NCBI RefSeq assembly: GCF_028641065.1 | Contig: NC_073402.1 | Location: forward strand, 20,956,001-21,020,000 | Direction: 5' to 3' | Length of the DNA stretch: 64,000 nucleotides | Source of the DNA: Leucoraja erinacea | Lineage: Eukaryota | In this document: piece after piece, positions 1 through 64,000 of the stretch | How positions within the stretch are numbered: the first letter of the stretch is position 1 | Layout of the letters: each line of letters starts with the position of its first letter | Notes under the pieces: generated by a model | What the model was told of the DNA's origin: nothing | Database searches by the model: none | Seen by the model: the letters and a program-made list of their open reading frames with translations, nothing else | Translations under genes and position numbers: made by a program

Positions 1-87
1 TTGGGATAAATTTATAGATTTCGGCAACGATTTGTAGCACGTTATAAGTACTCTCTATGGAACCAAACAGATAACTTGTACTATATT

Positions 88-212
88 CTGAAGAAGGGTC
101 TCGACACGAAACGTCACCTATTCCTTCGCTCCATAGATGCTGCCTCACCCCCTGAGTTTCTCCAGCATTTTTGTCTACCTTCGATTTTTCCAGCATCTGC
201 AGTTCTTTCTGA
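88..212 (+). mobile_element. Short Penelope-derived element beginning at the hammerhead motif
   Basis: CTGAAGAAGGGTCTCGACACGAAACGTC followed by the family body ...ccatagatgctgcc...gagtttctccagcattttt...ccagcatctgcagttc. Confidence 0.75.
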
Positions 213-1498
213 AAAATAACATATTGTTATCTTTTTTTAGTTCCTTATTGTGACTACCTTTCAAAGGGCTATTTTCATGTGAAGATAATGTATCCAATAA
301 ACCCAAATAATTAAACCAGCTCTGGGGAGAAGTATCGTAGATGCAGTATCTGAGGAAATGGAAAACCTTGATGTAACGGTAGCCTCTAGCATCGAAGAAA
401 TTATGTTTAAATTAGTTTTCTGTTGTCGACTTGGTTTATGTTTAGTTCTTAGAAATGCTGAACTTTGAGTCCTGTTTAACAACTTTCTGTTTAACTAAAT
501 AGGGGAAAATACACTCTGGTATATTTATCTTTGTGCTAGATGCTATATTTGTATATAATTTGATTGTATTCTTGTAAAGCATGGTTTGACTGGATAGAAG
601 GCACACTAAGTTTTTTTTAAATTTTACCTCATGACAATAATTACACCAAATACCAGTTTATGTTGCCAATGATATCTTGCCCTGACTTGTCACATGCTGG
701 CAGGCCCAGCTCATCATCCTGTGTTGTTGGCTGCACCTTGGTTCCCATGGTGCAGGATTTACACAGTGAATTAAAGTTTCTCAACTACTATTTTCCTTAA
801 TTCCTCTTTTTGTCTTCTAACAATGTGGCATTAGAGCTGTAGTGGTTCAGGTGGTGAAACAACAGACTGGCGGATTGAATTGAAAGGGTTCTGAACTTGA
901 AGCTTAATTACTGGACACCTCAATTTCTAAAGATCAAACTATAGCAAACCTCCTGTAATCTAATGCACCTTGGACTTTGGTGCTGGAATGGTAGATTTTC
1001 TGGATCATTGAAAGTTATTCGTATTAAAACATGAACCTTTTTCATTTACGCTGCCTCCACAAAATAGCCAGTCTCACCCTTGCCGCTCCCCTTCTGTATC
1101 GGGAGATACAGGAGTCTGAAAATGCAGACCTCCAGATTCAGGAACCGTTTCATCCCAGATGTTATCGGGCAACTGAATGGTTAAGTACTGACCTGCCTCC
1201 TAACTCAATGGAGATCGTTGAACTATCTTTAATCGGACTCGATTGAACCTCAATGTTATACCTTGGCACCCTTTACCTGTGCGCTGTGGGCGGCATTCAC
1301 GTACAGTCCATTCTTTGATCGGGTAGTACGCAAACAAAAGCTTTTCAATGAACCTCGGTACACGTGACAATAATAAACTACATTAAAAATGTCACAGTGA
1401 ACCTGGTAAGGTTAAAGGTAGCACAGAACATAGGATTGTAGTCAGTTGGAAGGGAACCTAGGAACCATGGCACCTGCAGGTCAGGTGGGAAAGTGGTA

Positions 1499-1689
1499 GG
1501 AAGGAGCGGCAGGTGCTGGTATAAACCGAAGATGGGCACAAAATGCTGGAGTAACTCAGCGTGACAGACAGCATCTCTGGAGAGGAGTGGGTGACGTTTC
1601 GGGTCGAAGACTGAAGAAGGGTCTCAACCTGAAATGTCACCCATTCCTTCTCTCCAGAGATGCTGCATGCAGCATTTTGTGTCTATCTT
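1499..1689. mobile_element. Fold-back Penelope-derived element with 16-bp TSD
   Basis: Inverted arms around a ctgaagaagggtctcaacctgaaatgtc core. Flanking direct repeat AGGTGGGAAAGTGGTA at 1483-1498 and 1690-1705. Confidence 0.75.
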
Positions 1690-2587
1690 AGGTGGGAAAG
1701 TGGTAAGTGCTTCCTGATGGGCCAGCTGCCAAAGCAGCAATGTCCAAATGATCATGCACTGGATTATCACATTTGTATTGCGCTTTGTGGCCAAACTTTT
1801 CTTAAAGACAATTCATAGGAAGTGTGGTTGATGGAAGAGGAAGAGAAATTGATTATTTTTGTTCTGCTACAATTCACAAAGTTATTAATGAATGTTCCTG
1901 TTCCCTTTAGTGGCAATGTGGAATCAAAATTGAGTCGGGTGACTTTTGGTGAAAAATTGAATTTAAACTTACATTTGGGTTTGGGGTGAACTAACCAGTT
2001 AAACCACAACTTTCAATATCTCTAGAACTGAACACTGGGAAAATATTATCTTCCCTCCTCGGGGAAGAATCATAAATAATCCATTGTAAGTCTTTTTATT
2101 AATGTCTGCTTTTTTAAAATATCGAATGGCATTGAAATATAAAAGTTAAGTTTGGATTTTAGTTTAGATTCGGATCTATTGCCAAGATGGCATTAACTGT
2201 TTACCACTGACCACACTACAGCCGTATACATATTGATTTCTCTAACTTCCCAGCCAAGTCCTTGTACGAGATTCATAGGTATCTTGTTGTGTCTCATTGT
2301 CTGCAACTCATTTTCAACTAGTCCACAGCTAACAATAGCCTGTTTTCTTTATCATTGCTACTTTTTTTGCATATCCTTCATTTGTTCTATTACTCTCTAT
2401 ATCACTGTCAATGTCTCTCGTTACCTTTTCTGCCAAGTCTCAGTCTGAAGAAGGGTCTTGACCCAAAATGTCACCTTTTCCTTTTCTCCAGAGATGTTGT
2501 CTGACCCGCTGAGCTACTCCAGCTTTTTGTGTATATCTTCGTTTCAACCAACATTTGCAGTTCCTTCCTACACCAAGCAGTTCATTA

Positions 2588-2886
2588 GGGTCACAGTTTA
2601 AGGATAAGGGGGAAATCTTTTAGGACTGTGATGAGAAAAACATTTTTTGCACAGAGAGTGGTGAATCTCTGGAATTCTCTGCCACATAATGTAGTTGAGG
2701 CCAGTTCGTTGGCTATATTTAAGAGGGAGTTAGATGTGGCCCTTGTGGCTAAAGGGATCAGGGGGTATGGAGAGAAGGCAGGTACAGGATACTGAGTTGG
2801 ATGATCAGCCATGATCATATTGAATGGCAGTGCAGGCTCGAAGGGCCGAATGGCCTACTCCTGCACCTATTTTCTATGTTTCTATG
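2588..2886 (+). mobile_element. CR1 LINE 3' fragment
   Basis: GHSLRIRGKSF...QRVVNLWNSLP-type ORF2 C-terminus and (TTTCTATG)n tail. Near-identical to copies at 10102, 41701 and 57252. Confidence 0.9.
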
Positions 2887-3644
2887 TGATATCGGTCTTT
2901 ATGATAAATGTGATCAAGCTGTTTGATCCAATGGATCCCAGTGTTATTCTTGGCCCTTGAAATTAGGTGAACTGCAAATAAAAGTAACATATCCTTTTAA
3001 ATGAGAAAATATCATTGTCGGAGTCATAGAACACAGCACAGGCACGATGGCTGAGTCACACATGCTGACTAAGATGCCCATGGGACATAAGGGCAGAATT
3101 CCTGCCTTCAACCCCATTTTCCTGCCTTCTCCCCATGACCTATAACTCTATGCTGAGGGGAAAAAGACTGTACATTCATCCTAACTACTCCCCTCATGAT
3201 TATATACCTCGATAGCCTCAGTCATCTGTATTGTCATTTCCCCAGTTTTAATTCTCGTCCCTGCTACATCGTTTAGGTTAATAAATTCCGCAAAATTTCT
3301 TGCTAACATTGGGGATGTTTATACAAATATTCTCTGGCGACTCAGTTATGTTTTCTCGAAAAAAAACCTTGAATATTTCATCCGATATTTTTTTAACAGA
3401 TGTTGCGTATGGGAGAGGCATGAGAAGGATATTCCCAGCAAGGGCTGATTTTATAACTAGGAACATACTCTTATCTGTGTGTGTGCGTAGTTTGTTTCAG
3501 AATTCAAGGTTTGTGTTTGAAGTTGATGCGTGAATGAGTGCTACAATTCTGCATAGTTGAATTCACATACGCCTATTAAATCTCGTGTTGTAGTTCACAT
3601 TTATAACATCTTCAGTGTTTCGCCTTCTGGTTCAAGCCTTTTAA

Positions 3645-3945
3645 GTGGCAGCTAGTAGAGTTGCTGCCTCGCAGCTCCAGAGACCTGGATTCGACCCTGA
3701 CCTCCAGTACTGCCTGTGAGGAGTTTGCAGGTTTACCCCACCACAGTGCACGTTTCCTCCGGGTGCTCTGCATTCCTCCCACAGCCTAAAAACGGGCGTG
3801 GGATCGTAAGTTAATTGGCCTCTGTAAATTTCCGCTGGTGTGTAGGGAGTGGATGGAAAAAGTGGGATAGTACTAATGTGAACAGGTGATTGGTGGTCTG
3901 CATGGGCTGATGGGCCTGTTTTGATGCTGCATCTTTACACTAAAA
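3645..3945 (+). mobile_element. HE1/V-SINE-like tRNA-derived SINE (diverged)
   Basis: gtagagttgctgcctc...ttcgaccctgac head, V-domain-like centre, gggcctgtt...ctaaa tail. Confidence 0.75.
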
Positions 3946-4408
3946 ATATGTAATGGAAACTACCAGAAGTGCACTGGTTTGCATGCTATCTCAGCAATGG
4001 GTAGGAAAAAAATCTTCTCCCTTCCTTAGCAGCATAGTGTAAAAGAATACTGGAAATTCATATATTCAGTGGTTGCTACAGGTTGTACAACTGAATGCAA
4101 TAGAGACTCTGGATCGACCTGCAATGTGATGTTGTACGTCTCATATTAGAGTAGTAAATGGTGATGGGGTGGAATGGGGTTTGATTTATCAAACATAGCG
4201 TTTAATCATAACGTGCATGGCAACGTGGGTTCAGAGCTTCCCTAAGCGGAGAGCAAATCTGCAGCAATCTTGCCATTTCTACCGCCATCCATTAACTTGT
4301 ACTTGTCTCTTGAAGTGCAACGAGTCGTGTGTAGTCCGACCGGAGAACACAACTCAACAGCGAATGAAGATAGATAGAAACGACACTCAATGGAGAATAT
4401 CTGCCTTA

Positions 4409-4615
4409 TGGGCCTGTCCCACTTAGGTGATTTTTTGGGCGACTGCTGCAAAATTTTCAACATGTTGAAAACTTTTCAGTGACAGTGGTGATAATTTTTG
4501 CTGCCGTGGGTTGACGTAGGTGCTGTTGTAGGTTGTCGCCAGGTGTCGTAAGTGAATTCCATTAAAACTAGTCCCTGGCAGTCGCCTAAAGAGTCACCTA
4601 CGTGGGAGAGGCCCA
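4409..4615. mobile_element. Harbinger-type MITE
   Basis: TIRs TGGGCCTGTCCCACTTAGGTGA ... TCACCTACGTGGGAGAGGCCCA. TTA on the left flank; right-hand TSD not evident. Confidence 0.65.
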
Positions 4616-4805
4616 GTGGGACAGTGAAATGTTTCTGGATGTGAAATGTTTCTTTCTCTTTCCACAGACCTTGTCTGACCTATGAAGTGTCTCCAGCATT
4701 TTCTATTTGTACTTCAGATTTTCAACTGCTGGTGCATTTTAATTTTCATCAACAGAAACGTTCCCCAGTGCAGGTGGCGTTTACATTTGGATTCCAAACC
4801 AGCTT

Positions 4806-5480
4806 CAAGTCAAGTCAAGAGAGTTTATTGTCATGTGTCCCAGATAGGACAATGAAATTCTTGCTTGCTGCAGCACCACAGAATATTAGTAAGCAACAGT
4901 AACTGCAGCACAACAGAATATTGTAGGCAAAAATACAGAACAGTTCAGTTCAATATACACATAAATAAGCAGATAAAGTGTGATAGACTGTTACAGTTCA
5001 GAGTCTGTTTGATGGCGAGTTTAATAGCCTGATGGCTGTGGGGAAAAAAATGTTCCTGAACCTGGATGTAACAGATTTCAGGCTCCTGTACCTTCTGCCC
5101 GATGGTAGCGGAGAGATGAGTGCGTGGCCAGGATGGTGTGGGTCCTTGATGATGTTGGCTGCCTTTCTGTGGCAGCGACTGCGATAGATCCCTTCGATGG
5201 TGGGGAGGTCAGAGCCAATGGTGGACTGGGCAGTGGTCACAACTTTCTGCATCCTTTTCCGCTCCTGCACGCTCAAGTTGCCAAACCAAGCCACGATGTA
5301 ACCAGTCAGCATGCTCTCTACTGTGTACCTGTAGAAGCTTGAGAGAGTCCTCTTTGACATGCTCTCTGTAATCTTTTCAGGAAGTAGAGGCGCTGATGTG
5401 CTTTCTTTATAATTGCATCAGTATGCTAGGACCAGGAAAGATCTTCGGAAATGTGCACATCCAGGAATTTGAAGTTCTTG
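4806..5480 (-). mobile_element. Rex1/Babar-type LINE 3' fragment
   Basis: ORF 4998-5360 (FYRYTVESMLTG...IIKDPHHPGHALISPLPSGRRYRSL...RFRN..FPTAIRLLN) and a gacaataaactctc(TTGAC)n tail on the minus strand. Confidence 0.85.
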
Positions 5481-6526
5481 TTTAAATTTCTCAGTCTGAT
5501 AATAGACGTGACTGTGTGTGGTAGTGTTGCTGTCATCTTAATCAGTCGAAGAGAGGAAAAGGTGAAAGTAATACACAAAATGAACTAGAATGTTATCATC
5601 AGCTGCGACCAATTGTTCATTTTTTTTTAGAACATCTCTTCCTGACAATGTTATTTATATGAAGACAATGTGACATTTAGGAATATATTGGAGAAAATAT
5701 TTAGCAAACTAAAACATCCCCATCATCTACTGATTAAGAATTGTGCTGTGGAAAATAAACTGCAGAACATACATGTTACAGAAAATACATACATGTTTTC
5801 AGACTTTGGTGTGTACGGGTGAATGTATCTACTTTGACTGCAGTTGGTGAGTTGCACACAAACTATGCTCATTTTTATGAGTTTTGTTTCCGTACTTTAC
5901 CAAGCCAATATAACCGAGCAGCATTTTAAAATATTGCCCTGACAGATAGCTCACGGGCGAGGGGAATAAACAATTCAACCAAAAATAAGTTTAATAAACT
6001 AACTGTAAACTGTCGATGCATGGGGTATTAATATCTTTGCTCCCAGACATTGCAGCTTTTTTGTTTTTAAGAGTTTTTACAATGGTTAACAAATGAGTTA
6101 ATTAATAAAATGGTCCAATGGTAATGCACTGGTGATGGGACCAGTTTCCAGTACAATGGTTTTTCAAATGAGTACAAAATATTCTTCCACTGACTAATTT
6201 GTGTATAGAATGCTGTAATCCTTTCTTGTCATCTCACAGTGTTAGGGTATTTTTTAAAATTGGGGTTGTCCTCCAGCAAGGTCTGAAAGAGGGTCCCGTT
6301 GCCCATCATTTTGCTCCAGAAATGCTGTCTGGCCCGCTGAGTTACTCCAGCGCTTTGTGTCTCAGTTTGGTGTAAACCAGCACCTGCAGTTCCTTGTTTT
6401 TCTACATTTACCCCAATGTTGTGGCTACTGATTTGAACAAATAAATCTGATGCTTGCTGACAGCCACTTTGAACTTGCATTTCTTAATTCACTTTCTTTC
6501 TCTTGCTTCCCCCCCCCCCCTCCAAG

Positions 6527-6669
6527 AATTGCCAGAAAACTGGACAGACACGAGAGAAACGCTGCAGGAAGGAATGATATTTAATCTCAAATATCTTGGC
6601 ATGACTCTTGTGGAGGAACCAAAAGGAGAAGATATGTCTTCTGCCGCTGTCCGGCGGATAGTTATTATG
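6527..6669 (+). CDS. LDLRAP1: LDLRAP1 (ARH) coding exon 2, start of PTB domain
   Basis: Pyrimidine tract + AG acceptor (6525-6526), donor GTAATG at 6670. 143 bp, encodes (K)LPENWTDTRETLQEGMIFNLKYLGMTLVEEPKGEDMSSAAVRRIVIM, recognisably vertebrate LDLRAP1 exon 2. Exon 1 not found in the window. Confidence 0.96.
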
Positions 6670-6850
6670 GTAATGTTTGGTTTACGCATTTTTCAGTAAC
6701 ATTTCGAATAATTGGGAATATGGGAATATGGAAGAAGAAAGCATTGAGTTTTGCCAAGTTTAGACACCCAAGTTTACACCCATATGGACAGGTATTGGCT
6801 GCACAAGATCCCCTAACTCACGGTGGCGCAGCGGTAGAGTTGCTGCCTTA

Positions 6851-7313
6851 TGCCCCTGTCCCATTTAGGAAACCTGAACGGAAACCTCTGGAGACTTTGC
6901 GCCCCACCCCAGGTTTCCGTGCGGTTCCCGGAGGTTTTTGTCAGTCTCCCTAATGGTCGAAAGTGGTTTCCTCTTCTTCTATGTTTTCCGGAGATTATTT
7001 CAAAAAATTCAAAACCGGCCGCGACTAAAAATGGGTTGCCGGTATTTTAAAAACCGGCAACCCCCGGCAACCACCTTCAACTAGCATCGCAACCGGCTTT
7101 GACTAAAAAATTACCGATTTTTAAAACGGCAACCTATTTTTAGTCGCGGCTGGTTTTGAATTTTTTGAAATAATCTCCGGAACATAGAAGAAGCGGAAAC
7201 CACTTTCGACCGTTGGGGAGACTGACAAAAACCTCCGGGAACCGCACGGAAATTTAGGGTGGGGCGCAAAGTCTCCAGAGGTTTCCGTTCAGGTTTCCTA
7301 AGGGACAGAGGCA
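6851..7313. mobile_element. Palindromic Harbinger-type MITE inserted into the TTA of a SINE
   Basis: About 200-bp inverted arms starting TGCCCCTGTCCCATTTAGGAAACC. Flanks TTA / TTG. The host SINE head (cggtggcgcagcggtagagttgctgccTTA) resumes afterwards as cagcgccatagagccgggt. Confidence 0.85.
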
Positions 7314-7597
7314 TTGCAGAGCTTTCAGCGCCATAGAGCCGGGTGTGTGTTTCTAGGGGAGGTGGTGGAGGAAGATTTGATAGTGGTGTTTAAGGCCTTT
7401 TAAACAGGTACATGAATATACAGGGAATGGAGAGATAGGGAATCCCTTGCAGGTAGAAGGGGTTACTTTAATTTGGCATCACATTCAGCAGAGACATCGT
7501 GGGCTGAAGGGCCTCTTCCTATGCTGTACTTTCCATGAATTTTGGTGTTGGTATATTCCTAAGATAGCTTTTAAAAAAATCTTGTGATGCTAAATCT

Positions 7598-7915
7598 TAG
7601 TTTAATTTGGAAATGAAGCGCCGACACAGGCCCTTTGGCCCACCGAGTCCGCACTGACCTGCGATCCCCGCACATTAACACAATCTTACACGAACACACT
7701 TGAGACAATTGACATGCAGACCAGCCAATCAACCTACAACCCTGTACGTCTTTGGAGTGTGGGAGGAAACTGAAGATCTCGGAGAAAACCCACGCAGTAA
7801 CGGGGAGAGCGTACAAACTCTGTACAGATGGCATTCATAGCCGGGATCGATACCGGGTCTCGGGCGCTGCAAGAGCTGTAAGGCAGCAACTCTACGCTGC
7901 ACAACCGGGCCGCCA
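7598..7915 (-). mobile_element. HE1/V-SINE-like SINE
   Basis: Reverse complement of tRNA head, V-domain (gtacgttctccccg...cctcccacactccaaagac) and tail. Confidence 0.85.
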
Positions 7916-8074
7916 GTGAATGGGTGTGTCATTCTGGACGGAATCTCTTTTGGCAGTGTCCTTTTTACAGATCTTAGCTGATTCAAAACTTGAGTTGGTC
8001 AATATCAAAATTAACTTCTGCCATTGGAATCACACACAGATTAATTGGAATCAGCGAATTGAACAGGAGAGCTG

Positions 8075-8770
8075 GTGCCTCAGAGTTTGATCCTGACCAT
8101 GGGTGCTGACTGTGCGGAGTTTGTACGTTCTCCCTCTGACCACTTTGGCTTCCTACAGTTTCTCAGATCTCCACCCACATTCCAAAGACGTAAAGGTTGG
8201 TAGGTAATTGGCTTCTGTAAATTGCCCTAGGACTGGACCAAAGATCCTATAGCAAGCAAGATAGTCCACTCGCCGAAAAAGACATAGTCCGGTCGTGGGC
8301 AGATTCAGAGGCAATTTTCGGCCCCGTTTCTGTAACCGGCTTCCGTCTCCACACCAAAGATCCCGTAGCGGAGCAAAGATGCTAGTGCGGAGACGGAAGC
8401 CGGTTACTGAAACATCCTCGTAAAAATCAAAGTTCTTTGGTAAAAATCTTCTCCTCATTTTCAGAATTATAATTTATTAACACAACCTGTCCCCTGCAAT
8501 GTTGATTACACTGCGAGAGGGATAACCAAAGTCGGGTCGGGTTACTGAAATGGATGAAAAAAAGGCCCACGTTCGGCTCCGTTGCGTACTACACGTCAGC
8601 CCATTGCATTTAGCAGGAGTAGTCTATCTTGCTCAGCTATAGGACCTTTGATCTGGACGGTGCGTAAGTGGGATAACATATAACTAGTGTACGGGTGATC
8701 GACGACCGACGTGGATTCGATGGGCCAAAGAACCTGTTTCCAAGCTGAACCTCTGAACTAAACTAAACTT
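8075..8770 (+). mobile_element. HE1/V-SINE-like SINE interrupted by a hAT-type MITE
   Basis: SINE body 8075-8238 resumes at 8651 and ends in (CTAAA)n. Confidence 0.75.
8239..8650. mobile_element. hAT-type MITE
   Basis: TIRs CAAAGATCCTATAGCAAGCAAGATAG ... CTATCTTGCTCAGCTATAGGACCTTTG. Imperfect 8-bp TSD gactggac / atctggac. CpG-rich interior with an internal TIR-like copy near 8355. Confidence 0.8.
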
Positions 8771-8938
8771 CTGAGGAAGCCTCTGGGGTTTCAGAGAAAA
8801 TGCTGTACTCTGGTGTCAAGAAAATCTGAAATGCTGCCAGGAATAGCCATGCTGAGAAAATCTAAACTCGTTCACAGAGCTCTTCTCTGATCCCATATGT
8901 GGTCATTGTATTTCAAGTGAAGTTTTTATTTCACGTAG

Positions 8939-9051
8939 GCCAAAGCAAGCGGGAAGAAATTTCCAAAAGTGGTGTTGACCGTGTCACCGCGGGGAATCAT
9001 TCTACACGACTCCACAAGTAACGAATTAATCGAAAACATCTCCATCTACAG
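8939..9051 (+). CDS. LDLRAP1: LDLRAP1 coding exon 3 (PTB domain)
   Basis: cgtag acceptor, gtacgg donor. 113 bp, AKASGKKFPKVVLTVSPRGIILHDSTSNELIENISIY(R). Phase 0 to 2, matches neighbouring exons. Confidence 0.96.
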
Positions 9052-10101
9052 GTACGGACGGGGCACTTCCATTCAAGCGTGAGACACAAAAATATTGACC
9101 GCACACTGCTGAGAAACTCTGGCTACTTGCCGTTTCTTTTTAAATGGTGTTTTTTGTCATCTTTGAAAAAGGGGCGAGATTACTCAAAGCTGTGTTGATC
9201 TTTTTGTGCAATTAGACGGGTCCAAAATGGCTGCGTTAAAAGCAGTTTATGGAGATTCACGTGCCCAAATCTAGAGGTAATCCTCTTGGTCCTGTCGGAG
9301 AGGGAAGGGACAGGGCTGGAGTAGCTCAGCGGGTCAGGCAGCATCTCGGGTGGGCATGGGTAGGGGTTGGGGAGAGACAAAGCAATTGCTTTTCCTTTGT
9401 TCACAAGCATGTTTGACCTTTCCGATGTTCTTCATGAATGCCGTGTCTTCTGAAAACAAAATAAGGAGAAACTGTGTATTCATGAACTAATTGCAGCTTT
9501 CAAAATGGTTTGAACAGCATTTTCAGCAAAGTTCTAAGTGCATTGAAATGCCCAAAAGGCTAATTTCACGAATGAATAGCTGTTGTCAACTTGAATAGCC
9601 GTGTCTTTTACCTGACTACACTAAACTGTCTGACTGACGAGATTCCACCACCTTCTTCAGACAGCTTCTGGCAGACAAATCTGAGGTTTTATTGAATATG
9701 TTTTCATTTTTGTTTCTTGCATCATGGAAAGAACCATTTTGTGCTCATGGAGTCTTTGCTGGTTTTCAGAGCAGTCCTAATGTCCTGCTGATTTTCGCTA
9801 TTACCTATTCACCTCACATTTCAATTCATTCCCTCCCAGATTTTACCACAAATCTGCACACACAAGGTGCAATATACAGTATCCAATAAATCTCCCAACA
9901 GGCGGGGTTTTGGGAGTAGACCGGAGGAGCACCTGGAGGGAATACACGTGGCCATGTTAATTCCGGTTCTTCTACCCACCCTAGTCTGAGTCAGTAAAAC
10001 ACTGCATCGAATACTGGAGTCTTTCTTTTTATTATTCACCGCGTGGCTGGCTTCGGATCCACTCACTGGAGCCCGCAACAGCCTTGTGCCAACAGAACAG
10101 A

Positions 10102-10582
10102 ACCAGACTGATTCCTGGGATGGCAGGACTTTCATATGAAGAAAGACTGGATAGACTCGGCTTGTACTCGCTAGAATTTAGAAGATTGAGGGGGGATCTT
10201 ATAGAAACTTACAAAATTCTTAAGGGGTTGGACAGGCTAGATGCAGGAAGATTGTTCCCGATGTTGGGGAAGTCCAGGACAAGGGGTCACAGTTTAAGAA
10301 TAAGGGGGAAGTCTTTTAGGACCGAGATGAGGAAAACATTTTTCACACAGAGAGTGGTGAATCTGTGGAATTCTCTGCCACAGAAGGTAGTTGAGGCCAG
10401 TTCATTGGCTATATTTAAGAGGGAGTTAGATGTGGCCCTTGTGGCTAAAGGGATCAGGGGGTATGGAGAGAAGGCAGGTACAGGATACTGAGTTGGATGA
10501 TCAGCCATGATCATATTGAATGGCGGTGCAGGCTCGAAGGACCGAATGGCCTACTCCTGCACCTATTTTCTATGTTTCTATG
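10102..10582 (+). mobile_element. CR1 LINE 3' fragment (young)
   Basis: Open ORF2 C-terminus TRLIPGMAGLSYEERLDRLGLYSLEFRRLRGDLIETYKI...; (TTTCTATG)n tail. Confidence 0.92.
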
Positions 10583-10964
10583 AAAGGCAACCGACAAGCC
10601 CCAACAAAATGATCCCCTATTTATACAAATATGATTGCCCAATCACAGATACAGAACAAGCGTCGGTACATTGAAACAAAACAGTAACGTCTTCAGGGGC
10701 CCAGACTTGGTGGCCACAGGTGGGTCACATGATTTGGGTCTCCAGCCCCTGTGATGTCACCACCAGTGAGGCCAAGTTTCACAGTCACCTTGCATTCCAA
10801 AAGCAACCCCATTTCTGCATATTCACAGCCCCAGGGAGAAAGCACCTTGCAAACTCCACAATCACAGCACCAGAGGTCAGAATTTAAACTGAGCCTCTGG
10901 AGCTGTGAGGCAGAAGCTCAACCAACTGTGCCACTGTACAACACTTAACTGGTGTTGCAATTTG

Positions 10965-11592
10965 TGTGGTTCCCCATGTACTTCCCTCTGCAACTGCACG
11001 AGATGTAACACCTGTCCCTAAACCCGCTCCCTCGTCTCTATACAGGGACCCCAGCAACCCTTCCAGGTGAGACAGAAGTTCACGTGCACCTCCTCTAACC
11101 TCGTCTACTGCATCCGATATTCCCAATATGGCCTCCTGATGATCGGTGGTCGTTTCGCCAAACACTTGCACTAGGTCCGCCAAGGCCTACTGCCTCTCTT
11201 GGTTGCTAACCATTACCAGAGTTAGGACACTAGGCAAACTGGAGGAACAGCACCTCGTATTGCGCTTGGGTAGCTCACGACCCAACATTATGAGCGTTGA
11301 ATTCTCCAATTTTAGGTAACCACGTACCCCATACTCCCCACTTTCCTGCATCCCCTTTCCCCTCTCCCCTGTGTCCCACCTAGACTCGCAGCTGTTTCTC
11401 CCCTTCCCCTCCCCTTCCTCTACCTTCACAACTCACAGCTCTTCAATGCTTTTTGTCTTATCATTTCTGGCCTTTGTCCAATCATCGGCTTATCAAAACT
11501 CCCCTCTCAGGTATTCCCCGAATTCCTGCCAGCCTTTGTCCTGCCCCACCCCTTCCAGATTCCTCCCACCCCTCCCACAATTGGCCTGAAGA
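10965..11592 (+). mobile_element. Penelope-like element 3' fragment (decayed GIY-YIG region)
   Basis: ccttccaggtgagacagaagttcacgtgcacctcctctaacctcgtctactgcatccg (F-Q-V-R-Q-K-F-T-C-T-S-S-N-L-V-Y-C-I-R) and KLEEQHL motif, ending at ctgaaga. Confidence 0.75.
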
Positions 11593-11880
11593 ATAATAAT
11601 AATAATAATAATAATATCTTTTATTGTCATTGCACATCAGTGCAACGGGATTTAGTATGCAGCTTCCAACCGATGTAAAAGTAAAATAAATAAATAAGCT
11701 GTGTGACGTGACCATCCGAGGGAGACAGTCCAGGGAGGATCAGGGGCACTCAGCAGGGCCAGTTCAGAGCCGCTATAGCTCTGGGAATAAAGCTGTTTCT
11801 GAGTCTGGAGGTTCAGGCGTAGAAGGCTTTGTAACGTTTGCCGGAGGGAAGTAGTTCGAACAGACCGTTACAGGGGTGTG
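11592..11880 (-). mobile_element. Rex1/L2-like LINE 3' end with (TTA)n tail
   Basis: Minus strand encodes HPCNGLFELLPSGKRYKAF...RLRNSFIPRAI, followed by gacaataaaag and (TTA)n. Confidence 0.7.
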
Positions 11881-12609
11881 TGGAGCCTCGACCCAGTGTC
11901 CCGACCAAGAATTCCATCTCTCCATGTCCTCCAGAGATGTTGGCCCACCCACTGTGTTCCTCCAGCACTTACTGTCCTTTATCCTGTGGGTAATGCCACC
12001 CCGGATGACAGTGTTTGAAAAACAAAATGCCACATCGCTATCTGCTATGGCAGGATGTGGGTCCGTATTTGCAGACCCAACCCTCAACCACGTGTTCATT
12101 GCAAAAAAACATCTTGCCTCTGCTTTTATGCGGCACGTTGGCACTGGTGAAAATTTGATTTAGATTCATGGAGGTCAAAGTTCTGAATTTACTTGAGTTT
12201 GCATTGAATCAAAGAGTGATATAAATGAGCAGCAATCAGTCTGTTGGAGGGGCTCGTTAACTTGAGCAGCATACGTGGGAGGGGGAGAGGTGGGGGGGAA
12301 GGAATTGCCGATGTTTCTAGTCGACACCCGAAAGGTTGACAATCCCTCTCTTCTTTTACCCCCTCCCCACAGATGCTGACAGATGCTGTTAGTTCCTCCA
12401 GCAATGTGCTTGTTGCATCAAATTTCAGCATCAGTAGTCTCTTGTGCCTCTATTGCTACAAATGAGGCCGGTGCAGTGATTCAATTATCATAATCCAAAG
12501 GCAGAAATGAGCACATTTCCACTTTTTCCATCTACCTCCAACCCCAGCTACTAAAAACTGCAGAGTTCAGTAAGGTCTTGAGTGATTGTTGCTCATGTTT
12601 TTTCTCAGC

Positions 12610-12895
12610 TTTAATTTAGTTTAGAGATACAGCACGGAAACAGGCCCTTTGTCCCACCGAGTCTGCACCGACCAGCGATCCCAGCACATTATCCTACACA
12701 CACTAGGGACAATTTAGACTTATTCCATGCCAATGAACCTACAAACCTGTACGTCTTTGGAGTGGGGGAGGAAACCGAAGATCTCGTGCAGTCACGGGGA
12801 GAACTCCATACAGACAGCACCCGTAGTGGGGATCGAACCCGGGTCTCTGGTGCTGCAATTGCTGTAAAGCCGCAACTCTACCGCTATGCCACCAG
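12610..12895 (-). mobile_element. HE1/V-SINE-like SINE
   Basis: tttagtttagagatacagcacggaaacaggccc tail, V-domain, gatcgaaccc (B box on minus strand). Confidence 0.85.
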
Positions 12896-13281
12896 TACGC
12901 CCATCTTTCTTAGCCTGTTCACATTTATTCTATTTTGATCACTCTTTTGAGAAAATATATATGTTACCTCCTCTGAACCTATGTCCTCTTATTCTATTCA
13001 AGCACCTTCTGTATCATTTGCAATTTTTCTTTTGTCTTCCAATTACATCATTCTGCAAGCTCATTTAGACATTGTTCTTCCATCTGAATAGCTGTGGAGG
13101 CCAAGTCGGTGGATTTAAGGCAGAGATAAATAGATTCTTGAATAGTACAGGTGTTGGAGGTGATGGTGAGAAGGCAGGAGAATGGGGTTAGGAGGGAGAG
13201 ATAGTTCAGCCATGATTGAATGGCAGAGCAGACTTGATGGGCTGAATGGCCTAATTCTGCTCCAAACACTTGTGATCTTAT

Positions 13282-13463
13282 GGTACACAAAAATGCTGGA
13301 GAAACTCAGCGGGTGCAGCAGCATCTATGGAGCGAAGGAGATAGGCAACGTTTCGGCCCGAAACGTTGCCTATCTCCTTCGCTCCATAGATGCTGCTGCA
13401 CCCGCTGAGTTTCTCCAGCATTTTTGTGTACCTTCGATTTTCCAGCATCTGCAGTTCCTTCTT
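13282..13463. mobile_element. Perfect 151-bp fold-back Penelope-derived element with 19-bp TSD
   Basis: 74-bp arms 13282-13355 / 13359-13432. Direct repeat AAACACTTGTGATCTTATG at 13264-13282 and 13464-13482. Confidence 0.9.
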
Positions 13464-14818
13464 AAACACTTGTGATCTTATGATCTTTTCAGATGAGGTG
13501 ACCCATCGAACCTTTAAAGTGGACCCGAGTGATCCCCTTGCTATGTTTGGAGGGAGAAAAACAGAAAAGCTGGTCTGACAGTATTAGAGAAACAGGGAAT
13601 GTTTCAGAATTGGGACCCTTCGCAAGATCTAAGAAAACGAGAAACTTGTTAGTCTGGGTAACAGTGGTGGGTGGATCAAAGGAAGCTTCTCCGATCGAGT
13701 GATGTTGCAGGTGGGATCAGATTGAGCTGCTATGGCTGTGCAGTTTGTTGCTATTATTGGCTTAGCTTACTGGGACATACCCAGACTATACAAAGAAAGG
13801 AAAAGAAAATACAATAGCAGGCAAAGATAGTTCTTGTATAGACAAGGAGAAAGAGCATACTTGATGATTTAAAAAAAGACACCAAATGCTGGAGTAACTC
13901 AGAGGATCAGGCAACATCCCTGGAGAACATGAGTAGGTGACGTTTCCATGTTCTATCACCTTCCGTCTCCTATCCATGTTCTCTGGAGATGCTGCCTGGC
14001 CCACTGAGTTACTCCAGCACTTTGTCTTTTTTTTTTTTTGGTGTTGTTGTAAACCAGCATCTGCAGTTCCTTGGTTCTACAAACTTGATGCTGCTGTGTT
14101 TTCTACAATGGTGACTACACTGCGATACTGTTTTGTTGAGAAGGACTTTAGGATATCATGAGAGGCACTAAATAAATGCAGCTTCTCTGTAGATCATAAG
14201 GGAACATTTACCCCATACATTTTTGTCATATTGGCAGAGTCACGGGTCACCTGAAACGTGGGCCTTCAGTTGATGAAAGTGGAGAACATTTTATCAAAAT
14301 ATCCACAGGTGCTGCAATCCAGATCCATGCATCTCATCCCCTCTCTTATATTTCCCAGCAAGTTTCATCCCTCTGCCTGCTCTTCCCACCGCCAACAGCT
14401 CTGATCATCACCCCGTTCCGCTCTTGCCCACCCCTAGCCCCCATTCCCGCCAAGTCAGCTTTCCCTCATAAATCGACTTCCAATGCAAAGAACGTGGTGT
14501 TCACGTTGCCAGGGAGCTGCCCTGAATGAGTTGGATAACTTGGTAACATGCAATAGATAATTGATTGTGGGCTAAGGGCTCAGTTTGGTATGAGAGGATG
14601 TTTGGTGACCCGCACATTGCAAACCAAGACATGATTCCTTTATAGACACAACATGCTGGAGTAACTCAGTGGGACAGTCAGCATCCACGAAGCGAAGGAA
14701 TGGGTGACTTTTCCTGCACATGATTCCCTTCTCATTCACTTTTCTTTTCACTTGTTGTTTTATTGTTTCTTAAATTTGCCTTCTAACCCTTTTTCTTAAA
14801 CATGTTTTTAAAATCTAG

Positions 14819-14933
14819 GATATCCTATTGTACGGCAGACAAAGTACATGATAAAGTTTTTGCCTACATTGCTCAGAGCCAGTTGAACGAGACATTGGAA
14901 TGCCATGCCTTCCTGTGCACAAAGAAAAAGCTG
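14819..14933 (+). CDS. LDLRAP1: LDLRAP1 coding exon 4 (PTB domain)
   Basis: tctag acceptor, gtgagt donor. 115 bp, (R)ISYCTADKVHDKVFAYIAQSQLNETLECHAFLCTKKKL. Confidence 0.97.
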
Positions 14934-15009
14934 GTGAGTTCTTGTTTCCTCATTGATGACCCTTCCTCTTTTCTTTCATGTTTGCTCCTGTTTATAAGTA
15001 TTCACACTT

Positions 15010-15332
15010 TTTAGTTTTGTTTAGAGATACATCGTGTGTACAGGCCCTTTGGGTCACTGGGTCTGCACCGACCAGCGATCCCGGCACATTAACACTATCC
15101 TACACACGTTAGGGACAATTTACACTTATGCAACGTACACACACCCAAGCCAATTAACCTACAAACCTGTACGTCTTTGGAGCGTGGGAGGAAACTGAAG
15201 ATCTCGGTGAAAACCCACACAGTCACGGGGAGAACGTACAAACTCCGTACAGGCAGCACCCATACTCTGGATCGAACCCGGGTCTCCAGAGCTGTAAGGC
15301 AGCAACTCTACCGCTGCGCCACTGTGCCACCC
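15010..15332 (-). mobile_element. HE1/V-SINE-like SINE
   Basis: Full head, V-domain and tail on the minus strand. Confidence 0.88.
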
Positions 15333-15360
15333 ACAATTCCACCCTAACTAATGGTATATG

Positions 15361-15573
15361 CTAGCCCTTGCTGTCTCCTCCCCTTCCTTAACCCTCGAGC
15401 TGTCTCCTCCCATCCCCCCGCCCTCGGGCTCCTCTTCCTCCCTTTTTCCTTCCTTCTCCCCCCCACCCCCCATCAGTCTGAAGAAGGGTTTCGGCCCGAA
15501 ACGTTGCCTATTTCCTTCGCTCCATAGATGCTGCTGCACCCGCTGAGTTTCTCCAGCATTTTTGTGTACCTTC
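15361..15573 (+). mobile_element. Penelope-derived element with intact hammerhead core, 11-bp TSD
   Basis: AATGGTATATG at 15350-15360 and 15574-15584. Pyrimidine-rich leader, then CTGAAGAAGGGTTTCGGCCCGAAACGTT. Confidence 0.85.
15474..15508 (+). ncRNA. Putative minimal (type I) hammerhead ribozyme motif, representative copy
   Basis: CUGAaGA (15478-15484), extra A, stem II GGGU-UUCG-GCCC, GAAA (15498-15501), palindromic helix III ACGU, cleavage triplet GUU. Stem I is only about 2 bp. Activity not demonstrable from sequence. Confidence 0.6.
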
Positions 15574-16366
15574 AATGGTATATGATATGCAGTTCTAAGC
15601 AATCTCCAGACCCTATCACCCTTCTCCAACACTACTGCAGGTTTGTTTCAAAGGTCACCAGTTGCTGTCCAAGCTGGTAGTCTCTGTTGTGATAGAGCTA
15701 AGAATAATACTGTTGAGAAAAAAAAGCTTAAAATAAATCTTCTCTGAATGTCTGTGTTTCCTGGAGATTCAGTTCCATAGCAGAGTATTTTGTTTGATTT
15801 TTAAAAAGCCTGAATTGTGTCGAATGTCTTAAGGACAGACACCACATTGTTATCTGGAGAAGATCCCTCGAGACCAGATCAATCTCTGTGCTTGCCACTA
15901 ATAAACCTTTCAAAGTGTGTCAGTAAAGAGAATAGCAGATGCTGACATTAGAAGCAAAAACATCTCCCAAATGCAACTGAGGATGTGCCATAACGTTTGA
16001 AATGTTTGCCTTTCTAGGTTCTAAGGTTATTTATAGTCGGGTTCTGTTTTCTCTGAAGCGCAAACCTGGTGAAATGATGAAACAAATCATTTTGTCTTTC
16101 ATTTTAGTGTCTCATTGCATCACCAATCAACAATTACATTTAGTTTCATCTCGGGTTAAGATCTGACATTTTCTCTGTAATCTAAAACTCTGGGTTGTTT
16201 TGAGTGCGGCAGTAAGTAACATTGCTAAATTTAGATCAAGTTGACTGCTCTTTTTGGTTAAACTTGCAAAAAAGCCATGAAAATAAGGAAGAGATTTCTT
16301 TATATCCATTTTGCCTATTCTGGATAGGAATTCTACCTCTCTAAACAATCTGTTGTCTCTTCCTAG

Positions 16367-16439
16367 GCTCAAGCAGTGACATTAACAGTGGCTCAAGCTT
16401 TCAAAATAGCTTTTGAATTCTGGCAAGCAGCCAAAGAAG
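16367..16439 (+). CDS. LDLRAP1: LDLRAP1 coding exon 5 (PTB C-terminal helix)
   Basis: cctag acceptor, gtaggt donor. 73 bp, AQAVTLTVAQAFKIAFEFWQAAKE(E). Confidence 0.97.
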
Positions 16440-16639
16440 GTAGGTTTGCTTTATCAGGGTTAAATCGTGAAAATGAACACTTATTGATCTTCCTATTTAA
16501 CTGCTTCATGCTTGCAACAAAACAGTTTTGAAAAAAACAAGCTGCCCCTTCATTCTGTGTCATCCCTTGTGATAATTGCCACATTTGGAGTATGTTTTGT
16601 TTTGCAGTGTTTCTGCAGATTGCAGCTGCCACAGCCACA

Positions 16640-16915
16640 GCCACTGCCTTGCGGTGCCAAAGACCCGGGTTTGATACTGACCTCGGGTGCTGTCTGTGTG
16701 GAGTGTGCACGTTCTCCCTGTGACTGAGGGGTTCCTCCAGTTTCCTGCCACATCCCAAAGATGTGTGGGTGTATGGGTTAAATGTCCTCTATAAATTAAC
16801 CCCAGTGTATGGAGGATATACAGATGTGAAACAGAACTAGTGCGAACGGGTGATCGGTGATCAGCATGGACTTGTAGCACCTGCTTTCATGCTGTATCTT
16901 TCAATCAATCAAACG
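16640..16915 (+). mobile_element. HE1/V-SINE-like SINE
   Basis: gacccgggtttgatactgac...gtgctgtctgtgtggagtgtgcacgttctccc V-domain; (TCAA)n tail. Confidence 0.8.
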
Positions 16916-18017
16916 CATTTCTGCTTCCTTCATCATGTTTGTAAAAGCCCTCTGGCGGAGTTCGTTCCCCAACACGCTGAGGCTCATGTTACTCTGCCTG
17001 ATGTTGTATGGAAGTAAATATCTGATGCCTCCCATACATGAAGGTTGATGTCTTGCCCATCTCTATCTCTGCCTTTCGAAGCCGGTATGAATAATTTTGA
17101 GTTTGACAAGTAATTCCTCTCTTTGTGAGAGGTGGTTCGTGACTAATTGGAGTAAGAGCCACTAGGCCGCTGATTTTGCCCGAGTCGTGGATCCATGCTT
17201 TGTGTAAAATTAACAGGCCCACAAAAATATTCCCACTCTGCTCCTGCCTGTAATCAGTGAGTAACCACAGCTGATGCAATGCATCTCGTCATCCCTGGGG
17301 CAATGAATCATCTCTTGTCTCGTTAGTTTAAAAAAATACCGATTGTCTTACAATTTCCATTTGCTATCCCGCCCCCCCCCCTCCACCTTCCAAAAAAAAC
17401 AAAAGAGCATCCACGAGGAGAAAGTTTTCATCCTTTAAGTTTTAACATTGACTATATGGTAGCACCTTTAAGGAAACAAAGCATTTGTTCCCTTGCCAGC
17501 TAGCTTGCCTGTTTGTCACAGATTTTAACTTGTTGCTGTTTGTAATTCTTTTCCTCATCTGAAGGTCAGGGTTTAATGATACAGCACTTCATTGATGGGT
17601 TTGTACACTGACCTTGAGCAACAAATGATGGTTCCTTTGTCCGATGTGTTGTTTTAACTTTAATCTGTTTTAGTGGAGAGAATAGAACTGGTTCAATTAG
17701 GTTTTTTTTCCCCTCTTCACTAGTTGGAAAGTCTGGTCGGATCCTTTGAGGTAATGACCTGATGGAGCTGCTTCTGGGTTTCATTGTTTATTTCTTGTTG
17801 TTATTATAATTATAACATTTATATTTGTAATTTTCTAACTATACATTGGCAATTTGTTTAATGTGCCTCATGATAAATTTACCAAGGTATGTTCTTGAGA
17901 ATATAGTGGGTCATGCCATATCACAATGTCTATGATGGGTAAAATAGGTAGTGGTTTATTTTCTATTGTGTCAAGTTTGTGTTATCCTGTACAATTGATC
18001 TCTTGATCTCTTTGCAG

Positions 18018-18110
18018 AGAAAGGGAAAAGAGCAGCGGTTGTGACAGCTGATAGTGGAGCCACTGGGAAACCTTGTTCGGAGAAATCCACCAATAACCAT
18101 TTCAAAACTG
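18018..18110 (+). CDS. LDLRAP1: LDLRAP1 coding exon 6 (variable linker)
   Basis: ttgcag acceptor, gtgagg donor. 93 bp, phase 1-1, (E)KGKRAAVVTADSGATGKPCSEKSTNNHFKT. Weakly conserved sequence but correct position and phase. Confidence 0.88.
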
Positions 18111-18136
18111 GTGAGGCCATTTTACTTCTTGAAGTG

Positions 18137-18722
18137 GTTTAGTTTAGTTTCGAGACACAGCATGGAAACGGGCCCTATGCCCCAAGCTGACCGTTGATCA
18201 CCCATCCATGTTTGGGGTGGCGCAACGGTAGAGTTGCTGCCTTACAGCACCAGAGACTCGGGTTTGATCCCGACTGTGTGCTGTCTGTACGGAGCTTGAA
18301 TGTTCTACCTGGGACCACGTGGATTTTCTCCAGGGGCTCCAGTTTCCTCCCACATTCCAAAGACATGTAGGTTGATTAACTCTGCAGATTGTCCCTCGTG
18401 TTGATAGTGCTAGTGTACGGGGTGATCGTTGGCCAGCATGGACTCGGTGGGCCAAAGGGCCTGTTTCCACGTTGTATCTCTAAACTATAAATGAGTTCTA
18501 TAATATCCCACTTTCACATCTTACACACAGGGGGCAATTTCCAGAAGCCAATAAAACTACAAACCTGCACGTCTTTGCGATGTGGGAGAAAACTGGAGGA
18601 AAGCCATGTGATCGCAGGTAGAATGTGCAAACTCTGAGCAAACAGTACCTGTAGTCAGGATTAAACCCCACGGCTCCAGCACTGTGAGGCAGAAGCTCTA
18701 CTGCTGAGCTACTGTGCTGCCC
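18137..18722. mobile_element. Cluster of three oppositely oriented HE1-like SINE pieces
   Basis: Minus-strand tail 18137-18205, full plus copy about 18214-18490, minus copy about 18500-18722. Confidence 0.8.
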
Positions 18723-19512
18723 ATTATCCCATCCCTGCTGCGGTGATCCCATCTGCGAAGTACAAAGGGCCAAAGAGCACAGGGAACCGTGGGCTGAGAA
18801 TGTTGCTTGGAGACGGTGCTGAGATGTGTAGCTCCTATTTTGCCCTTTGCTTCCCGTCCTCCTTGCATGAAACTCCACAATCTAGTGGCAAAGCGGTGCC
18901 GTTTGTGGTCTTCACCGCATGATTGTCCTACTTTCTCTGGCGTGGAAGCATAATTGCAACTTATGAAAGATGCTTTGGAGCACCGGAAGTCATAATACTT
19001 TGAAGTTGCGCTCCACAGCACAGGAAATGACACTGCTTTTGCGGATTTGAACCTGAATTTTGGATCCTCCTGGAAAAGGATGAATTGGACCAGATTTATT
19101 TCAATACCTTTATTTTAACTATGTAGTTTAACTCAAAAGTTTTTTCTCAAAAAAATAAATCTGTTTTGTGCACTCCATGTGGTGCTTCTGTGTCTTTGAG
19201 TTGCTCAAGGAATAGACTTCATTGAGGGGCTGTTTCTTGAAGATATTGCTCCTTAGGCAGATGTCTTTGAGTAAAACTCATCCTGTTCATAACCATCGAA
19301 CTGGGTAGATACTGGGCTGATTGAGGGAGGTGTGAATTATTTTTGCACACAATTAATTTAAACTTTGGATGTGAAAATGTTCTTGTCCATGGTTGAGCTG
19401 CTTTGCGGCAATGTTCACTGTTGCATTCTCTGTCGGGCAATCTTTCCAAGGTGGGGAAGGGAACTAGGGAAATCAGCGTCGAGATGCTGTACACAGTCTT
19501 ATTCCTGTTGTG

Positions 19513-19699
19513 GGTACACAAAAATGCTGGAGAAACTCAGCGGGTGCAGCAGCATCTACGGAGCGAAGGAAATAGGCAACGTTTCGGCCCGAAACGTTGC
19601 CTATTTCCTTCGCTCCATAGATGCTGCTGCACCCGCTGAGTTTCTCCAGCATTTTTGTGTACCTTCGATTTTCCAGCATCTGCAGTTCCTTCTTGAACA
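19513..19699. mobile_element. 151-bp fold-back Penelope-derived element with 14-bp TSD
   Basis: Arms 19513-19663 with one mismatch. CTTATTCCTGTTGT at 19498-19511 and 19700-19713. Confidence 0.9.
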
Positions 19700-19772
19700 C
19701 TTATTCCTGTTGTAGCTGGACTGTTTGGTAATAAATAACAAGTTAATTTTTTTTTTTTAAACTTCCGTACAG

Positions 19773-19885
19773 AAGTAGCGACAGGGGATTTGTTGGATTT
19801 AACAGAAGGTGCAAAACCTGCAAACCATAGAAGAGAGCTGTCCGACGCAGATAAGAAATACTCTGCCAATGACAACCTTGTGTGG
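19773..19885 (+). CDS. LDLRAP1: LDLRAP1 coding exon 7 (clathrin-box region)
   Basis: poly-T tract + tacag acceptor, gtaaga donor. (E)VATGDLLDLTEGAKPANHRRELSDADKKYSANDNLVW, compare human VATGNLLDLEE...VVW. Confidence 0.93.
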
Positions 19886-19944
19886 GTAAGAACATCGGTC
19901 CCGAGCAAGAAAGTGTTGTCATTAATCAACCTATAGTTGTAGAA

Positions 19945-20170
19945 AGGGACACAAAGTTCGAGACTAACTCAGCGTGCCAGGTAGCATCCTTGGAGAACAT
20001 GGATCGAGACCCTTCTTCAGACTCTCGTTTCAGGTCGAGACCCTAATTCAGATCTCAACCCGAAACGTCACCTATGCACGTTCTCCAGAGATGCTGCCTG
20101 ACCTGCTGACTTACTCCAGCACTTTGTGTCCTTTTGTGTATTAACCAGTATCTGAAGTTCATTGTTTCTG
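19945..20170. mobile_element. Older fold-back Penelope-derived element
   Basis: gacacaaag...actcagc arm, cccgaaacgtcacc core, reverse arm. TTGTAGAAA on both flanks. Confidence 0.7.
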
Positions 20171-20834
20171 CAATTGTAGAAATCTTGCTTCATTTTCATA
20201 AAAACATCGATTAAAATCTTTGCACTGGGTTGTATAAGACAGTGAGAAACCAGCTGACTAGGGGTGCGGTGGGTGTAACCCTTGGACATGTTTTCGTTAA
20301 TCCTGATAGTAATCCTCGGTGGTGTAGCGGTAAATCCCCATTTCTGTGGGTGACATATCTGCAGGATTCATATGATCCTGAAGCAGTAACAGAAGGGAAA
20401 AGTTTTAACCCAGTGAACAAACATGTGGATTGTAAATGGGGTGGAATTCTCAGCAGTTGGCACTTGAGAACCAGCTTGCTGAGATTTATGGAGGCAAATT
20501 AAATAAGACAAGCTGCTCCCAAGGGCAGATTAGCATTTATAATGTAACATGATGGTCATGAAGTTCCTGCTTTAAGAGTTTCACTCGGAGCAGCTAGTTT
20601 TCCCAGACCAGGGGATACATCATGGGTTAAGTGAGAAGAGTAAAGTGTTGTTGGGGGTGGGGGGGGAGGGAGGGCGGGAGGGGGGAGGGGGAAGAATTTG
20701 AGGTATGGGAGCGTTTATGTTGTCTGCCCACAGAGCCTCCACCATCACTGCAGTCTGCTCTCATGTACTCCACGCCTGCCTGTTGATCGGTTTGGCTTTT
20801 TGTTGGATACTCCCACCCATCCTGCACCTTAGAC

Positions 20835-21135
20835 GTTAGAGATACAGCGCGGAAACAGGCCCTTTGACCCACCGAGTCCACGCCGACCAGCGATACGCTA
20901 GATTTATCCTCCACACTAGGGCCAATTTTCAATTCTACCAAAGCCAATTAGCCTGCAAACCTGTACATCTTTGGGGTGTGGGTGGAACCCGGAGCACCCG
21001 GAGAAAACCCACACGGTCACAGGAAGAACTTACAAATTCTGGACAAACTCTGTACAGATAGCACTGGAAGTCAGGATCGAACCGGGGTCTCTGGCGCTGT
21101 AAGGCAGCAACTCTACCAGTGCAGCACAATGTTGT
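20835..21135 (-). mobile_element. HE1/V-SINE-like SINE
   Basis: Tail, V-domain and ggatcgaacc (B box, minus strand). Confidence 0.85.
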
Positions 21136-21639
21136 CCCTGCCATTATAACACAGCTGCGTACGTATCCAAACCCTTATCCCCCAGGGTGACTGTGTGCCC
21201 AGTTTACACATTGTCCCTGAAATTGCCGGCCACTTCCTTCTTTATTATTTCCTCTCCCGCACACGCTGCCACGTCCCACAATTTGTGCGGTGTTGCTAAC
21301 CCTCCTAGTTTAAATGTGGACCATTATTTGACACAAAATGCTGGAGTAACTCAACGGGGCAACAGCATCTATGGACAAAATGGATAGGTGATGTTTCGGG
21401 TCGGGATCCTTCAGTGGTGGGGGAGGAAAAACTGGAAGGGAAAAGAGGCAGGACAAATCAAAGCTGACATCAGATGACCTCTGGGGAAGGGGTTCCTGGA
21501 TAGGCAGGTTGTTGGATTGTACCCTTCTCCAGTTACTCTAACATTTTGTGTCTATCTTTGGTATCAACCAGCATCAGCAGTTTCTGTTCCATTAGTTGAA
21601 TAGATTGGTATTAAAATGATATTTTCATTATATTTTCAG

Positions 21640-21674
21640 GAAATAAACGATGATTTGGATGAAGCCTTTGCAAG
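21640..21674 (+). CDS. LDLRAP1: LDLRAP1 coding exon 8 (AP-2 beta2-binding motif, first half)
   Basis: ttttcag acceptor, gtaaaa donor. 35 bp, EINDDLDEAFA(R), compare human ELDDGLDEAFSR. Confidence 0.95.
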
Positions 21675-22702
21675 GTAAAACTGAGTTTGTTCCCTTTTGC
21701 TGTTTAAAATGTCTACCCTATGTGTAAATTGTCCCGCTGGGCAGCACAGAATGACCAAAATGATCTTGCCATGCGCCCATCTCATCTCTCCTTTTGAATT
21801 TTCCAAGCTGCAATTGGGACAGCTTTAACTCGGCTACAGGTAATTGCTGTGAATGCATGCGTTGAAACTCTCAGCCAACCAACCCTGCATCACTTCATCT
21901 CTGCACGGAGTGTAACGACAAATGTACGCACCAGAATTCCGGTTCACTTGACTCGGGTTTCACCCTGTTGAGTTTAATTGCCTGTTGCCAATCAGACTAG
22001 GGGGGTCATGTTGTGCAGAGAGAATGTGGTACATTTTTTTGACTAATTATTTTGCGCACAAAATCCTCCTCACCACCACGTCATTCATTTTGGATTTGGG
22101 AATGCATCAAGCATGAGTTTGCTTCTTTTGCCTGAAAATATGTCATTAGTAAATCTAGAGCTAAATAAAATAAAATTATAATGATAATAAAATGATATCG
22201 CCAGTATCGATAGTAACTAAAATGTGAACGCAAGTTCCTGACATATGGACCTGCTTATTTCTGTTGATTTGTTTTACTGAGTGTTTTCAGTGTCTGCGGA
22301 GGGCAAAGCAAAGCTAGTGTTACACAGCAGTGAACTTCCATCAGTGTTTGGATTTCCAGTGTCTGCAGCATTTTGGAATTAATGATAGCAATCTAAATCA
22401 TCGTTGTTTGGGGGAGGATGTTGAAAAGTGTACAGTTGCCAAATTCGGATGACTTTTGTGTTCCTTGGCTGTTAAATTGCAATTCTTGCACGTTAATTAT
22501 TTTTAGTTAAAGAACAGTGAACTAAGAACAGCGGCCATGCAATAACTGTGTATCTGTTAAGTAGTGAAAGGAGCCTTTGCTTGTGCAGTAATTGTAGTGT
22601 AACAACATTATGGAAGTATTTAGCAGCAGAGGGAGCAGGCAAGTTAGATTTTAAAATGCAAACAGAAGTAACTGGGTACAATGTTGATCACTCTTTTCCA
22701 TA

Positions 22703-24063
22703 GGTGTAAGGCGGAGGCTGGGCAGGTTAGGACTTTATTCCTTGGAGTGCAGAAGGATGATGGGTGATCTTGTAGAGGTGTATAAGATCATGAGGGGAAT
22801 AAAAAGGCTGAATGCACAGAATCATTTATCCAGAGTATGTGAATCAAGAATCGGAGGACATAGGTTTAAGGTGAGAGGAGAAATATTTAATATGACCTTG
22901 AGTGGCAACTTTCTCACACAAGAGGGTGGTGAGTACATGAAACAAGCTGCCAGAGGAGGTAGTTGAGGCAGGTACTAGAGCAACATTTAAAAAACATTTT
23001 GACAGGTACATGGATTAAAAAGGTTTAGAGGTATATGGACTAGATGTGGACTGGTGGGATTAGTGTAGATGAGGCATCTTGGCCGGCATAGGCAAGTTGG
23101 GCTGAAGGGCCTGTTATTGTTCTGACATGAGGAAGCAATGCATTTTTCATGGTTAAAACCGGTTTTATTTGGTTGCCTATTTGCTTGGTGTACCACTGGT
23201 TTCAATTTTATTCCCTGCCTTCTATTCTGTAACATTTGACATTTCAATGCAGTGTATAGTTGCAGATATGGGTGCAGAAATGGGAGATGGAGTTTAATTC
23301 GAGCAAGTGTGAACTGCTGTTCTTTTGACAGTTGAATGTTTGGGGAAAGTATACAGTTAATGGCAAGACTCTTAACAGCATTGACGTACAAAGGGATCTT
23401 AGGACCCAGGTCCATGGCTCCTAGAAAGCGGCAACACAAATAGACAGCATGTGAAAGAAGGCATCTGGTAAGCTTGCCTTTAACGGTTTCAGGTATTGAG
23501 TAAAAAGGTAAGAAAGTCATGCACCTTTATAAAACTTTGGTAAGCCGCATTTGGAGGATTGTTCCTGCCACCTCATTACAGGAAGGATGTAGAGGCTCTG
23601 GAAAGATGTAGAAAAGGTTCACCAAAATGCTGGCTAGATTCGAGGGTGTTTAGATACAAGGAGAGGTTGGACAAAAATTGCATTGTTTTCTCTGGTGTGT
23701 CAGGCTGAGGAACATGATCTGATAGAGGTTTACAAAACGATGAGCGGCATAGATAGAATAGTCAGTCAGAACAACTTTCCCAGTGTAACAATGATGAAGA
23801 CTGGCGGGTATAGTTTTACAGTCAGGGGGAAAGTTTAACGGAGATGTCCCCCACTTTTACAGAGTGGGTGACACATGGAGAGCGCTGCCAGGTGTGGTGG
23901 TGGAAGCATGTACGATAATGTTTAAGAGGCAATTGGATACGTACATGGATATGCAGGGAATGGAGGGCTATGGACCATATACAGGCAGAGGGAAATAGTT
24001 GAACTGCATCATATTCGTCATGTGAGCCAATGGGCCGGTTCTTGCGTTGTACTCATCTATGTT
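22703..24063 (+). mobile_element. Two tandem decayed CR1 3' fragments (about 22703-23113 and 23255-24063)
   Basis: LECRRMMGDLVEVYKIMRG-type remnants and gggcctg tails. Confidence 0.75.
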
Positions 24064-24482
24064 CAAAATTGTCTAGAGCATAGAAGAGTACAGAATTGTC
24101 TTCAAAATCTGCCAATCCACAAATTGGCAGAAACACATCATTAGGTAAATGAGCGAAAACTCCACTAGATGGCAACCTATCAATGCTGGATGCCAAACAT
24201 GCTCTAGGGTTGCTGGCTGACATGCTGAGTTACTCCAGCACTTTGCGGTTTTGCTGAAGATTCCAGAATTCACAGTTCCTTGTGCCGACATGCCTATGAG
24301 TTGTGATGTGCTGGACTCCTTGGCGGGGTGCTTGGAATTGTTTAGTGATTTGCTGTTTAAGCCACTACTGCCAGCAGTGGTAGTTTTCTTTGAAATGAAT
24401 GGACATTTCTGTACCTTGATCATTTTTCTTTGTCACGGTGACTGATGTAAAACCCTGATCCTTCCCCACCTTTCTCTTTCAG

Positions 24483-24627
24483 GCTGGCTCAGTCTCGAAC
24501 AAATCCTCAGTTTCTGGACATCGGGGTAAGCCCTCAGGACATGCAGACGGAAGAGTGTTTAACTCCAACGGACTGGGAAAAAAGTGACGTTGGAGTCACT
24601 GAAAAAGATGACCTGTTTGGGCTCTGA
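24483..24627 (+). CDS. LDLRAP1: LDLRAP1 terminal coding exon 9
   Basis: ctttcag acceptor. (R)LAQSRTNPQFLDIGVSPQDMQTEECLTPTDWEKSDVGVTEKDDLFGL then TGA (24625-24627), compare human LAQSRTNPQVLDTG...DDLFSF. Confidence 0.96.
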
Positions 24628-24865
24628 TACCTCGAGGGCCATGGAGAATGAATGGCTTGGCCCCAAAATGAAACTGACCTCCCTGTGTGAAACGAAGCTC
24701 GGCACCTTCTGACTGTTAAGACGGAATACTTGAAGGGTCGTTTATGGAAAGGAACTTTGATTTGAGCGACTGTGTTGTTGCAGGACTGAAACAGAGGATT
24801 AATCTCCTTAATCTTGTGCTGCTGCCTTTAAAGATGTCCAGACCAAAGCTATCAAACGGACTTGA

Positions 24866-25000
24866 AATAAATCTATTCAACCACTCACATTCCATCCTTG
24901 GTTGGTGTTGATAGGCTGCACGTTGCCTATGCATTTGAAAAGTTACTAGTGAAAATAAATTCCTTAAAAGACTACATGTAGATAAATGATTTGCAATAAA
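24866..25000 (+). terminator. Candidate proximal poly(A) signals of LDLRAP1
   Basis: AATAAA at 24866, 24954 and 24995 in AT-rich sequence after the stop codon. Which one is used cannot be read from sequence. Confidence 0.4.
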
Positions 25001-25519
25001 TATTAACCAATTATAAAATGCCTTTTTACAATAATTATTCTCACTAAATGAACAAGCATGTTAATTCCACTTGGCATTTGGATTATTCCAAATGCCAAGT
25101 GACTAAAGTAGCACAGATTCTCACTTGGTAATTATTTTTGTAACCTTTCAGGTGTAACCTTATTAAGATGTTCGGAAAAGTAAGAAGAAAAATACTGCAG
25201 ATGCTGGAAATCTGAAAATAAACAAAGTAGCAAGTGCTGGAAACACTCAGCAGGTCAGGCGGTATCCATGGAAAGAGACATGTTCATGGTTTCAGGTGAC
25301 GGCTTCTGTCTCGTGACTTGGGTCTGCATTGTATCAGCTCAATGATGAGACTTTCAATGGAGTTCTTCGTTCATTCTGGCTTGCTTCCCTTCTACACCTC
25401 CCATGACTACTTTTTGTACATTTCTCACATCTTTGCTCTTACCCCTTGTCCTCATGAACAGAGCAATGATTAATTTTCACTGCTTCACAATTTCCACCCC
25501 ACAAGCCTCTTCATCAACT

Positions 25520-25990
25520 GATCGTCCCTGGCGGTTTCTGCCACCTTTCCACGGGAAGGCACAACACTGCCCTGCCTTTCAGCAATCTGACGCTTTGACT
25601 GGCTGCAATTCAACCAAAGTTCCCGTGCAACCACAGGAGATACAGAACCTTTTCCCTCTTGCCTCCCCATCATCCAGGGATGCAAACAGCCCTTCCAGGT
25701 GAAGCAACAACTCACTTCCCCTCCAATCTAGTCTATTTCATTCATCAAAACATGATATCCTTGTCAGTGGAGGCTCCGAAGGTACAATGTGGCGCACCTG
25801 TGCTCAGTGTAAATGGATAACCCTGAGCTTCCTATTTGCCTACCACTTTAATTTTCATTCCTGCTCCCATTGATTTGTTTGCCTTTGGCCTCTTGTACAA
25901 CTGTAGCAAAGCCCAACATAAGCCTGAGGAACTGCACCTCAACTTTCATCTTCATTCTGGTGTCAATATTGAGTTCTGCAACTTTGGATA
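25520..25990 (+). mobile_element. Decayed Penelope-like fragment
   Basis: aaacagcccttccaggtgaagcaa and aagcctgaggaactgcacctc resemble the GIY-YIG region of the other copies. Confidence 0.55.
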
Positions 25991-25995
25991 ACTTA

Positions 25996-26305
25996 AAGGC
26001 CTGTTCCACTTTCCTGAGTTATTCACGAATTCTCCCGAGTTTTCTAACTCGCAGAATGTTCGTGACGAGACCGTAGGAGTCCGTGGATATATCGTAGCAG
26101 CTCGTCATGCCAACCGTAGGTACTCAGGGCTATTTTCTTACTCGTGGACATTTTTCATCAGACGGAAAAAACGTCCCGACATACCTGATGCCACGAGTAC
26201 CTACGGCTGGCATAACGAGCCGCTACGATATATCCACGGACTCCTACAGCGAGTTTGAAAACTCAGGAGAATTTGTGAATAACTCGGGAATGTGGGACAG
26301 GCCCT
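25996..26305. mobile_element. Harbinger-type MITE, palindromic, TTA TSD
   Basis: AAGGCCTGTTCCACTTTCCTGAGTTATTCAC ... GTGAATAACTCGGGAATGTGGGACAGGCCCT. TTA at 25993-25995 and 26306-26308. CpG-rich. Confidence 0.85.
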
Positions 26306-27341
26306 TTACTTGACTTCTTACTTTACATCAGAACTGGTCAGTTCTGCTGTAGGAAATATTCCAGCAAGATTATGCCAGAGTGCGGCAACTCTTTGTGTCC
26401 TCTTCCCAGAGAAGGAACGACCATCATCTGTTTCACACTCCACTCTTTTAAATATCTTCTCTAGTTATATTCCACACTCTGCATCTTCTATTATACTCGA
26501 GTTTGACGATTGTATTTATGTATCGTATCTGATCTGTTTGGATGGCATGCAGAACAAAGCTTTTCACTGTACCTCAGTACACATGACAATAATAAGCCTA
26601 AACCTATCATTAGCTCATTTCCCCCCAGAATATTTGGATAGACTGATGCTGGCCTGGGCATTTCCTATAGTTTAGAACTTTAATGCATTTACTTTCCATT
26701 GTTTATGTTGTCTTTGAACAATTTCATTAACCTATCAACCCAATGACTTAATCCACCAGAGATACAAGGAACTGCAGATGCTGGAATCTTAAGCAATGGA
26801 CAGGCGATATTTCAGGTTGGGTCTGAAGAAGTGTCCTGACATGAAATGCCACCTGTCCATTCCTTCCCCAGATGTTGCCTGACCCACTGAGTTCCTACAG
26901 TATCTTAACTTACATATACCACACACTTCCACGGCAACCCTGGCTTTGTCCTACCGGAGAGATTGGATTTGACCTACTCATCCATTGCAACTTACAACGA
27001 ATTGTCATTCATTCCTAATTCTGACAGTACTTCCACCCTGAGAATATTATTCTATTTCTCTTTGCCTCGCCTGCTGAGTGTTTCCAGAAGTTTTTTTATA
27101 ACCATATTTAGTTTTTTCCTTTGTGTATTATATAGCTAATGTATTATTGTGATACACAATGTTATTAAAAACATTTCATGTCCATTACATTTCCAATTTC
27201 TTGTTGCCATTGCTTAAGCTGAATGACAAAATTCCCTCCCAAAATGTTTGAAGGGTGAAAACAGAATTTATCCTTCAATCTTTTCATTCCTGTTGTAATC
27301 GAATCTGCTTGTCACTCATTTAAAAGTGAAGATCAAAAATT

Positions 27342-27636
27342 GGGCGGCACGGTGGCGCAGCGGTAGAGCTGCTGCCTCGCAGCGCCAGAGACCCGGGTTC
27401 GATCCTGACAACGGGCGCTGTCTGTACGGAGCTTATACGTTCTCCCCGTGACCTGCGTGGGTTTTCTCCGAGATCTTCGGTTTCCTCCCACACTCTAAAG
27501 ACATACAATTTGTAGGTTAATTGGCTTGCTATAAATGTACATTGTACCTGGAGTGTGTAGGATAGTGCCAGTGGCTGGTTGGCGTGGACTCGGTGGGCTG
27601 AAGGGCCTGTTTCCACGCTGTATCTCTAAACTAAAC
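27342..27636 (+). mobile_element. HE1/V-SINE-like SINE, best-preserved copy
   Basis: A box TGGCGCAGCGG (27353-27363), B box GGTTCGATCC (27396-27405), V-domain, (CTAAA)n tail. Confidence 0.92.
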
Positions 27637-28361
27637 ATCCAGTGAAAGCTATTTTCTGCAAATATCCAAAAGAAATAGCAACAACTGCAAAAGTGACACT
27701 GACCTTGGAGTGAAATATTTTCGTCGTGAACCACTTCATATACAATACAGAAAATGTTATACTTTACAGAGTTGTATTTGGAAGGTAGTTTTATTTGTGA
27801 ATAATTTTCTAATCCTGCTTTGGTTCAAAGATAATTGGCACCCCAATTAATAGATCAAATGGAATAAATAGACAACTTGCATTTCTAATGATACATAAAT
27901 CCAAATCCTCTAAGTTGTTTTCATGCACTTATTGGGAGAAAAGGACACTTTCCCGTTTTATTTTTCTCCTGTTCTCGAGCAAGCAAGCCAAAGTAGATTA
28001 CATTTTTGTAATGTAGCTGTAGAACTCCTGTTCATCAAACTCTGATCATGAGAAAAATGTATAAGGAGCAACAAAAGAGGCCAACATCATAACTGGACCA
28101 AACCATCTTTCTTCATAGAATAATTTCCACTTCAGCTATTGTGTTTAGTTTATTACAAATGACATTTCTAAACAACACAATGTGGTTCTCAACTGTACCA
28201 ATCTTATGAGAAACTTTGAATGGATTATGTTTGATACGGTGGGTTCAGTGTGGTTCCTGCAGTGGTTATTTCTTAATTATTCCTGTTGTCTGAGTTATTT
28301 GCAATAACTAGTATATGACCTTGGAATGGTGATAACATTGTTGCCATGTCTCACAATGATA

Positions 28362-28395
28362 AATAAACTCACTACTGCCAAGTTGGTTGTTTGAT
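28362..28395 (+). terminator. Candidate distal poly(A) signal
   Basis: AATAAA 28362-28367 followed about 15 nt later by GT-rich agttggttgtttg. Confidence 0.3.
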
Positions 28396-28914
28396 AATAT
28401 TGTAAAAAAAACTCTCTTGTGTGCATTTTGTTAATTTGTTTTAGCCGGTGTTTAAATGGTCCGTGATTATTACATTATTCATACTGGATGTTCCTTCAAT
28501 TTTCCTTCAATTTTCTGATTTTTGTTGCTGTTCAACTCTATAACCTCTAGTGGGTAGAGGGGTATATAAACTACAGCCTCTGGTTTTTAGTCATCTATTA
28601 CTGCTTTGCTTTGGCCATATTGGTTCTAAGGCATGATGCTTCTTGAAGGAGGGCGGGCGACGATGCATCCTCACGATTGCCTTTATCTCATTGACCACCA
28701 GGGTTTGCTAGCAACCATTTAGAGTTTGTTCAAACGCTGAAACAAAGAACTGCAGATGCTGGTTTAAACCAAAGATACACACAAAGTGCTGGAGTAACTC
28801 AGCGGGTCAGGCAACATCTTTGGAGAAAAAAGATGGGTCATCCTCTTTTATTTTTGAGTTTATCTTTTCCAAATGTCCGGTACTTGGGAATATATTGATC
28901 TCACAATCTTGGTT

Positions 28915-29375
28915 ACAAACTTCTACAGATGCACCATATAAAGCATATTGGCAGACTGCTTCACAGCTTGGTCTGGGAACAGCTGCCCAAAACTGCAATG
29001 CAATTGTAGAGAGTTGTAGATGCAGCCCACACAGACCGGGTTTCCCACCATTGACTCCATCAACACTGCACGCTGCCTTGGAAAAACAGCCAACATAATC
29101 AAAGACTTGTCCAACCCTGGTCATTTCACCTCCTCCTCCCTGCTCCCATCCAGCCAAAGGTACAGAAGCTTGAAAGCATGCACCATCAGACTCAGGAACA
29201 GCTTCCACCCCTTTGATACCACAAGCTAGAGTATTGTCCCATTTTGGACTTCGCTCTGCAATGCTGCAAACTACACTCTGCACTCACTATCTTCCCCTTT
29301 GCTCTATATGTCGTACGTGAGTTTGACGTGATTATGTTTATGTACATATATATCTGATCGGTTTGGATAGCGCAA
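28915..29375 (+). mobile_element. Rex1/Babar-type LINE 3' fragment (decayed)
   Basis: PTIDSINTARCLGKTANIIKDLSNPGH...LLPSSQRYRSLKACTIRLRNSF. Confidence 0.75.
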
Positions 29376-30080
29376 AGCTGGTTTCCACGGTGTCAAAACA
29401 AGGAATAGCAGATGCTGGTTTACAAAAAGGACACAAATTGCTGGAGTAACTGAAAGGATCAGGCAGCATCTCTGGAGAACATGGATAGGTAACGTTTCTG
29501 GTCGGGACCCTTCTGAAGAGGTGCCGCCTGACCCATTGTGTTAATCCAGCACTTTGTATCTGCCCTGATAGTTCCACTCTGATCATTTAATTCCCCCTTT
29601 TTTAAGTTTAGATTAGAGATACAATGTGGAAACAGCCCCTTAGTGCACTGTGCCCATGACAACCAACAACCACTATGATACACCACCAAGGCAATTTACA
29701 TTAGTCAATCGCCCTACAAACCCACACCTTTTAAAAAAAATACAAAATGCTTTTATTCGAACAAACACATACAGAGTAGTAACAAATCAAGATTGCCATC
29801 AGCAGTTTACAAACAAACCATTATCAAATTAAAATATTATCAACTTTATTTACAAAACACTCTACCCCCTGTGGCGACCAGTGTTCACGGAAGGCCTCCA
29901 GGGTCTCCATGGACACCCACACAGTTTTGTGGAGTATGGGAGGTAACCAGAGCACCCAGAGAAAACCCACGCGGTCATGGGGAGAACATACACTCTTACA
30001 GACAGCACTTGCAGTCAGGATCAAGCCCGGGTCTCTGGCGTTGTAAGGCACAAACTCTACCTTGAGGAGCTTCACGGCAA

Positions 30081-30410
30081 TGTAAACATACAACAATGCG
30101 AGTGATTCTTTGCTTTACACCAAGGTGTAAAACATGCAGGCTGCTGTAGTAACGAGGTTTAACTCTGCTAATGTAGCCCCAGAAACAGCTGGCTCCTGCA
30201 AACGACCATCAGACTGTGGGAGGAGCAGCAAGATAATTGCACAGCCCACGTATAAAGAAACAAACAAATTGGATAGAAATACGGGAAGGTGAAATCCATG
30301 CTGGGATGTGATGCGTGACTAAGGAGCTGTGCCTGGGAGCAACGGTAGGTCAAGCCCCGTTGTTTATCTCTGCTAAGAGCCGGGTTACTGACCTGGCGTG
30401 AGTCATTAAC
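30081..30410. promoter_or_regulatory. Candidate enhancer (motif cluster in non-repeat DNA)
   Basis: TGTAAACA, palindrome TTTACACC-AA-GGTGTAAA, CAGCTG, AGATAA, AGGTCA, TGTTTATCT, TGACCT and TGAGTCA within 330 bp. Confidence 0.35.
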
Positions 30411-31619
30411 CATCAAGAATGTAATTGCTTTTCAGAATAAAGTCTTGTTTATTTTTGTGCTGGAAGCTGAGACACAATCTTGGGAAAGCAGATGATCAGG
30501 GAATGTTATTAATGGTATTTGGTCAGAAGTTTAGAAGGAAAAAAAAATCGCTGCCCAGCAGAGAGTATTGTGAATCATTTTAAAACTCAAGGAGTGTAAC
30601 AGGAGTTGGTTTCGCATCTTATCTGGATGAGATTACAACTGTAACCTGACTCAGATACAAGGACATTACCACTGAAAAAAATTGGGATTCTGATTTTTTA
30701 GTTCATTGTTATTTTTGCAATTAAATTATTGGGTTTTAAGAACACATACCCTTAAGTCCAAGAATTATGCCTTATGGAATCATTGGTTGCAGAGTCATAA
30801 GTTGTACAACATTGAAACAGGCCCTTTGGCTCACTGTGTCAATGCTGACCTTCATACCCATCTATACTAATCCCACTAGCCTGCTCTGATTCCATGTCCC
30901 TCTGTGTCCTGCTCATTCTAGTATCTGTCCAGATGCCTCGTAAATATTGTTACTCTTCCTGCCTCCACCACCTCCTCTGGCAGCTCATTCCAGTTACCAA
31001 CTATTCTGTGTGAAACATTCACCCTTTAAACAAGGGCTCAATCCCCACCTCAGGTGTCGGTGTGAAGTTTGCATATTCTCCCCGTAACGGTCTGGATTTT
31101 CTCCACGGTTTCATCCCACACCCCAAAGATGTGATGGTTAATTGGCCTCTGAAAATTGCCTCTAGTGTGTAGGGAAAGGACGCAAAAGCTTAATAACCTA
31201 GAACTTGTGTCAACAGGTGATCAATGGTCGGTTCCGATACAATGGCCCGAAGGTTTTATTTCCAGGTTTTATCTCTAAACTATGTTGAATTCGACTCTAG
31301 TGCAAGTGCAAATACTCATGAGCATTGCAAATCAAAAACATGCTTTACCACATACTGAAGGCAAGTCATCAGTATGAAGAGAGGTCCCGACCCGAATGTT
31401 CGCCCATCCTCCAGCACATTGTGTCTATCTGGCCCCAAGCCAAAACTTTGTCCATTTCCCACTGCAGATGCTGCCTGACCTGCTAAGATTCTCCAGCAAT
31501 TTGCTTTTTGCTCATGATTCCAGTACCTGCAGTCTCTTGTGTCTGCATCCTGACGTCAAAATTAATGCTATTGCAGGTACCACGTTTTCAAGGCAGAGGT
31601 CATTGTCGTATTGTCTTAG

Positions 31620-31985
31620 AGGGATACAGTGTGGAAACAGGCCCTTCGGCCCAACTCGCCAACAATGTCCCAGCTACACTAGTCCCACTTGTCAGCACTT
31701 GGTCCATATCCCTCCAACCCTGTCCTATCCATGTACCTGTCTGTTTCTTATACGATGGGGTAGTCCCAGCCTCAACTACCTCCTCTGGCAGCTTGTTCCA
31801 TACACCCACCACCACCCTTTGTGTCAGAAAGTTACCCCTCAGATTCCTATTGTCTTTTCCCCTTCACCTTGAACCCATGTCCTCTGGTCCTCGATTCCCC
31901 TACTCTGGACAAAAGACTGTGCATCTACCTGATCTATTCCCCTCATGATCTTATACACCTCTATATGATCCCCCCTCATCCTCCT
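31620..31985 (-). mobile_element. CR1 LINE 3' fragment
   Basis: VVGVWNKLPEEVVEAGT motif and tail on the minus strand. Confidence 0.8.
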
Positions 31986-32474
31986 GAGCAAAAAGCAAAG
32001 TGCTGGGGGAACTCGCTGGATCAGGCAGCATCTGGGGAGGGAATGGACAGGTGAGTTGGGACTCCTCTTTAGATTTGTCCTGACCCATTCTCTTCCCAGA
32101 TGCTGCTGGAGCTAGGAAGGTGCTTGGTGGACAGAGGAGGGGTGAAGGATGTTTGGTGTATGGAACCAGGCAGGAGAGGGGGAGGAATGGAGTTGGGAGG
32201 CATGCAGATGATGAATGGAGACAGAAAGAAGAGAGAGGAAAAAGATGGCGGAGGGGAGGGTGACAGGGAGACAGCTGCTGAAACGTGGTTAGCAGGAACA
32301 CAAAGGCTATCAGTACAGGAGTCTGGGAACTAAGGAAGGTGATATTGGGAGAGAGGTGAATGATAGATGGAAACAGAACCAGAAGGAGGAAGGTGGGGGA
32401 CAGGATGTCGGGGGAAGAGACTGCAGATGAAATAGGTGTGAAATCAGTGGATGGAAACAGGACGGGGAGCCTAA

Positions 32475-32700
32475 TGCCCCTGTCCCACTTAGGAAACCTG
32501 AACGGAAACCTCTGGAGACTTTGTGCCCCACCCAAGGTTTCCATACGGTTCCCGGAGGTTTTCGTCAGTCTCCCTACCTGCTTCCACTACCTGCAACCTC
32601 CGGCAACCACCTGCAACCTCCGGGAACTGCACGGAAACCTTGGGTGGGGCGCAAAGTCTCCAGAGGTTTCCGTTCAGGTTTCCTAAGTCTGACAGGAGCA
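32475..32700. mobile_element. Harbinger-type MITE, shorter relative of the 6851 element
   Basis: TGCCCCTGTCCCACTTAGGAAACCTGAACGG ... CCGTTCAGGTTTCCTAAGTCTGACAGGAGCA. Flanks TAA / TTA. Confidence 0.85.
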
Positions 32701-33335
32701 TTACACCCAACTTCACAAGATGAAAGAAAGACACAAAGTGCTGGAGTAACCCAGAGGGTCGGGCAGCATCTCTGGAGAAAAAGGACGGGCAATGTTTTGG
32801 GTTGGGATCCTTCTTCTGAAGAAGGATTCTGACCCGAAGCGGCATCCATCCATGTTCTCCAGAGATGCTGCCTGACCCATTGAGTTACTCCAGCACTTTG
32901 TGTCTTTCTTTGGTATAAACCAGCTTCTGCCTCAATTTTAAAGGACGCCCCCATTAGCTTGTAACTATGTCCCTTTATTTGAGAATGATCATCTGGATCT
33001 AGTCTATGCCCAAGATTGTCACCGAATAGGTGGATGGTGAAAAGTTCCAGACAAATTATGCAACTGTTGTCTTTATATTGTGAAATCGGAAGTTTACATC
33101 AGTACGTTTGATGTTGAGTAGCACAAAAAAAAGTCACAGCAAGTTGGTTTCATTTACGTTTTCCTGAGTTTCATTTTCTTGATACCGAAAGTGCAGAAAA
33201 ACACAGTGCAAATGACGATGTGTTTTCTTGAAGCAATGTAATTTGTGCCTTGTCTGGTGAATGTTTTTTTTTAATGGCATTGAAAACAAGTTGAAAAGTT
33301 TGAAGCTATGAGGCAGCAAAATTAGCTGGCATTTA

Positions 33336-33383
33336 ATTTGCATGTCAACGTCATTTTGTTTTATTGAGTTCATTGGCCAATGA
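33336..33383. promoter_or_regulatory. Octamer plus palindromic double CCAAT element
   Basis: ATTTGCAT at 33336-33343 and perfect palindrome TCATTGGCCAATGA at 33370-33383. Confidence 0.3.
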
Positions 33384-34022
33384 GCAGTTACAGAGCCAGA
33401 GACAGTAGCCAGGTCTTGCCTTTTGCTGCATTTTAGTTAAACGAAAAAAAAAGAAATCGACAGACAGAAGATAAGACGAACGATCGCATGGAACAGATTT
33501 ATTTATTTGGTGCATCTCGGGGCTTGAGAGGATGCCCTGACATTTGAGAGGATGCAGAGGTAGTTATTGGTGTTTTCTTCTGAGAGATTGAGCTGTTCTG
33601 CTGATGGCTTTGCCATCAAATGGAATGACAGCAAATGCTGCCTTTTCCTCAAATGGACGTAAAGTGCTGGAGTAGCTCAACGAGTCGGCATCTCCGGAGA
33701 AAATGGATGTGAACTGAAGAACGTGGTCGTGTATTGTCTTTCCGCTGGCTGGTTAGCAGGCAACACAAGCATTTTCACTGTACCTCGGTACACGTGGCAA
33801 TAAACAAAACCGCCGCCATTGCTGGAGTGAGGCTGCGTACAAACTGGAGGAACAGCACCTCGTTCGTATTCAGCTGGGGTAGCTTACACCCTGACGGTAG
33901 GAACATTAAATTCTCCACTTTTCGGTAACCTCCAACAACCTCCCTCCCCCCCTTTCTCCCCCATACCCTCCCCCTCCCATGTGCCCAACTAGGACGTGCC
34001 TATTTCTCCCCTCCCCCCCCCC

Positions 34023-34650
34023 CAGTCAATATGCTCTCTACTGTACACCTGTAGAAATTCAAGAGAATCCTCTCTGACATACCAAAGCTCCATAATCTTC
34101 TCAGGAAGCAGAGGCGTTGATGTGCTTTCTTTATAATCAGTGTGCTGGGCCCAGGAAAGATCTTTGGAAATATGCATGCCCAGGAATTTGAAGTTTTTGA
34201 CTCTCTCCACCATATAACCAGGATTGTGGGTCCTTGGTCTTCCTCTTCCAAAGTCCACGATCAGTTCATTGGTCTGCATAAGATGGAACTGCAGATGCTG
34301 GTTTAAACCGAAGATAGACACAAAAACCTGGAGTAACTCAGCAGGACAGGCAGCATCTCTGGAGAGAAGGAATGGGTGACGTTTCGGATCGAGTCCCTTC
34401 TTCAGTTCATTGGTCTCACTGATACTGAGAGCCAGGTTGTTGTGCTGGCACCATTTGGTCAGTCGATCAATCTCACCTCTATACTCTGACTCATCACCAA
34501 TTGGTCCAACAACGGTGTTGGCATCGGCGAACTTGAAGATGGAGTTTGCACTGTGTCTGGCAACACAGTCATGGGTATAGAGTGAGTAGAGCAGGGGGCT
34601 GAGCACACAGCCTTGAGGTGCTCCCGTACTGATTGTTATTGAAGAAGAAA
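34023..34650 (-). mobile_element. Rex1/Babar-type LINE RT fragment, interrupted by a Penelope-derived element
   Basis: STGAPQGCVLSPLLYSLYTHDCVA...KFAD RT motifs. Insert 34276-34401 flanked by TCAGTTCATTGGTCT (34261-34275 and 34402-34416). Confidence 0.88.
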
Positions 34651-35079
34651 TATTATGCACCCAACACATGTTGTCGTTTTGTGCAAAAGACATAGATGGT
34701 TAAATGGTGCACACAGCAGGCATGTATACATCATGCATCCAGTAAATGTGGACATATCGTGCTGTGGGTGATCCACGTGACCATGGGTTCAGTGATCGTG
34801 GAGCATCAGATCCCTAGAGAAAATGTCAATCCACGTACTCGGTTCCGTATGGTAAACATCTATTTTGCCTGTCTTGTTATTTGGGTACTGAGTCAGGAAT
34901 GTCTTGCATGTTGACCTGTAGGTGTTGTTGGTGTTGTAGGTTTGAAGGGATTGTATCGTGCTCCACCTGCAACCCTTGGCGGGGTTTGGGCGGTTCATTG
35001 GAGAACTGTGGCATTTTGTCCACAAAATTAAACCAAAGCCGACCCATGATTGTGAAAGGATACTTCCCAGAACCCAGTT

Positions 35080-35385
35080 TTAGTTTAGCGATACATTGTG
35101 GAGAGAGACCATTCGGCCCATCGAGTCCGCGCCTACCCAGCGATACCCGCACGCTAATACTTTCCTACACCCTAGGGACAATTTACAATTTTTACTAATG
35201 CGAATTAGCCTACAAACCTGTATGTCTTTGGAATGTGGGAGGAATCCGGAGCTCCCGGAGAAAACCCATGCAGGTCACGGGGAGAATGTACAAACTCCGT
35301 ACAGACAGCACCCGTAGTCAGGATCGAACCTGGGTCTCTGGGTTGCTGTCGTACGGCAGCAACACTACCACTGTGACACCATGCC
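35080..35385 (-). mobile_element. HE1/V-SINE-like SINE
   Basis: Tail, V-domain and B box on the minus strand. Confidence 0.85.
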
Positions 35386-35439
35386 ACACTTTACATGGTG
35401 TATTGAGGGAAAGCTTTTCTTTTTGGTTTTATCGCCACT

Positions 35440-35880
35440 TATAACCATATAACAATTACAGCACGGAAACAGGCCATCTCCACCCTTCTAGTCCGTGCCA
35501 AACACATATTCTCCCCTAGTCCCATATACCTGCGCTCAGACCATAACCCTCCATTCCTTTCCCGTCCATATAACTATCCAATTTATTTTTAAATGATAAA
35601 AACGAACCTGCCTCCGCCACCTTCACTGGAAGCTCATTCCACACAGCCACCACTCTCTGAGTAAAGAAGTTCCCCCTCATGTTACCCCTAAACTTCTGTC
35701 CCTTAATTCTCAAGTCGTGTCCCCTTGTTTGAATCGTCCCTACTCTCAGTGGGAAAAGCTTATCCACGTCAACTCTGTCTATCCCTCTCATCATTTTAAA
35801 GACCTCTATCAAATCCCCCCTTAACCTTCTGCGCTCCAAAGAATAAAGCCCTAACTTGTTCAACCTTTCTCTGTAACGTA
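35440..35880 (-). mobile_element. CR1 LINE 3' fragment (second subfamily)
   Basis: Open frame YRERLNKLGLYSLERRRLRGDLIEVFKMMRG...QRVVAVWNELP. Confidence 0.9.
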
Positions 35881-36859
35881 GTTGTTTCAGTCGGTTCACA
35901 ATTCAGCAAATAATTGACCTCACTTATTCTTTGGCAGAAGAAAGAAAGCCACAAAATTCTTTGAATTGCAGCATCATCTATAGCTTCTGTCATTCCATCT
36001 ATAAATCTATTTAAAAAATCAAAATGTTTCTTTGTTTAGTGCATTCCCATCCACAGATTTGTGAATACTAAATGTGCAGAGTCCAGAATCTCTAAAGCTC
36101 AAACTAAATCACTGGGACAAGATTTGCAATGTTATTGAAGTGAGCAATGCTCCCTGATACGGAGAGATTGCCATCCTGCAGATGTGCCACAGGAAGACGG
36201 TGTTTGTTCTCAGACGATCAACGCTGACCACAACTCGATGAAACTCGATGAAAACTCCCTTGGGCTTTGTTAAAATATCTTGATACATAAGGCAGTGAAT
36301 GCAGGTGTCTATGTGGCCCTGTTCCTGATATCAGAGTCCTTGGATCATGGCCAGTGATTGGATTCTTCACCAACTCTTGATTAAGGTTAATTCTAGCTCG
36401 ACAAAGGTCTTCGAGTCACACAGTTGTACAGCACAGAAACAGGCCCTTCGTGCCAACTCGTACACGCCAACCAAAATGCTCCTTTTAAACTAGTCCCATT
36501 CACTGCCGAAACAGTCAGGGATTATGGGGAGAAGGCAGCAGAATGGGATTAGGGGAGAAAGATAGATTGAATAGCAGAGTAGATTTTATGGGCCAAATGG
36601 CCTAATTCTGCTCCTATACCACCCTATGAACACTGCCATTTGGCCTAAATCTCAGGACACCCGCCTATAGTGTTACAGCATCTCACTGTGATGCACAGCC
36701 TGCAGGCTAAGCTTGCTCTGTGATGTCATGGTTTGGATTTGCCCATTCAACAGATTATTTTTGAACGTGGTGGGCAAAATGCCGTGGGCTTGAGATTAAA
36801 ACGTTGATACAAAAAGCAGATTTCTATAAAGCTAGGAATGTTTTAGTTTTTCGAGTTTT

Positions 36860-37143
36860 TGTTTGAGAGATACAGCGTGGAAACAGGAAGGTTGGCCCAC
36901 CGAATCCACACAGCCCAGTGGTCACCCGTACACTAGTCCTATCCTCCACCCCAGGGACCATTTACAGAAGCCAATTAACCTACAAATCTGCACGTCTTTG
37001 GAAATGTGGGATGTAACTGGAGGAAACCAACGCGGTCACAGGGAGAACGTGCAAACTCGATACAGACAGCACCCGGAGTCAGGATCGAACCCGGGTCTTT
37101 GGCACTGTAAGGCAGTAACTCTACCGCTGCTCCACTGTGCTGC
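36860..37143 (-). mobile_element. HE1/V-SINE-like SINE
   Basis: Same head, V-domain and tail organisation. Confidence 0.85.
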
Positions 37144-38267
37144 CTGAGGTCATGGGCAACGATGGTGATGGTTGTCATCTCTCGGTCGAGGTTGGCAGCA
37201 GTTCTCGAATGAGCTCCCAACAGCATCTCCGTATTGGGTTTTGGAGCACCTTGGAAAATGGCAGCTGCTTCAGGTCACTGGTGTGGAAATCCAGGAACAG
37301 ATCTGCGATGGTGCTGGAAACTATCCAACAGGCCCAACTCCTGTGCTGCCAAGAGACAGGGTTGCCGGTAGTCAGTTGGAAGGGGCTTAAATTCAGCTCT
37401 CACCGGACTGAACCTTCGAGGGAGACTTTCCTGAGAGAGTGGCCTCGAGAGATAAAGTAGTTCTTTTAATCTCTATTATGTCTAGTGGGAGATTTCTTCA
37501 CAGGGTGCAGTTCAGTAAACAATTACAACTCTTGGCTACGCTCCAAACTATTCCGAGCCAGAGATAAGAGGACTACTGATGACAAGTACCAATCTATGAT
37601 TAAGGAAGAAGGTGGCATCCCACTCTTGAAGGAGGGGAGGAGCTGTTCAGTTGAGGGGGTGTGAAAGTGGCGCTCAGCAACTATGTTTAACGGTTCCAAT
37701 GCCCGTTACTAAAGGCACAGGAGAACTACCTTTGAAAGAATAAAGGCTACGTATGCACCCATGTTACTGTGTCGTTCAGCACACATATTTGTGACCAAAT
37801 AAACGGGGTAAGACCGAGCTTTTCAAGTTCTCAGCTTTTCTGTCTAATGTTTTGGTCCACAATGTTCCCATTGTTCTCACTTCAAACCAAAACAGCTCAG
37901 ATGTTTGCACTGCCTTCATTCCTAGATAGTGTCTCTTCCCTTTCTTGAACACAAACTGGCTGCACTATCCCGCTCCCTTGGATTTGCCCAAGGTGGCAAC
38001 CTATTGTGATGTGTGTGTGATGCGCAGTGTCGAAGCTCCTTCCCTGATGTCACGGTTTGAGTTGTTGGATTAAATGGACCACATGCCGATGTAATCTTGC
38101 TTGACAAAATCCGTGGACTGTGAAATGTCTTAATAAAGTGGACTGGGGAATGTAATCTGCAGTAAAAGTTAACGATGAATTTACATGCGCATAGAGCCAG
38201 CGAACAGGGTGCTCGGATGCTGGGCAGAGTTGGGTTTATTTCCATTCTGCAAATTAAATAAATGATA

Positions 38268-38590
38268 TGGAACGGTGGCGTAGTGACAGAGCAGCTGCCT
38301 TACAGCACCAGAGACCTGGGTTTGATTCTGACTGTGGCTGTTGTCTGTACGTAGATTGTACATTCTCCCCGTGACTTTTTTTTTCAGGTGCTCTGGTTTC
38401 CTCCCACACTCCAAAGATGTACAAGTTTGTAGGTTAATTGGCTTTGGTTAAAATAAATTGTAAATTTTCACTTGTATATAGGATAGTGTTAGTGTATATA
38501 GGTTAGTGTTATAGGTTAGTGTTAGTGCGCTGGTCGGCGTGGACTTAGATGGCCGAAGGGCCTGTCCCTGTACTGTATCTCTAAACTCTA
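38268..38590 (+). mobile_element. HE1/V-SINE-like SINE
   Basis: acggtggcgtagt head, V-domain, internal (GGTTAGTGTT)-like duplications, tctctaaac tail. Confidence 0.82.
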
Positions 38591-38781
38591 AGGTCCAAAC
38601 GTATATATTTATATTTTGTAGCCATTTAATCAAATCATGGATTTTCTGTTTCTAAATCCCATCTGTCAATTTTTGGTCAATTTATAAACCAAATATTTTG
38701 AGTTGAGATTTTTGCGTCTTTCTTTGGTGTAAACCAGGATGTACAGTTCCTTTCTACACATGTGTGCTTAAGGGTTTGCAT

Positions 38782-38811
38782 CAAAGATCCTATAGCAGAG
38801 CAGGATCTTTG
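38782..38811. mobile_element. 30-bp minimal hAT-type element with perfect 8-bp TSD
   Basis: CAAAGATCCTATAGCAGAGCAGGATCTTTG flanked by GTTTGCAT at 38774-38781 and 38812-38819. Same terminus as the MITE at 8239. Confidence 0.85.
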
Positions 38812-39775
38812 GTTTGCATATCCTACCAACAGCCTGAAATATTGACACAAGGAACAGCAGATGCTGGACACAAGATTGCAACCTTCACGTGGTCCGCCCT
38901 GTTTCGACGAATGCAATCAACCCGGCGTGCACAATCAAATAAGATCAAATAGAACAAGTTGTCCTGCAACTTTAGGCTGTGCACGCCATACGCAAGAAGA
39001 AGAAGATCAGTAATCTTATTAATTTTATCACATCATATCACGATTTGAGAGATTCCTGTTAAGTTTCTTCTCCACGTTCTCTGCTCCAACTAGAATAGCC
39101 CCAGCTGCCTCTATCTGTAATTGATTGAGCTTTAACAAATAAAATTATTTTCAAAGGTTCTCATGACAAAAGATAGGCTGACAAGACCTTTCAAGTTTAT
39201 ACCGCTCCACTTTTTGGAACAAAATGCCACAGTTGCTAATATCCAGTCCTGATGGATTGCTTTCATTTCTCAAGAAGGTTGAACAACTAAAAGTCATCCA
39301 TGGTTTCTTGATGGTAAATGTTCTGCACATTGTGGGGTTGTGATGTGGTAAAAATGATGTTGGAACAACTCAGCAGGTCAGGCAGAATCTGTGGAGAGCA
39401 AAATGATGCCAGGTCTATAACTCTCCATCAGATGGATATGTCAGCAATAATCCTCATAACATCACGTTTATTGACCATTATTGCCCCTTGATTATGTAGC
39501 ATCTTGATATAAAAATCATCACCCTTGTTGAGAAACCCCTCTGTTTCCCTTACCTCCTCCGTCTCCAACCCCTCCCCTCCCCTCCCCTATCCAACTTGCT
39601 CTTAAGTTTATTCCAGCCCTATCTCTGGCAATTCTCTATAATTCTCCACCATATGTCCAAAATTGTTCTGTTATCTATTTCCTCCTTTACTCATAAAGCT
39701 CATTTGCAGTTCTGATAAAAAGTCTCAGACCTGAAATGTTAACTTTTTTCTTTCCATAGTTACTGCTTGATCATT

Positions 39776-40078
39776 TTACTTTAGTTTAGTTTAGGAATAC
39801 AGAGTGGAAACTGGCTCATCGGCCCACCGAACCCACACCGACCAACCCTTCCCACACACCTACACTATCCTACACACACTGTGGACAATTTACAATGACA
39901 CCAAGCCAATTAGCCTACAAACCTGTACATTTTTGGATTGTGGGAGGAAACTGGAGAAAACGCATTCAGGTCATAGGGAGAATGTACACATTCTGTACAT
40001 ACAAGCATCCGTAGTTACGATCAAACCCGGTCCCCTGGCTCTGTAAGGCAGCAACTCTACCGCTGCGCCACCGTGCCG
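39776..40078 (-). mobile_element. HE1/V-SINE-like SINE
   Basis: (TTTAG)n tail through to the ctaccgctgcgccaccgtgccg head. Confidence 0.85.
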
Positions 40079-41700
40079 CACTGCTATGTTTTTCCAGTGT
40101 TCTTTGGTTTCACTCCTTGAGAGATGTGGACTTACCCCAATAACAGCTGCTCCCACCTAACTTTCCAAACTCCTGCCAAACAACGTTGCAATTTGCATCT
40201 CCAATTTCATACGTTCCTCCTAGGTCCAGACTTATCCTTATTCATAAATAGCTGAAACCTGAAGTCATTGTGATCAGTGTTCCCAAAATGCTCTTGCACT
40301 GAAATATCAGTCATCTGGCCAGGCTCATTCCCAAAACAAAACCTTGGATGGACCACCCACAGACTGTTTGGAGAAACCGTCTTGCATAGAAACATAGAAA
40401 ATAGGTGCAGGAGGAGGCCATTTGGCCCTTCGAGCCTGCACCGCCATTCATTGTGATCATAGCTGATCATCCACAATCAATAACCCGTGCCTGCCTTCTC
40501 CCCATATCCCTTGATTCCGCTAGCCCCTAGGAATGTCTTTGGAGTGTGGGAGGAAAGCGGAGAACGTGTAGAAAACCTACGCAGGTCGTGTGGACAGCGC
40601 ACAAACTCTGTACAGACAAGCACCCTTCTTATTTTTTGTTAATTAAATAATAAAATAAGTCTGAGGTTGATTGAGCTGCTCCAGTGGTCTTTGTTCTACC
40701 TGCAAATGGACCAGCCATCTTACCCAATTAGACGCAGATACAACAAGCATAATCAAATTTCATTCTCCACAACATTACTCATGATTACACCATTCTCCCG
40801 GAATAAAGAAATGGTCTGTACTCCCTGCGTTTCATGGCCAAGTGCTGCCGTTACTCCCTTCTCAGTATCTTTGATCACATCTCAAGCAAGCAGTGCAAGG
40901 ACACATTGGTTTTGTCACAAAGCTAGATGATTTATGCAGCTGGTTACTGTGTCCTCCCTTTCCCCCTGCTGCTGGGCCAGTCCTGCCCGCGACCCTCTCA
41001 AGGTTATGAAAAAGGCCAAGGAGAGGTGAATCTTGAGCTGTTAACTCATTGTTGACTGTGATGTAGATTGCTCGGATACTGTTTGTTAAAGGCATTTCTG
41101 AATCAAGGCATAAACGTTGATTACATTTTAGGGGTTTTTTCCTTCACTATATCAATCGATTGTCTTAGTCTCTGCATGTGAGGGGGGCAGCAGGAACACC
41201 CCAAGAACAAATCTTGAGTATATATCATCAGAGACTTCTTTCTAAAACTTTACTGAGAATTATTGTGGAACGTCTTGATGTAAACTGTCAACTCGGTTCA
41301 TTTATTGCATTGGTACTCTTATGTTGGTGATGCTACTTTGAATTAATCTGGTTTGGAAGTGAGCTCCTGTGAAACAATAGGAGATTATTCTCCAGTAATT
41401 CATTTTAGAGTTATGTTTGGATACGGTCTTCATTATTTCCACGTTACCTGAAGTGATGGTGTAAAGATTTAAGTTTTGGTTTACCTATTGAGGCTGTTGT
41501 TGAACAATTCATGTATGTGAAGATGATGTGTGGGGAGTGAAGCTTCATGTAACAATGAGGGTTATTGTACAGTTTTCAAAATGTAATCAACTGGATCTAC
41601 TCCAGAGTTTAAGAACATTATTTTGAATCTGCATTAAAGTTCTCGGGTGACCTGTCTTTAAAAAAAAAATACTGATCCCTCGTTTAATCTCTCTAGCTGA

Positions 41701-42143
41701 AGAAAGACTGGATAGACTCGGCTAGTACTCGCTAGAATTTAGAAGATTGAGGGGGGGATCTTATAGAAACTTACAAAATTCTTAAGGGGTTGGACAGGCT
41801 AGATGCAGGAAGATTGTTCCCGATGTTGGGGAAGTCCAGAACAAGGGGGTCACAGTTTAAGGATAAGGGGGAAATCTTTTAGGACCGAGATGAGGAAAAC
41901 ATTTTTCACACAGAGAGTGGTGAATCTCTGGAATTCTCTGCCACAGAAGGTAGTTGAGGCCAGTTCATTGGCTATATTTAAGAGGGAGTTAGATGTGGCC
42001 CTTGTGGCTAAAGGGATCGGGGGATATGGAGAGAAGGCAGGTACAGGATACTGAGTTGTATGATCAGCCATGATCATATTGAATGGCGGTGCAGGCTCGA
42101 AGGGCCGAATGGCCTACTCCTGCACCTATTTTCTATGTTTCTA
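41701..42143 (+). mobile_element. CR1 LINE 3' fragment (young)
   Basis: Near-identical to the 10102 copy, with one extra G in a G run and a premature stop. Confidence 0.92.
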
Positions 42144-42359
42144 TCCTTTTTAATTGTGTTTTCTTCCAGTTTGTTAATAATCAAAGCTGTAGTAGATAAA
42201 GAGTAATAACTTGCATTTTAGGGAGATGTTTGTGTGTCATGATCATTAATATAAAGACCATTGTCATTAATGGTGATATGATCTAAGCTTTAACCTGATC
42301 CCAGATGTGAGCAATTACTGGCATGTTGAAGTGACAAAACCGTTCTTGTATAGATTATT

Positions 42360-42880
42360 GTGTTCAGTTCTGGGCACCGTGTTATAGGAAGGATGTTGGC
42401 AAGCTGGCAAGGGTACAGAGAAGATTGATGTTGCCCAGACCAGAGGGTCTGAGCTATAGGCAGAAGTTGAGTAGGCTGGCACTATATTCCTTGGAGCTCA
42501 GGAAGATGAGATGTGATCTTATAGAGGTGTATAAGATCATGAGAGGAATAGATCGGGCAAATGCACAGAGCTTCTTGCCCAGAGTAGGCGAATCAAGGAC
42601 CAGAGGATATTGATTTAAGGGGAAAAGATTTAATAGGAATCTGAGGGGTAGCTTTTTCACACAAATGGTGGTGGGTGTATGGAACAAGCTGCCAGAGGAG
42701 GTAGTTGCTGAGGCTGGGACTATCCCAACATTTAAGAAGCATTTGAACAGGTACATGGATAGGACAGGTTTGGAGGGATATGGACTAAATGCTGGCAGGT
42801 GAGACTAGTGTAGCTGGGACATGTTGGCCGGTGTGGACAAGTTGGGCTGAAGGGCCTGTTTCCATGCTGTATCACTCTAT
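42360..42880 (+). mobile_element. CR1 LINE 3' fragment
   Basis: EGLSYRQKLSRLALYSLELRKMRCDLIEVYKIMRG. Confidence 0.85.
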
Positions 42881-43289
42881 GACTCCACGTAGCATTGTTG
42901 AACACTGATGCAAAATGTGGGATTATTTTATAGACCAGTGCCTTTAAAAACTGGGATCGAATCACCATGACTTGATTTGATTTGAAATTTAACATTCAAT
43001 GGTCAATCCTTACTCCAGCTGTTTTATATGAATGAGAAAGCTTTTAACTGTTTAGCTTTCATATTTTTGTTCTTTCCAGTTGGGATATCTTTCAAAGAGA
43101 CTATTGATGAAAATTTCCTTTTTTCCTCTCTGTTACACATGTCCTGGTTACAATGTGTGCATCTTCTTGCAGCAAAGTTCAGTAAAACTCAATAATCCAG
43201 CACCCAGCGATTTTGATGGTGCCAGGTTATTGGATTTTCTGGACTGGTGAATATTACTCCTATTAATAACCAGCATACTTTTTTTTCCG

Positions 43290-44055
43290 CACAGTTTCTT
43301 GAAGAAGTAACCAAGAAGGTTCATGAGGGCAGGGCAGTAGATGTATTGGATTTCAGCACACCTTTCATCGGCTGCTCTGAAAGACTTGAGTACATGAGAT
43401 CCAGGGAGAGCTAGCGAACTGGATACAGAATTGTCTTAATAATAGGGAACAGAGGGAGGTGGTGGAAGGTTGTTTACTGGAGGACAGTGACCAGGCCCAA
43501 TGGCCTGCCTCAGGAGTGCTGGGCTCATTGCTGTTTGACATCTATTTCAAGGATTTGGATGAGAATGTGCGTGGCAAGATTAGTAACTTTGCAGATAACA
43601 CTTATAAATTTCAGAGAAGATTCACGAGGATGTTGCCAGGATTCAAGGGCCTGAGCTATAGAGAGAACTTGGGTAGGCTAGGTTTTTATTCCTTGGAGCG
43701 CAGGAGACTGTGGAGTGATCTTATAGAGGTGAATAAAATCAAGATGGGAATCGATAGACTTTTTCCCATGGGTTGTGGTAGTGAGCATATGTTTGAGGTA
43801 AGAGGGGAAAGATTTAATAGGAACCTGTAGGGCATCTTCTTCACACTTATAGTGTTAGGTACATGGAATGAGGTGGCAGAGAAAGTAGCTGTGGCAGGTA
43901 AAATAATAACATTTAAAAGGCATCTGGACAAGGACATGGATCGGATAGGTGTAGCGGGATATGGGAAATATGCAGGGAAATGGGACTAGCTTAGATCTTG
44001 GGTGTTATGGATGAGTTGGGCTGAACAGCCTGTTTCTGTGCTCTATGAGCCTATG
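43290..44055 (+). mobile_element. CR1 LINE with internal deletion
   Basis: RT motif VLGSLLFDIY..DLD...ISNFADNT joined directly to C-terminal QRRFTRMLPGFKGLSYRE. Confidence 0.8.
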
Positions 44056-44444
44056 ACTTTGTATTCACTTTTTTTCTGGATGTGAAGCAGTAGTGTAATG
44101 AAGTTTCCAGTGAACCAGGTGGGTTTAATGGGACCATGGGAACCTCGCTCCATTGGGTTTAAAAGAAATTGGAGCTCGGTTGCATTTAAAGGGAATATAG
44201 GAGAAGAACAGCTGAGCCCAATGCCAAACCAGCAGGACTTCTGATAAATTGAAGTTTTATCACAGTAGACACACATGTGCGAGCTTTGATAATCTGCGTA
44301 GTCACATATTTTTGTGTTTTTTAGTAAATTTCAAGGGTGAATTATCAGCCCTTTTTATTAATGGTGCTTTTATATTCACCAATTAGCACTGTCATGCTAT
44401 TTTTTCTCAAATATTGATAACCTGAATAATTCACGTGAAAAAAT

Positions 44445-44477
<33 letters not shown>

Positions 44478-45579
44478 GTATATGTATGAATATTGCCTAA
44501 CTTTAAGTAACCCTTGCTTTCCCTTTATCTCCAACCCTCCCCCTTCCTAGTTTACCGACCAGTCTGACGGTCCCCTTCATTAAATGTTATCTCTGTATTC
44601 TTTGCTGTCACCTTCTTCCAGCTAACAATGATCTATTCTACATTTTCCTTGAACTTCCTCCCCTTTCATGTCTCATTTTTACACTTGCACTTCCTTATCT
44701 CTGCGTCTGCCTCTCCCCTGACTCTCAGTCTGAAGAAGGGTCTCGACCCAAAATGTCACCCATTCCTTCTTTCCAGAGATGCTGCCTGTTCCGCTGAGTT
44801 ACTCCAGCATTTTGTGTCTATCTTATATGTGAGTATCTATTTCTTTATCTATACACACTCACACTGAACTTTTTTTTCTCGTTTATTATATTGCTTACAG
44901 AGTTTACATATTCTGTTGTGCTGCTGCAAGTAAGAATGTCATTGCACTATCTGGGACCTGTGACAATAAAGCACTTGGCTCTTGAGAATGGAAATCTGTC
45001 ACTCGGATTTCTGTTAACCTGTGAGGTGCCTTTAAAATTACAGAAGGGCGGGTCAGTTACTAGAGGTGAGATCACATGATAAGCATGTGTCAGCTGAGCA
45101 GTGAAAAGTGCTTGTGGAATTGGAAGGGTTGCACCCTGAAGACAGCATGGAGCCAGCATTAGTGGTCATTGGTAGGACACAGGTAAAACAGGAGCAACAC
45201 CCCCAAATATAATACACAATTAAGTTCCTTTTATGTAGATTTTAAAAAATGTTTCAAAAACGTTTTGATGCAAGGAAAATAAATCTCTTTTTAAAAAGTA
45301 GATGCAAATGTGAAGCACTTGGGACAATGTAGCAGAGATGTAACTCAATCCAAGAATTATAATCAGGAGTGAATCTGCTTTATGTTCAATAAGATCATGG
45401 CTGGTCTTTTAGCTCTGAAGCACTTTTCGTTGTTTCATTAAATATCCAAGCATTGATCAAGCTGGTTTTCTGTAAGGGTGAATCTTTACTTCTGTTCCCC
45501 ACCACTTAATCCCCTCCGACCACCACTTGTTAATGACCCCGACTAATTACCCCCCCTTCCCCACCCACAAACATTAACA

Positions 45580-45591
45580 TCCCCCCTCCCA

Positions 45592-45620
<29 letters not shown>
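45580..45620. repeat. Poly-C tract
   Basis: Directly visible run of C. Confidence 0.9.
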
Positions 45621-45622
<2 letters not shown>

Positions 45623-45846
45623 GTCTCCCCGAATTGAACCGATTATCTCAGGCACATTGCTGGCAACAGACAGTGCAACATGCGTTAGTTGTAATTGCTG
45701 GAGTACATACAGTTTCATTCAGGAAAATTGTTGCAAACAAGATGGTTGTTGTGCACGGGGATCTCAAGAGTTCAAGTTCAAGAGACTGCACCACTTGGTA
45801 CAGGGAGATTTCAAGAGACATTCAGTCAATCAATGCAATGCCAATT

Positions 45847-46092
45847 GGCGGCACAGTGGTGCAACTGGTACATACAGTCCCACAACACCAGAAACCTGTG
45901 TTTGACCCTGACCTCAAGTGCTGCCTGTGTGGCATTTGTACATTCTCCCTGTGTCTGCGTTGGTTTGGTTTGGTGTGGTTGCTCTGATTTTCTCCCATAT
46001 CCCAAAGACGTGCGGGTTTGTAGGTTAATTGGCCTCTGTAAAAATGCCCCTTATGTATAAGGAGTGGATGAGAAAATGGGATCATGTAGAAT
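45847..46092 (+). mobile_element. HE1/V-SINE-like SINE, followed by a fold-back element (46093-46218) with TSD TCATGTAGAAT
   Basis: ggcggcacagtggtgc head and V-domain. Direct repeat at 46082-46092 and 46219-46229. Confidence 0.75.
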
Positions 46093-46349
46093 TAATATTT
46101 AAGAAGAAACTGCAGATGCTGGACAATCAAAGGTAGACAAAAATGCTGGAGAAACTCAGCGTATCGCATCGTAGATGCTGCCTCACCCGCTGAGTTTCTC
46201 CAACATTTTTGTCTACCTTCATGTAGAATCAAATCTGAATTCTCCAATTTCAGATAACCTCCCCCTCTATCCCCCATGCCCCATCTGATCTTTCACCTAT
46301 TTCTCCCTTCCTTGCTACTGCTACTTGCTTCCTCCTGTTTTCACAATAG

Positions 46350-46770
46350 CATATGATGAGTGTTTGTGGCACTGGGCCTCTACTCGCTGGAGTTTGGACG
46401 GTTGAAACTTACAGAATAATGAAAGGTATAGGTAGGGTGAATGTGGAAAAGATGATTCCACTGGTGGGAGTGTCATAGGTCATAGCCTCAGAATTGAAGG
46501 GCGATCTTTTAGAAGGGAGGTGAGGATGAACCTCTTTAGTCAGAGCGTAGTTAATCTGTGGAACTCATTGCCACAGAGGGCTGTTTGAGGCCAAGTCAGC
46601 GGATATCTTTAAGGGAGTGAAAGCTAAATTCTTGATTAGAACGGGTGTCAAAGGCTATGGGGAGAAGGCAGGAAAATGACATTGGGTGGCAGAGATCAGC
46701 CATGATTGAGTGGCGTGGACTCAATGGGCTGAATGGCCTAATTCTACTCCTATAACTTGTGAACTTGTGA
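46350..46770 (+). mobile_element. CR1 LINE 3' fragment (decayed)
   Basis: ctgggcctctactcgctggagttt...agttaatctgtggaactcattgccacag...; aacttgtg-type tail. Confidence 0.75.
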
Positions 46771-47207
46771 GTCCACAAGTTTAAAGCTCAATTTAAACCT
46801 GTCTCTGTCTCACACCTTATCAATCTAAAGAAGGATCTTGATCAGAAGCTTCACCTTTCCATGTTCTCCAGAGATGGACACAAAATGCTGGTGTACCTCG
46901 ATGGGTCAGGCAGCATCTCTGGAGAAAAGGAATAGGTGACGTTTCAGGTTGAAACCCTGCTTCAGGCCCCTGGCTGACCTGTTACTCCAGCACTTTGTGT
47001 CCTTTTGTGTTTTAACCAGAATCTACAGAATAGAGTTACAGGCTATGTGAAAAATATATAGTACAATCTTAAAGGGAATACCCGGCTAGGAAAACCTGGG
47101 GACTTTTTGCATAAAGCTCTAAAAATGGTTGGGTCAGTTGATAAATTGTAATGTTGATTGTGGAACATTTACTGCTGCTTAATTAAAGGAACAGTGTGGA
47201 TTATCTG

Positions 47208-47472
47208 TGTAAGAATGAACTGCAGTTGCTGGTTTAAATCGAAGGTCGCACAAAATGCTGGAGTAACTCAGCGGGACAGACAGCATCTCTGGAGAGAAGG
47301 AATGGGCAACGTTTCGTGTCGAGACCCTTCTTCAGACTGATGTCAGGGGAGTGGGCGGGACAAGGATAGAATGTAATCGAAGGCAGTAAGACTGGTGGGA
47401 GAACTGGGAAGGGGGAGGGGATGGAGAGAGAGGGATAGTAATGGCTACTTGAAGTTAGAGAAGTCAATTGCT

Positions 47473-47505
<33 letters not shown>

Positions 47506-48250
47506 GGTGGGGCTACCCAAGTGAAATATGAGGTGCTGTTCCTCCAATTTGTGCTGGGACTTACTCTGACAATGGAGGTGGCCCAGGACAGAAAGGTCAG
47601 TGTGGGAATGGGAGGGGGTGTTAAAGTGTTTAGCATCCTGGAGATCAGGTAGGTTAAGGCGGACTGAGCAGAGGTGTTCAGCTAAACGATCGCCGGGCCC
47701 GTGCTTGGTCTCGCTGATGTACAGATGTTGACACCTGGAGCAGCGGATACAGTAGGTGAGGTTGGAGGGAGGTGCAAGGGACAAGTGTTGCATCTCCTGC
47801 GGTTGCAGGGGAAAGTACCTGGGGAGGGGGTGGTTTGGGTGGGAAGGGAACGAGTTGACCAGGGAGTTGCGGAGTGAACGGTCTCTGCGGAAAGCAGAAA
47901 GGGGTGGAGATAGGAAGATGTGGCCAGTAGTGGGATCTCGTTGGAGGTGGTGAAAGTGTTGGAGGATTATATGCTGTATGCGATGACTGCTGGGGTGGAA
48001 GGGGGGACAAGAGGGACTCTGTCCTTGTTGCGAATGGGGGAGCGGGGGAGCAAGAGCGGAGCTGTGGGATATCGAGGAGACCCTAGTGAGAGCCTCATCT
48101 ATAATGGAAGAGGGGAACCCCGTTTCCTAACGAATTAGGACATCTCCGATGACTTAGTATGGAAAACCTCATCCTGGGCGCAGATGCAGTGTAGATGAAG
48201 GAATTGGTTAGTAGGGGATAGAGTCTTTACAGGGAGCAGGGTGGGAAGAA
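47208..48250 (-). mobile_element. Penelope-like element 3' end: GIY-YIG endonuclease remnant plus 3' unit with hammerhead motif
   Basis: Minus strand SNLTYCIRCSRCQHLYISETKHGPGDRLAEHL...HKLEEQHLIFHLGS...DFSNFK*, continuous with CTGAAGAAGGGTCTCGACACGAAACGTT (47335-47308) and the short-repeat body. Confidence 0.88.
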
Positions 48251-48897
48251 AGTTCTGTGCGGGTTATTTGATGGTATCTGGAATGGGAATTAAATTGAGT
48301 AGTGGAAACAGCCTAATACAATTTAGAGACAATGAAGATCACATTGTTTAGCCCTCTGGCTATCTTGAATTCTGCCTCTTGCTCTGGTTGCCAAGCTATA
48401 AGGGAAATTTTCAGTGACTAAGATGTGCAGGGAAGAGACTGACTTCCTATGGCAAGGATCTGAGTCACGAAGGAAGAATAGAGCTCTGCAACCATGAAAG
48501 AATCTGAGAATTAATATGGATTTGGCTAAAATGATAGAGTAATAAAAAATAAAATGGAAAAGATGAGTTCAGAACTGATAACTCAAGAAAGTTTTCTTGT
48601 ATTGTGGATCGGACTTCCTGAGGTGTGGGAATTATTTAAGAAACAATTGGCGTGTCACGGTATCAAGATCTTTCGGCACTGAAAATCAATGACCCTCCCC
48701 ATCTCTAGAACTCTAGAAAAGGGATAGAAATTAATTGAAGATTTGAAATTTATCACAGCTAATGAATTAGTTATTTTTGAAATGAAAAAGAGCCTTAAGC
48801 TATTATGACTCGTCTTTACAAAGCATTTAAAGCTAATGAGGTGGTTTTGAAGAGTTACCAGCTGTGTAGTGGTGCAGCTGGTCGAGCCCAGGTCCTA

Positions 48898-48898
<1 letters not shown>

Positions 48899-48934
<36 letters not shown>
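48899..48934. repeat. (TCTG)n microsatellite inside a SINE
   Basis: Directly visible. Confidence 0.9.
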
Positions 48935-48936
<2 letters not shown>

Positions 48937-49118
48937 TGCCTGCTTCCTGCTTCCCATGGGTTTCCTCAGGGTGCTCCAGTTCCCCCCCCACTGCCCAAAG
49001 ACATGTGAGTTTATAGGTTAATTGCTTCAGCAGGTGAAGCATCATCTTCATTTTGAACAAGGGTCCTCGCCCGAAATGTTAGGATAGACACAAAGTGCTG
49101 TAGTAACTCATTGGGTCA

Positions 49119-50885
49119 GAAACATAGAAACATAGAAAAATAGGTGCACGAGTAGGCCATTCGGCCCTTCGAGCCAGCACCACCATTCAATATGATCATG
49201 GCTGATCACCTAAAATCGTTCCTGTTTTTTCCCCCCCATATCCCTTAATTCCTTCAGCACTAAGAGCTAAATCTAAATCACTCTCGAAAACATCCAGTAA
49301 ATTGGTCTCCACTGCCTTCTGGGGCAGATAATTCCACAGATTCACAATTCTCTGGGTGAAGAGGTTTTTCCTCATCTCAGTCTTAAATGGCCTACCCCTT
49401 ATTCTTAAACTCTGACCCCAGGTTCTGAACTCCCCAATATCGGGAAAAGTTTTCCTGCATCGAGGCTGTCCAATCCTTTAAGAATTGTATATGTTCCTGG
49501 AAGATCCCTTCTCAACCATCTAAATTCCAGTGAATACAAGCCCATACGACCTATTCTTTCATCATATGCCAGTCCTGCCATCCTGGGAATTAAACTGGTG
49601 AACCTGTGCTGCACTCCCTCAATAGCAATAATGTCCTTCCTCAAATTAGGAGACCAAAATTGCATACAATGCTCCAGGTGCAGTCTCACCAGGGCCCTGT
49701 ACAACTGTAGTAGGACATCCTTGCTTCTAAACTCAAATCCTCTCGCAATGAAGGCCAACATGCCATTAGCTTTCTTCACTGCCTGCTGTACCTGCATGCT
49801 TACTTTCAGTGACTGATGAACAAGGACACCCAGGTCTCGTTGCACCTCCCCTTTTCCTAATCTGACACCATTCAGATAATAATCTGCCTTCCTGTTCTTG
49901 CCTCCAAAGTGGGTAACCTCACATTTATCCACATTATACTGCATCTGCACACTCACCCAACCTATCCAAGTCACCCTGCAACCTCATAGCATCCTCATTG
50001 CAGCTCACACTGACACCCAGCTTTGCGTCATCCGCAAACTTGGAGATGTCACATTTAATTGCCTGGTCTAAATCGTTAATATATATTGTAAATAACTGGG
50101 GTCCCAGCACTGAGCCTTGCGGCACCCCACTAGTCACTGTCTGCCATTCTGAAAAGGATCAGTTAATCCTACTCTTTGCTTCCTGTCTGCCAACCAATTC
50201 TCTATCCATGTCAATACCCTACCCCAAATACCATCTGCTGTAATTTTGCACACTAATCTCTTGCGTGGGACCTTGTCAAAGGCTTTCTGAAAGTCCAGAT
50301 ATACCACATCCACTGGCTCTCCCTTATCCATTCCACTTGTACATCCTCAAAAAATTCCAGAAAATTAGTCAAGCATGATTTCCCCTTCATAAATCCATGC
50401 TGAATTTGACCGATCCTGTCACTGCTTTCCAAATGAGCTGCTATAACATCTTTAACAATCTACTTGAGCATCTTCCCCACTACCGATGTAATGCTAACTG
50501 GTCTATAATTCCCCATTTCTCTCTCCCTCCTTTCTTTAAAAAAGTGGGGTTACATTGGCTATCCTCCAGTCTTGGAAAATGATCACCAATGCATCCACGA
50601 TTTCTAGGGCCATCTCCTTGAGTACTCTGGGATACAGGCCTTCATTCTCTGGGAATTTATCTGCCTTCAGTCCCAACAGTTTACCTTCCACCATTTACTG
50701 ACTAATGTGGATTCCCTTCAATTCCTCCCTCCTACTAGATCCTCAGTCCCCTAGTATTTGTGGGAGATTGTTTGTGTCTTCCTTAGTGAAGACAGAACCT
50801 AAGTACTCGTTTAACTGTTCTGTCATTTTCTTTGTTTCCTATTATATATTCACCTGTCTCTGATTGTAAGGGACCCACATTTGTC
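49119..50885 (-). mobile_element. Longest CR1 LINE copy (RT region, frameshifted), nested in a Penelope-derived element
   Basis: [49 protein letters not shown] motifs. Host halves at 49084-49118 and 50886-50947. Confidence 0.93.
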
Positions 50886-51249
50886 TGACAGCATCTCTGG
50901 GGCACAGAAAGGATGTGTGACGTTTCGGGTCAGGACCCTTCTTCTGAAAGTACAGAGTTGGTCCATTGCGTTATGCTGGAGCGATTAGAGGTCAGGGTCA
51001 GCAAAGAAGTGCTTGCGATTCGTAGTTTGAGTTAATTGCTGAAGCTTTTATTTGAATATGCAGAATATGTTGTATATTCAAAATGGGGACATTTTGTTGT
51101 ATTTTATAGTATATTTATAATCTCAGGTCATTTTTTGTAATACCTCGTGTTACATTATTTGTTTTGCGAATTGCATTATTGCATTTGTAACATCTGCTCA
51201 GTTTTAATACACATTTAAGAGAGTTATGGTTGTGCTGCCTTGCGCTCCT

Positions 51250-51516
51250 TGCCACCAAATAATCTGCGAGAGTCGCTGTCTCAAAAAGGCAGCCACTATC
51301 ATCAGAGGCACACACCACGCTGGCCACACCCTCCTGCCATCGGGAAGAAGGTAAACTCTGTCACATCCGGCTCAGAAGGCCTGAAAACTGTGACATTCGT
51401 GTTCAGGAGTAGCTTCTTCCCAACAGTTATCAGAGTATTAAACACTGCAACCTACAAATAGGCTCTAAACTGTGTAGACTTTGGGACGTTGCTTTTATCT
51501 TTGCACTATTATTGTT

Positions 51517-51520
<4 letters not shown>
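51250..51520 (+). mobile_element. Rex1/Babar-type LINE 3' fragment (decayed)
   Basis: gagtcgctgtctcaaaaaggcagccactatcatc...ctgccatcgggaagaagg...agcttcttcccaacagttatcag. Confidence 0.7.
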
Positions 51521-51555
<35 letters not shown>

Positions 51556-51571
51556 ATATGTATGTGTGTAT

Positions 51572-52000
51572 ACCGAAGATAGACACAAAGTGCTGGAGTA
51601 ACTCAGCAGGTCAAGCAGCATCTCTGGAGACAGAGAAAAGGTGATGTTCTTGGTTGGAACCTGAAGAGTTCCAATGCGAAACGGCACCTTTTTCTCCAGA
51701 GATGCTGCCTAACTTGCTCAGTTACTCCGGCACTTTGTGTCTATCTTCGGTATAAACCAGCATCTGCAGTTCCTTTTATATATGTGTGTGTGTGTGTCCA
51801 TGTATGTATATGTATAAGAAGGAACTGCAGATGCTGGAAAAATCGAAGGTAGACCAAAATGCTGGAGAAATTCAGCGAGTGAGGCAACATCTATGGAGCG
51901 AAGGAATAGGTGACTTTTCAGGTCCAGACTTCACCAGTCTGAAGAAGGGTCTGGACCCGAAACGTCACCTATTGCTTTGCTCCATAGATGCTGCCTCACC
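51572..52000. mobile_element. Two adjacent fold-back Penelope-derived elements embedded in TG/TA microsatellite
   Basis: Inverted arms 51572-51780 and 51816-52000, with core ctgaagaagggtctggacccgaaacgtcacc. Confidence 0.75.
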
Positions 52001-52461
52001 TTATGTGTATATGTATGTATGTGTGTACATATATTCACAAAACGTTATTGTAGTACTGTTTGCACTCGCTTTGATTTGCTTTACTGAGAATACTTCTGGC
52101 CTGCCACATGCACTTTGTATTTGCCTCCATTCATTACATTCAAATAAATCATAAAATGACTGACCCATCATTCATTGAATAGTGGAACTCCCTTCCTCTA
52201 TAGATGGACTAGTTCAGTTTAATTTGACCCTGGGGCATCCAGACATTATAAACCTTGCGTGGCTTTAATTAAATGTCAAGTTCGATTTCACCTTACAATG
52301 ATCTTTGTTGAAATGTGTGTCAAATTTATACTAGAATATACATTAATAGTATTTTACTGATTTCATCTTTGAAAGATCTTTTGAGATTTGCTTGTCACTA
52401 CAAAGATTGTCGATGGTTAATTGTATCACATTGACAGTGTGGCCATTCCTTCAGTGGTAGT

Positions 52462-52700
52462 AGAGATACAGCACGGAAATAGGCCCTTCAACCCATTAGG
52501 TCTGCACCAATCAGTGATCCCCGCACGTTAATACTATCCTACGCACACTGGGGACAATTTTACATTTATACCAAGACAATTAACCTACAAACCTGTACGT
52601 TATTGAAGTGCGGGAGGAAACCGAAGATCTCGGAGAAAACTCATGTGGTCCAGGGGGATCGTACAAACTCCCTACAGGCAGCACCCATAGCCGGGCTCCA
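52462..52700 (-). mobile_element. HE1/V-SINE-like SINE (partial)
   Basis: agagatacagcacggaaataggccc tail and V-domain. Confidence 0.78.
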
Positions 52701-53601
52701 CCCGGATCGCAGTGAATGTCTCAGAATGCAAATGATACTTAATAAGTTGAAGCCTTATAGTCATACAGCATGGAAACACGTTTTTTGAACCTTGACAGAA
52801 GGTTTTGCCCCAGGAAAGACACAAAACGTTAGAGTACCTCCAGCATTTTGTGTCTTTTCTTGGTAAACCAGTATCTGCAGTTCCTTGTTTCTACATCTAC
52901 ATCTAGGCTTTGCCCCAGCTTTGCCTTCTCTCTAAACTTAGCAGGGGTGTACTGGGAGTAAAGCACCTGCATTATCCCACCAAGGGGACCCCAGAGACCA
53001 TCCATAGATCAGCCTTTCACACCCAGACAAGGTGAGCATTTAGGTGAGCTGAGACCACCAGTGACTCCTATGGTATCTGTATTTTGGACAACTCAGCTGT
53101 GCCTCATATAATAGAACAGTTGCAATGTAGAAGGGTATGTCAGCCTATTTCTTTTCTCCAGAGATGCTGTCTGAGCCGCTGAGTTACTCCAACCTTTTGT
53201 GTCTATCTTCAGTTACAATGTAGTAGCCCATTGTGTGTATACCAGACATAAGCCTCAATGGTGAATGGTCCAACTTCCAACTAAGCCAAGTTTGTCAAAT
53301 TCATGCAGCGAGTTCAACATTGCAAGTGTCTCTGATCTTAATTACTTACTATTAACACCTTGCATCCCTCTGACAAAGTCTCATAGAAACATAGAAAATA
53401 GGTGCAGGTGTAGGCCATTCGGCCCTTCGAGCCTGCACCGCCATTCAATATGATCATGGCATTTCTCCTCATTGTCAACCTCTCTTTAATCATCTTCCCT
53501 TCATGAATCCTACTTTGAGTACACTATTCTCACCTAATGTAATCAATGTTTTTTTATAACTTGAGTTTGAATTCTGTTTGACAGAACTTGTAAAGAAGTA
53601 A

Positions 53602-54418
53602 AGGACCTGTCCCACTTGGGTGACATTTTTGGTGACAGACTGGAAAGAGGTTGTCGCGGGCGGCATGGTCGGGGCGTGATGTGGCGTCAGTGACCCTGGG
53701 TGGCGCACATTGCCTCCCTGCCGCCCCTGGATTTTGGAATGTTCAAAATCTCTAGGCAAAATCTGGGTGTCTTATGTTGTGCGCCCTGCCACACGCTGAC
53801 ATACGCTATCCTGCAGGTGACGCCCGGAGACGTGGGTATATAAAAACGTCTACTTTCAAAACTTTTTTAGACTCAAGAAAACCATTTGGCTGAAGATAGC
53901 CAGGGGCAAAGTGCCCATAAAGAATGAAAAGTACAAAAGTACATAAATGTACAAAGTACTTTATTAAGAACATCTAAAATGATGTTCTTTCCAGTGTGGG
54001 GAAAAATAAAGACATTTTTGTCTTGTTGAAGTTCATTGGAGTTAATGTAAATTGTAAAGTTATTGTCAAATCAGGCTTGCTGTTGAATAAAATCTTTGCT
54101 TAAGTATCATGTTCTTTGAAATATGCCGTTAAATATATACAGTTACTTTTGTTGAAGTTAAACCTTTCTTGTTAAACGAATTGTTGTTTTTCAATATGAT
54201 GTTATTTTGAAGCTGACGTTAAATAAACAATTTATTTCTTAAAAAGTTATTAAAAAGTTATTGGTCCTTACATTTATTGTAGATACGTTCATTTCGTACG
54301 TGGAGTGTCGTAGCTTGACGTAGATTGTCGTACAAGTTGACGGCTTTTAGTGCGACTATGGGCGTGAGTCACTGACTCTCGCAGTTGCCAAAAAATATCA
54401 CTAAGTGGGACAGGCCCT
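53602..54418. mobile_element. Harbinger-type non-autonomous element, TAA TSD
   Basis: AGGACCTGTCCCACTTGGGTGACATTTTTGG ... CCAAAAAATATCACTAAGTGGGACAGGCCCT. TAA at 53599-53601 and 54419-54421. CpG-rich ends, AT-rich interior. Confidence 0.85.
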
Positions 54419-54548
54419 TAACTTGGATCATTTAACTCTGGTTAAACATGCTATATAAATGTTAGTTGCTGCAAACATACTATCTGTTCTGTTAAAAGCA
54501 AAATGATAATTTTATCAATGAAGTGTGTATATATATATATTGTTTTAG

Positions 54549-55603
54549 GGGGACAAAACAAATCCACTATGAAAGAAATAATGGATGGAGCTCAAGATGG
54601 TATAATTTGCAATCTAGAATTGAAGATTGACGATAGTGACAATGCATCCACTGGTTCTGCTGCAGCAAAAGAATTGCGCCCTTCTCAATGCAAGAGAGGA
54701 ATTTCATCCAATCCTCACGTACGCACTGCATTCAAGCGGCCAAGAGTCGTTGAAGAAATGCATTCGTTGCCGTGCGTTAAGAAACCTCATACTAACAGCG
54801 TGGAATCTCTGACAGGGCGGCTATGTTCCTTTCAGTCCCATAACTGGAAAGGAGATCCTGGTGCCACGGTGCCTGCAGACAAGGGACAGGGCGCTTCGTC
54901 TCGTGCGTTAGATGAGAGCGAAGACCTCGATGATTCCTTGCTGGAGCTGGAGGAAAAGGACCTCGATGAAGATGATCTACTTAACCTTACATCTGAGGAA
55001 ATCGATAAGATTCTCCAGGAATCAGATGATGACGCTGATGATAATACTGATTCACTCAGATTTGTCGATGCCCTTAATGAGCATCAATGTCGGGATAACA
55101 GTCGGCCCTCTGCGTCTCTCCCAAATACACCACAGTTGCCCAAAAGCTGCCTTGTTCGTGATGAATTGGAAACGACTTGTTCAGGTAATGTCTCGTTGAC
55201 AGATTTTACTGTGTTGAAGTTGACCAAAGAGGTTAATCAAAGTCTCAAAGTTACGGAACAGCGTAATCACAATTGTCCTCGTGAAAATACTGAATTAGAG
55301 ATATCAAAACAGCCTTATTATCTCTCGGCTAACAAGGTAGCTGAGATAAACCCGAAGCAAAATGGTGCAGATGCAGAAACTGAGAGGGAAAACCATGAAG
55401 CCAGCAGCAGTGAAGAAGAACCTGACGCTCAGGAGAAGATGCTTAGAACAGCCTCGACAAGCCCTTCACCAAATGTGCTCAACGGCGACAATATGTTAAC
55501 GTTGAGTGAGCAAAATATTCCTGAAGAACAGGCTGATGATGGAAGGGTAAAAGAACCCCCCAGCATTCCTGGATCGAGTAATGAAGTAGTTCCTGACCTG
55601 AAG
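54549..55603 (+). CDS. S100PBP: S100P-binding protein-like, large acidic coding exon (candidate ATG at 54569)
   Basis: Only long non-TE ORF in the window (371 aa). ttttag acceptor at 54547-54548, AAG|gtaaac donor. ATG in ccactATGa context. Motif EDLDDSLLELEE...LTSEEIDKILQE resembles the S100PBP DDSLLELS region. Confidence 0.8.
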
Positions 55604-56459
55604 GTAAACGGGCTATAAATGATTTTTATGTGTCCATTACATAAGAGGGTTCTATTAGTTACCTAGTGAGTTTGTCTCACACAGCTAGAGTAAATTAAAT
55701 AATATGTGGAAGTCTTCATTGTAGAATTTTATCATAATCGTCACTGAATTTAGTACACAGAGAGAGAGATACACTGGTTTACGTGACATTTTCCGTAAAC
55801 AGATTTGTCCACTTCACTTGGGTCAATGTAAATGATCCCAAGGTCCTGTTTTGAAGAAATGCAAGAGTGTTAACGGCAGGCAATATTAACCCTGAATATC
55901 ACTCGAACAGGAAAGTATAAAGAAGAATGCTATAAATTAATCTAAATGATAGTTGGAAAGTAAATTCAAAGATTAGAAAACACAAACATTTAGAAAATTG
56001 CACAGCCCACATTGTGCTGCAGAATCACTAATCACATCAGCTATGGGTCTAATCTGATATGGGATTCACGTCTCCATTGAGTTTACTTTCACTTATTTAA
56101 TTGTACTGCTAATAAATGTTTTTGCTTTGTGTTTAAAAATGATGGAAAATCAGTTTTGAAAATCTTGAAAAATAATCTTGAAAAAAAAATCTTTAAAAAT
56201 AAGTTTTTCTTAGCTACTTAATTTAAATTGTTTTTTAAGTTTCTCTAAAATGTTAATGGCAATCAAAAGATCATCTTTTTAAGATCATCTCTGTCTTGTA
56301 CAACACGTATGAAGGGGACAGGCAGCTTACAAGCTGTTTGAGGACTGGATCTCATCTGTTACTTCATCAATGGGTCTGACAGGTGCAGCACAAACCAGCG
56401 AAGTTGCCAATTCCTTGTTGCCCTTGAGAAGGTGATGCTGAACCAACATCTTGACCTAG

Positions 56460-56760
56460 GGGCAGCACGGTGGTGCAGTTACAGCACCAGAGAGCCAGGT
56501 TCGATCCCGACTACGGGCGCTGTCTGTATGGAGTTTGTATGTTCTCCTCGTGACCGGAATGGGTTTTCTCTGGGATCTCCTGTTTCCTCCCACACACCAA
56601 AGACATACAGGTTTGTAGGTTAATTGGCTTGGTTTAATTGTAAATTGTCCCTAGTGTGTGTAGAATAGTGCAAGTGTGCGGGGATCGCCAGTTGGTGTGG
56701 ACTCGGTGGGCAGAAAGACCTGTTTCTGCGGTGTATCTCTAAAGTAAATGAAACTAAACA
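56460..56760 (+). mobile_element. HE1/V-SINE-like SINE
   Basis: ggcagcacggtggtgcag, B box ggttcgatcc, V-domain and tail. Confidence 0.85.
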
Positions 56761-57251
56761 GGAGAGGAAGGGAGTTCCACTATTCAAACCCAGCAGGGAT
56801 GAAAGACCAACAATATATTTCCATAGACCAGCAATATATTTCCAAACTAAAAGATTAGAAATTGCAAAAGATTAGAAGATTGCAAGCATAACTTGTCGGG
56901 GAACCTGCAGATGGTGCACTATCTTTATCTTACTATCTTTATTGTCTTGGTGGTGGAGATTGTGGATGTGAGAGGCTGCAGGAAGTAACTTGGGCAAGTA
57001 ACTGCAGTGCACCTTGTAGATGGTCTACACTGCAGCCACTGCATACTGGTAGTGCAAGGAATGAATATTCTGTGTATTTTTTTTACGGTGTAAATTAAAT
57101 GAGTTGCCTTGTGTTGGATGGTCATGTACTTGTCATGGTCATGAGATGTAGCATGAAAACAGGTCCTTCAGCTCACTTAATCCACAGGATCATACATGGT
57201 ATCGAACTTCAGGAGTGTCATCAAAGCAAGGGGAATCCATCACTATCTTGA

Positions 57252-57746
57252 CATAGAAACATAGAAACATAGAAATTAGGTGCAGGAGTAGGCCATTCAG
57301 CCCTTCGAGCCTGCACCGCCATTCAATATGATCATGGCTGATCATCCAACTCAGTATCCCGTACCTGCCTTCTCTCCATACCCTCTGATCCCCTTAGACA
57401 CAAGGGCCACATCTAACTCCCTCTTAAATATAGCCAATGAACTGGCCTCGACTACCCTCTGCGGCAGAGAGTTCCAGAGACTCACCACTCTCTGTGTGAA
57501 AAAAGTTCTTCTCATCTCGGTTTTAAAGGATTTCCCCCTTATCCTTAAGCTGTGACCCCTTGTCCTAGACTTCCCCAACTTCGGGAGCAATCTTCCCGCA
57601 TCTAGCCTGTCCAACCCCTTAAGAATTTTGTAAGTTTCTATAAGGTCCCCTCTCAATCTCCTAAATTCTAGAGAGTATAAACCAAGTCTATCCAGTCTTT
57701 CTTCATAAGACAGTCCTGACATCCCAGGAATCAGTCTGGTGAACCT
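57252..57746 (-). mobile_element. CR1 LINE 3' fragment (young)
   Basis: Open frame MSGLSYEERLDRLGLYSLEFRRLRGDL...; (CATAGAAA)n on the plus strand. Confidence 0.92.
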
Positions 57747-58016
57747 TGTAGATGCACATGCCTTGTAGATGTTGAAAAATGCCTTGTGATTTCAGGCATT
57801 GAGTGAATAGCACTGACAATTGCACGGCACAGGCAAGGTGGGCAGAAAGGCCTATTTCCATGCTGTATCTCTGGAGTTAAGTCTAAAGTATTTATCTTCC
57901 CCAGTTTCCACTGTTCTTGGAGATGGGTGGAATTTGGTGAGTGTTGTGTTGCAGTTTGTGCATTATGTTTTTATTATTATTATTATTATGCAAAATTCCC
58001 TGTTGTTTTATGCCAG

Positions 58017-58129
58017 GCTGCCAGTCGGCATAAGCAGAGTATTGCAGAGTCTCCAAAGGGGAAGGCATCACGGAAATGTACGACAGCTAAATCACCCAGA
58101 GCACGTCCAGAAACAAGACAGAAAACAAG
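58017..58129 (+). CDS. S100PBP: S100PBP-like coding exon (basic, low complexity)
   Basis: tgccag acceptor, AAG|gtaaac donor. 113 bp, phase 0 to 2, AASRHKQSIAESPKGKASRKCTTAKSPRARPETRQKT(R). Joins the two flanking exons in frame. Confidence 0.75.
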
Positions 58130-58649
58130 GTAAACAGTCACACACGATGGATTCTCTGAATGCAGGAAAAGTTGTTATTATATTTATCGTGGACCGCATT
58201 CATCCCGTAAACCACAGATTGTTCACTTCACATCAGCAAAGGGTGGTAGTGGAAGAGTGGTTTTCTAACTGGAAGACTATGACCAATGGTATGAATTAAT
58301 TAATTAATACTTTATTGACAATTGTGGCAATTTTCTGCTTGCGTACCCAAGGTATGCAAATAGTCGCCACATAAGGGCACTGAAAAAGTGACAAAGTTTA
58401 CACCGTATCCATGGCAGGTTCTTCCCCCTCCCATACCGCAGTCCCCCCCACACGCTGGGTCCTCCTTTGTCCCTTCCATCAGCAGTGGCGCCTTCACTCC
58501 ACGTGGGCAGAGCCCATTTTACAAGAAACCAGAAACATGTATTGTTTTAGAGTTTATTCCCAGACAATAAACTTTTCCATACTGTATTACTTTGATACCT
58601 TTTTGCTGTTTCCCACGTATTTACGCGCGTTTAGTTTATTATCTGTCTT

Positions 58650-59340
58650 AGATAACACTGCCCAGTCCATCATCGGCTCTGACCTCCCTACCATCGAGGG
58701 GATCTATCGCAGTCGCTGCCTCAAAAAGGCTGGCAGCATCATCAAGGACCCACACCATCCTGGCCACATACTCATCTCCCCACTACCTTCAGGTAGAAGG
58801 TACAGGAGCCTGAAGACTGCAACGTCCAGGTTCAGAAATAGCTACTTCCCCATAGCCATCAGGCTATTAAACTCAACTCAAACAAATCTCTGAACACTAA
58901 AAAAAAAAAATGAAATGATTCAATTTATTGTCATTGTCAGTGTACAGTACAGAGACAACGAAATGCATTTTTAGCATCTCCCTTGAAAGGGAGACACAGG
59001 GCGTCGCGGTGTGCCCGCGCCTGCCGCCGTACATTCCATTACAGGCAAAGGTGGGTGAAGTGTCTTGCCCAAGGACACAACGACAGTATGCACTCCAAGC
59101 GGGATTTGAACCGGCTACCTTCCGGTCACCAGCCGAACTCTTAGCCCATTGTGCTATCTGTCGCCCTAATAGACCATTATCTGTTTATTTGCACTTTTTC
59201 TGCTTATTTATTGATGTGTTTATTGATATTCCGTTGTGCTGATGCAAAGCAAGAAATTCATTGTCCTATTTGGGATATATGACAATAAACTCTCTTGACT
59301 TGACTTGACTTGACTTGACTTGACTTGACTTGACTTGACT
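58650..59340 (+). mobile_element. Rex1/Babar-type LINE 3' end with (TTGAC)n tail, interrupted by a CORE-type SINE
   Basis: TAQSIIGSDLPTIEGIYRSRCLKKAGSIIKDPHHPGH...; tail gacaataaactctc(TTGAC)n at 59281-59340. Confidence 0.88.
58899..59166 (-). mobile_element. tRNA-derived CORE-type SINE
   Basis: Minus strand: A box TAGCACAATGG, B box GGTTCAAATCC, CORE-like GTGTCCTTGGGCAAGACACTTCACCC, Rex1-like TGACAATGACAATAAA end. Confidence 0.75.
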
Positions 59341-59624
59341 AGATGATTACTTCCAATATTCCTTGCAGCCACTAGATGGAAGCATTGCATTGTTCATAGT
59401 CCGGAGAATTTATTGAGCCTCTGTCGGGGCAGATATATTGGCAGTAAGTTGCTCAGTTTCTTTTGCATTCCTCACACGCACATTGTCTAGGCTATTGGTT
59501 TGGAATGTTTCCAGTCTAGATTGCCATGTTTCCGCAGGAAAAAAAAGCTCAACTTAATTGAAAGGGAGAAAACAAACAAGTCTTTTGACCAGAATTATTA
59601 ACCGGTTTTATATTTTCTTTTCAG

Positions 59625-59719
59625 ATTGAATGCAATATTTGATGAGAAGATAGAAAGGCAGAAACATACATATTTTAAGGATGTTTCAAACCACTTGAAC
59701 GAAAAATATAAGAATCCAG
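59625..59719 (+). CDS. S100PBP: S100PBP-like coding exon, start of conserved C-terminal domain
   Basis: ttcttttcag acceptor, CAG|gtaacc donor. (R)LNAIFDEKIERQKHTYFKDVSNHLNEKYKNP resembles S100PBP LEQQKQLYLRSVIAHIEDP. The following WQHPSDLT-type exon is not seen and presumably lies beyond 64000. Confidence 0.78.
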
Positions 59720-60148
59720 GTAACCTGTAGTGTGTGGAATAACAACAATTTGTTGGAAAAGTTTGAAATAAAGTCTGTGAATTCCTGAAATCTGTTGTAA
59801 TTTTGAATTGTCTTCTAAACAACTAACGACGCACTAATGCAGGAACGGGAGATAAGAGTATGATCTATGTATCTAACGTGGAAATCTTCCATACGTAAAA
59901 TGATTTGTAATTGTTGGAGGCAAGTTTCATTCTTACAGGTAGCAAAATCAAGATGGAAAAAAAAGCAAAATCACATTCTTTGCAAATTGAACTGCACAGA
60001 ATCTAAAGAGGAAATACATTTGCTTCAATATTTTCCTGATCTTAATGCTTCATCTCCAAGCCCTTTTGGGTCATCAAAGTCCATTCATTAAAATGTAACT
60101 TTCGATGCAAACAATAAGGAGAAGAATTAGTACGTGTGTTGTTTACTC

Positions 60149-60921
60149 CAGGGGTGCCGTACTGCCGGAGTTCACCGGAGCGCACCTCTGTAAAAAGAAA
60201 ATCCCCCCCAAAAACCAGCGGGAACTTTAACTAGCAGGTGTGTGGTTGGGGTAACGTGGTTGAAAGAGTGGGATGCGGAGAGAGGGGAGAAGCAATAGGA
60301 TCCAGCTGAGTCGGACCACATGCATTGTGGAGGTTGTGGGCCTGGTGCTGAGCCTGGAACTCTGGTGAGGTGACGGCTCCGGCCCGCTGGTGGAAAGGCG
60401 ATGGGCGGCGGAGTCGCTGGTGGAGGCCCGAGGGGGAAGGGTGGGGGGGGGCTGAAGCAGAGATACGGGTTGGCGGCAGCAGCGTCCGTGGCCACGGAGA
60501 GGCGGTGAGAATCGCGGTATTTTCGGTGGTCCTGGGTTTGGCCGGGAAGGCGGTGAGGGTCGGAGAGGTGGTGGATGTTGTTGCTGCTCCTCGTGGTTGC
60601 CATCTTGGCCTCGTGGTGGTCGGGCAGGCGGTGCCGCGGCCCAGCGGTGGAGCACCGGGCCTGCGGGTGATCGAGTCGAGGAGTGTCGGTTGAGGAGTCG
60701 CTCTGGAGGCGGGCATGCTTGTGATCAGATGGGCGAGGAAGCGTTTGCAGAGATTGTGGATCTGGCGTCGAATTAAGTTGAATTGTGGTCCATTGCATGT
60801 GTGGGTGTGTGTGGGTGTGTGAGTGTGGGTGGGAGTGGGTGTGTGAGTGTGTGTGTGAGAGTGTGTGTGGGTGTGTGTGTGAATGAGTGTGTGGTGTGGG
60901 TGAGAGTGTGGGTGAGTGTGT

Positions 60922-60968
<47 letters not shown>

Positions 60969-61439
60969 TGTGTGTGTGTGAAGGCCCAGAGCTGCAGGGG
61001 AGTCAGGGCGAGTTGATGCTGGGCCGACACCTTTATAAAAATACATGATTACCATCTTTTTCTTTACTTGCTTGATAATTATATTTAATGGTAATTAGTG
61101 AGTGCAACCGTGCAATATTTTGTCATATTATTAAATTGAGTATAATATGTTTTATTGTATGGTTATGCACTGGGATGTAACCTATAACCTTGTTTGACAC
61201 TCTTGGGAGACTGGCTCCCCCCCCCAAACAAAACTTGAAATGCTGTCTCCTCCCATCCCCCAGCCTTCGAGCTCCTCCTCCTTTTTCCTTTCTTCCCCAC
61301 GCCCCCCACCCCTCCACCTCCGATCAGCCTGAAGAAGGGTTTCGGCCCGAAACGTTGCCTTTTTCCTTCGCTCCGTAGATGCTGCTGCACCCGCTGAGTT
61401 TCTCCAACTTTTTTGTGTACCTTTGAAATGACGCCCCTG
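60149..61439. mobile_element. Possible hAT-like non-autonomous element (GC-rich, contains TG microsatellite and a nested Penelope-derived insert)
   Basis: Ends CAGGGGTGCCGT and (reverse) CAGGGGCGTCAT. No convincing TSD. Nested insert 61243-61422 has TSD TTGAAATG. Confidence 0.45.
60798..60980. repeat. Compound (TG)n microsatellite
   Basis: Directly visible; explains the HT/VC-repeat ORFs. Confidence 0.95.
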
Positions 61440-61619
61440 TTTGACAGCTCCGGCGTCTTGGACAATGCAATTTTAGAATGTTTTACATGGGCCCTGTTTA
61501 TCATTATTACAGATAATTTAATTGTAAGGAATTTGGACAATAGCTATAAGATCCATATCTATGTCCATAGATGCCATGGACATTTTATTGTTGAAAGCAA
61601 TCTTGTTTTTCTAATGTTT

Positions 61620-61872
61620 AAGAAGGAACTGCAGATGCTGGAGAATCGAAGGTTACACAAAGCTGGAGAAACTCAGCGGGTGCAGCAGCATCTATGGAGC
61701 GAAGGAAATGGGCAACGTAATGGGGGGGGGGGAGCCAGTCTCCCAAGAGTGTCTAACAAGGTTATAGGTTACAACCCGTCTGAAGAAGGGTTTCGGCCCG
61801 AAACGTTGCCTATTTCCTTCGCTCCATAGATGCTGCTGCACCCGCTGAGTTTCTCCAGCTTTTTTGTGTAAC
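61620..61872. mobile_element. Fold-back Penelope-derived element with 18-bp TSD and extra spacer
   Basis: CTTGTTTTTCTAATGTTT at 61602-61619 and 61873-61890. Spacer 61722-61777 is the reverse complement of 61172-61225. Confidence 0.88.
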
Positions 61873-64000
61873 CTTGTTTTTCTAATGTTTGAGATACATA
61901 GGATGCTGTGGTGGTGGTGGAGAACAGTTTGTTATTGATCCTATTGAATAATTTTGCTTATGGAAATGTTGAAAACACCATCGGACCATTTGACATTTGA
62001 GATGACAACTTTATGTAGTTCATTATGCTGCTATAATTTTATAAATACTGTCATAAAGTATATTTTTGATAGGTTCTCTTCATACGTTCTCTCTCTGCGT
62101 TCCTGGTTCCATCTGCCTAACTTTTTTTCTCTTTCCCGCCTCTAAACTCTCTCAGCCTCCCCCATCGGGCTTTATCTGCCCATCATCCCCACCTAACTTG
62201 ACTGCATCCAACACCGACCTCTCCCTGTCTCACTCCTCCATCTCAGTTCATGACACTGACTCTCTTCCATCTCCACTGTCGGGTCTTGACCCGGAATGAT
62301 GACCGTCTCTTTGCCTCCACAGGTGCTGCTTGATCTTCTGAATTCCTCCAGCAGTGTGTGTTTTTTTTCTTAAATCTAGATTCCAGCATTCTGCTATTAC
62401 ATCTGTCTCTTCTCTGTATACCCTTGTTAACCAACTGTATTGCTCAAATGGTGCTATTTGTCATTATTATCGGCATCAGGAGAGGAAGAAAATAAACTCT
62501 GTTGTCACTTGACCTGCATTTCAGTTTACTGAAAGCACTGTTCACATTTTAGTGAAGTCCTTTTTGATAGTCCTGATGTCTTGAGTCGTACTTGTGGCCT
62601 CGAAGACTCCTATAGTTGTTGCTTACCGAAGTTTACCGACATGATATAACCCTAGAGTTCAGAAATTCTTGGTGACAATGCTTCCCATGCCCAAACTATT
62701 GGCAATAAATGCAGTGTAGACTCTTGGTAAGAGATATGACGTTACTTTAATTAGCTGCTTTAAATGTGTTGCCATTAAATCGCTTGTGCTGCAATGGTGT
62801 GCACACAATGAGAAAACGCATGAGAGAATATCAACAACTCTGGCAATAAAACAACATTAAACATTAATGCTGTGGTTGGCGTTCAGACTAAGGTCTTAGC
62901 ATTTACAAATGGTATCTTCACTTGTCCCCAAATGAAGTGTGCAACGCAATTGTAACCCTCCATCCCTTTGTATGATTAGCTGATGAACAATGGCTGTGGA
63001 TACCTGGTCAATGTCCCGCTGTACTCCACTGGCCTTGGATGTCATTTTAAGCAGAGTAACGAGGGGAAGTTAATTTTACTGTCATCCCATTGCTGAGTAA
63101 AGTTGCTGCAGCCTGCAGTTTAGGAGAAAGATTTCTACCAACGTGCACAATAACTTAACTTTGATTGCAGGGTCATGTTTCAGTGCACCCGAAACATCAC
63201 CCATTCCTTCTCTCTGTCCCCCCCTGAGTTACTCCAGCATTTTGTGTCAATCTTCCATTTAAACCAGCATCTGCAGTTCTTTCCTACACATGGTTAATTC
63301 CCAAGTCACGTTGGAAGGAGCATATTTAAATTTTTGACCCAACAGGAGCTGAAATAAAGAGATCAATCAAATAAACAATTTGAATTCTTGTACTTGGGTT
63401 CAGATCTGATATTAAATTTATCAATCAAATATCTATTATATATATCCCTGTACTATCTTGTTAAACATTTTCATGAATTACATTGACAATATATGGCTCA
63501 TTTCATAGATTTAATTGGTGAAAGATGTTAAATAATTTGCTTTACAGATTGGAATATTCCCCAGTTTGAAATATAGTCATGTGGCTTTTTAACATACATG
63601 GGGATATTTGCTCAGTGAATGGTTCTTTGCTTTTTTAACCAGTTTGGGTTCAGCGTATGGTAGGCTTTTTAAATATATGATAGCCTTTGTCCACCATAGA
63701 TATTATTGTTCAAGTGCTTGAGAGTCTCTTCAGTTGGTGTCGTCTACTACCATTCGTTGTATATCCCTGGGAAAACACAAAGTTAAAATACATGAAATGT
63801 TAATCTGACTTTACAAAGATTAAATGTTTCTTCCGATATAGTGGAGAAGAACTTTGCAAAACCTAGCACACGCACACAGACACGCACATGCAGGCACACT
63901 TCAAGCAGCATAAAGAAGTGCCTAAGATATACAAATAAGTGTGAGCTAACGATGCTATGAGAAACACGTGACTGCGGATTTGAAACACCTATTCTATTCA

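Follow-up and report, generated by a model that had tools for sequence, protein, structure and literature searches.

A perfect fold-back that is most likely an ordinary leftover of a Penelope-like element, made in one step at insertion

Layout of the fold-back locus

The window, by which we mean the whole 64-kb stretch of DNA analyzed here, belongs to a repeat-rich animal genome, and the best protein matches of a decayed open reading frame at 47464-48126 are named from ray and skate. It contains a perfect fold-back with arms at 13282-13356 and 13358-13432, each 75 nt long, 100% complementary and separated by a 1-nt spacer (75+1+75). These are the same 151 bp that a sequence-only reading of the locus had described as a perfect fold-back of 74+3+74. 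The left arm (minus strand) is an inverted pLTR copy without tail, and its outer end lies at the boundary where tail-less copies of the family stop. The right arm (plus strand) is a direct pLTR copy, in which downstream pLTR follows the 3' half of the minimal hammerhead. It continues into a 36-nt Penelope-like element (PLE) tail (13433-13468, plus strand), found on this side only. The arms meet in a native 15-nt palindrome, GTTTCGG-C-CCGAAAC (13350-13364), composed of hammerhead loop II, the 3' strand of stem II and GAAAC, and the centre base of this junction agrees with the tailed arm. The CUGANGA half of the hammerhead is absent from both arms of the 13282-13432 fold-back, which is thus no longer a ribozyme. 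The direct part measures about 120 nt and has no open reading frame, the entire insertion being a hairpin.

Two identical copies of a 19-bp direct repeat surround the fold-back (13264-13282 and 13464-13482, both on the plus strand) and pair as a target site duplication (TSD). The first 5 nt of the left copy equal the element's 3' end, and its last G is the first base of the inverted arm. Both the repeat and the coincidence of its AAACA with the element's own end had been claimed from the sequence, and both are borne out by the repeat coordinates and by loose contig ends: AAACA at 13464-13468 is the family 3' end, behind which 307-367 contigs per run diverge into mixed flanks. The insertion target is the 3' end of a high-copy repeat (13086-13263, plus strand), seen in contig depth and in a loose end behind 13263, with a second copy at 36602. 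We take this repeat to be the end of a CR1-type LINE, and the repeats neighbouring the fold-back are presumably CR1 and SINE. The segment 13264-13482 is a 5'-truncated PLE insertion, made up of a tail-less inverted arm, a junction, a direct arm, a 36-nt tail and a target duplication. The locus itself is inert repeat DNA.

We mapped contigs from 4 of 22 public sequencing runs (X1, X3, X7 and X15) to 12900-13800 at 90% likeness; summed contig depth was not taken as copy number. Contigs crossing from the tail into the flank occur in X1 (0 differences in 356), X15 (3) and X3 (4), under three organism codes, and X1 may be the sample that the window derives from. In X7, the match of the flank contig begins at 13464 after 27 unmatched letters and includes 20 differences and 10 gap letters; we infer that this is probably an empty site already holding AAACA. 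Loose contig ends are found behind 13433-13435 in at least three of the four runs (157-205 contigs) and behind 13468 in all four, and the family thus has two termini separated by one tail.

That the fold-back is a chimeric assembly artefact appears highly improbable to us. Among the contigs listed, none crosses the entire unit or its left junction; at the left junction this is uninformative, since the flank there is a high-copy repeat and the list covers a minority of the records. Against an artefact stand the TSD on both sides, the one-sided tail, a sister copy with one arm mismatch, the many diverged units that share the same build, and the tail-to-flank contigs described above. The 15 joints listed (of 714) all connect the left with the right arm at other positions, with sides of 20-28 nt, and come from other loci. 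Two symmetric-looking joints, 13315/13399 and 13339/13375, were considered as extra palindromic axes and rejected, as subfamily mismatches end the alignment there and the intervening letters are partly missing. Other contigs, in X1 and X15, lead from 13468 to 13280 (tail end, 12 letters, start of the inverted arm) at a depth of 400-500, and are possibly tandem fold-back units or adjacent insertions in a larger repeat.

The repeat family and its relatives in the window

The open reading frame remnant at 47464-48126 (minus strand) is 50% identical to P0001 over 228 columns. P0001 in turn matches the Pfam family GIY-YIG with an E value of 0.00046 and 20.9 bits, under the cutoff of 22.6, and a Pfam search of six open reading frames from the window returned no match for the remnant itself. 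Directly behind it on the same strand follow a pLTR and tail (47366-47206, 83% identical), and this decayed GIY-YIG-type end with its pLTR and tail (47206-48126, minus strand) ties the repeat to an endonuclease-bearing (EN+) PLE. A minimal hammerhead descriptor fits four of five monomer stretches, the fifth being incomplete, and defines a predicted ribozyme. No Rfam match at gathering score was found in the whole window, and the minimum free energy fold of the monomer hammerhead region lacks the hammerhead. This region is no more stable than shuffled sequence (z -0.58) and the tail region does worse, so that folding lends the motif no support. An exact 25-nt pattern gave 0 loci in metagenome contigs. 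Because a GIY-YIG-type remnant is followed by pLTR and tail on the same strand, and because the hammerhead descriptor matches, we assign the family, on sequence criteria, to the pLTR end of an EN+ PLE. No reverse transcriptase belonging to it was identified within the window.

A sister fold-back (19498-19713, plus strand) has the same axis and centre base and a 14-bp TSD. It lies 6 kb from the first, the left ends of the two agree within 1 nt, and they differ at 4 positions in 186 nt: the mirrored pair G13340/C13374, a single change in the left arm of the sister and a single change in the tail. The sister, at 19513, thus carries one unrepaired arm mismatch, and its TSD does not overlap the tail end. 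An asymmetric unit of the same subfamily (unit 61615, at 61602-61890, minus strand) has a longer inverted arm and an 18-bp TSD overlapping AAACA. Its filler (61724-61777) comes from nearby DNA, being a 96% inverted copy of unique sequence at 61172-61225, about 500 bp off, which we read as a sign of end-joining repair. The filler source sits just ahead of the solo copy at 61242. Another tail-less solo copy (15350-15584, plus strand) has an intact hammerhead core and an 11-bp TSD. The solo copies at 15361 and 61242 each have their own TSD, and in young units the inverted arm stops 0-4 nt from the point where these copies end.

We chose 14 candidate inverted units by hand from the single 64-kb window. 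The tail motif is found on the direct strand in 11 of these 14 and on the opposite strand in none. TSDs of at least 8 bp flank eight of the 14, one of them within a microsatellite; candidate TSDs at 51566 (simple repeat) and 52809 (self-match) were discarded. The TSD lengths recorded are 19, 18, 16, 14, 11, 11, 9 and 8 bp. In three units (13283, which is the fold-back itself, 61615 and 51811, the last in a microsatellite) the TSD overlaps the last 5 nt of the tail, with a chance expectation of about 0.001 per site; the overlaps lie at 13464-13468, 61615-61619 and 51811-51815. Junctions vary: two fall on the 15-nt palindrome, the majority of the rest lie close to the hammerhead core, and some contain filler. 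The inverted arm extends further upstream than the tailed arm in units 61615, 46098, 1497 and 51811, and the direct arm is the longer one in unit 51566. In the old units at 19893-20300 and 46800-47060, hammerhead segments at the junction are duplicated or arranged in tandem plus inverted order.

Several further features were observed in the window. TCAG/TCTGAAG marks, to within a few bases, the start of many copies (15440-15485, 87, 1610, 26822, 32816, 51936 and 61778); in the 15361 copy this motif comes after a long pyrimidine tract ending in CAG. The start point may correspond to a 3' splice site in hammerhead helix I, of the kind described for the Penelope of D. virilis (PMC4209133), or to a point where reverse transcription stalls. 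Long palindromic elements at 6865-7301, 25990-26311, 32472-32703 and 4409-4615 are probably candidate MITE-type elements, and one such element directly adjoins an old PLE fold-back at 32723. BLAST detected no match to the PLE arm in any of the four. We considered the first three as fold-back descendants and rejected this origin, as BLAST detected no match between them and the arm or the monomer. A 390-codon open frame at 54446-55618, which is acidic, of low complexity and without Pfam match, probably represents a large host-gene exon.

Axis, mirrored variant and arm identity

The sequence-only reading had placed the axis at a micro-palindrome at the junction of stem II and GAAA. The palindrome is indeed native, since it occurs in the unfolded monomer at 15488-15502, but it spans 15 nt, pairs loop II with GAAAC and is centred on the first C of the stem II 3' strand. 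It is the longest palindrome in the monomer, and an equal length was reached in 10 of 1000 shuffles of the core.

The two arms share a mirrored variant, G at 13340 (family majority A) and C at 13374 (family majority T), both given on the plus strand. As had been noted, the sister has A/T at this pair and cctatTtcc recurs in other copies (at 15507, 19600 and 61809); none of six further young arms or solo copies that were aligned within the window has C at the 13374 position. The variant is private only within the window, though, and not a mark of this copy, as first supposed. Non-T letters at 13374 amount to 7.3, 8.8, 8.5 and 44% of depth in runs X1, X3, X15 and X7, and non-A letters at 13340 to 6.9, 7.9, 7.5 and 48% (7-9% in three runs and 44-48% in the fourth), where the non-consensus remainder in X1, X3 and X15 may include other letters and mapping favours reference-like copies. 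Changes of C>A or C>G at 13374 are absent from the X7 list, and C is therefore a major allele in that run. G/C is an allele shared genome-wide. The mirrored pair favours a single source for both arms, by about 14 to 1 at a frequency of 7%. This much of the proposal that one arm was templated from the other stands; that one arm was copied from its partner does not follow from the mirrored variant.

The sequence-only reading had also proposed a test of whether the arms of one locus share private variants more often than arms of different loci. In 11 of the 14 window units, arm identity is 89% within and 80% between units (permutation p 5e-5). The own partner is the top match in six of the 11, and in four of the other five an alignment of 24-32 nt ranks on top. 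Likeness within units is expected under all models but chance.

The insertion is common to runs at about 1% flank divergence and probably missing at about 6%. Across these age bounds, the probability that 150 sites show 0 mismatches lies between 0.55 and 0.01. Later conversion within the hairpin, which would have made the arms identical after insertion, draws support from the upper bound (about 3% per lineage), where this probability is about 0.01. It is 0.4-0.55 at the youngest bound (0.4-0.6%), both TSD copies are likewise perfect, the sister retains its one mismatch, and the arms of older units are just 75-90% alike. Conversion, raised in the sequence-only reading, is thus not needed at this age, and we regard it as very unlikely. 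The hairpin is a real and mostly ordinary short leftover of a PLE, most likely made in one step at insertion.

Formation of the inverted arm and comparison with known systems

Starting from what is observed, namely the layout with its TSD, the two termini, the native palindrome at the axis, the sharing between arms and the link to a PLE, we favour, at about even confidence, a dead 5'-truncated EN+ PLE insertion whose hairpin arose when both nicked target strands primed on the same source RNA and the cDNAs were joined at the palindrome. The GIY-YIG domain would nick the two target strands at points 14-19 nt from each other. Reverse transcription would be primed by one 3'-OH at the distal start site, the tail end, aided by the 5-nt AAACA match, and by the other at a proximal site, which lies some 33-36 nt further upstream, either in the same RNA or in a sibling RNA of one source copy. 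The two cDNAs would both be antisense to the same pLTR stretch and could therefore pair with each other only at self-complementary sequence. Joining at the native 15-nt palindrome and fill-in would then leave a perfect, single-tailed fold-back flanked by a TSD. We infer that both primings belong to one event, and likewise how the cDNAs were joined.

Several observations argue for two primers: the strand bias of the tail, inverted arms that end at the tail-less boundary, loose ends at both termini, variable junctions, longer inverted arms in at least four units, and the arm likeness, which includes units with filler junctions. In vitro, another PLE cuts and extends both strands, with two start sites that bound the tail; hammerhead cleavage is unneeded and a dimer is predicted (Frangieh et al., 2024, PMC11167929). 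Other points weigh against two primers. In both same-axis copies the centre base agrees with the tailed arm, joining in cis or in trans ends in an identical final sequence, and longer inverted arms could stem from later deletion at a fragile palindrome. Unit 51566 has a longer direct arm, the own partner ranks first in only part of the units, and these were hand-picked from one window. The tail here is always on one side and overlaps AAACA, whereas in the work of Frangieh et al. neither start site preferred a strand and target homology was absent.

The main rival is snap-back in cis at insertion, which we consider possible but rather unlikely. Here, the cDNA would pass the palindrome, fold back, extend itself, and be cut or joined at the tail boundary. 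The perfect mirror with its common variant fits this scheme, and so does the centre base in two of two copies. Junction palindromes were interpreted as self-priming by Arkhipova et al. (2013, PMC3846280), in a closely related proposal that puts self-priming on the antisense template, and Craig et al. (2021, PMC8557442) attribute the tail to endonuclease resolution. However, an extra step is required for the inverted arm to stop where tail-less solo copies also end, and, unless there was later deletion, there is no template for sequence missing from the tailed arm in units 61615, 46098, 1497 and 51811. The snap-back put forward in the sequence-only reading thus survives as a possibility akin to published self-priming, yet on its own leaves the end of the inverted arm at the tail-less boundary unexplained. 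Whole copying of palindromic source elements, with A-type and G-type fold-backs descending from two palindromic masters, is less probable still, and we think it unlikely. It would account for two copies 6 kb apart with the same axis and centre base and matching left ends, for contig pieces across the same axis with 7 differences in X1 and X7, and for a common C allele. Most units differ in their junction, though, the left end falls at a fixed point, a reverse-transcription start site, and does not vary as it would after 5' truncation, and the unit lacks upstream pLTR and hammerhead core.

Returning to priming from both strands, we tentatively extend it to PLE insertions with inverted pLTR and tail in general, at less than even confidence. 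In such overlapping twin priming, the strands would begin at the two initiation sites and the trailing cDNA would displace the leading one. With similar reserve, we suggest that native palindromes, or end joining with filler, connect the two same-sense cDNAs, and that short target/RNA matches aid distal priming. If true, this would link in vitro start sites to the one-sided tail and the inverted arm found in genomes. Because short copies are numerous in this ray- or skate-type genome, overlapping twin priming would be testable by counting, and the fold-back is a clean specimen of how PLE inverted ends are built. A literature search covering few subscription papers returned no application of the two-primer reading to PLEs.

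Like MITEs and fold-back DNA elements, the locus combines a short palindrome with a TSD. Unlike MITEs, it has a 36-nt tail outside the right arm, TSDs of variable length, and ends that match retrotransposition start sites. We rejected a MITE on two features, inverted repeats that are not terminal and TSDs of 8-19 bp, and the suggested route from a retroelement to MITEs is unsupported on the same grounds; PLE hairpins can nevertheless pass for MITEs. In L1 twin priming, the second strand of the target serves as a primer at an internal site of the RNA, which produces a 5' inversion within the TSD and a microhomology join. There, inverted and direct parts are adjacent, whereas here both span one and the same sequence, with a fixed second site.

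The monomers resemble the minimal hammerheads of metazoan PLEs, as defined by Cervera and de la Pena (2014, PMC4209133), and those of non-LTR retrozymes (10.64898/2026.07.22.740005), with CUGANGA, a bulged base, stem II, GAAAC and GUH. Cervera and de la Pena also note opposite-strand pairs, located 100-700 bp apart in Schistosoma. Unlike a retrozyme, the fold-back is an inverted single unit with no tandem array and no CUGANGA in either arm. A non-LTR retrozyme was rejected, as tandem units with a complete type I hammerhead are absent at the fold-back. Anolis Poseidon (PAc) likewise has two termini one tail apart with the hammerhead just upstream, and an uncleaved template, in line with arms here that extend upstream of the GUH site. 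In contrast to PAc, where initiation is described as not homologous to the cut DNA, we find 5-nt target/tail overlaps in 13283, 61615 and 51811 (PMC11167929). Inverted arms are left unexplained in the sections of that paper covered here.

The closest likeness is to Pen2a, Pen2 and Pen3a of Adineta vaga (PMC3846280; scheme in PMC8557442), which share a head-to-head inverted pLTR, a 30-40-nt tail at one end and a TSD. Arkhipova et al. (2013) report that the inverted and direct pLTRs overlap over 15 bp (Pen2a_Av; the junction palindrome here is 15 nt), that the 31-bp tail is optional, that TSDs measure 8-10 bp, and that inverted junctions abound in palindromes. Layout, junction palindromes and the self-priming explanation are thus already published. 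Unlike in Adineta vaga, the direct part here lacks an open reading frame, the junction lies inside the hammerhead motif, and TSDs reach 19 bp. According to Craig et al. (2021), an inverted 5'-truncated copy with a one-sided 30-40-bp tail is typical and its mechanism open, and the fold-back bears on this inverted-end step, which they list as unresolved. Our locus and its relatives combine the features of EN+ PLEs: a pLTR behind a GIY-YIG-type open reading frame end, a 36-nt tail at one end, an inverted 5'-truncated copy at the 5' end inside the TSD, and a predicted minimal hammerhead motif.

Follow-up and report, generated by a model that had tools for sequence, protein, structure and literature searches.

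Hammerhead-bearing repeats in a Leucoraja erinacea locus are probably 5'-truncated insertions of a Neptune-type Penelope-like element

Hammerheads have been known in the terminal repeats of Penelope-like elements (PLEs) since 2014, and the ribozyme described here is therefore no surprise in itself. The minimal motifs listed by Cervera and De la Pena (2014, PMC4209133) share with ours the CUGANGA core, an extra base before G10.1-C11.1 and the GAAA, as well as a palindromic 15.2-16.2 without loop 3 and a pyrimidine-rich 5' flank, and they too are mostly single motifs from truncated PLEs. According to that account, minimal hammerheads showed no cleavage as monomers and weak cleavage as dimers; the minimal hammerhead of an anole element needed its protein for cleavage (PMC11167929), and one of nine Xenopus dimers was reported to cleave (bioRxiv 10.64898/2026.07.22.740005). 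The latter work also documents PLEs, as well as retrozymes, for a single chondrichthyan. The literature already describes solo truncated copies, inverted arms and one-sided tails of PLEs, in addition to minimal hammerheads in their terminal repeats. Our literature search, which most subscription papers lay outside, returned no description of a hammerhead PLE family in cartilaginous fish and nothing on twin priming in PLEs. For the question of how PLEs form their inverted repeats and one-sided tail, short insertions bounded by target-site duplications (TSDs) provide countable ends and junctions in very large numbers.

We analysed a 64,000-nt stretch of the Leucoraja erinacea genome (the window), for which an original prediction, made by reading the sequence, had proposed a dense family of short repeats carrying a minimal hammerhead. 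A window-wide search allowing up to three mismatches yielded 16 motif matches, as compared with none in 100 shuffles, and all 10 coordinates named in the original prediction were among them. We then used a profile seeded on nine copies, that is, on the hammerhead core, which detected 58 segments in the window and none in five control sequences. These segments correspond to 41 loci, a grouping that fuses a few adjacent insertions, and occupy 5,612 bp, or 8.8% of the window. All core letters are intact in only eight of the 58 segments, and the core together with a full stem II and the CG palindrome in only four (15478, 51939, 61329 and 61780); a relaxed hammerhead descriptor was passed by five segments and by none in 20 shuffles. 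The hammerhead model search that had been proposed as a check came out negative, with no match to a hammerhead family in Rfam scans of the whole window (E up to 1) or of 15430-15580 (E up to 10). The hammerhead motif family in the window is real.

The interval 15361-15573, singled out in the original prediction, is exactly one insertion, bounded by 11-bp direct repeats at 15350 and 15574 (left and right TSDs, 15350..15360 and 15574..15584, + strand). It begins with the pyrimidine-rich 3' UTR part of a PLE pseudo-LTR (15361..15475, +), which starts at approximately the ORF stop codon, aligns, in the copies at 47335(-) and 44730, with the sequence that immediately follows the GIY-YIG stop, and is 94% pyrimidine over its last 35 nt. 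This is followed by a minimal type I hammerhead (15476..15507, +), matching the consensus in Fig. S3 of PMC4209133, and by a conserved post-ribozyme block with a small hairpin (15508..15573, +), which ends at the short, tail-less 3' end. On the + strand, helix I pairs 15476-77 with 15506-07, and between them lie the core (15478-84), an extra A (15485), stem II (15486-97), GAAA (15498-501) and the ACGU palindrome (15501-04), with the predicted cut after 15505; element positions are numbered hereafter from hammerhead C3 as +1, so that the predicted cut follows +28. In the copy at 15478, the core CUGAAGA is followed by the additional A that comes after A9, by stem II (4 bp, closed by a loop of 4 nt) and by GAAA; the ACGU palindrome and GUU are likewise present.

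The ACGU palindrome is present in seven of the eight copies with an exact core, and departures from it are mostly due to CpG decay. Helix I consists of only two pairs in all four intact copies, with the third position mismatched in most and one private C-G pair at 61329; a search for a longer helix I recovered only weak, register-shifting pairings. The proposed alternation of U-G and U-A in stem II does exist (U-A in 26 and U-G in 7 of 37 segments), but it is one-sided and, lacking any two-sided change, does not amount to covariation. Covariation above shuffles was absent from every helix among 16 aligned copies, whose helices I and II showed nothing but one-sided changes. ViennaRNA assigned stem II a pairing probability of no more than 0.004 in four of the five copies tested, and of 0.5 in the fifth, and folding favoured an inactive form, its purine-rich core being base-paired to pyrimidines 3' of the cut site. 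Single copies folded freely without a hammerhead, and were no more stable than shuffles. Because helix I has only 2 bp and predicted stem II pairing is low, the activity of the hammerhead is doubtful. RNAalifold recovered only a body-to-tail helix; this 7-bp helix is present in 98% of cells, next to the small hairpin, and from these predictions both may form a landing site for the reverse transcriptase (RT).

The intact hammerheads at 61329 and 61780 are on the same strand, 451 nt apart, and constitute the only pair able to dimerise in cis; the stretch separating them includes an inverted arm, which would pair with the cut-site region of one or the other. Separately, a pyrimidine tract plus CAG immediately precedes helix I in five of the six copies having upstream sequence (the copies examined included 15438-15477 and the equivalent regions of 2445, 44730, 47335(-) and 61329). 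This arrangement resembles a splice acceptor, and we identified no spliced copy; in Penelope from Drosophila virilis, an intron ends at helix I (PMC4209133).

To the original prediction, a hammerhead unit adjoining a GIY-YIG ORF remnant at 47208-48250 indicated a Penelope-like element, and this adjacency is real. The copy at 47335(-), the longest in the window, includes the 3' UTR, a hammerhead with one stem II mismatch, the downstream block and the tail (47208..47444, -), and extends some 900 nt upstream, through GIY-YIG and linker, to the end of the RT thumb. The upstream portion (47445..48249, -) is a broken PLE ORF remnant with several stops and frameshifts, containing the RT thumb end, a C-x4-C-x2-C linker and the GIY-YIG endonuclease (50% identity to P0001). 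Four matches to this remnant were found, the 50% identical protein being from Mobula and the other named ones from Hypanus and Rhinoraja; the nearest named relatives of the GIY-YIG ORF are, accordingly, from rays and skates. A second GIY-YIG remnant (10975-11317) is likewise followed by the 3' UTR and a hammerhead (10975..11980, +), the latter split at approximately 11593-11885 by a younger insertion. The order ORF, UTR and hammerhead is therefore linked in two copies, 47208-48249(-) and 10975-11980(+), which bears out the Penelope-like linkage, with the hammerhead in a terminal repeat 3' of an RT-GIY-YIG ORF. At two other sites, an inverted terminal arm (-) precedes coding remnants on the + strand: 25189..25985, with an old ORF remnant at 25300-25985 in the classic Penelope arrangement, and 33620..33930, with the end of a GIY-YIG remnant at 33810-33930.

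Pfam returned no match on the broken GIY-YIG frames themselves, and their assignment rests on homologs, which carry GIY-YIG and RVT_1 matches below the Pfam cut-off. Both remnants (47335(-) and 10975) contain, before the C-terminal GIY-YIG, the CX2-5CxxC linker that marks Neptune or Nematis (PMC8557442), and homolog P0002 resembles by eye the Neptune rows, DreriNep1, in Figs S1-S2 of the same paper. The parent thus appears to be a Neptune-type PLE, its clade being judged from the motif and by eye, with the RT core absent from the window. The window lacks a full-length element, a 5' pseudo-LTR and an intact ORF, and so we infer, rather than observe, that the source element is autonomous.

We mapped the ends of 42 well-scored segments out of the 58 examined. 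The 3' ends were located at +86..+104 in 12 segments and at +115 or beyond in 25, mostly at +124..+131, with five elsewhere. The gap of about 35 nt between the two ends is the PLE 'tail', which in the anole element lies between two RT start sites (PMC11167929), and single copies use either end, with 15573 and 61422 as examples of the short site. The 5' ends are near -915, -600, -230, -117 and -86, with many near the hammerhead, in a series that continues into the coding region. Seven of the 42 segments continue upstream and, by hand count, 28 of the other 35 start at -6..+29 and seven further down, with only one of these 35 starting at the cleavage site. This pile-up at the hammerhead is suggestive only, because short pieces are harder to detect. 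Copies reach 65-100 nt beyond the cut site, indicating that the template was uncleaved RNA, as it was for anole Poseidon in vitro (PMC11167929). For instance, the single copy at 61243..61422 (+) comprises 3' UTR, the intact hammerhead at 61329 and the short end, with an 8-bp TSD; that at 34276..34401 (-), within a LINE RT remnant, is cut off inside the core and has the tail and a 15-bp TSD; and the copy at 44497..44824 (+) has a long 3' UTR, a CpG-decayed core and the short end.

We compared the decay of core and flank in the 18 segments that span both. Mismatches affected 21 of 198 non-CpG core positions (10.6%) and 87 of 738 flank positions (11.8%; p=0.71), and 14 of 36 at the two CpG core positions. 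As there is no excess conservation of the core among copies, the inserted copies are dead and decaying neutrally. Conversely, between four subfamilies the core differs at 0 of 15 positions, versus 25 of 80 others (p=0.009), in a comparison that took in 31 of the 58 segments, left out 27 and used a profile seeded on the core. Excess core conservation, on which the original prediction had staked the motif, is thus seen between subfamilies but not among copies. The invariance between subfamilies indicates that the hammerhead is apparently kept in source elements, though with a core-seeded profile. Internal divergence of the subfamilies ranges from approximately 2% to 12%, the youngest being about 2% from its majority.

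The insertion at 15361-15573 is located, in sense orientation, in an intron of LDLRAP1, a + strand gene whose exons span about 6520 to 24600, the first exon not being among those found. The frame at 14787-15011 matches LDL receptor adaptor protein chain 3so6_A (E=1.4e-19), and the insertion is flanked by the exons at 14819..14933 (+) and 16367..16439 (+), the latter of which we presume to belong to LDLRAP1 from similarity and exon order. The presence of copies in LDLRAP1 introns was correctly anticipated: 16 loci occur up to 24287, eight sense, two antisense and six two-armed. A sense bias among them is not significant (8 vs 2, binomial p ~0.11). These introns also contain near-perfect hairpins of up to 75 bp and -148 kcal/mol (13283-13431, 19513-19663 and four more loci), which account for several sub-threshold Rfam miRNA matches; such matches fall on inverted pairs and on other hairpins. 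From their predicted structure, the intronic hairpins are possible ADAR or small-RNA substrates.

Two readings would give the short copies a life of their own, or a function in the host. The original prediction favoured a non-autonomous, retrozyme-like family. In a retrozyme scheme, a short unit would be transcribed in tandem, and the hammerhead would release monomers that become circular and are moved in trans by proteins of the PLE. The identification of a Penelope-derived minimal type I hammerhead with a palindromic helix III in the original prediction holds, but the retrozyme-like family is not supported. Copy density is certainly high, most copies lack coding sequence, and non-LTR retrozymes, which derive from PLE terminal repeats, are reported in one chondrichthyan genome (bioRxiv 10.64898/2026.07.22.740005). 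However, none of the 20 tandem-repeat rows in the window is an array of the hammerhead unit, 5' ends are scattered in a truncation series continuous with the ORF, a single end in 35 is at the cut site, and 3' ends are 65-100 nt past it, making a retrozyme very unlikely. These features argue instead for 5' truncation of PLE copies during insertion from an uncleaved RNA template. That the host keeps copies because they work as ribozymes or hairpins within introns, perhaps in the regulation of LDLRAP1, could be imagined from the intact sense copy in an LDLRAP1 intron and from the six two-armed loci in this gene, which would form long hairpins. We nonetheless give it hardly any credence, with the core decaying like the flank, and faster at its CpG positions, with no significant orientation bias and with only four of 58 segments intact; there is no sign of host use.

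Adjacent segments on opposite strands are arranged head-to-head 13 times and tail-to-tail twice, and in 12 of the 13 head-to-head pairs one arm is long and the other short (p=0.003 versus even odds), the exception being an old pair with an ambiguous end. The original prediction had overlooked both these pairs and the two-ended tail pattern. At 13283..13463, a miniature head-to-head insertion with its axis in stem II, a short left arm and a tailed right arm forms a 75-bp perfect hairpin and is flanked by a 19-bp TSD; the insertion at 19512..19699 has the same junction and a 14-bp TSD. Other head-to-head insertions are found at 1499..1689 (left arm tailed, 16-bp TSD), 19946..20173 (complex junction, 9-bp TSD), 46093..46218 (without hammerhead, 11-bp TSD) and 61620..61872 (filler from nearby DNA, intact hammerhead at 61780, 18-bp TSD). 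Two adjoining ones are inserted in a microsatellite at 51569..52005, with an intact hammerhead at 51939, and an older one, with its axis at the start of the core, is at 32723..32935. By eye, we recognised an additional pair at 26760-26912, outside the 12/13 count, with a tail on the left arm only; this arm has a deletion, and the profile missed it.

Direct flanking repeats of 8-19 bp were found at 12 hand-picked loci of the 41, and they are 68% AT, versus 56% in the window; the chance of a flanking repeat of at least 9 is 1% per locus. Short ends frequently have 1-3 nt in common with the TSD, and several ends match the target over 1-5 nt. In addition, the TSDs at 13464 and 61602-61619, from independent insertions, have first five bases equal to the long end of the element, which hints that primer and template pair where the RT starts. 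Junctions are diverse. The axis at 13283 and 19512 is the natural 7-bp palindrome in stem II, with arms 99-100% complementary, whereas at 32723 and 29391 it is the start of the core, and several junctions contain fillers, deletions or non-palindromic joins (13856, 46870 and 61620). The filler at 61724-61777, between the arms of 61620-61872, is a 96% inverted copy of 61172-61225, about 390-450 bp upstream of the target, which suggests templated repair at the junction.

The element comprises, in order, RT, linker, GIY-YIG, 3' UTR and minimal hammerhead, followed by some 65 nt of conserved RNA and an optional tail of about 35 nt. Starting from the directly observed order of parts, two 3' ends, TSDs, arm asymmetry and neutral decay, we consider it likely that several subfamilies of an autonomous Neptune-type PLE gave rise to the repeats as 5'-truncated insertions, through two-site priming and, in the inverted pairs, head-to-head joining. 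To judge from the TSDs, the endonuclease would nick both target strands 8-19 nt apart and, to judge from the ends, the RT would start at about +95 or +129 from hammerhead C3, on RNA uncut by the ribozyme. Reverse transcription would mostly halt in or near the hammerhead. Where both nicked strands act as primers, one per start site, the two cDNAs would be fused head-to-head, in many cases within short parts of the hammerhead that are self-complementary, generating a miniature inverted insertion with one tailed arm. The ribozyme would be maintained in source elements, probably for processing of tandem transcripts as a dimer or with the help of protein.

The main rival to two-site priming is that a single cDNA, folding back at the stem II palindrome and serving as its own template, gives rise to an inverted pair, with the second arm later cut back to the short end by the endonuclease. 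Self-priming has been proposed for Penelope (PMC3846280), as has endonuclease resolution for the tail (PMC8557442), and fold-back would fit the stem II axis and the nearly complete complementarity of arms at 13283 and 19512. Partner arms share four rare alleles in 12 pairs, versus 1.0 expected, a result explained equally by single-cDNA fold-back or by later conversion between arms; two of the 13 pairs have a partner arm that resembles its mate no more closely than the median copy does. Nevertheless, the short site is also used by single copies (15573, 61422), the fillers, deletions and non-palindromic joins at 13856, 46870 and 61620 do not agree with fold-back, and neither do the 1-3 nt often common to short ends and TSDs, so that we regard it as rather unlikely. 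Short-site single copies, together with the matches of 1-5 nt between ends and TSDs, would favour priming at both ends, without settling the matter. For the youngest subfamily, the 180-bp palindromic unit might alternatively be a MITE-like element copied whole, given that junction and arm asymmetry are the same at 13283 and 19512 and that this subfamily is so close to its majority. This appears improbable, with only two such insertions, with different junctions in other pairs, and with a private change that is present in both arms of 13283 and absent from 19512.

The window also contains unrelated repeats. MITE-like elements with long inverted arms occur at 4409-4615, 6865-7301, 25990-26311 and 32472-32703. 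A tRNA-like SINE at 15045-15330(-), present also at many other sites, lies next to the insertion at 15361-15573, and we take it to resemble the elasmobranch HE1 SINE. LINE RT remnants, presumably CR1/L2-like, were identified at 9985-10491, 33989-34699 (with a Pfam RVT_1 match below cut-off), 35516-35902, 49405-49983 and 57351-57791. A 390-codon open frame at 54446-55618(+) is probably a large exon, with S100P-binding protein at 0.77 as a lead only.

The value of this locus resides mainly in its unusual density of insertions and in the natural record of PLE integration that they provide; furthermore, the long intronic hairpins may be a sizeable source of double-stranded RNA. Somewhat speculatively, the genomes of rays and skates could contain about a million miniature Neptune insertions, with the head-to-head pairs preserving a record of twin target priming carried out by a PLE dimer, in which the nicked strands prime at separate RT start sites of one uncleaved RNA and the hammerhead palindromes mark the points at which synthesis ends and the two cDNAs are joined. 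If true, twin priming would explain the inverted pseudo-LTR and one-sided tail of all PLEs, and batoids would be among the richest natural sources of hammerheads.

Among described minimal hammerheads, that of Acropora Neptune likewise combines a stem II of 4 bp with a loop of 4 nt, whereas helix I, of 2 bp here, has 3-5 bp in most of those listed, with 2 bp listed for Drosophila, Culex and Oikopleura; the Fig. S3 rows compared include no cartilaginous fish (PMC4209133). Four intact motifs in 64 kb, from one window only, would extrapolate to far above the 4,000-9,000 per genome given for coelacanth and Xenopus in that study. Non-LTR retrozymes have the same type I hammerhead, short non-coding copies and kinship with PLE terminal repeats, but those described are tandem, with mostly canonical hammerheads, and expressed as circles (PMC7229834; bioRxiv 10.64898/2026.07.22.740005), none of which is apparent in the window. 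The block after the hammerhead contains 1-nt indels between subfamilies; these break the frame, and a coding role for the block across subfamilies was rejected. For this reason it does not look like the start of the ORF, unlike in Anolis Poseidon PAc, whose ORF starts in stem II (PMC11167929). PAc does share the two internal ends bounding the tail, the uncleaved inserted hammerhead and AT-rich targets, although it starts at non-homologous sites (PMC11167929), whereas in our family the target matches several ends over 1-5 nt. Finally, the Neptune clade as described in PMC8557442 shows the same C-terminal GIY-YIG, CX2-5CxxC linker and 5' truncation, and the same adjacent inverted copy and one-ended tail of 30-40 bp, from which our family differs in that most insertions are reduced to the terminal repeat alone.
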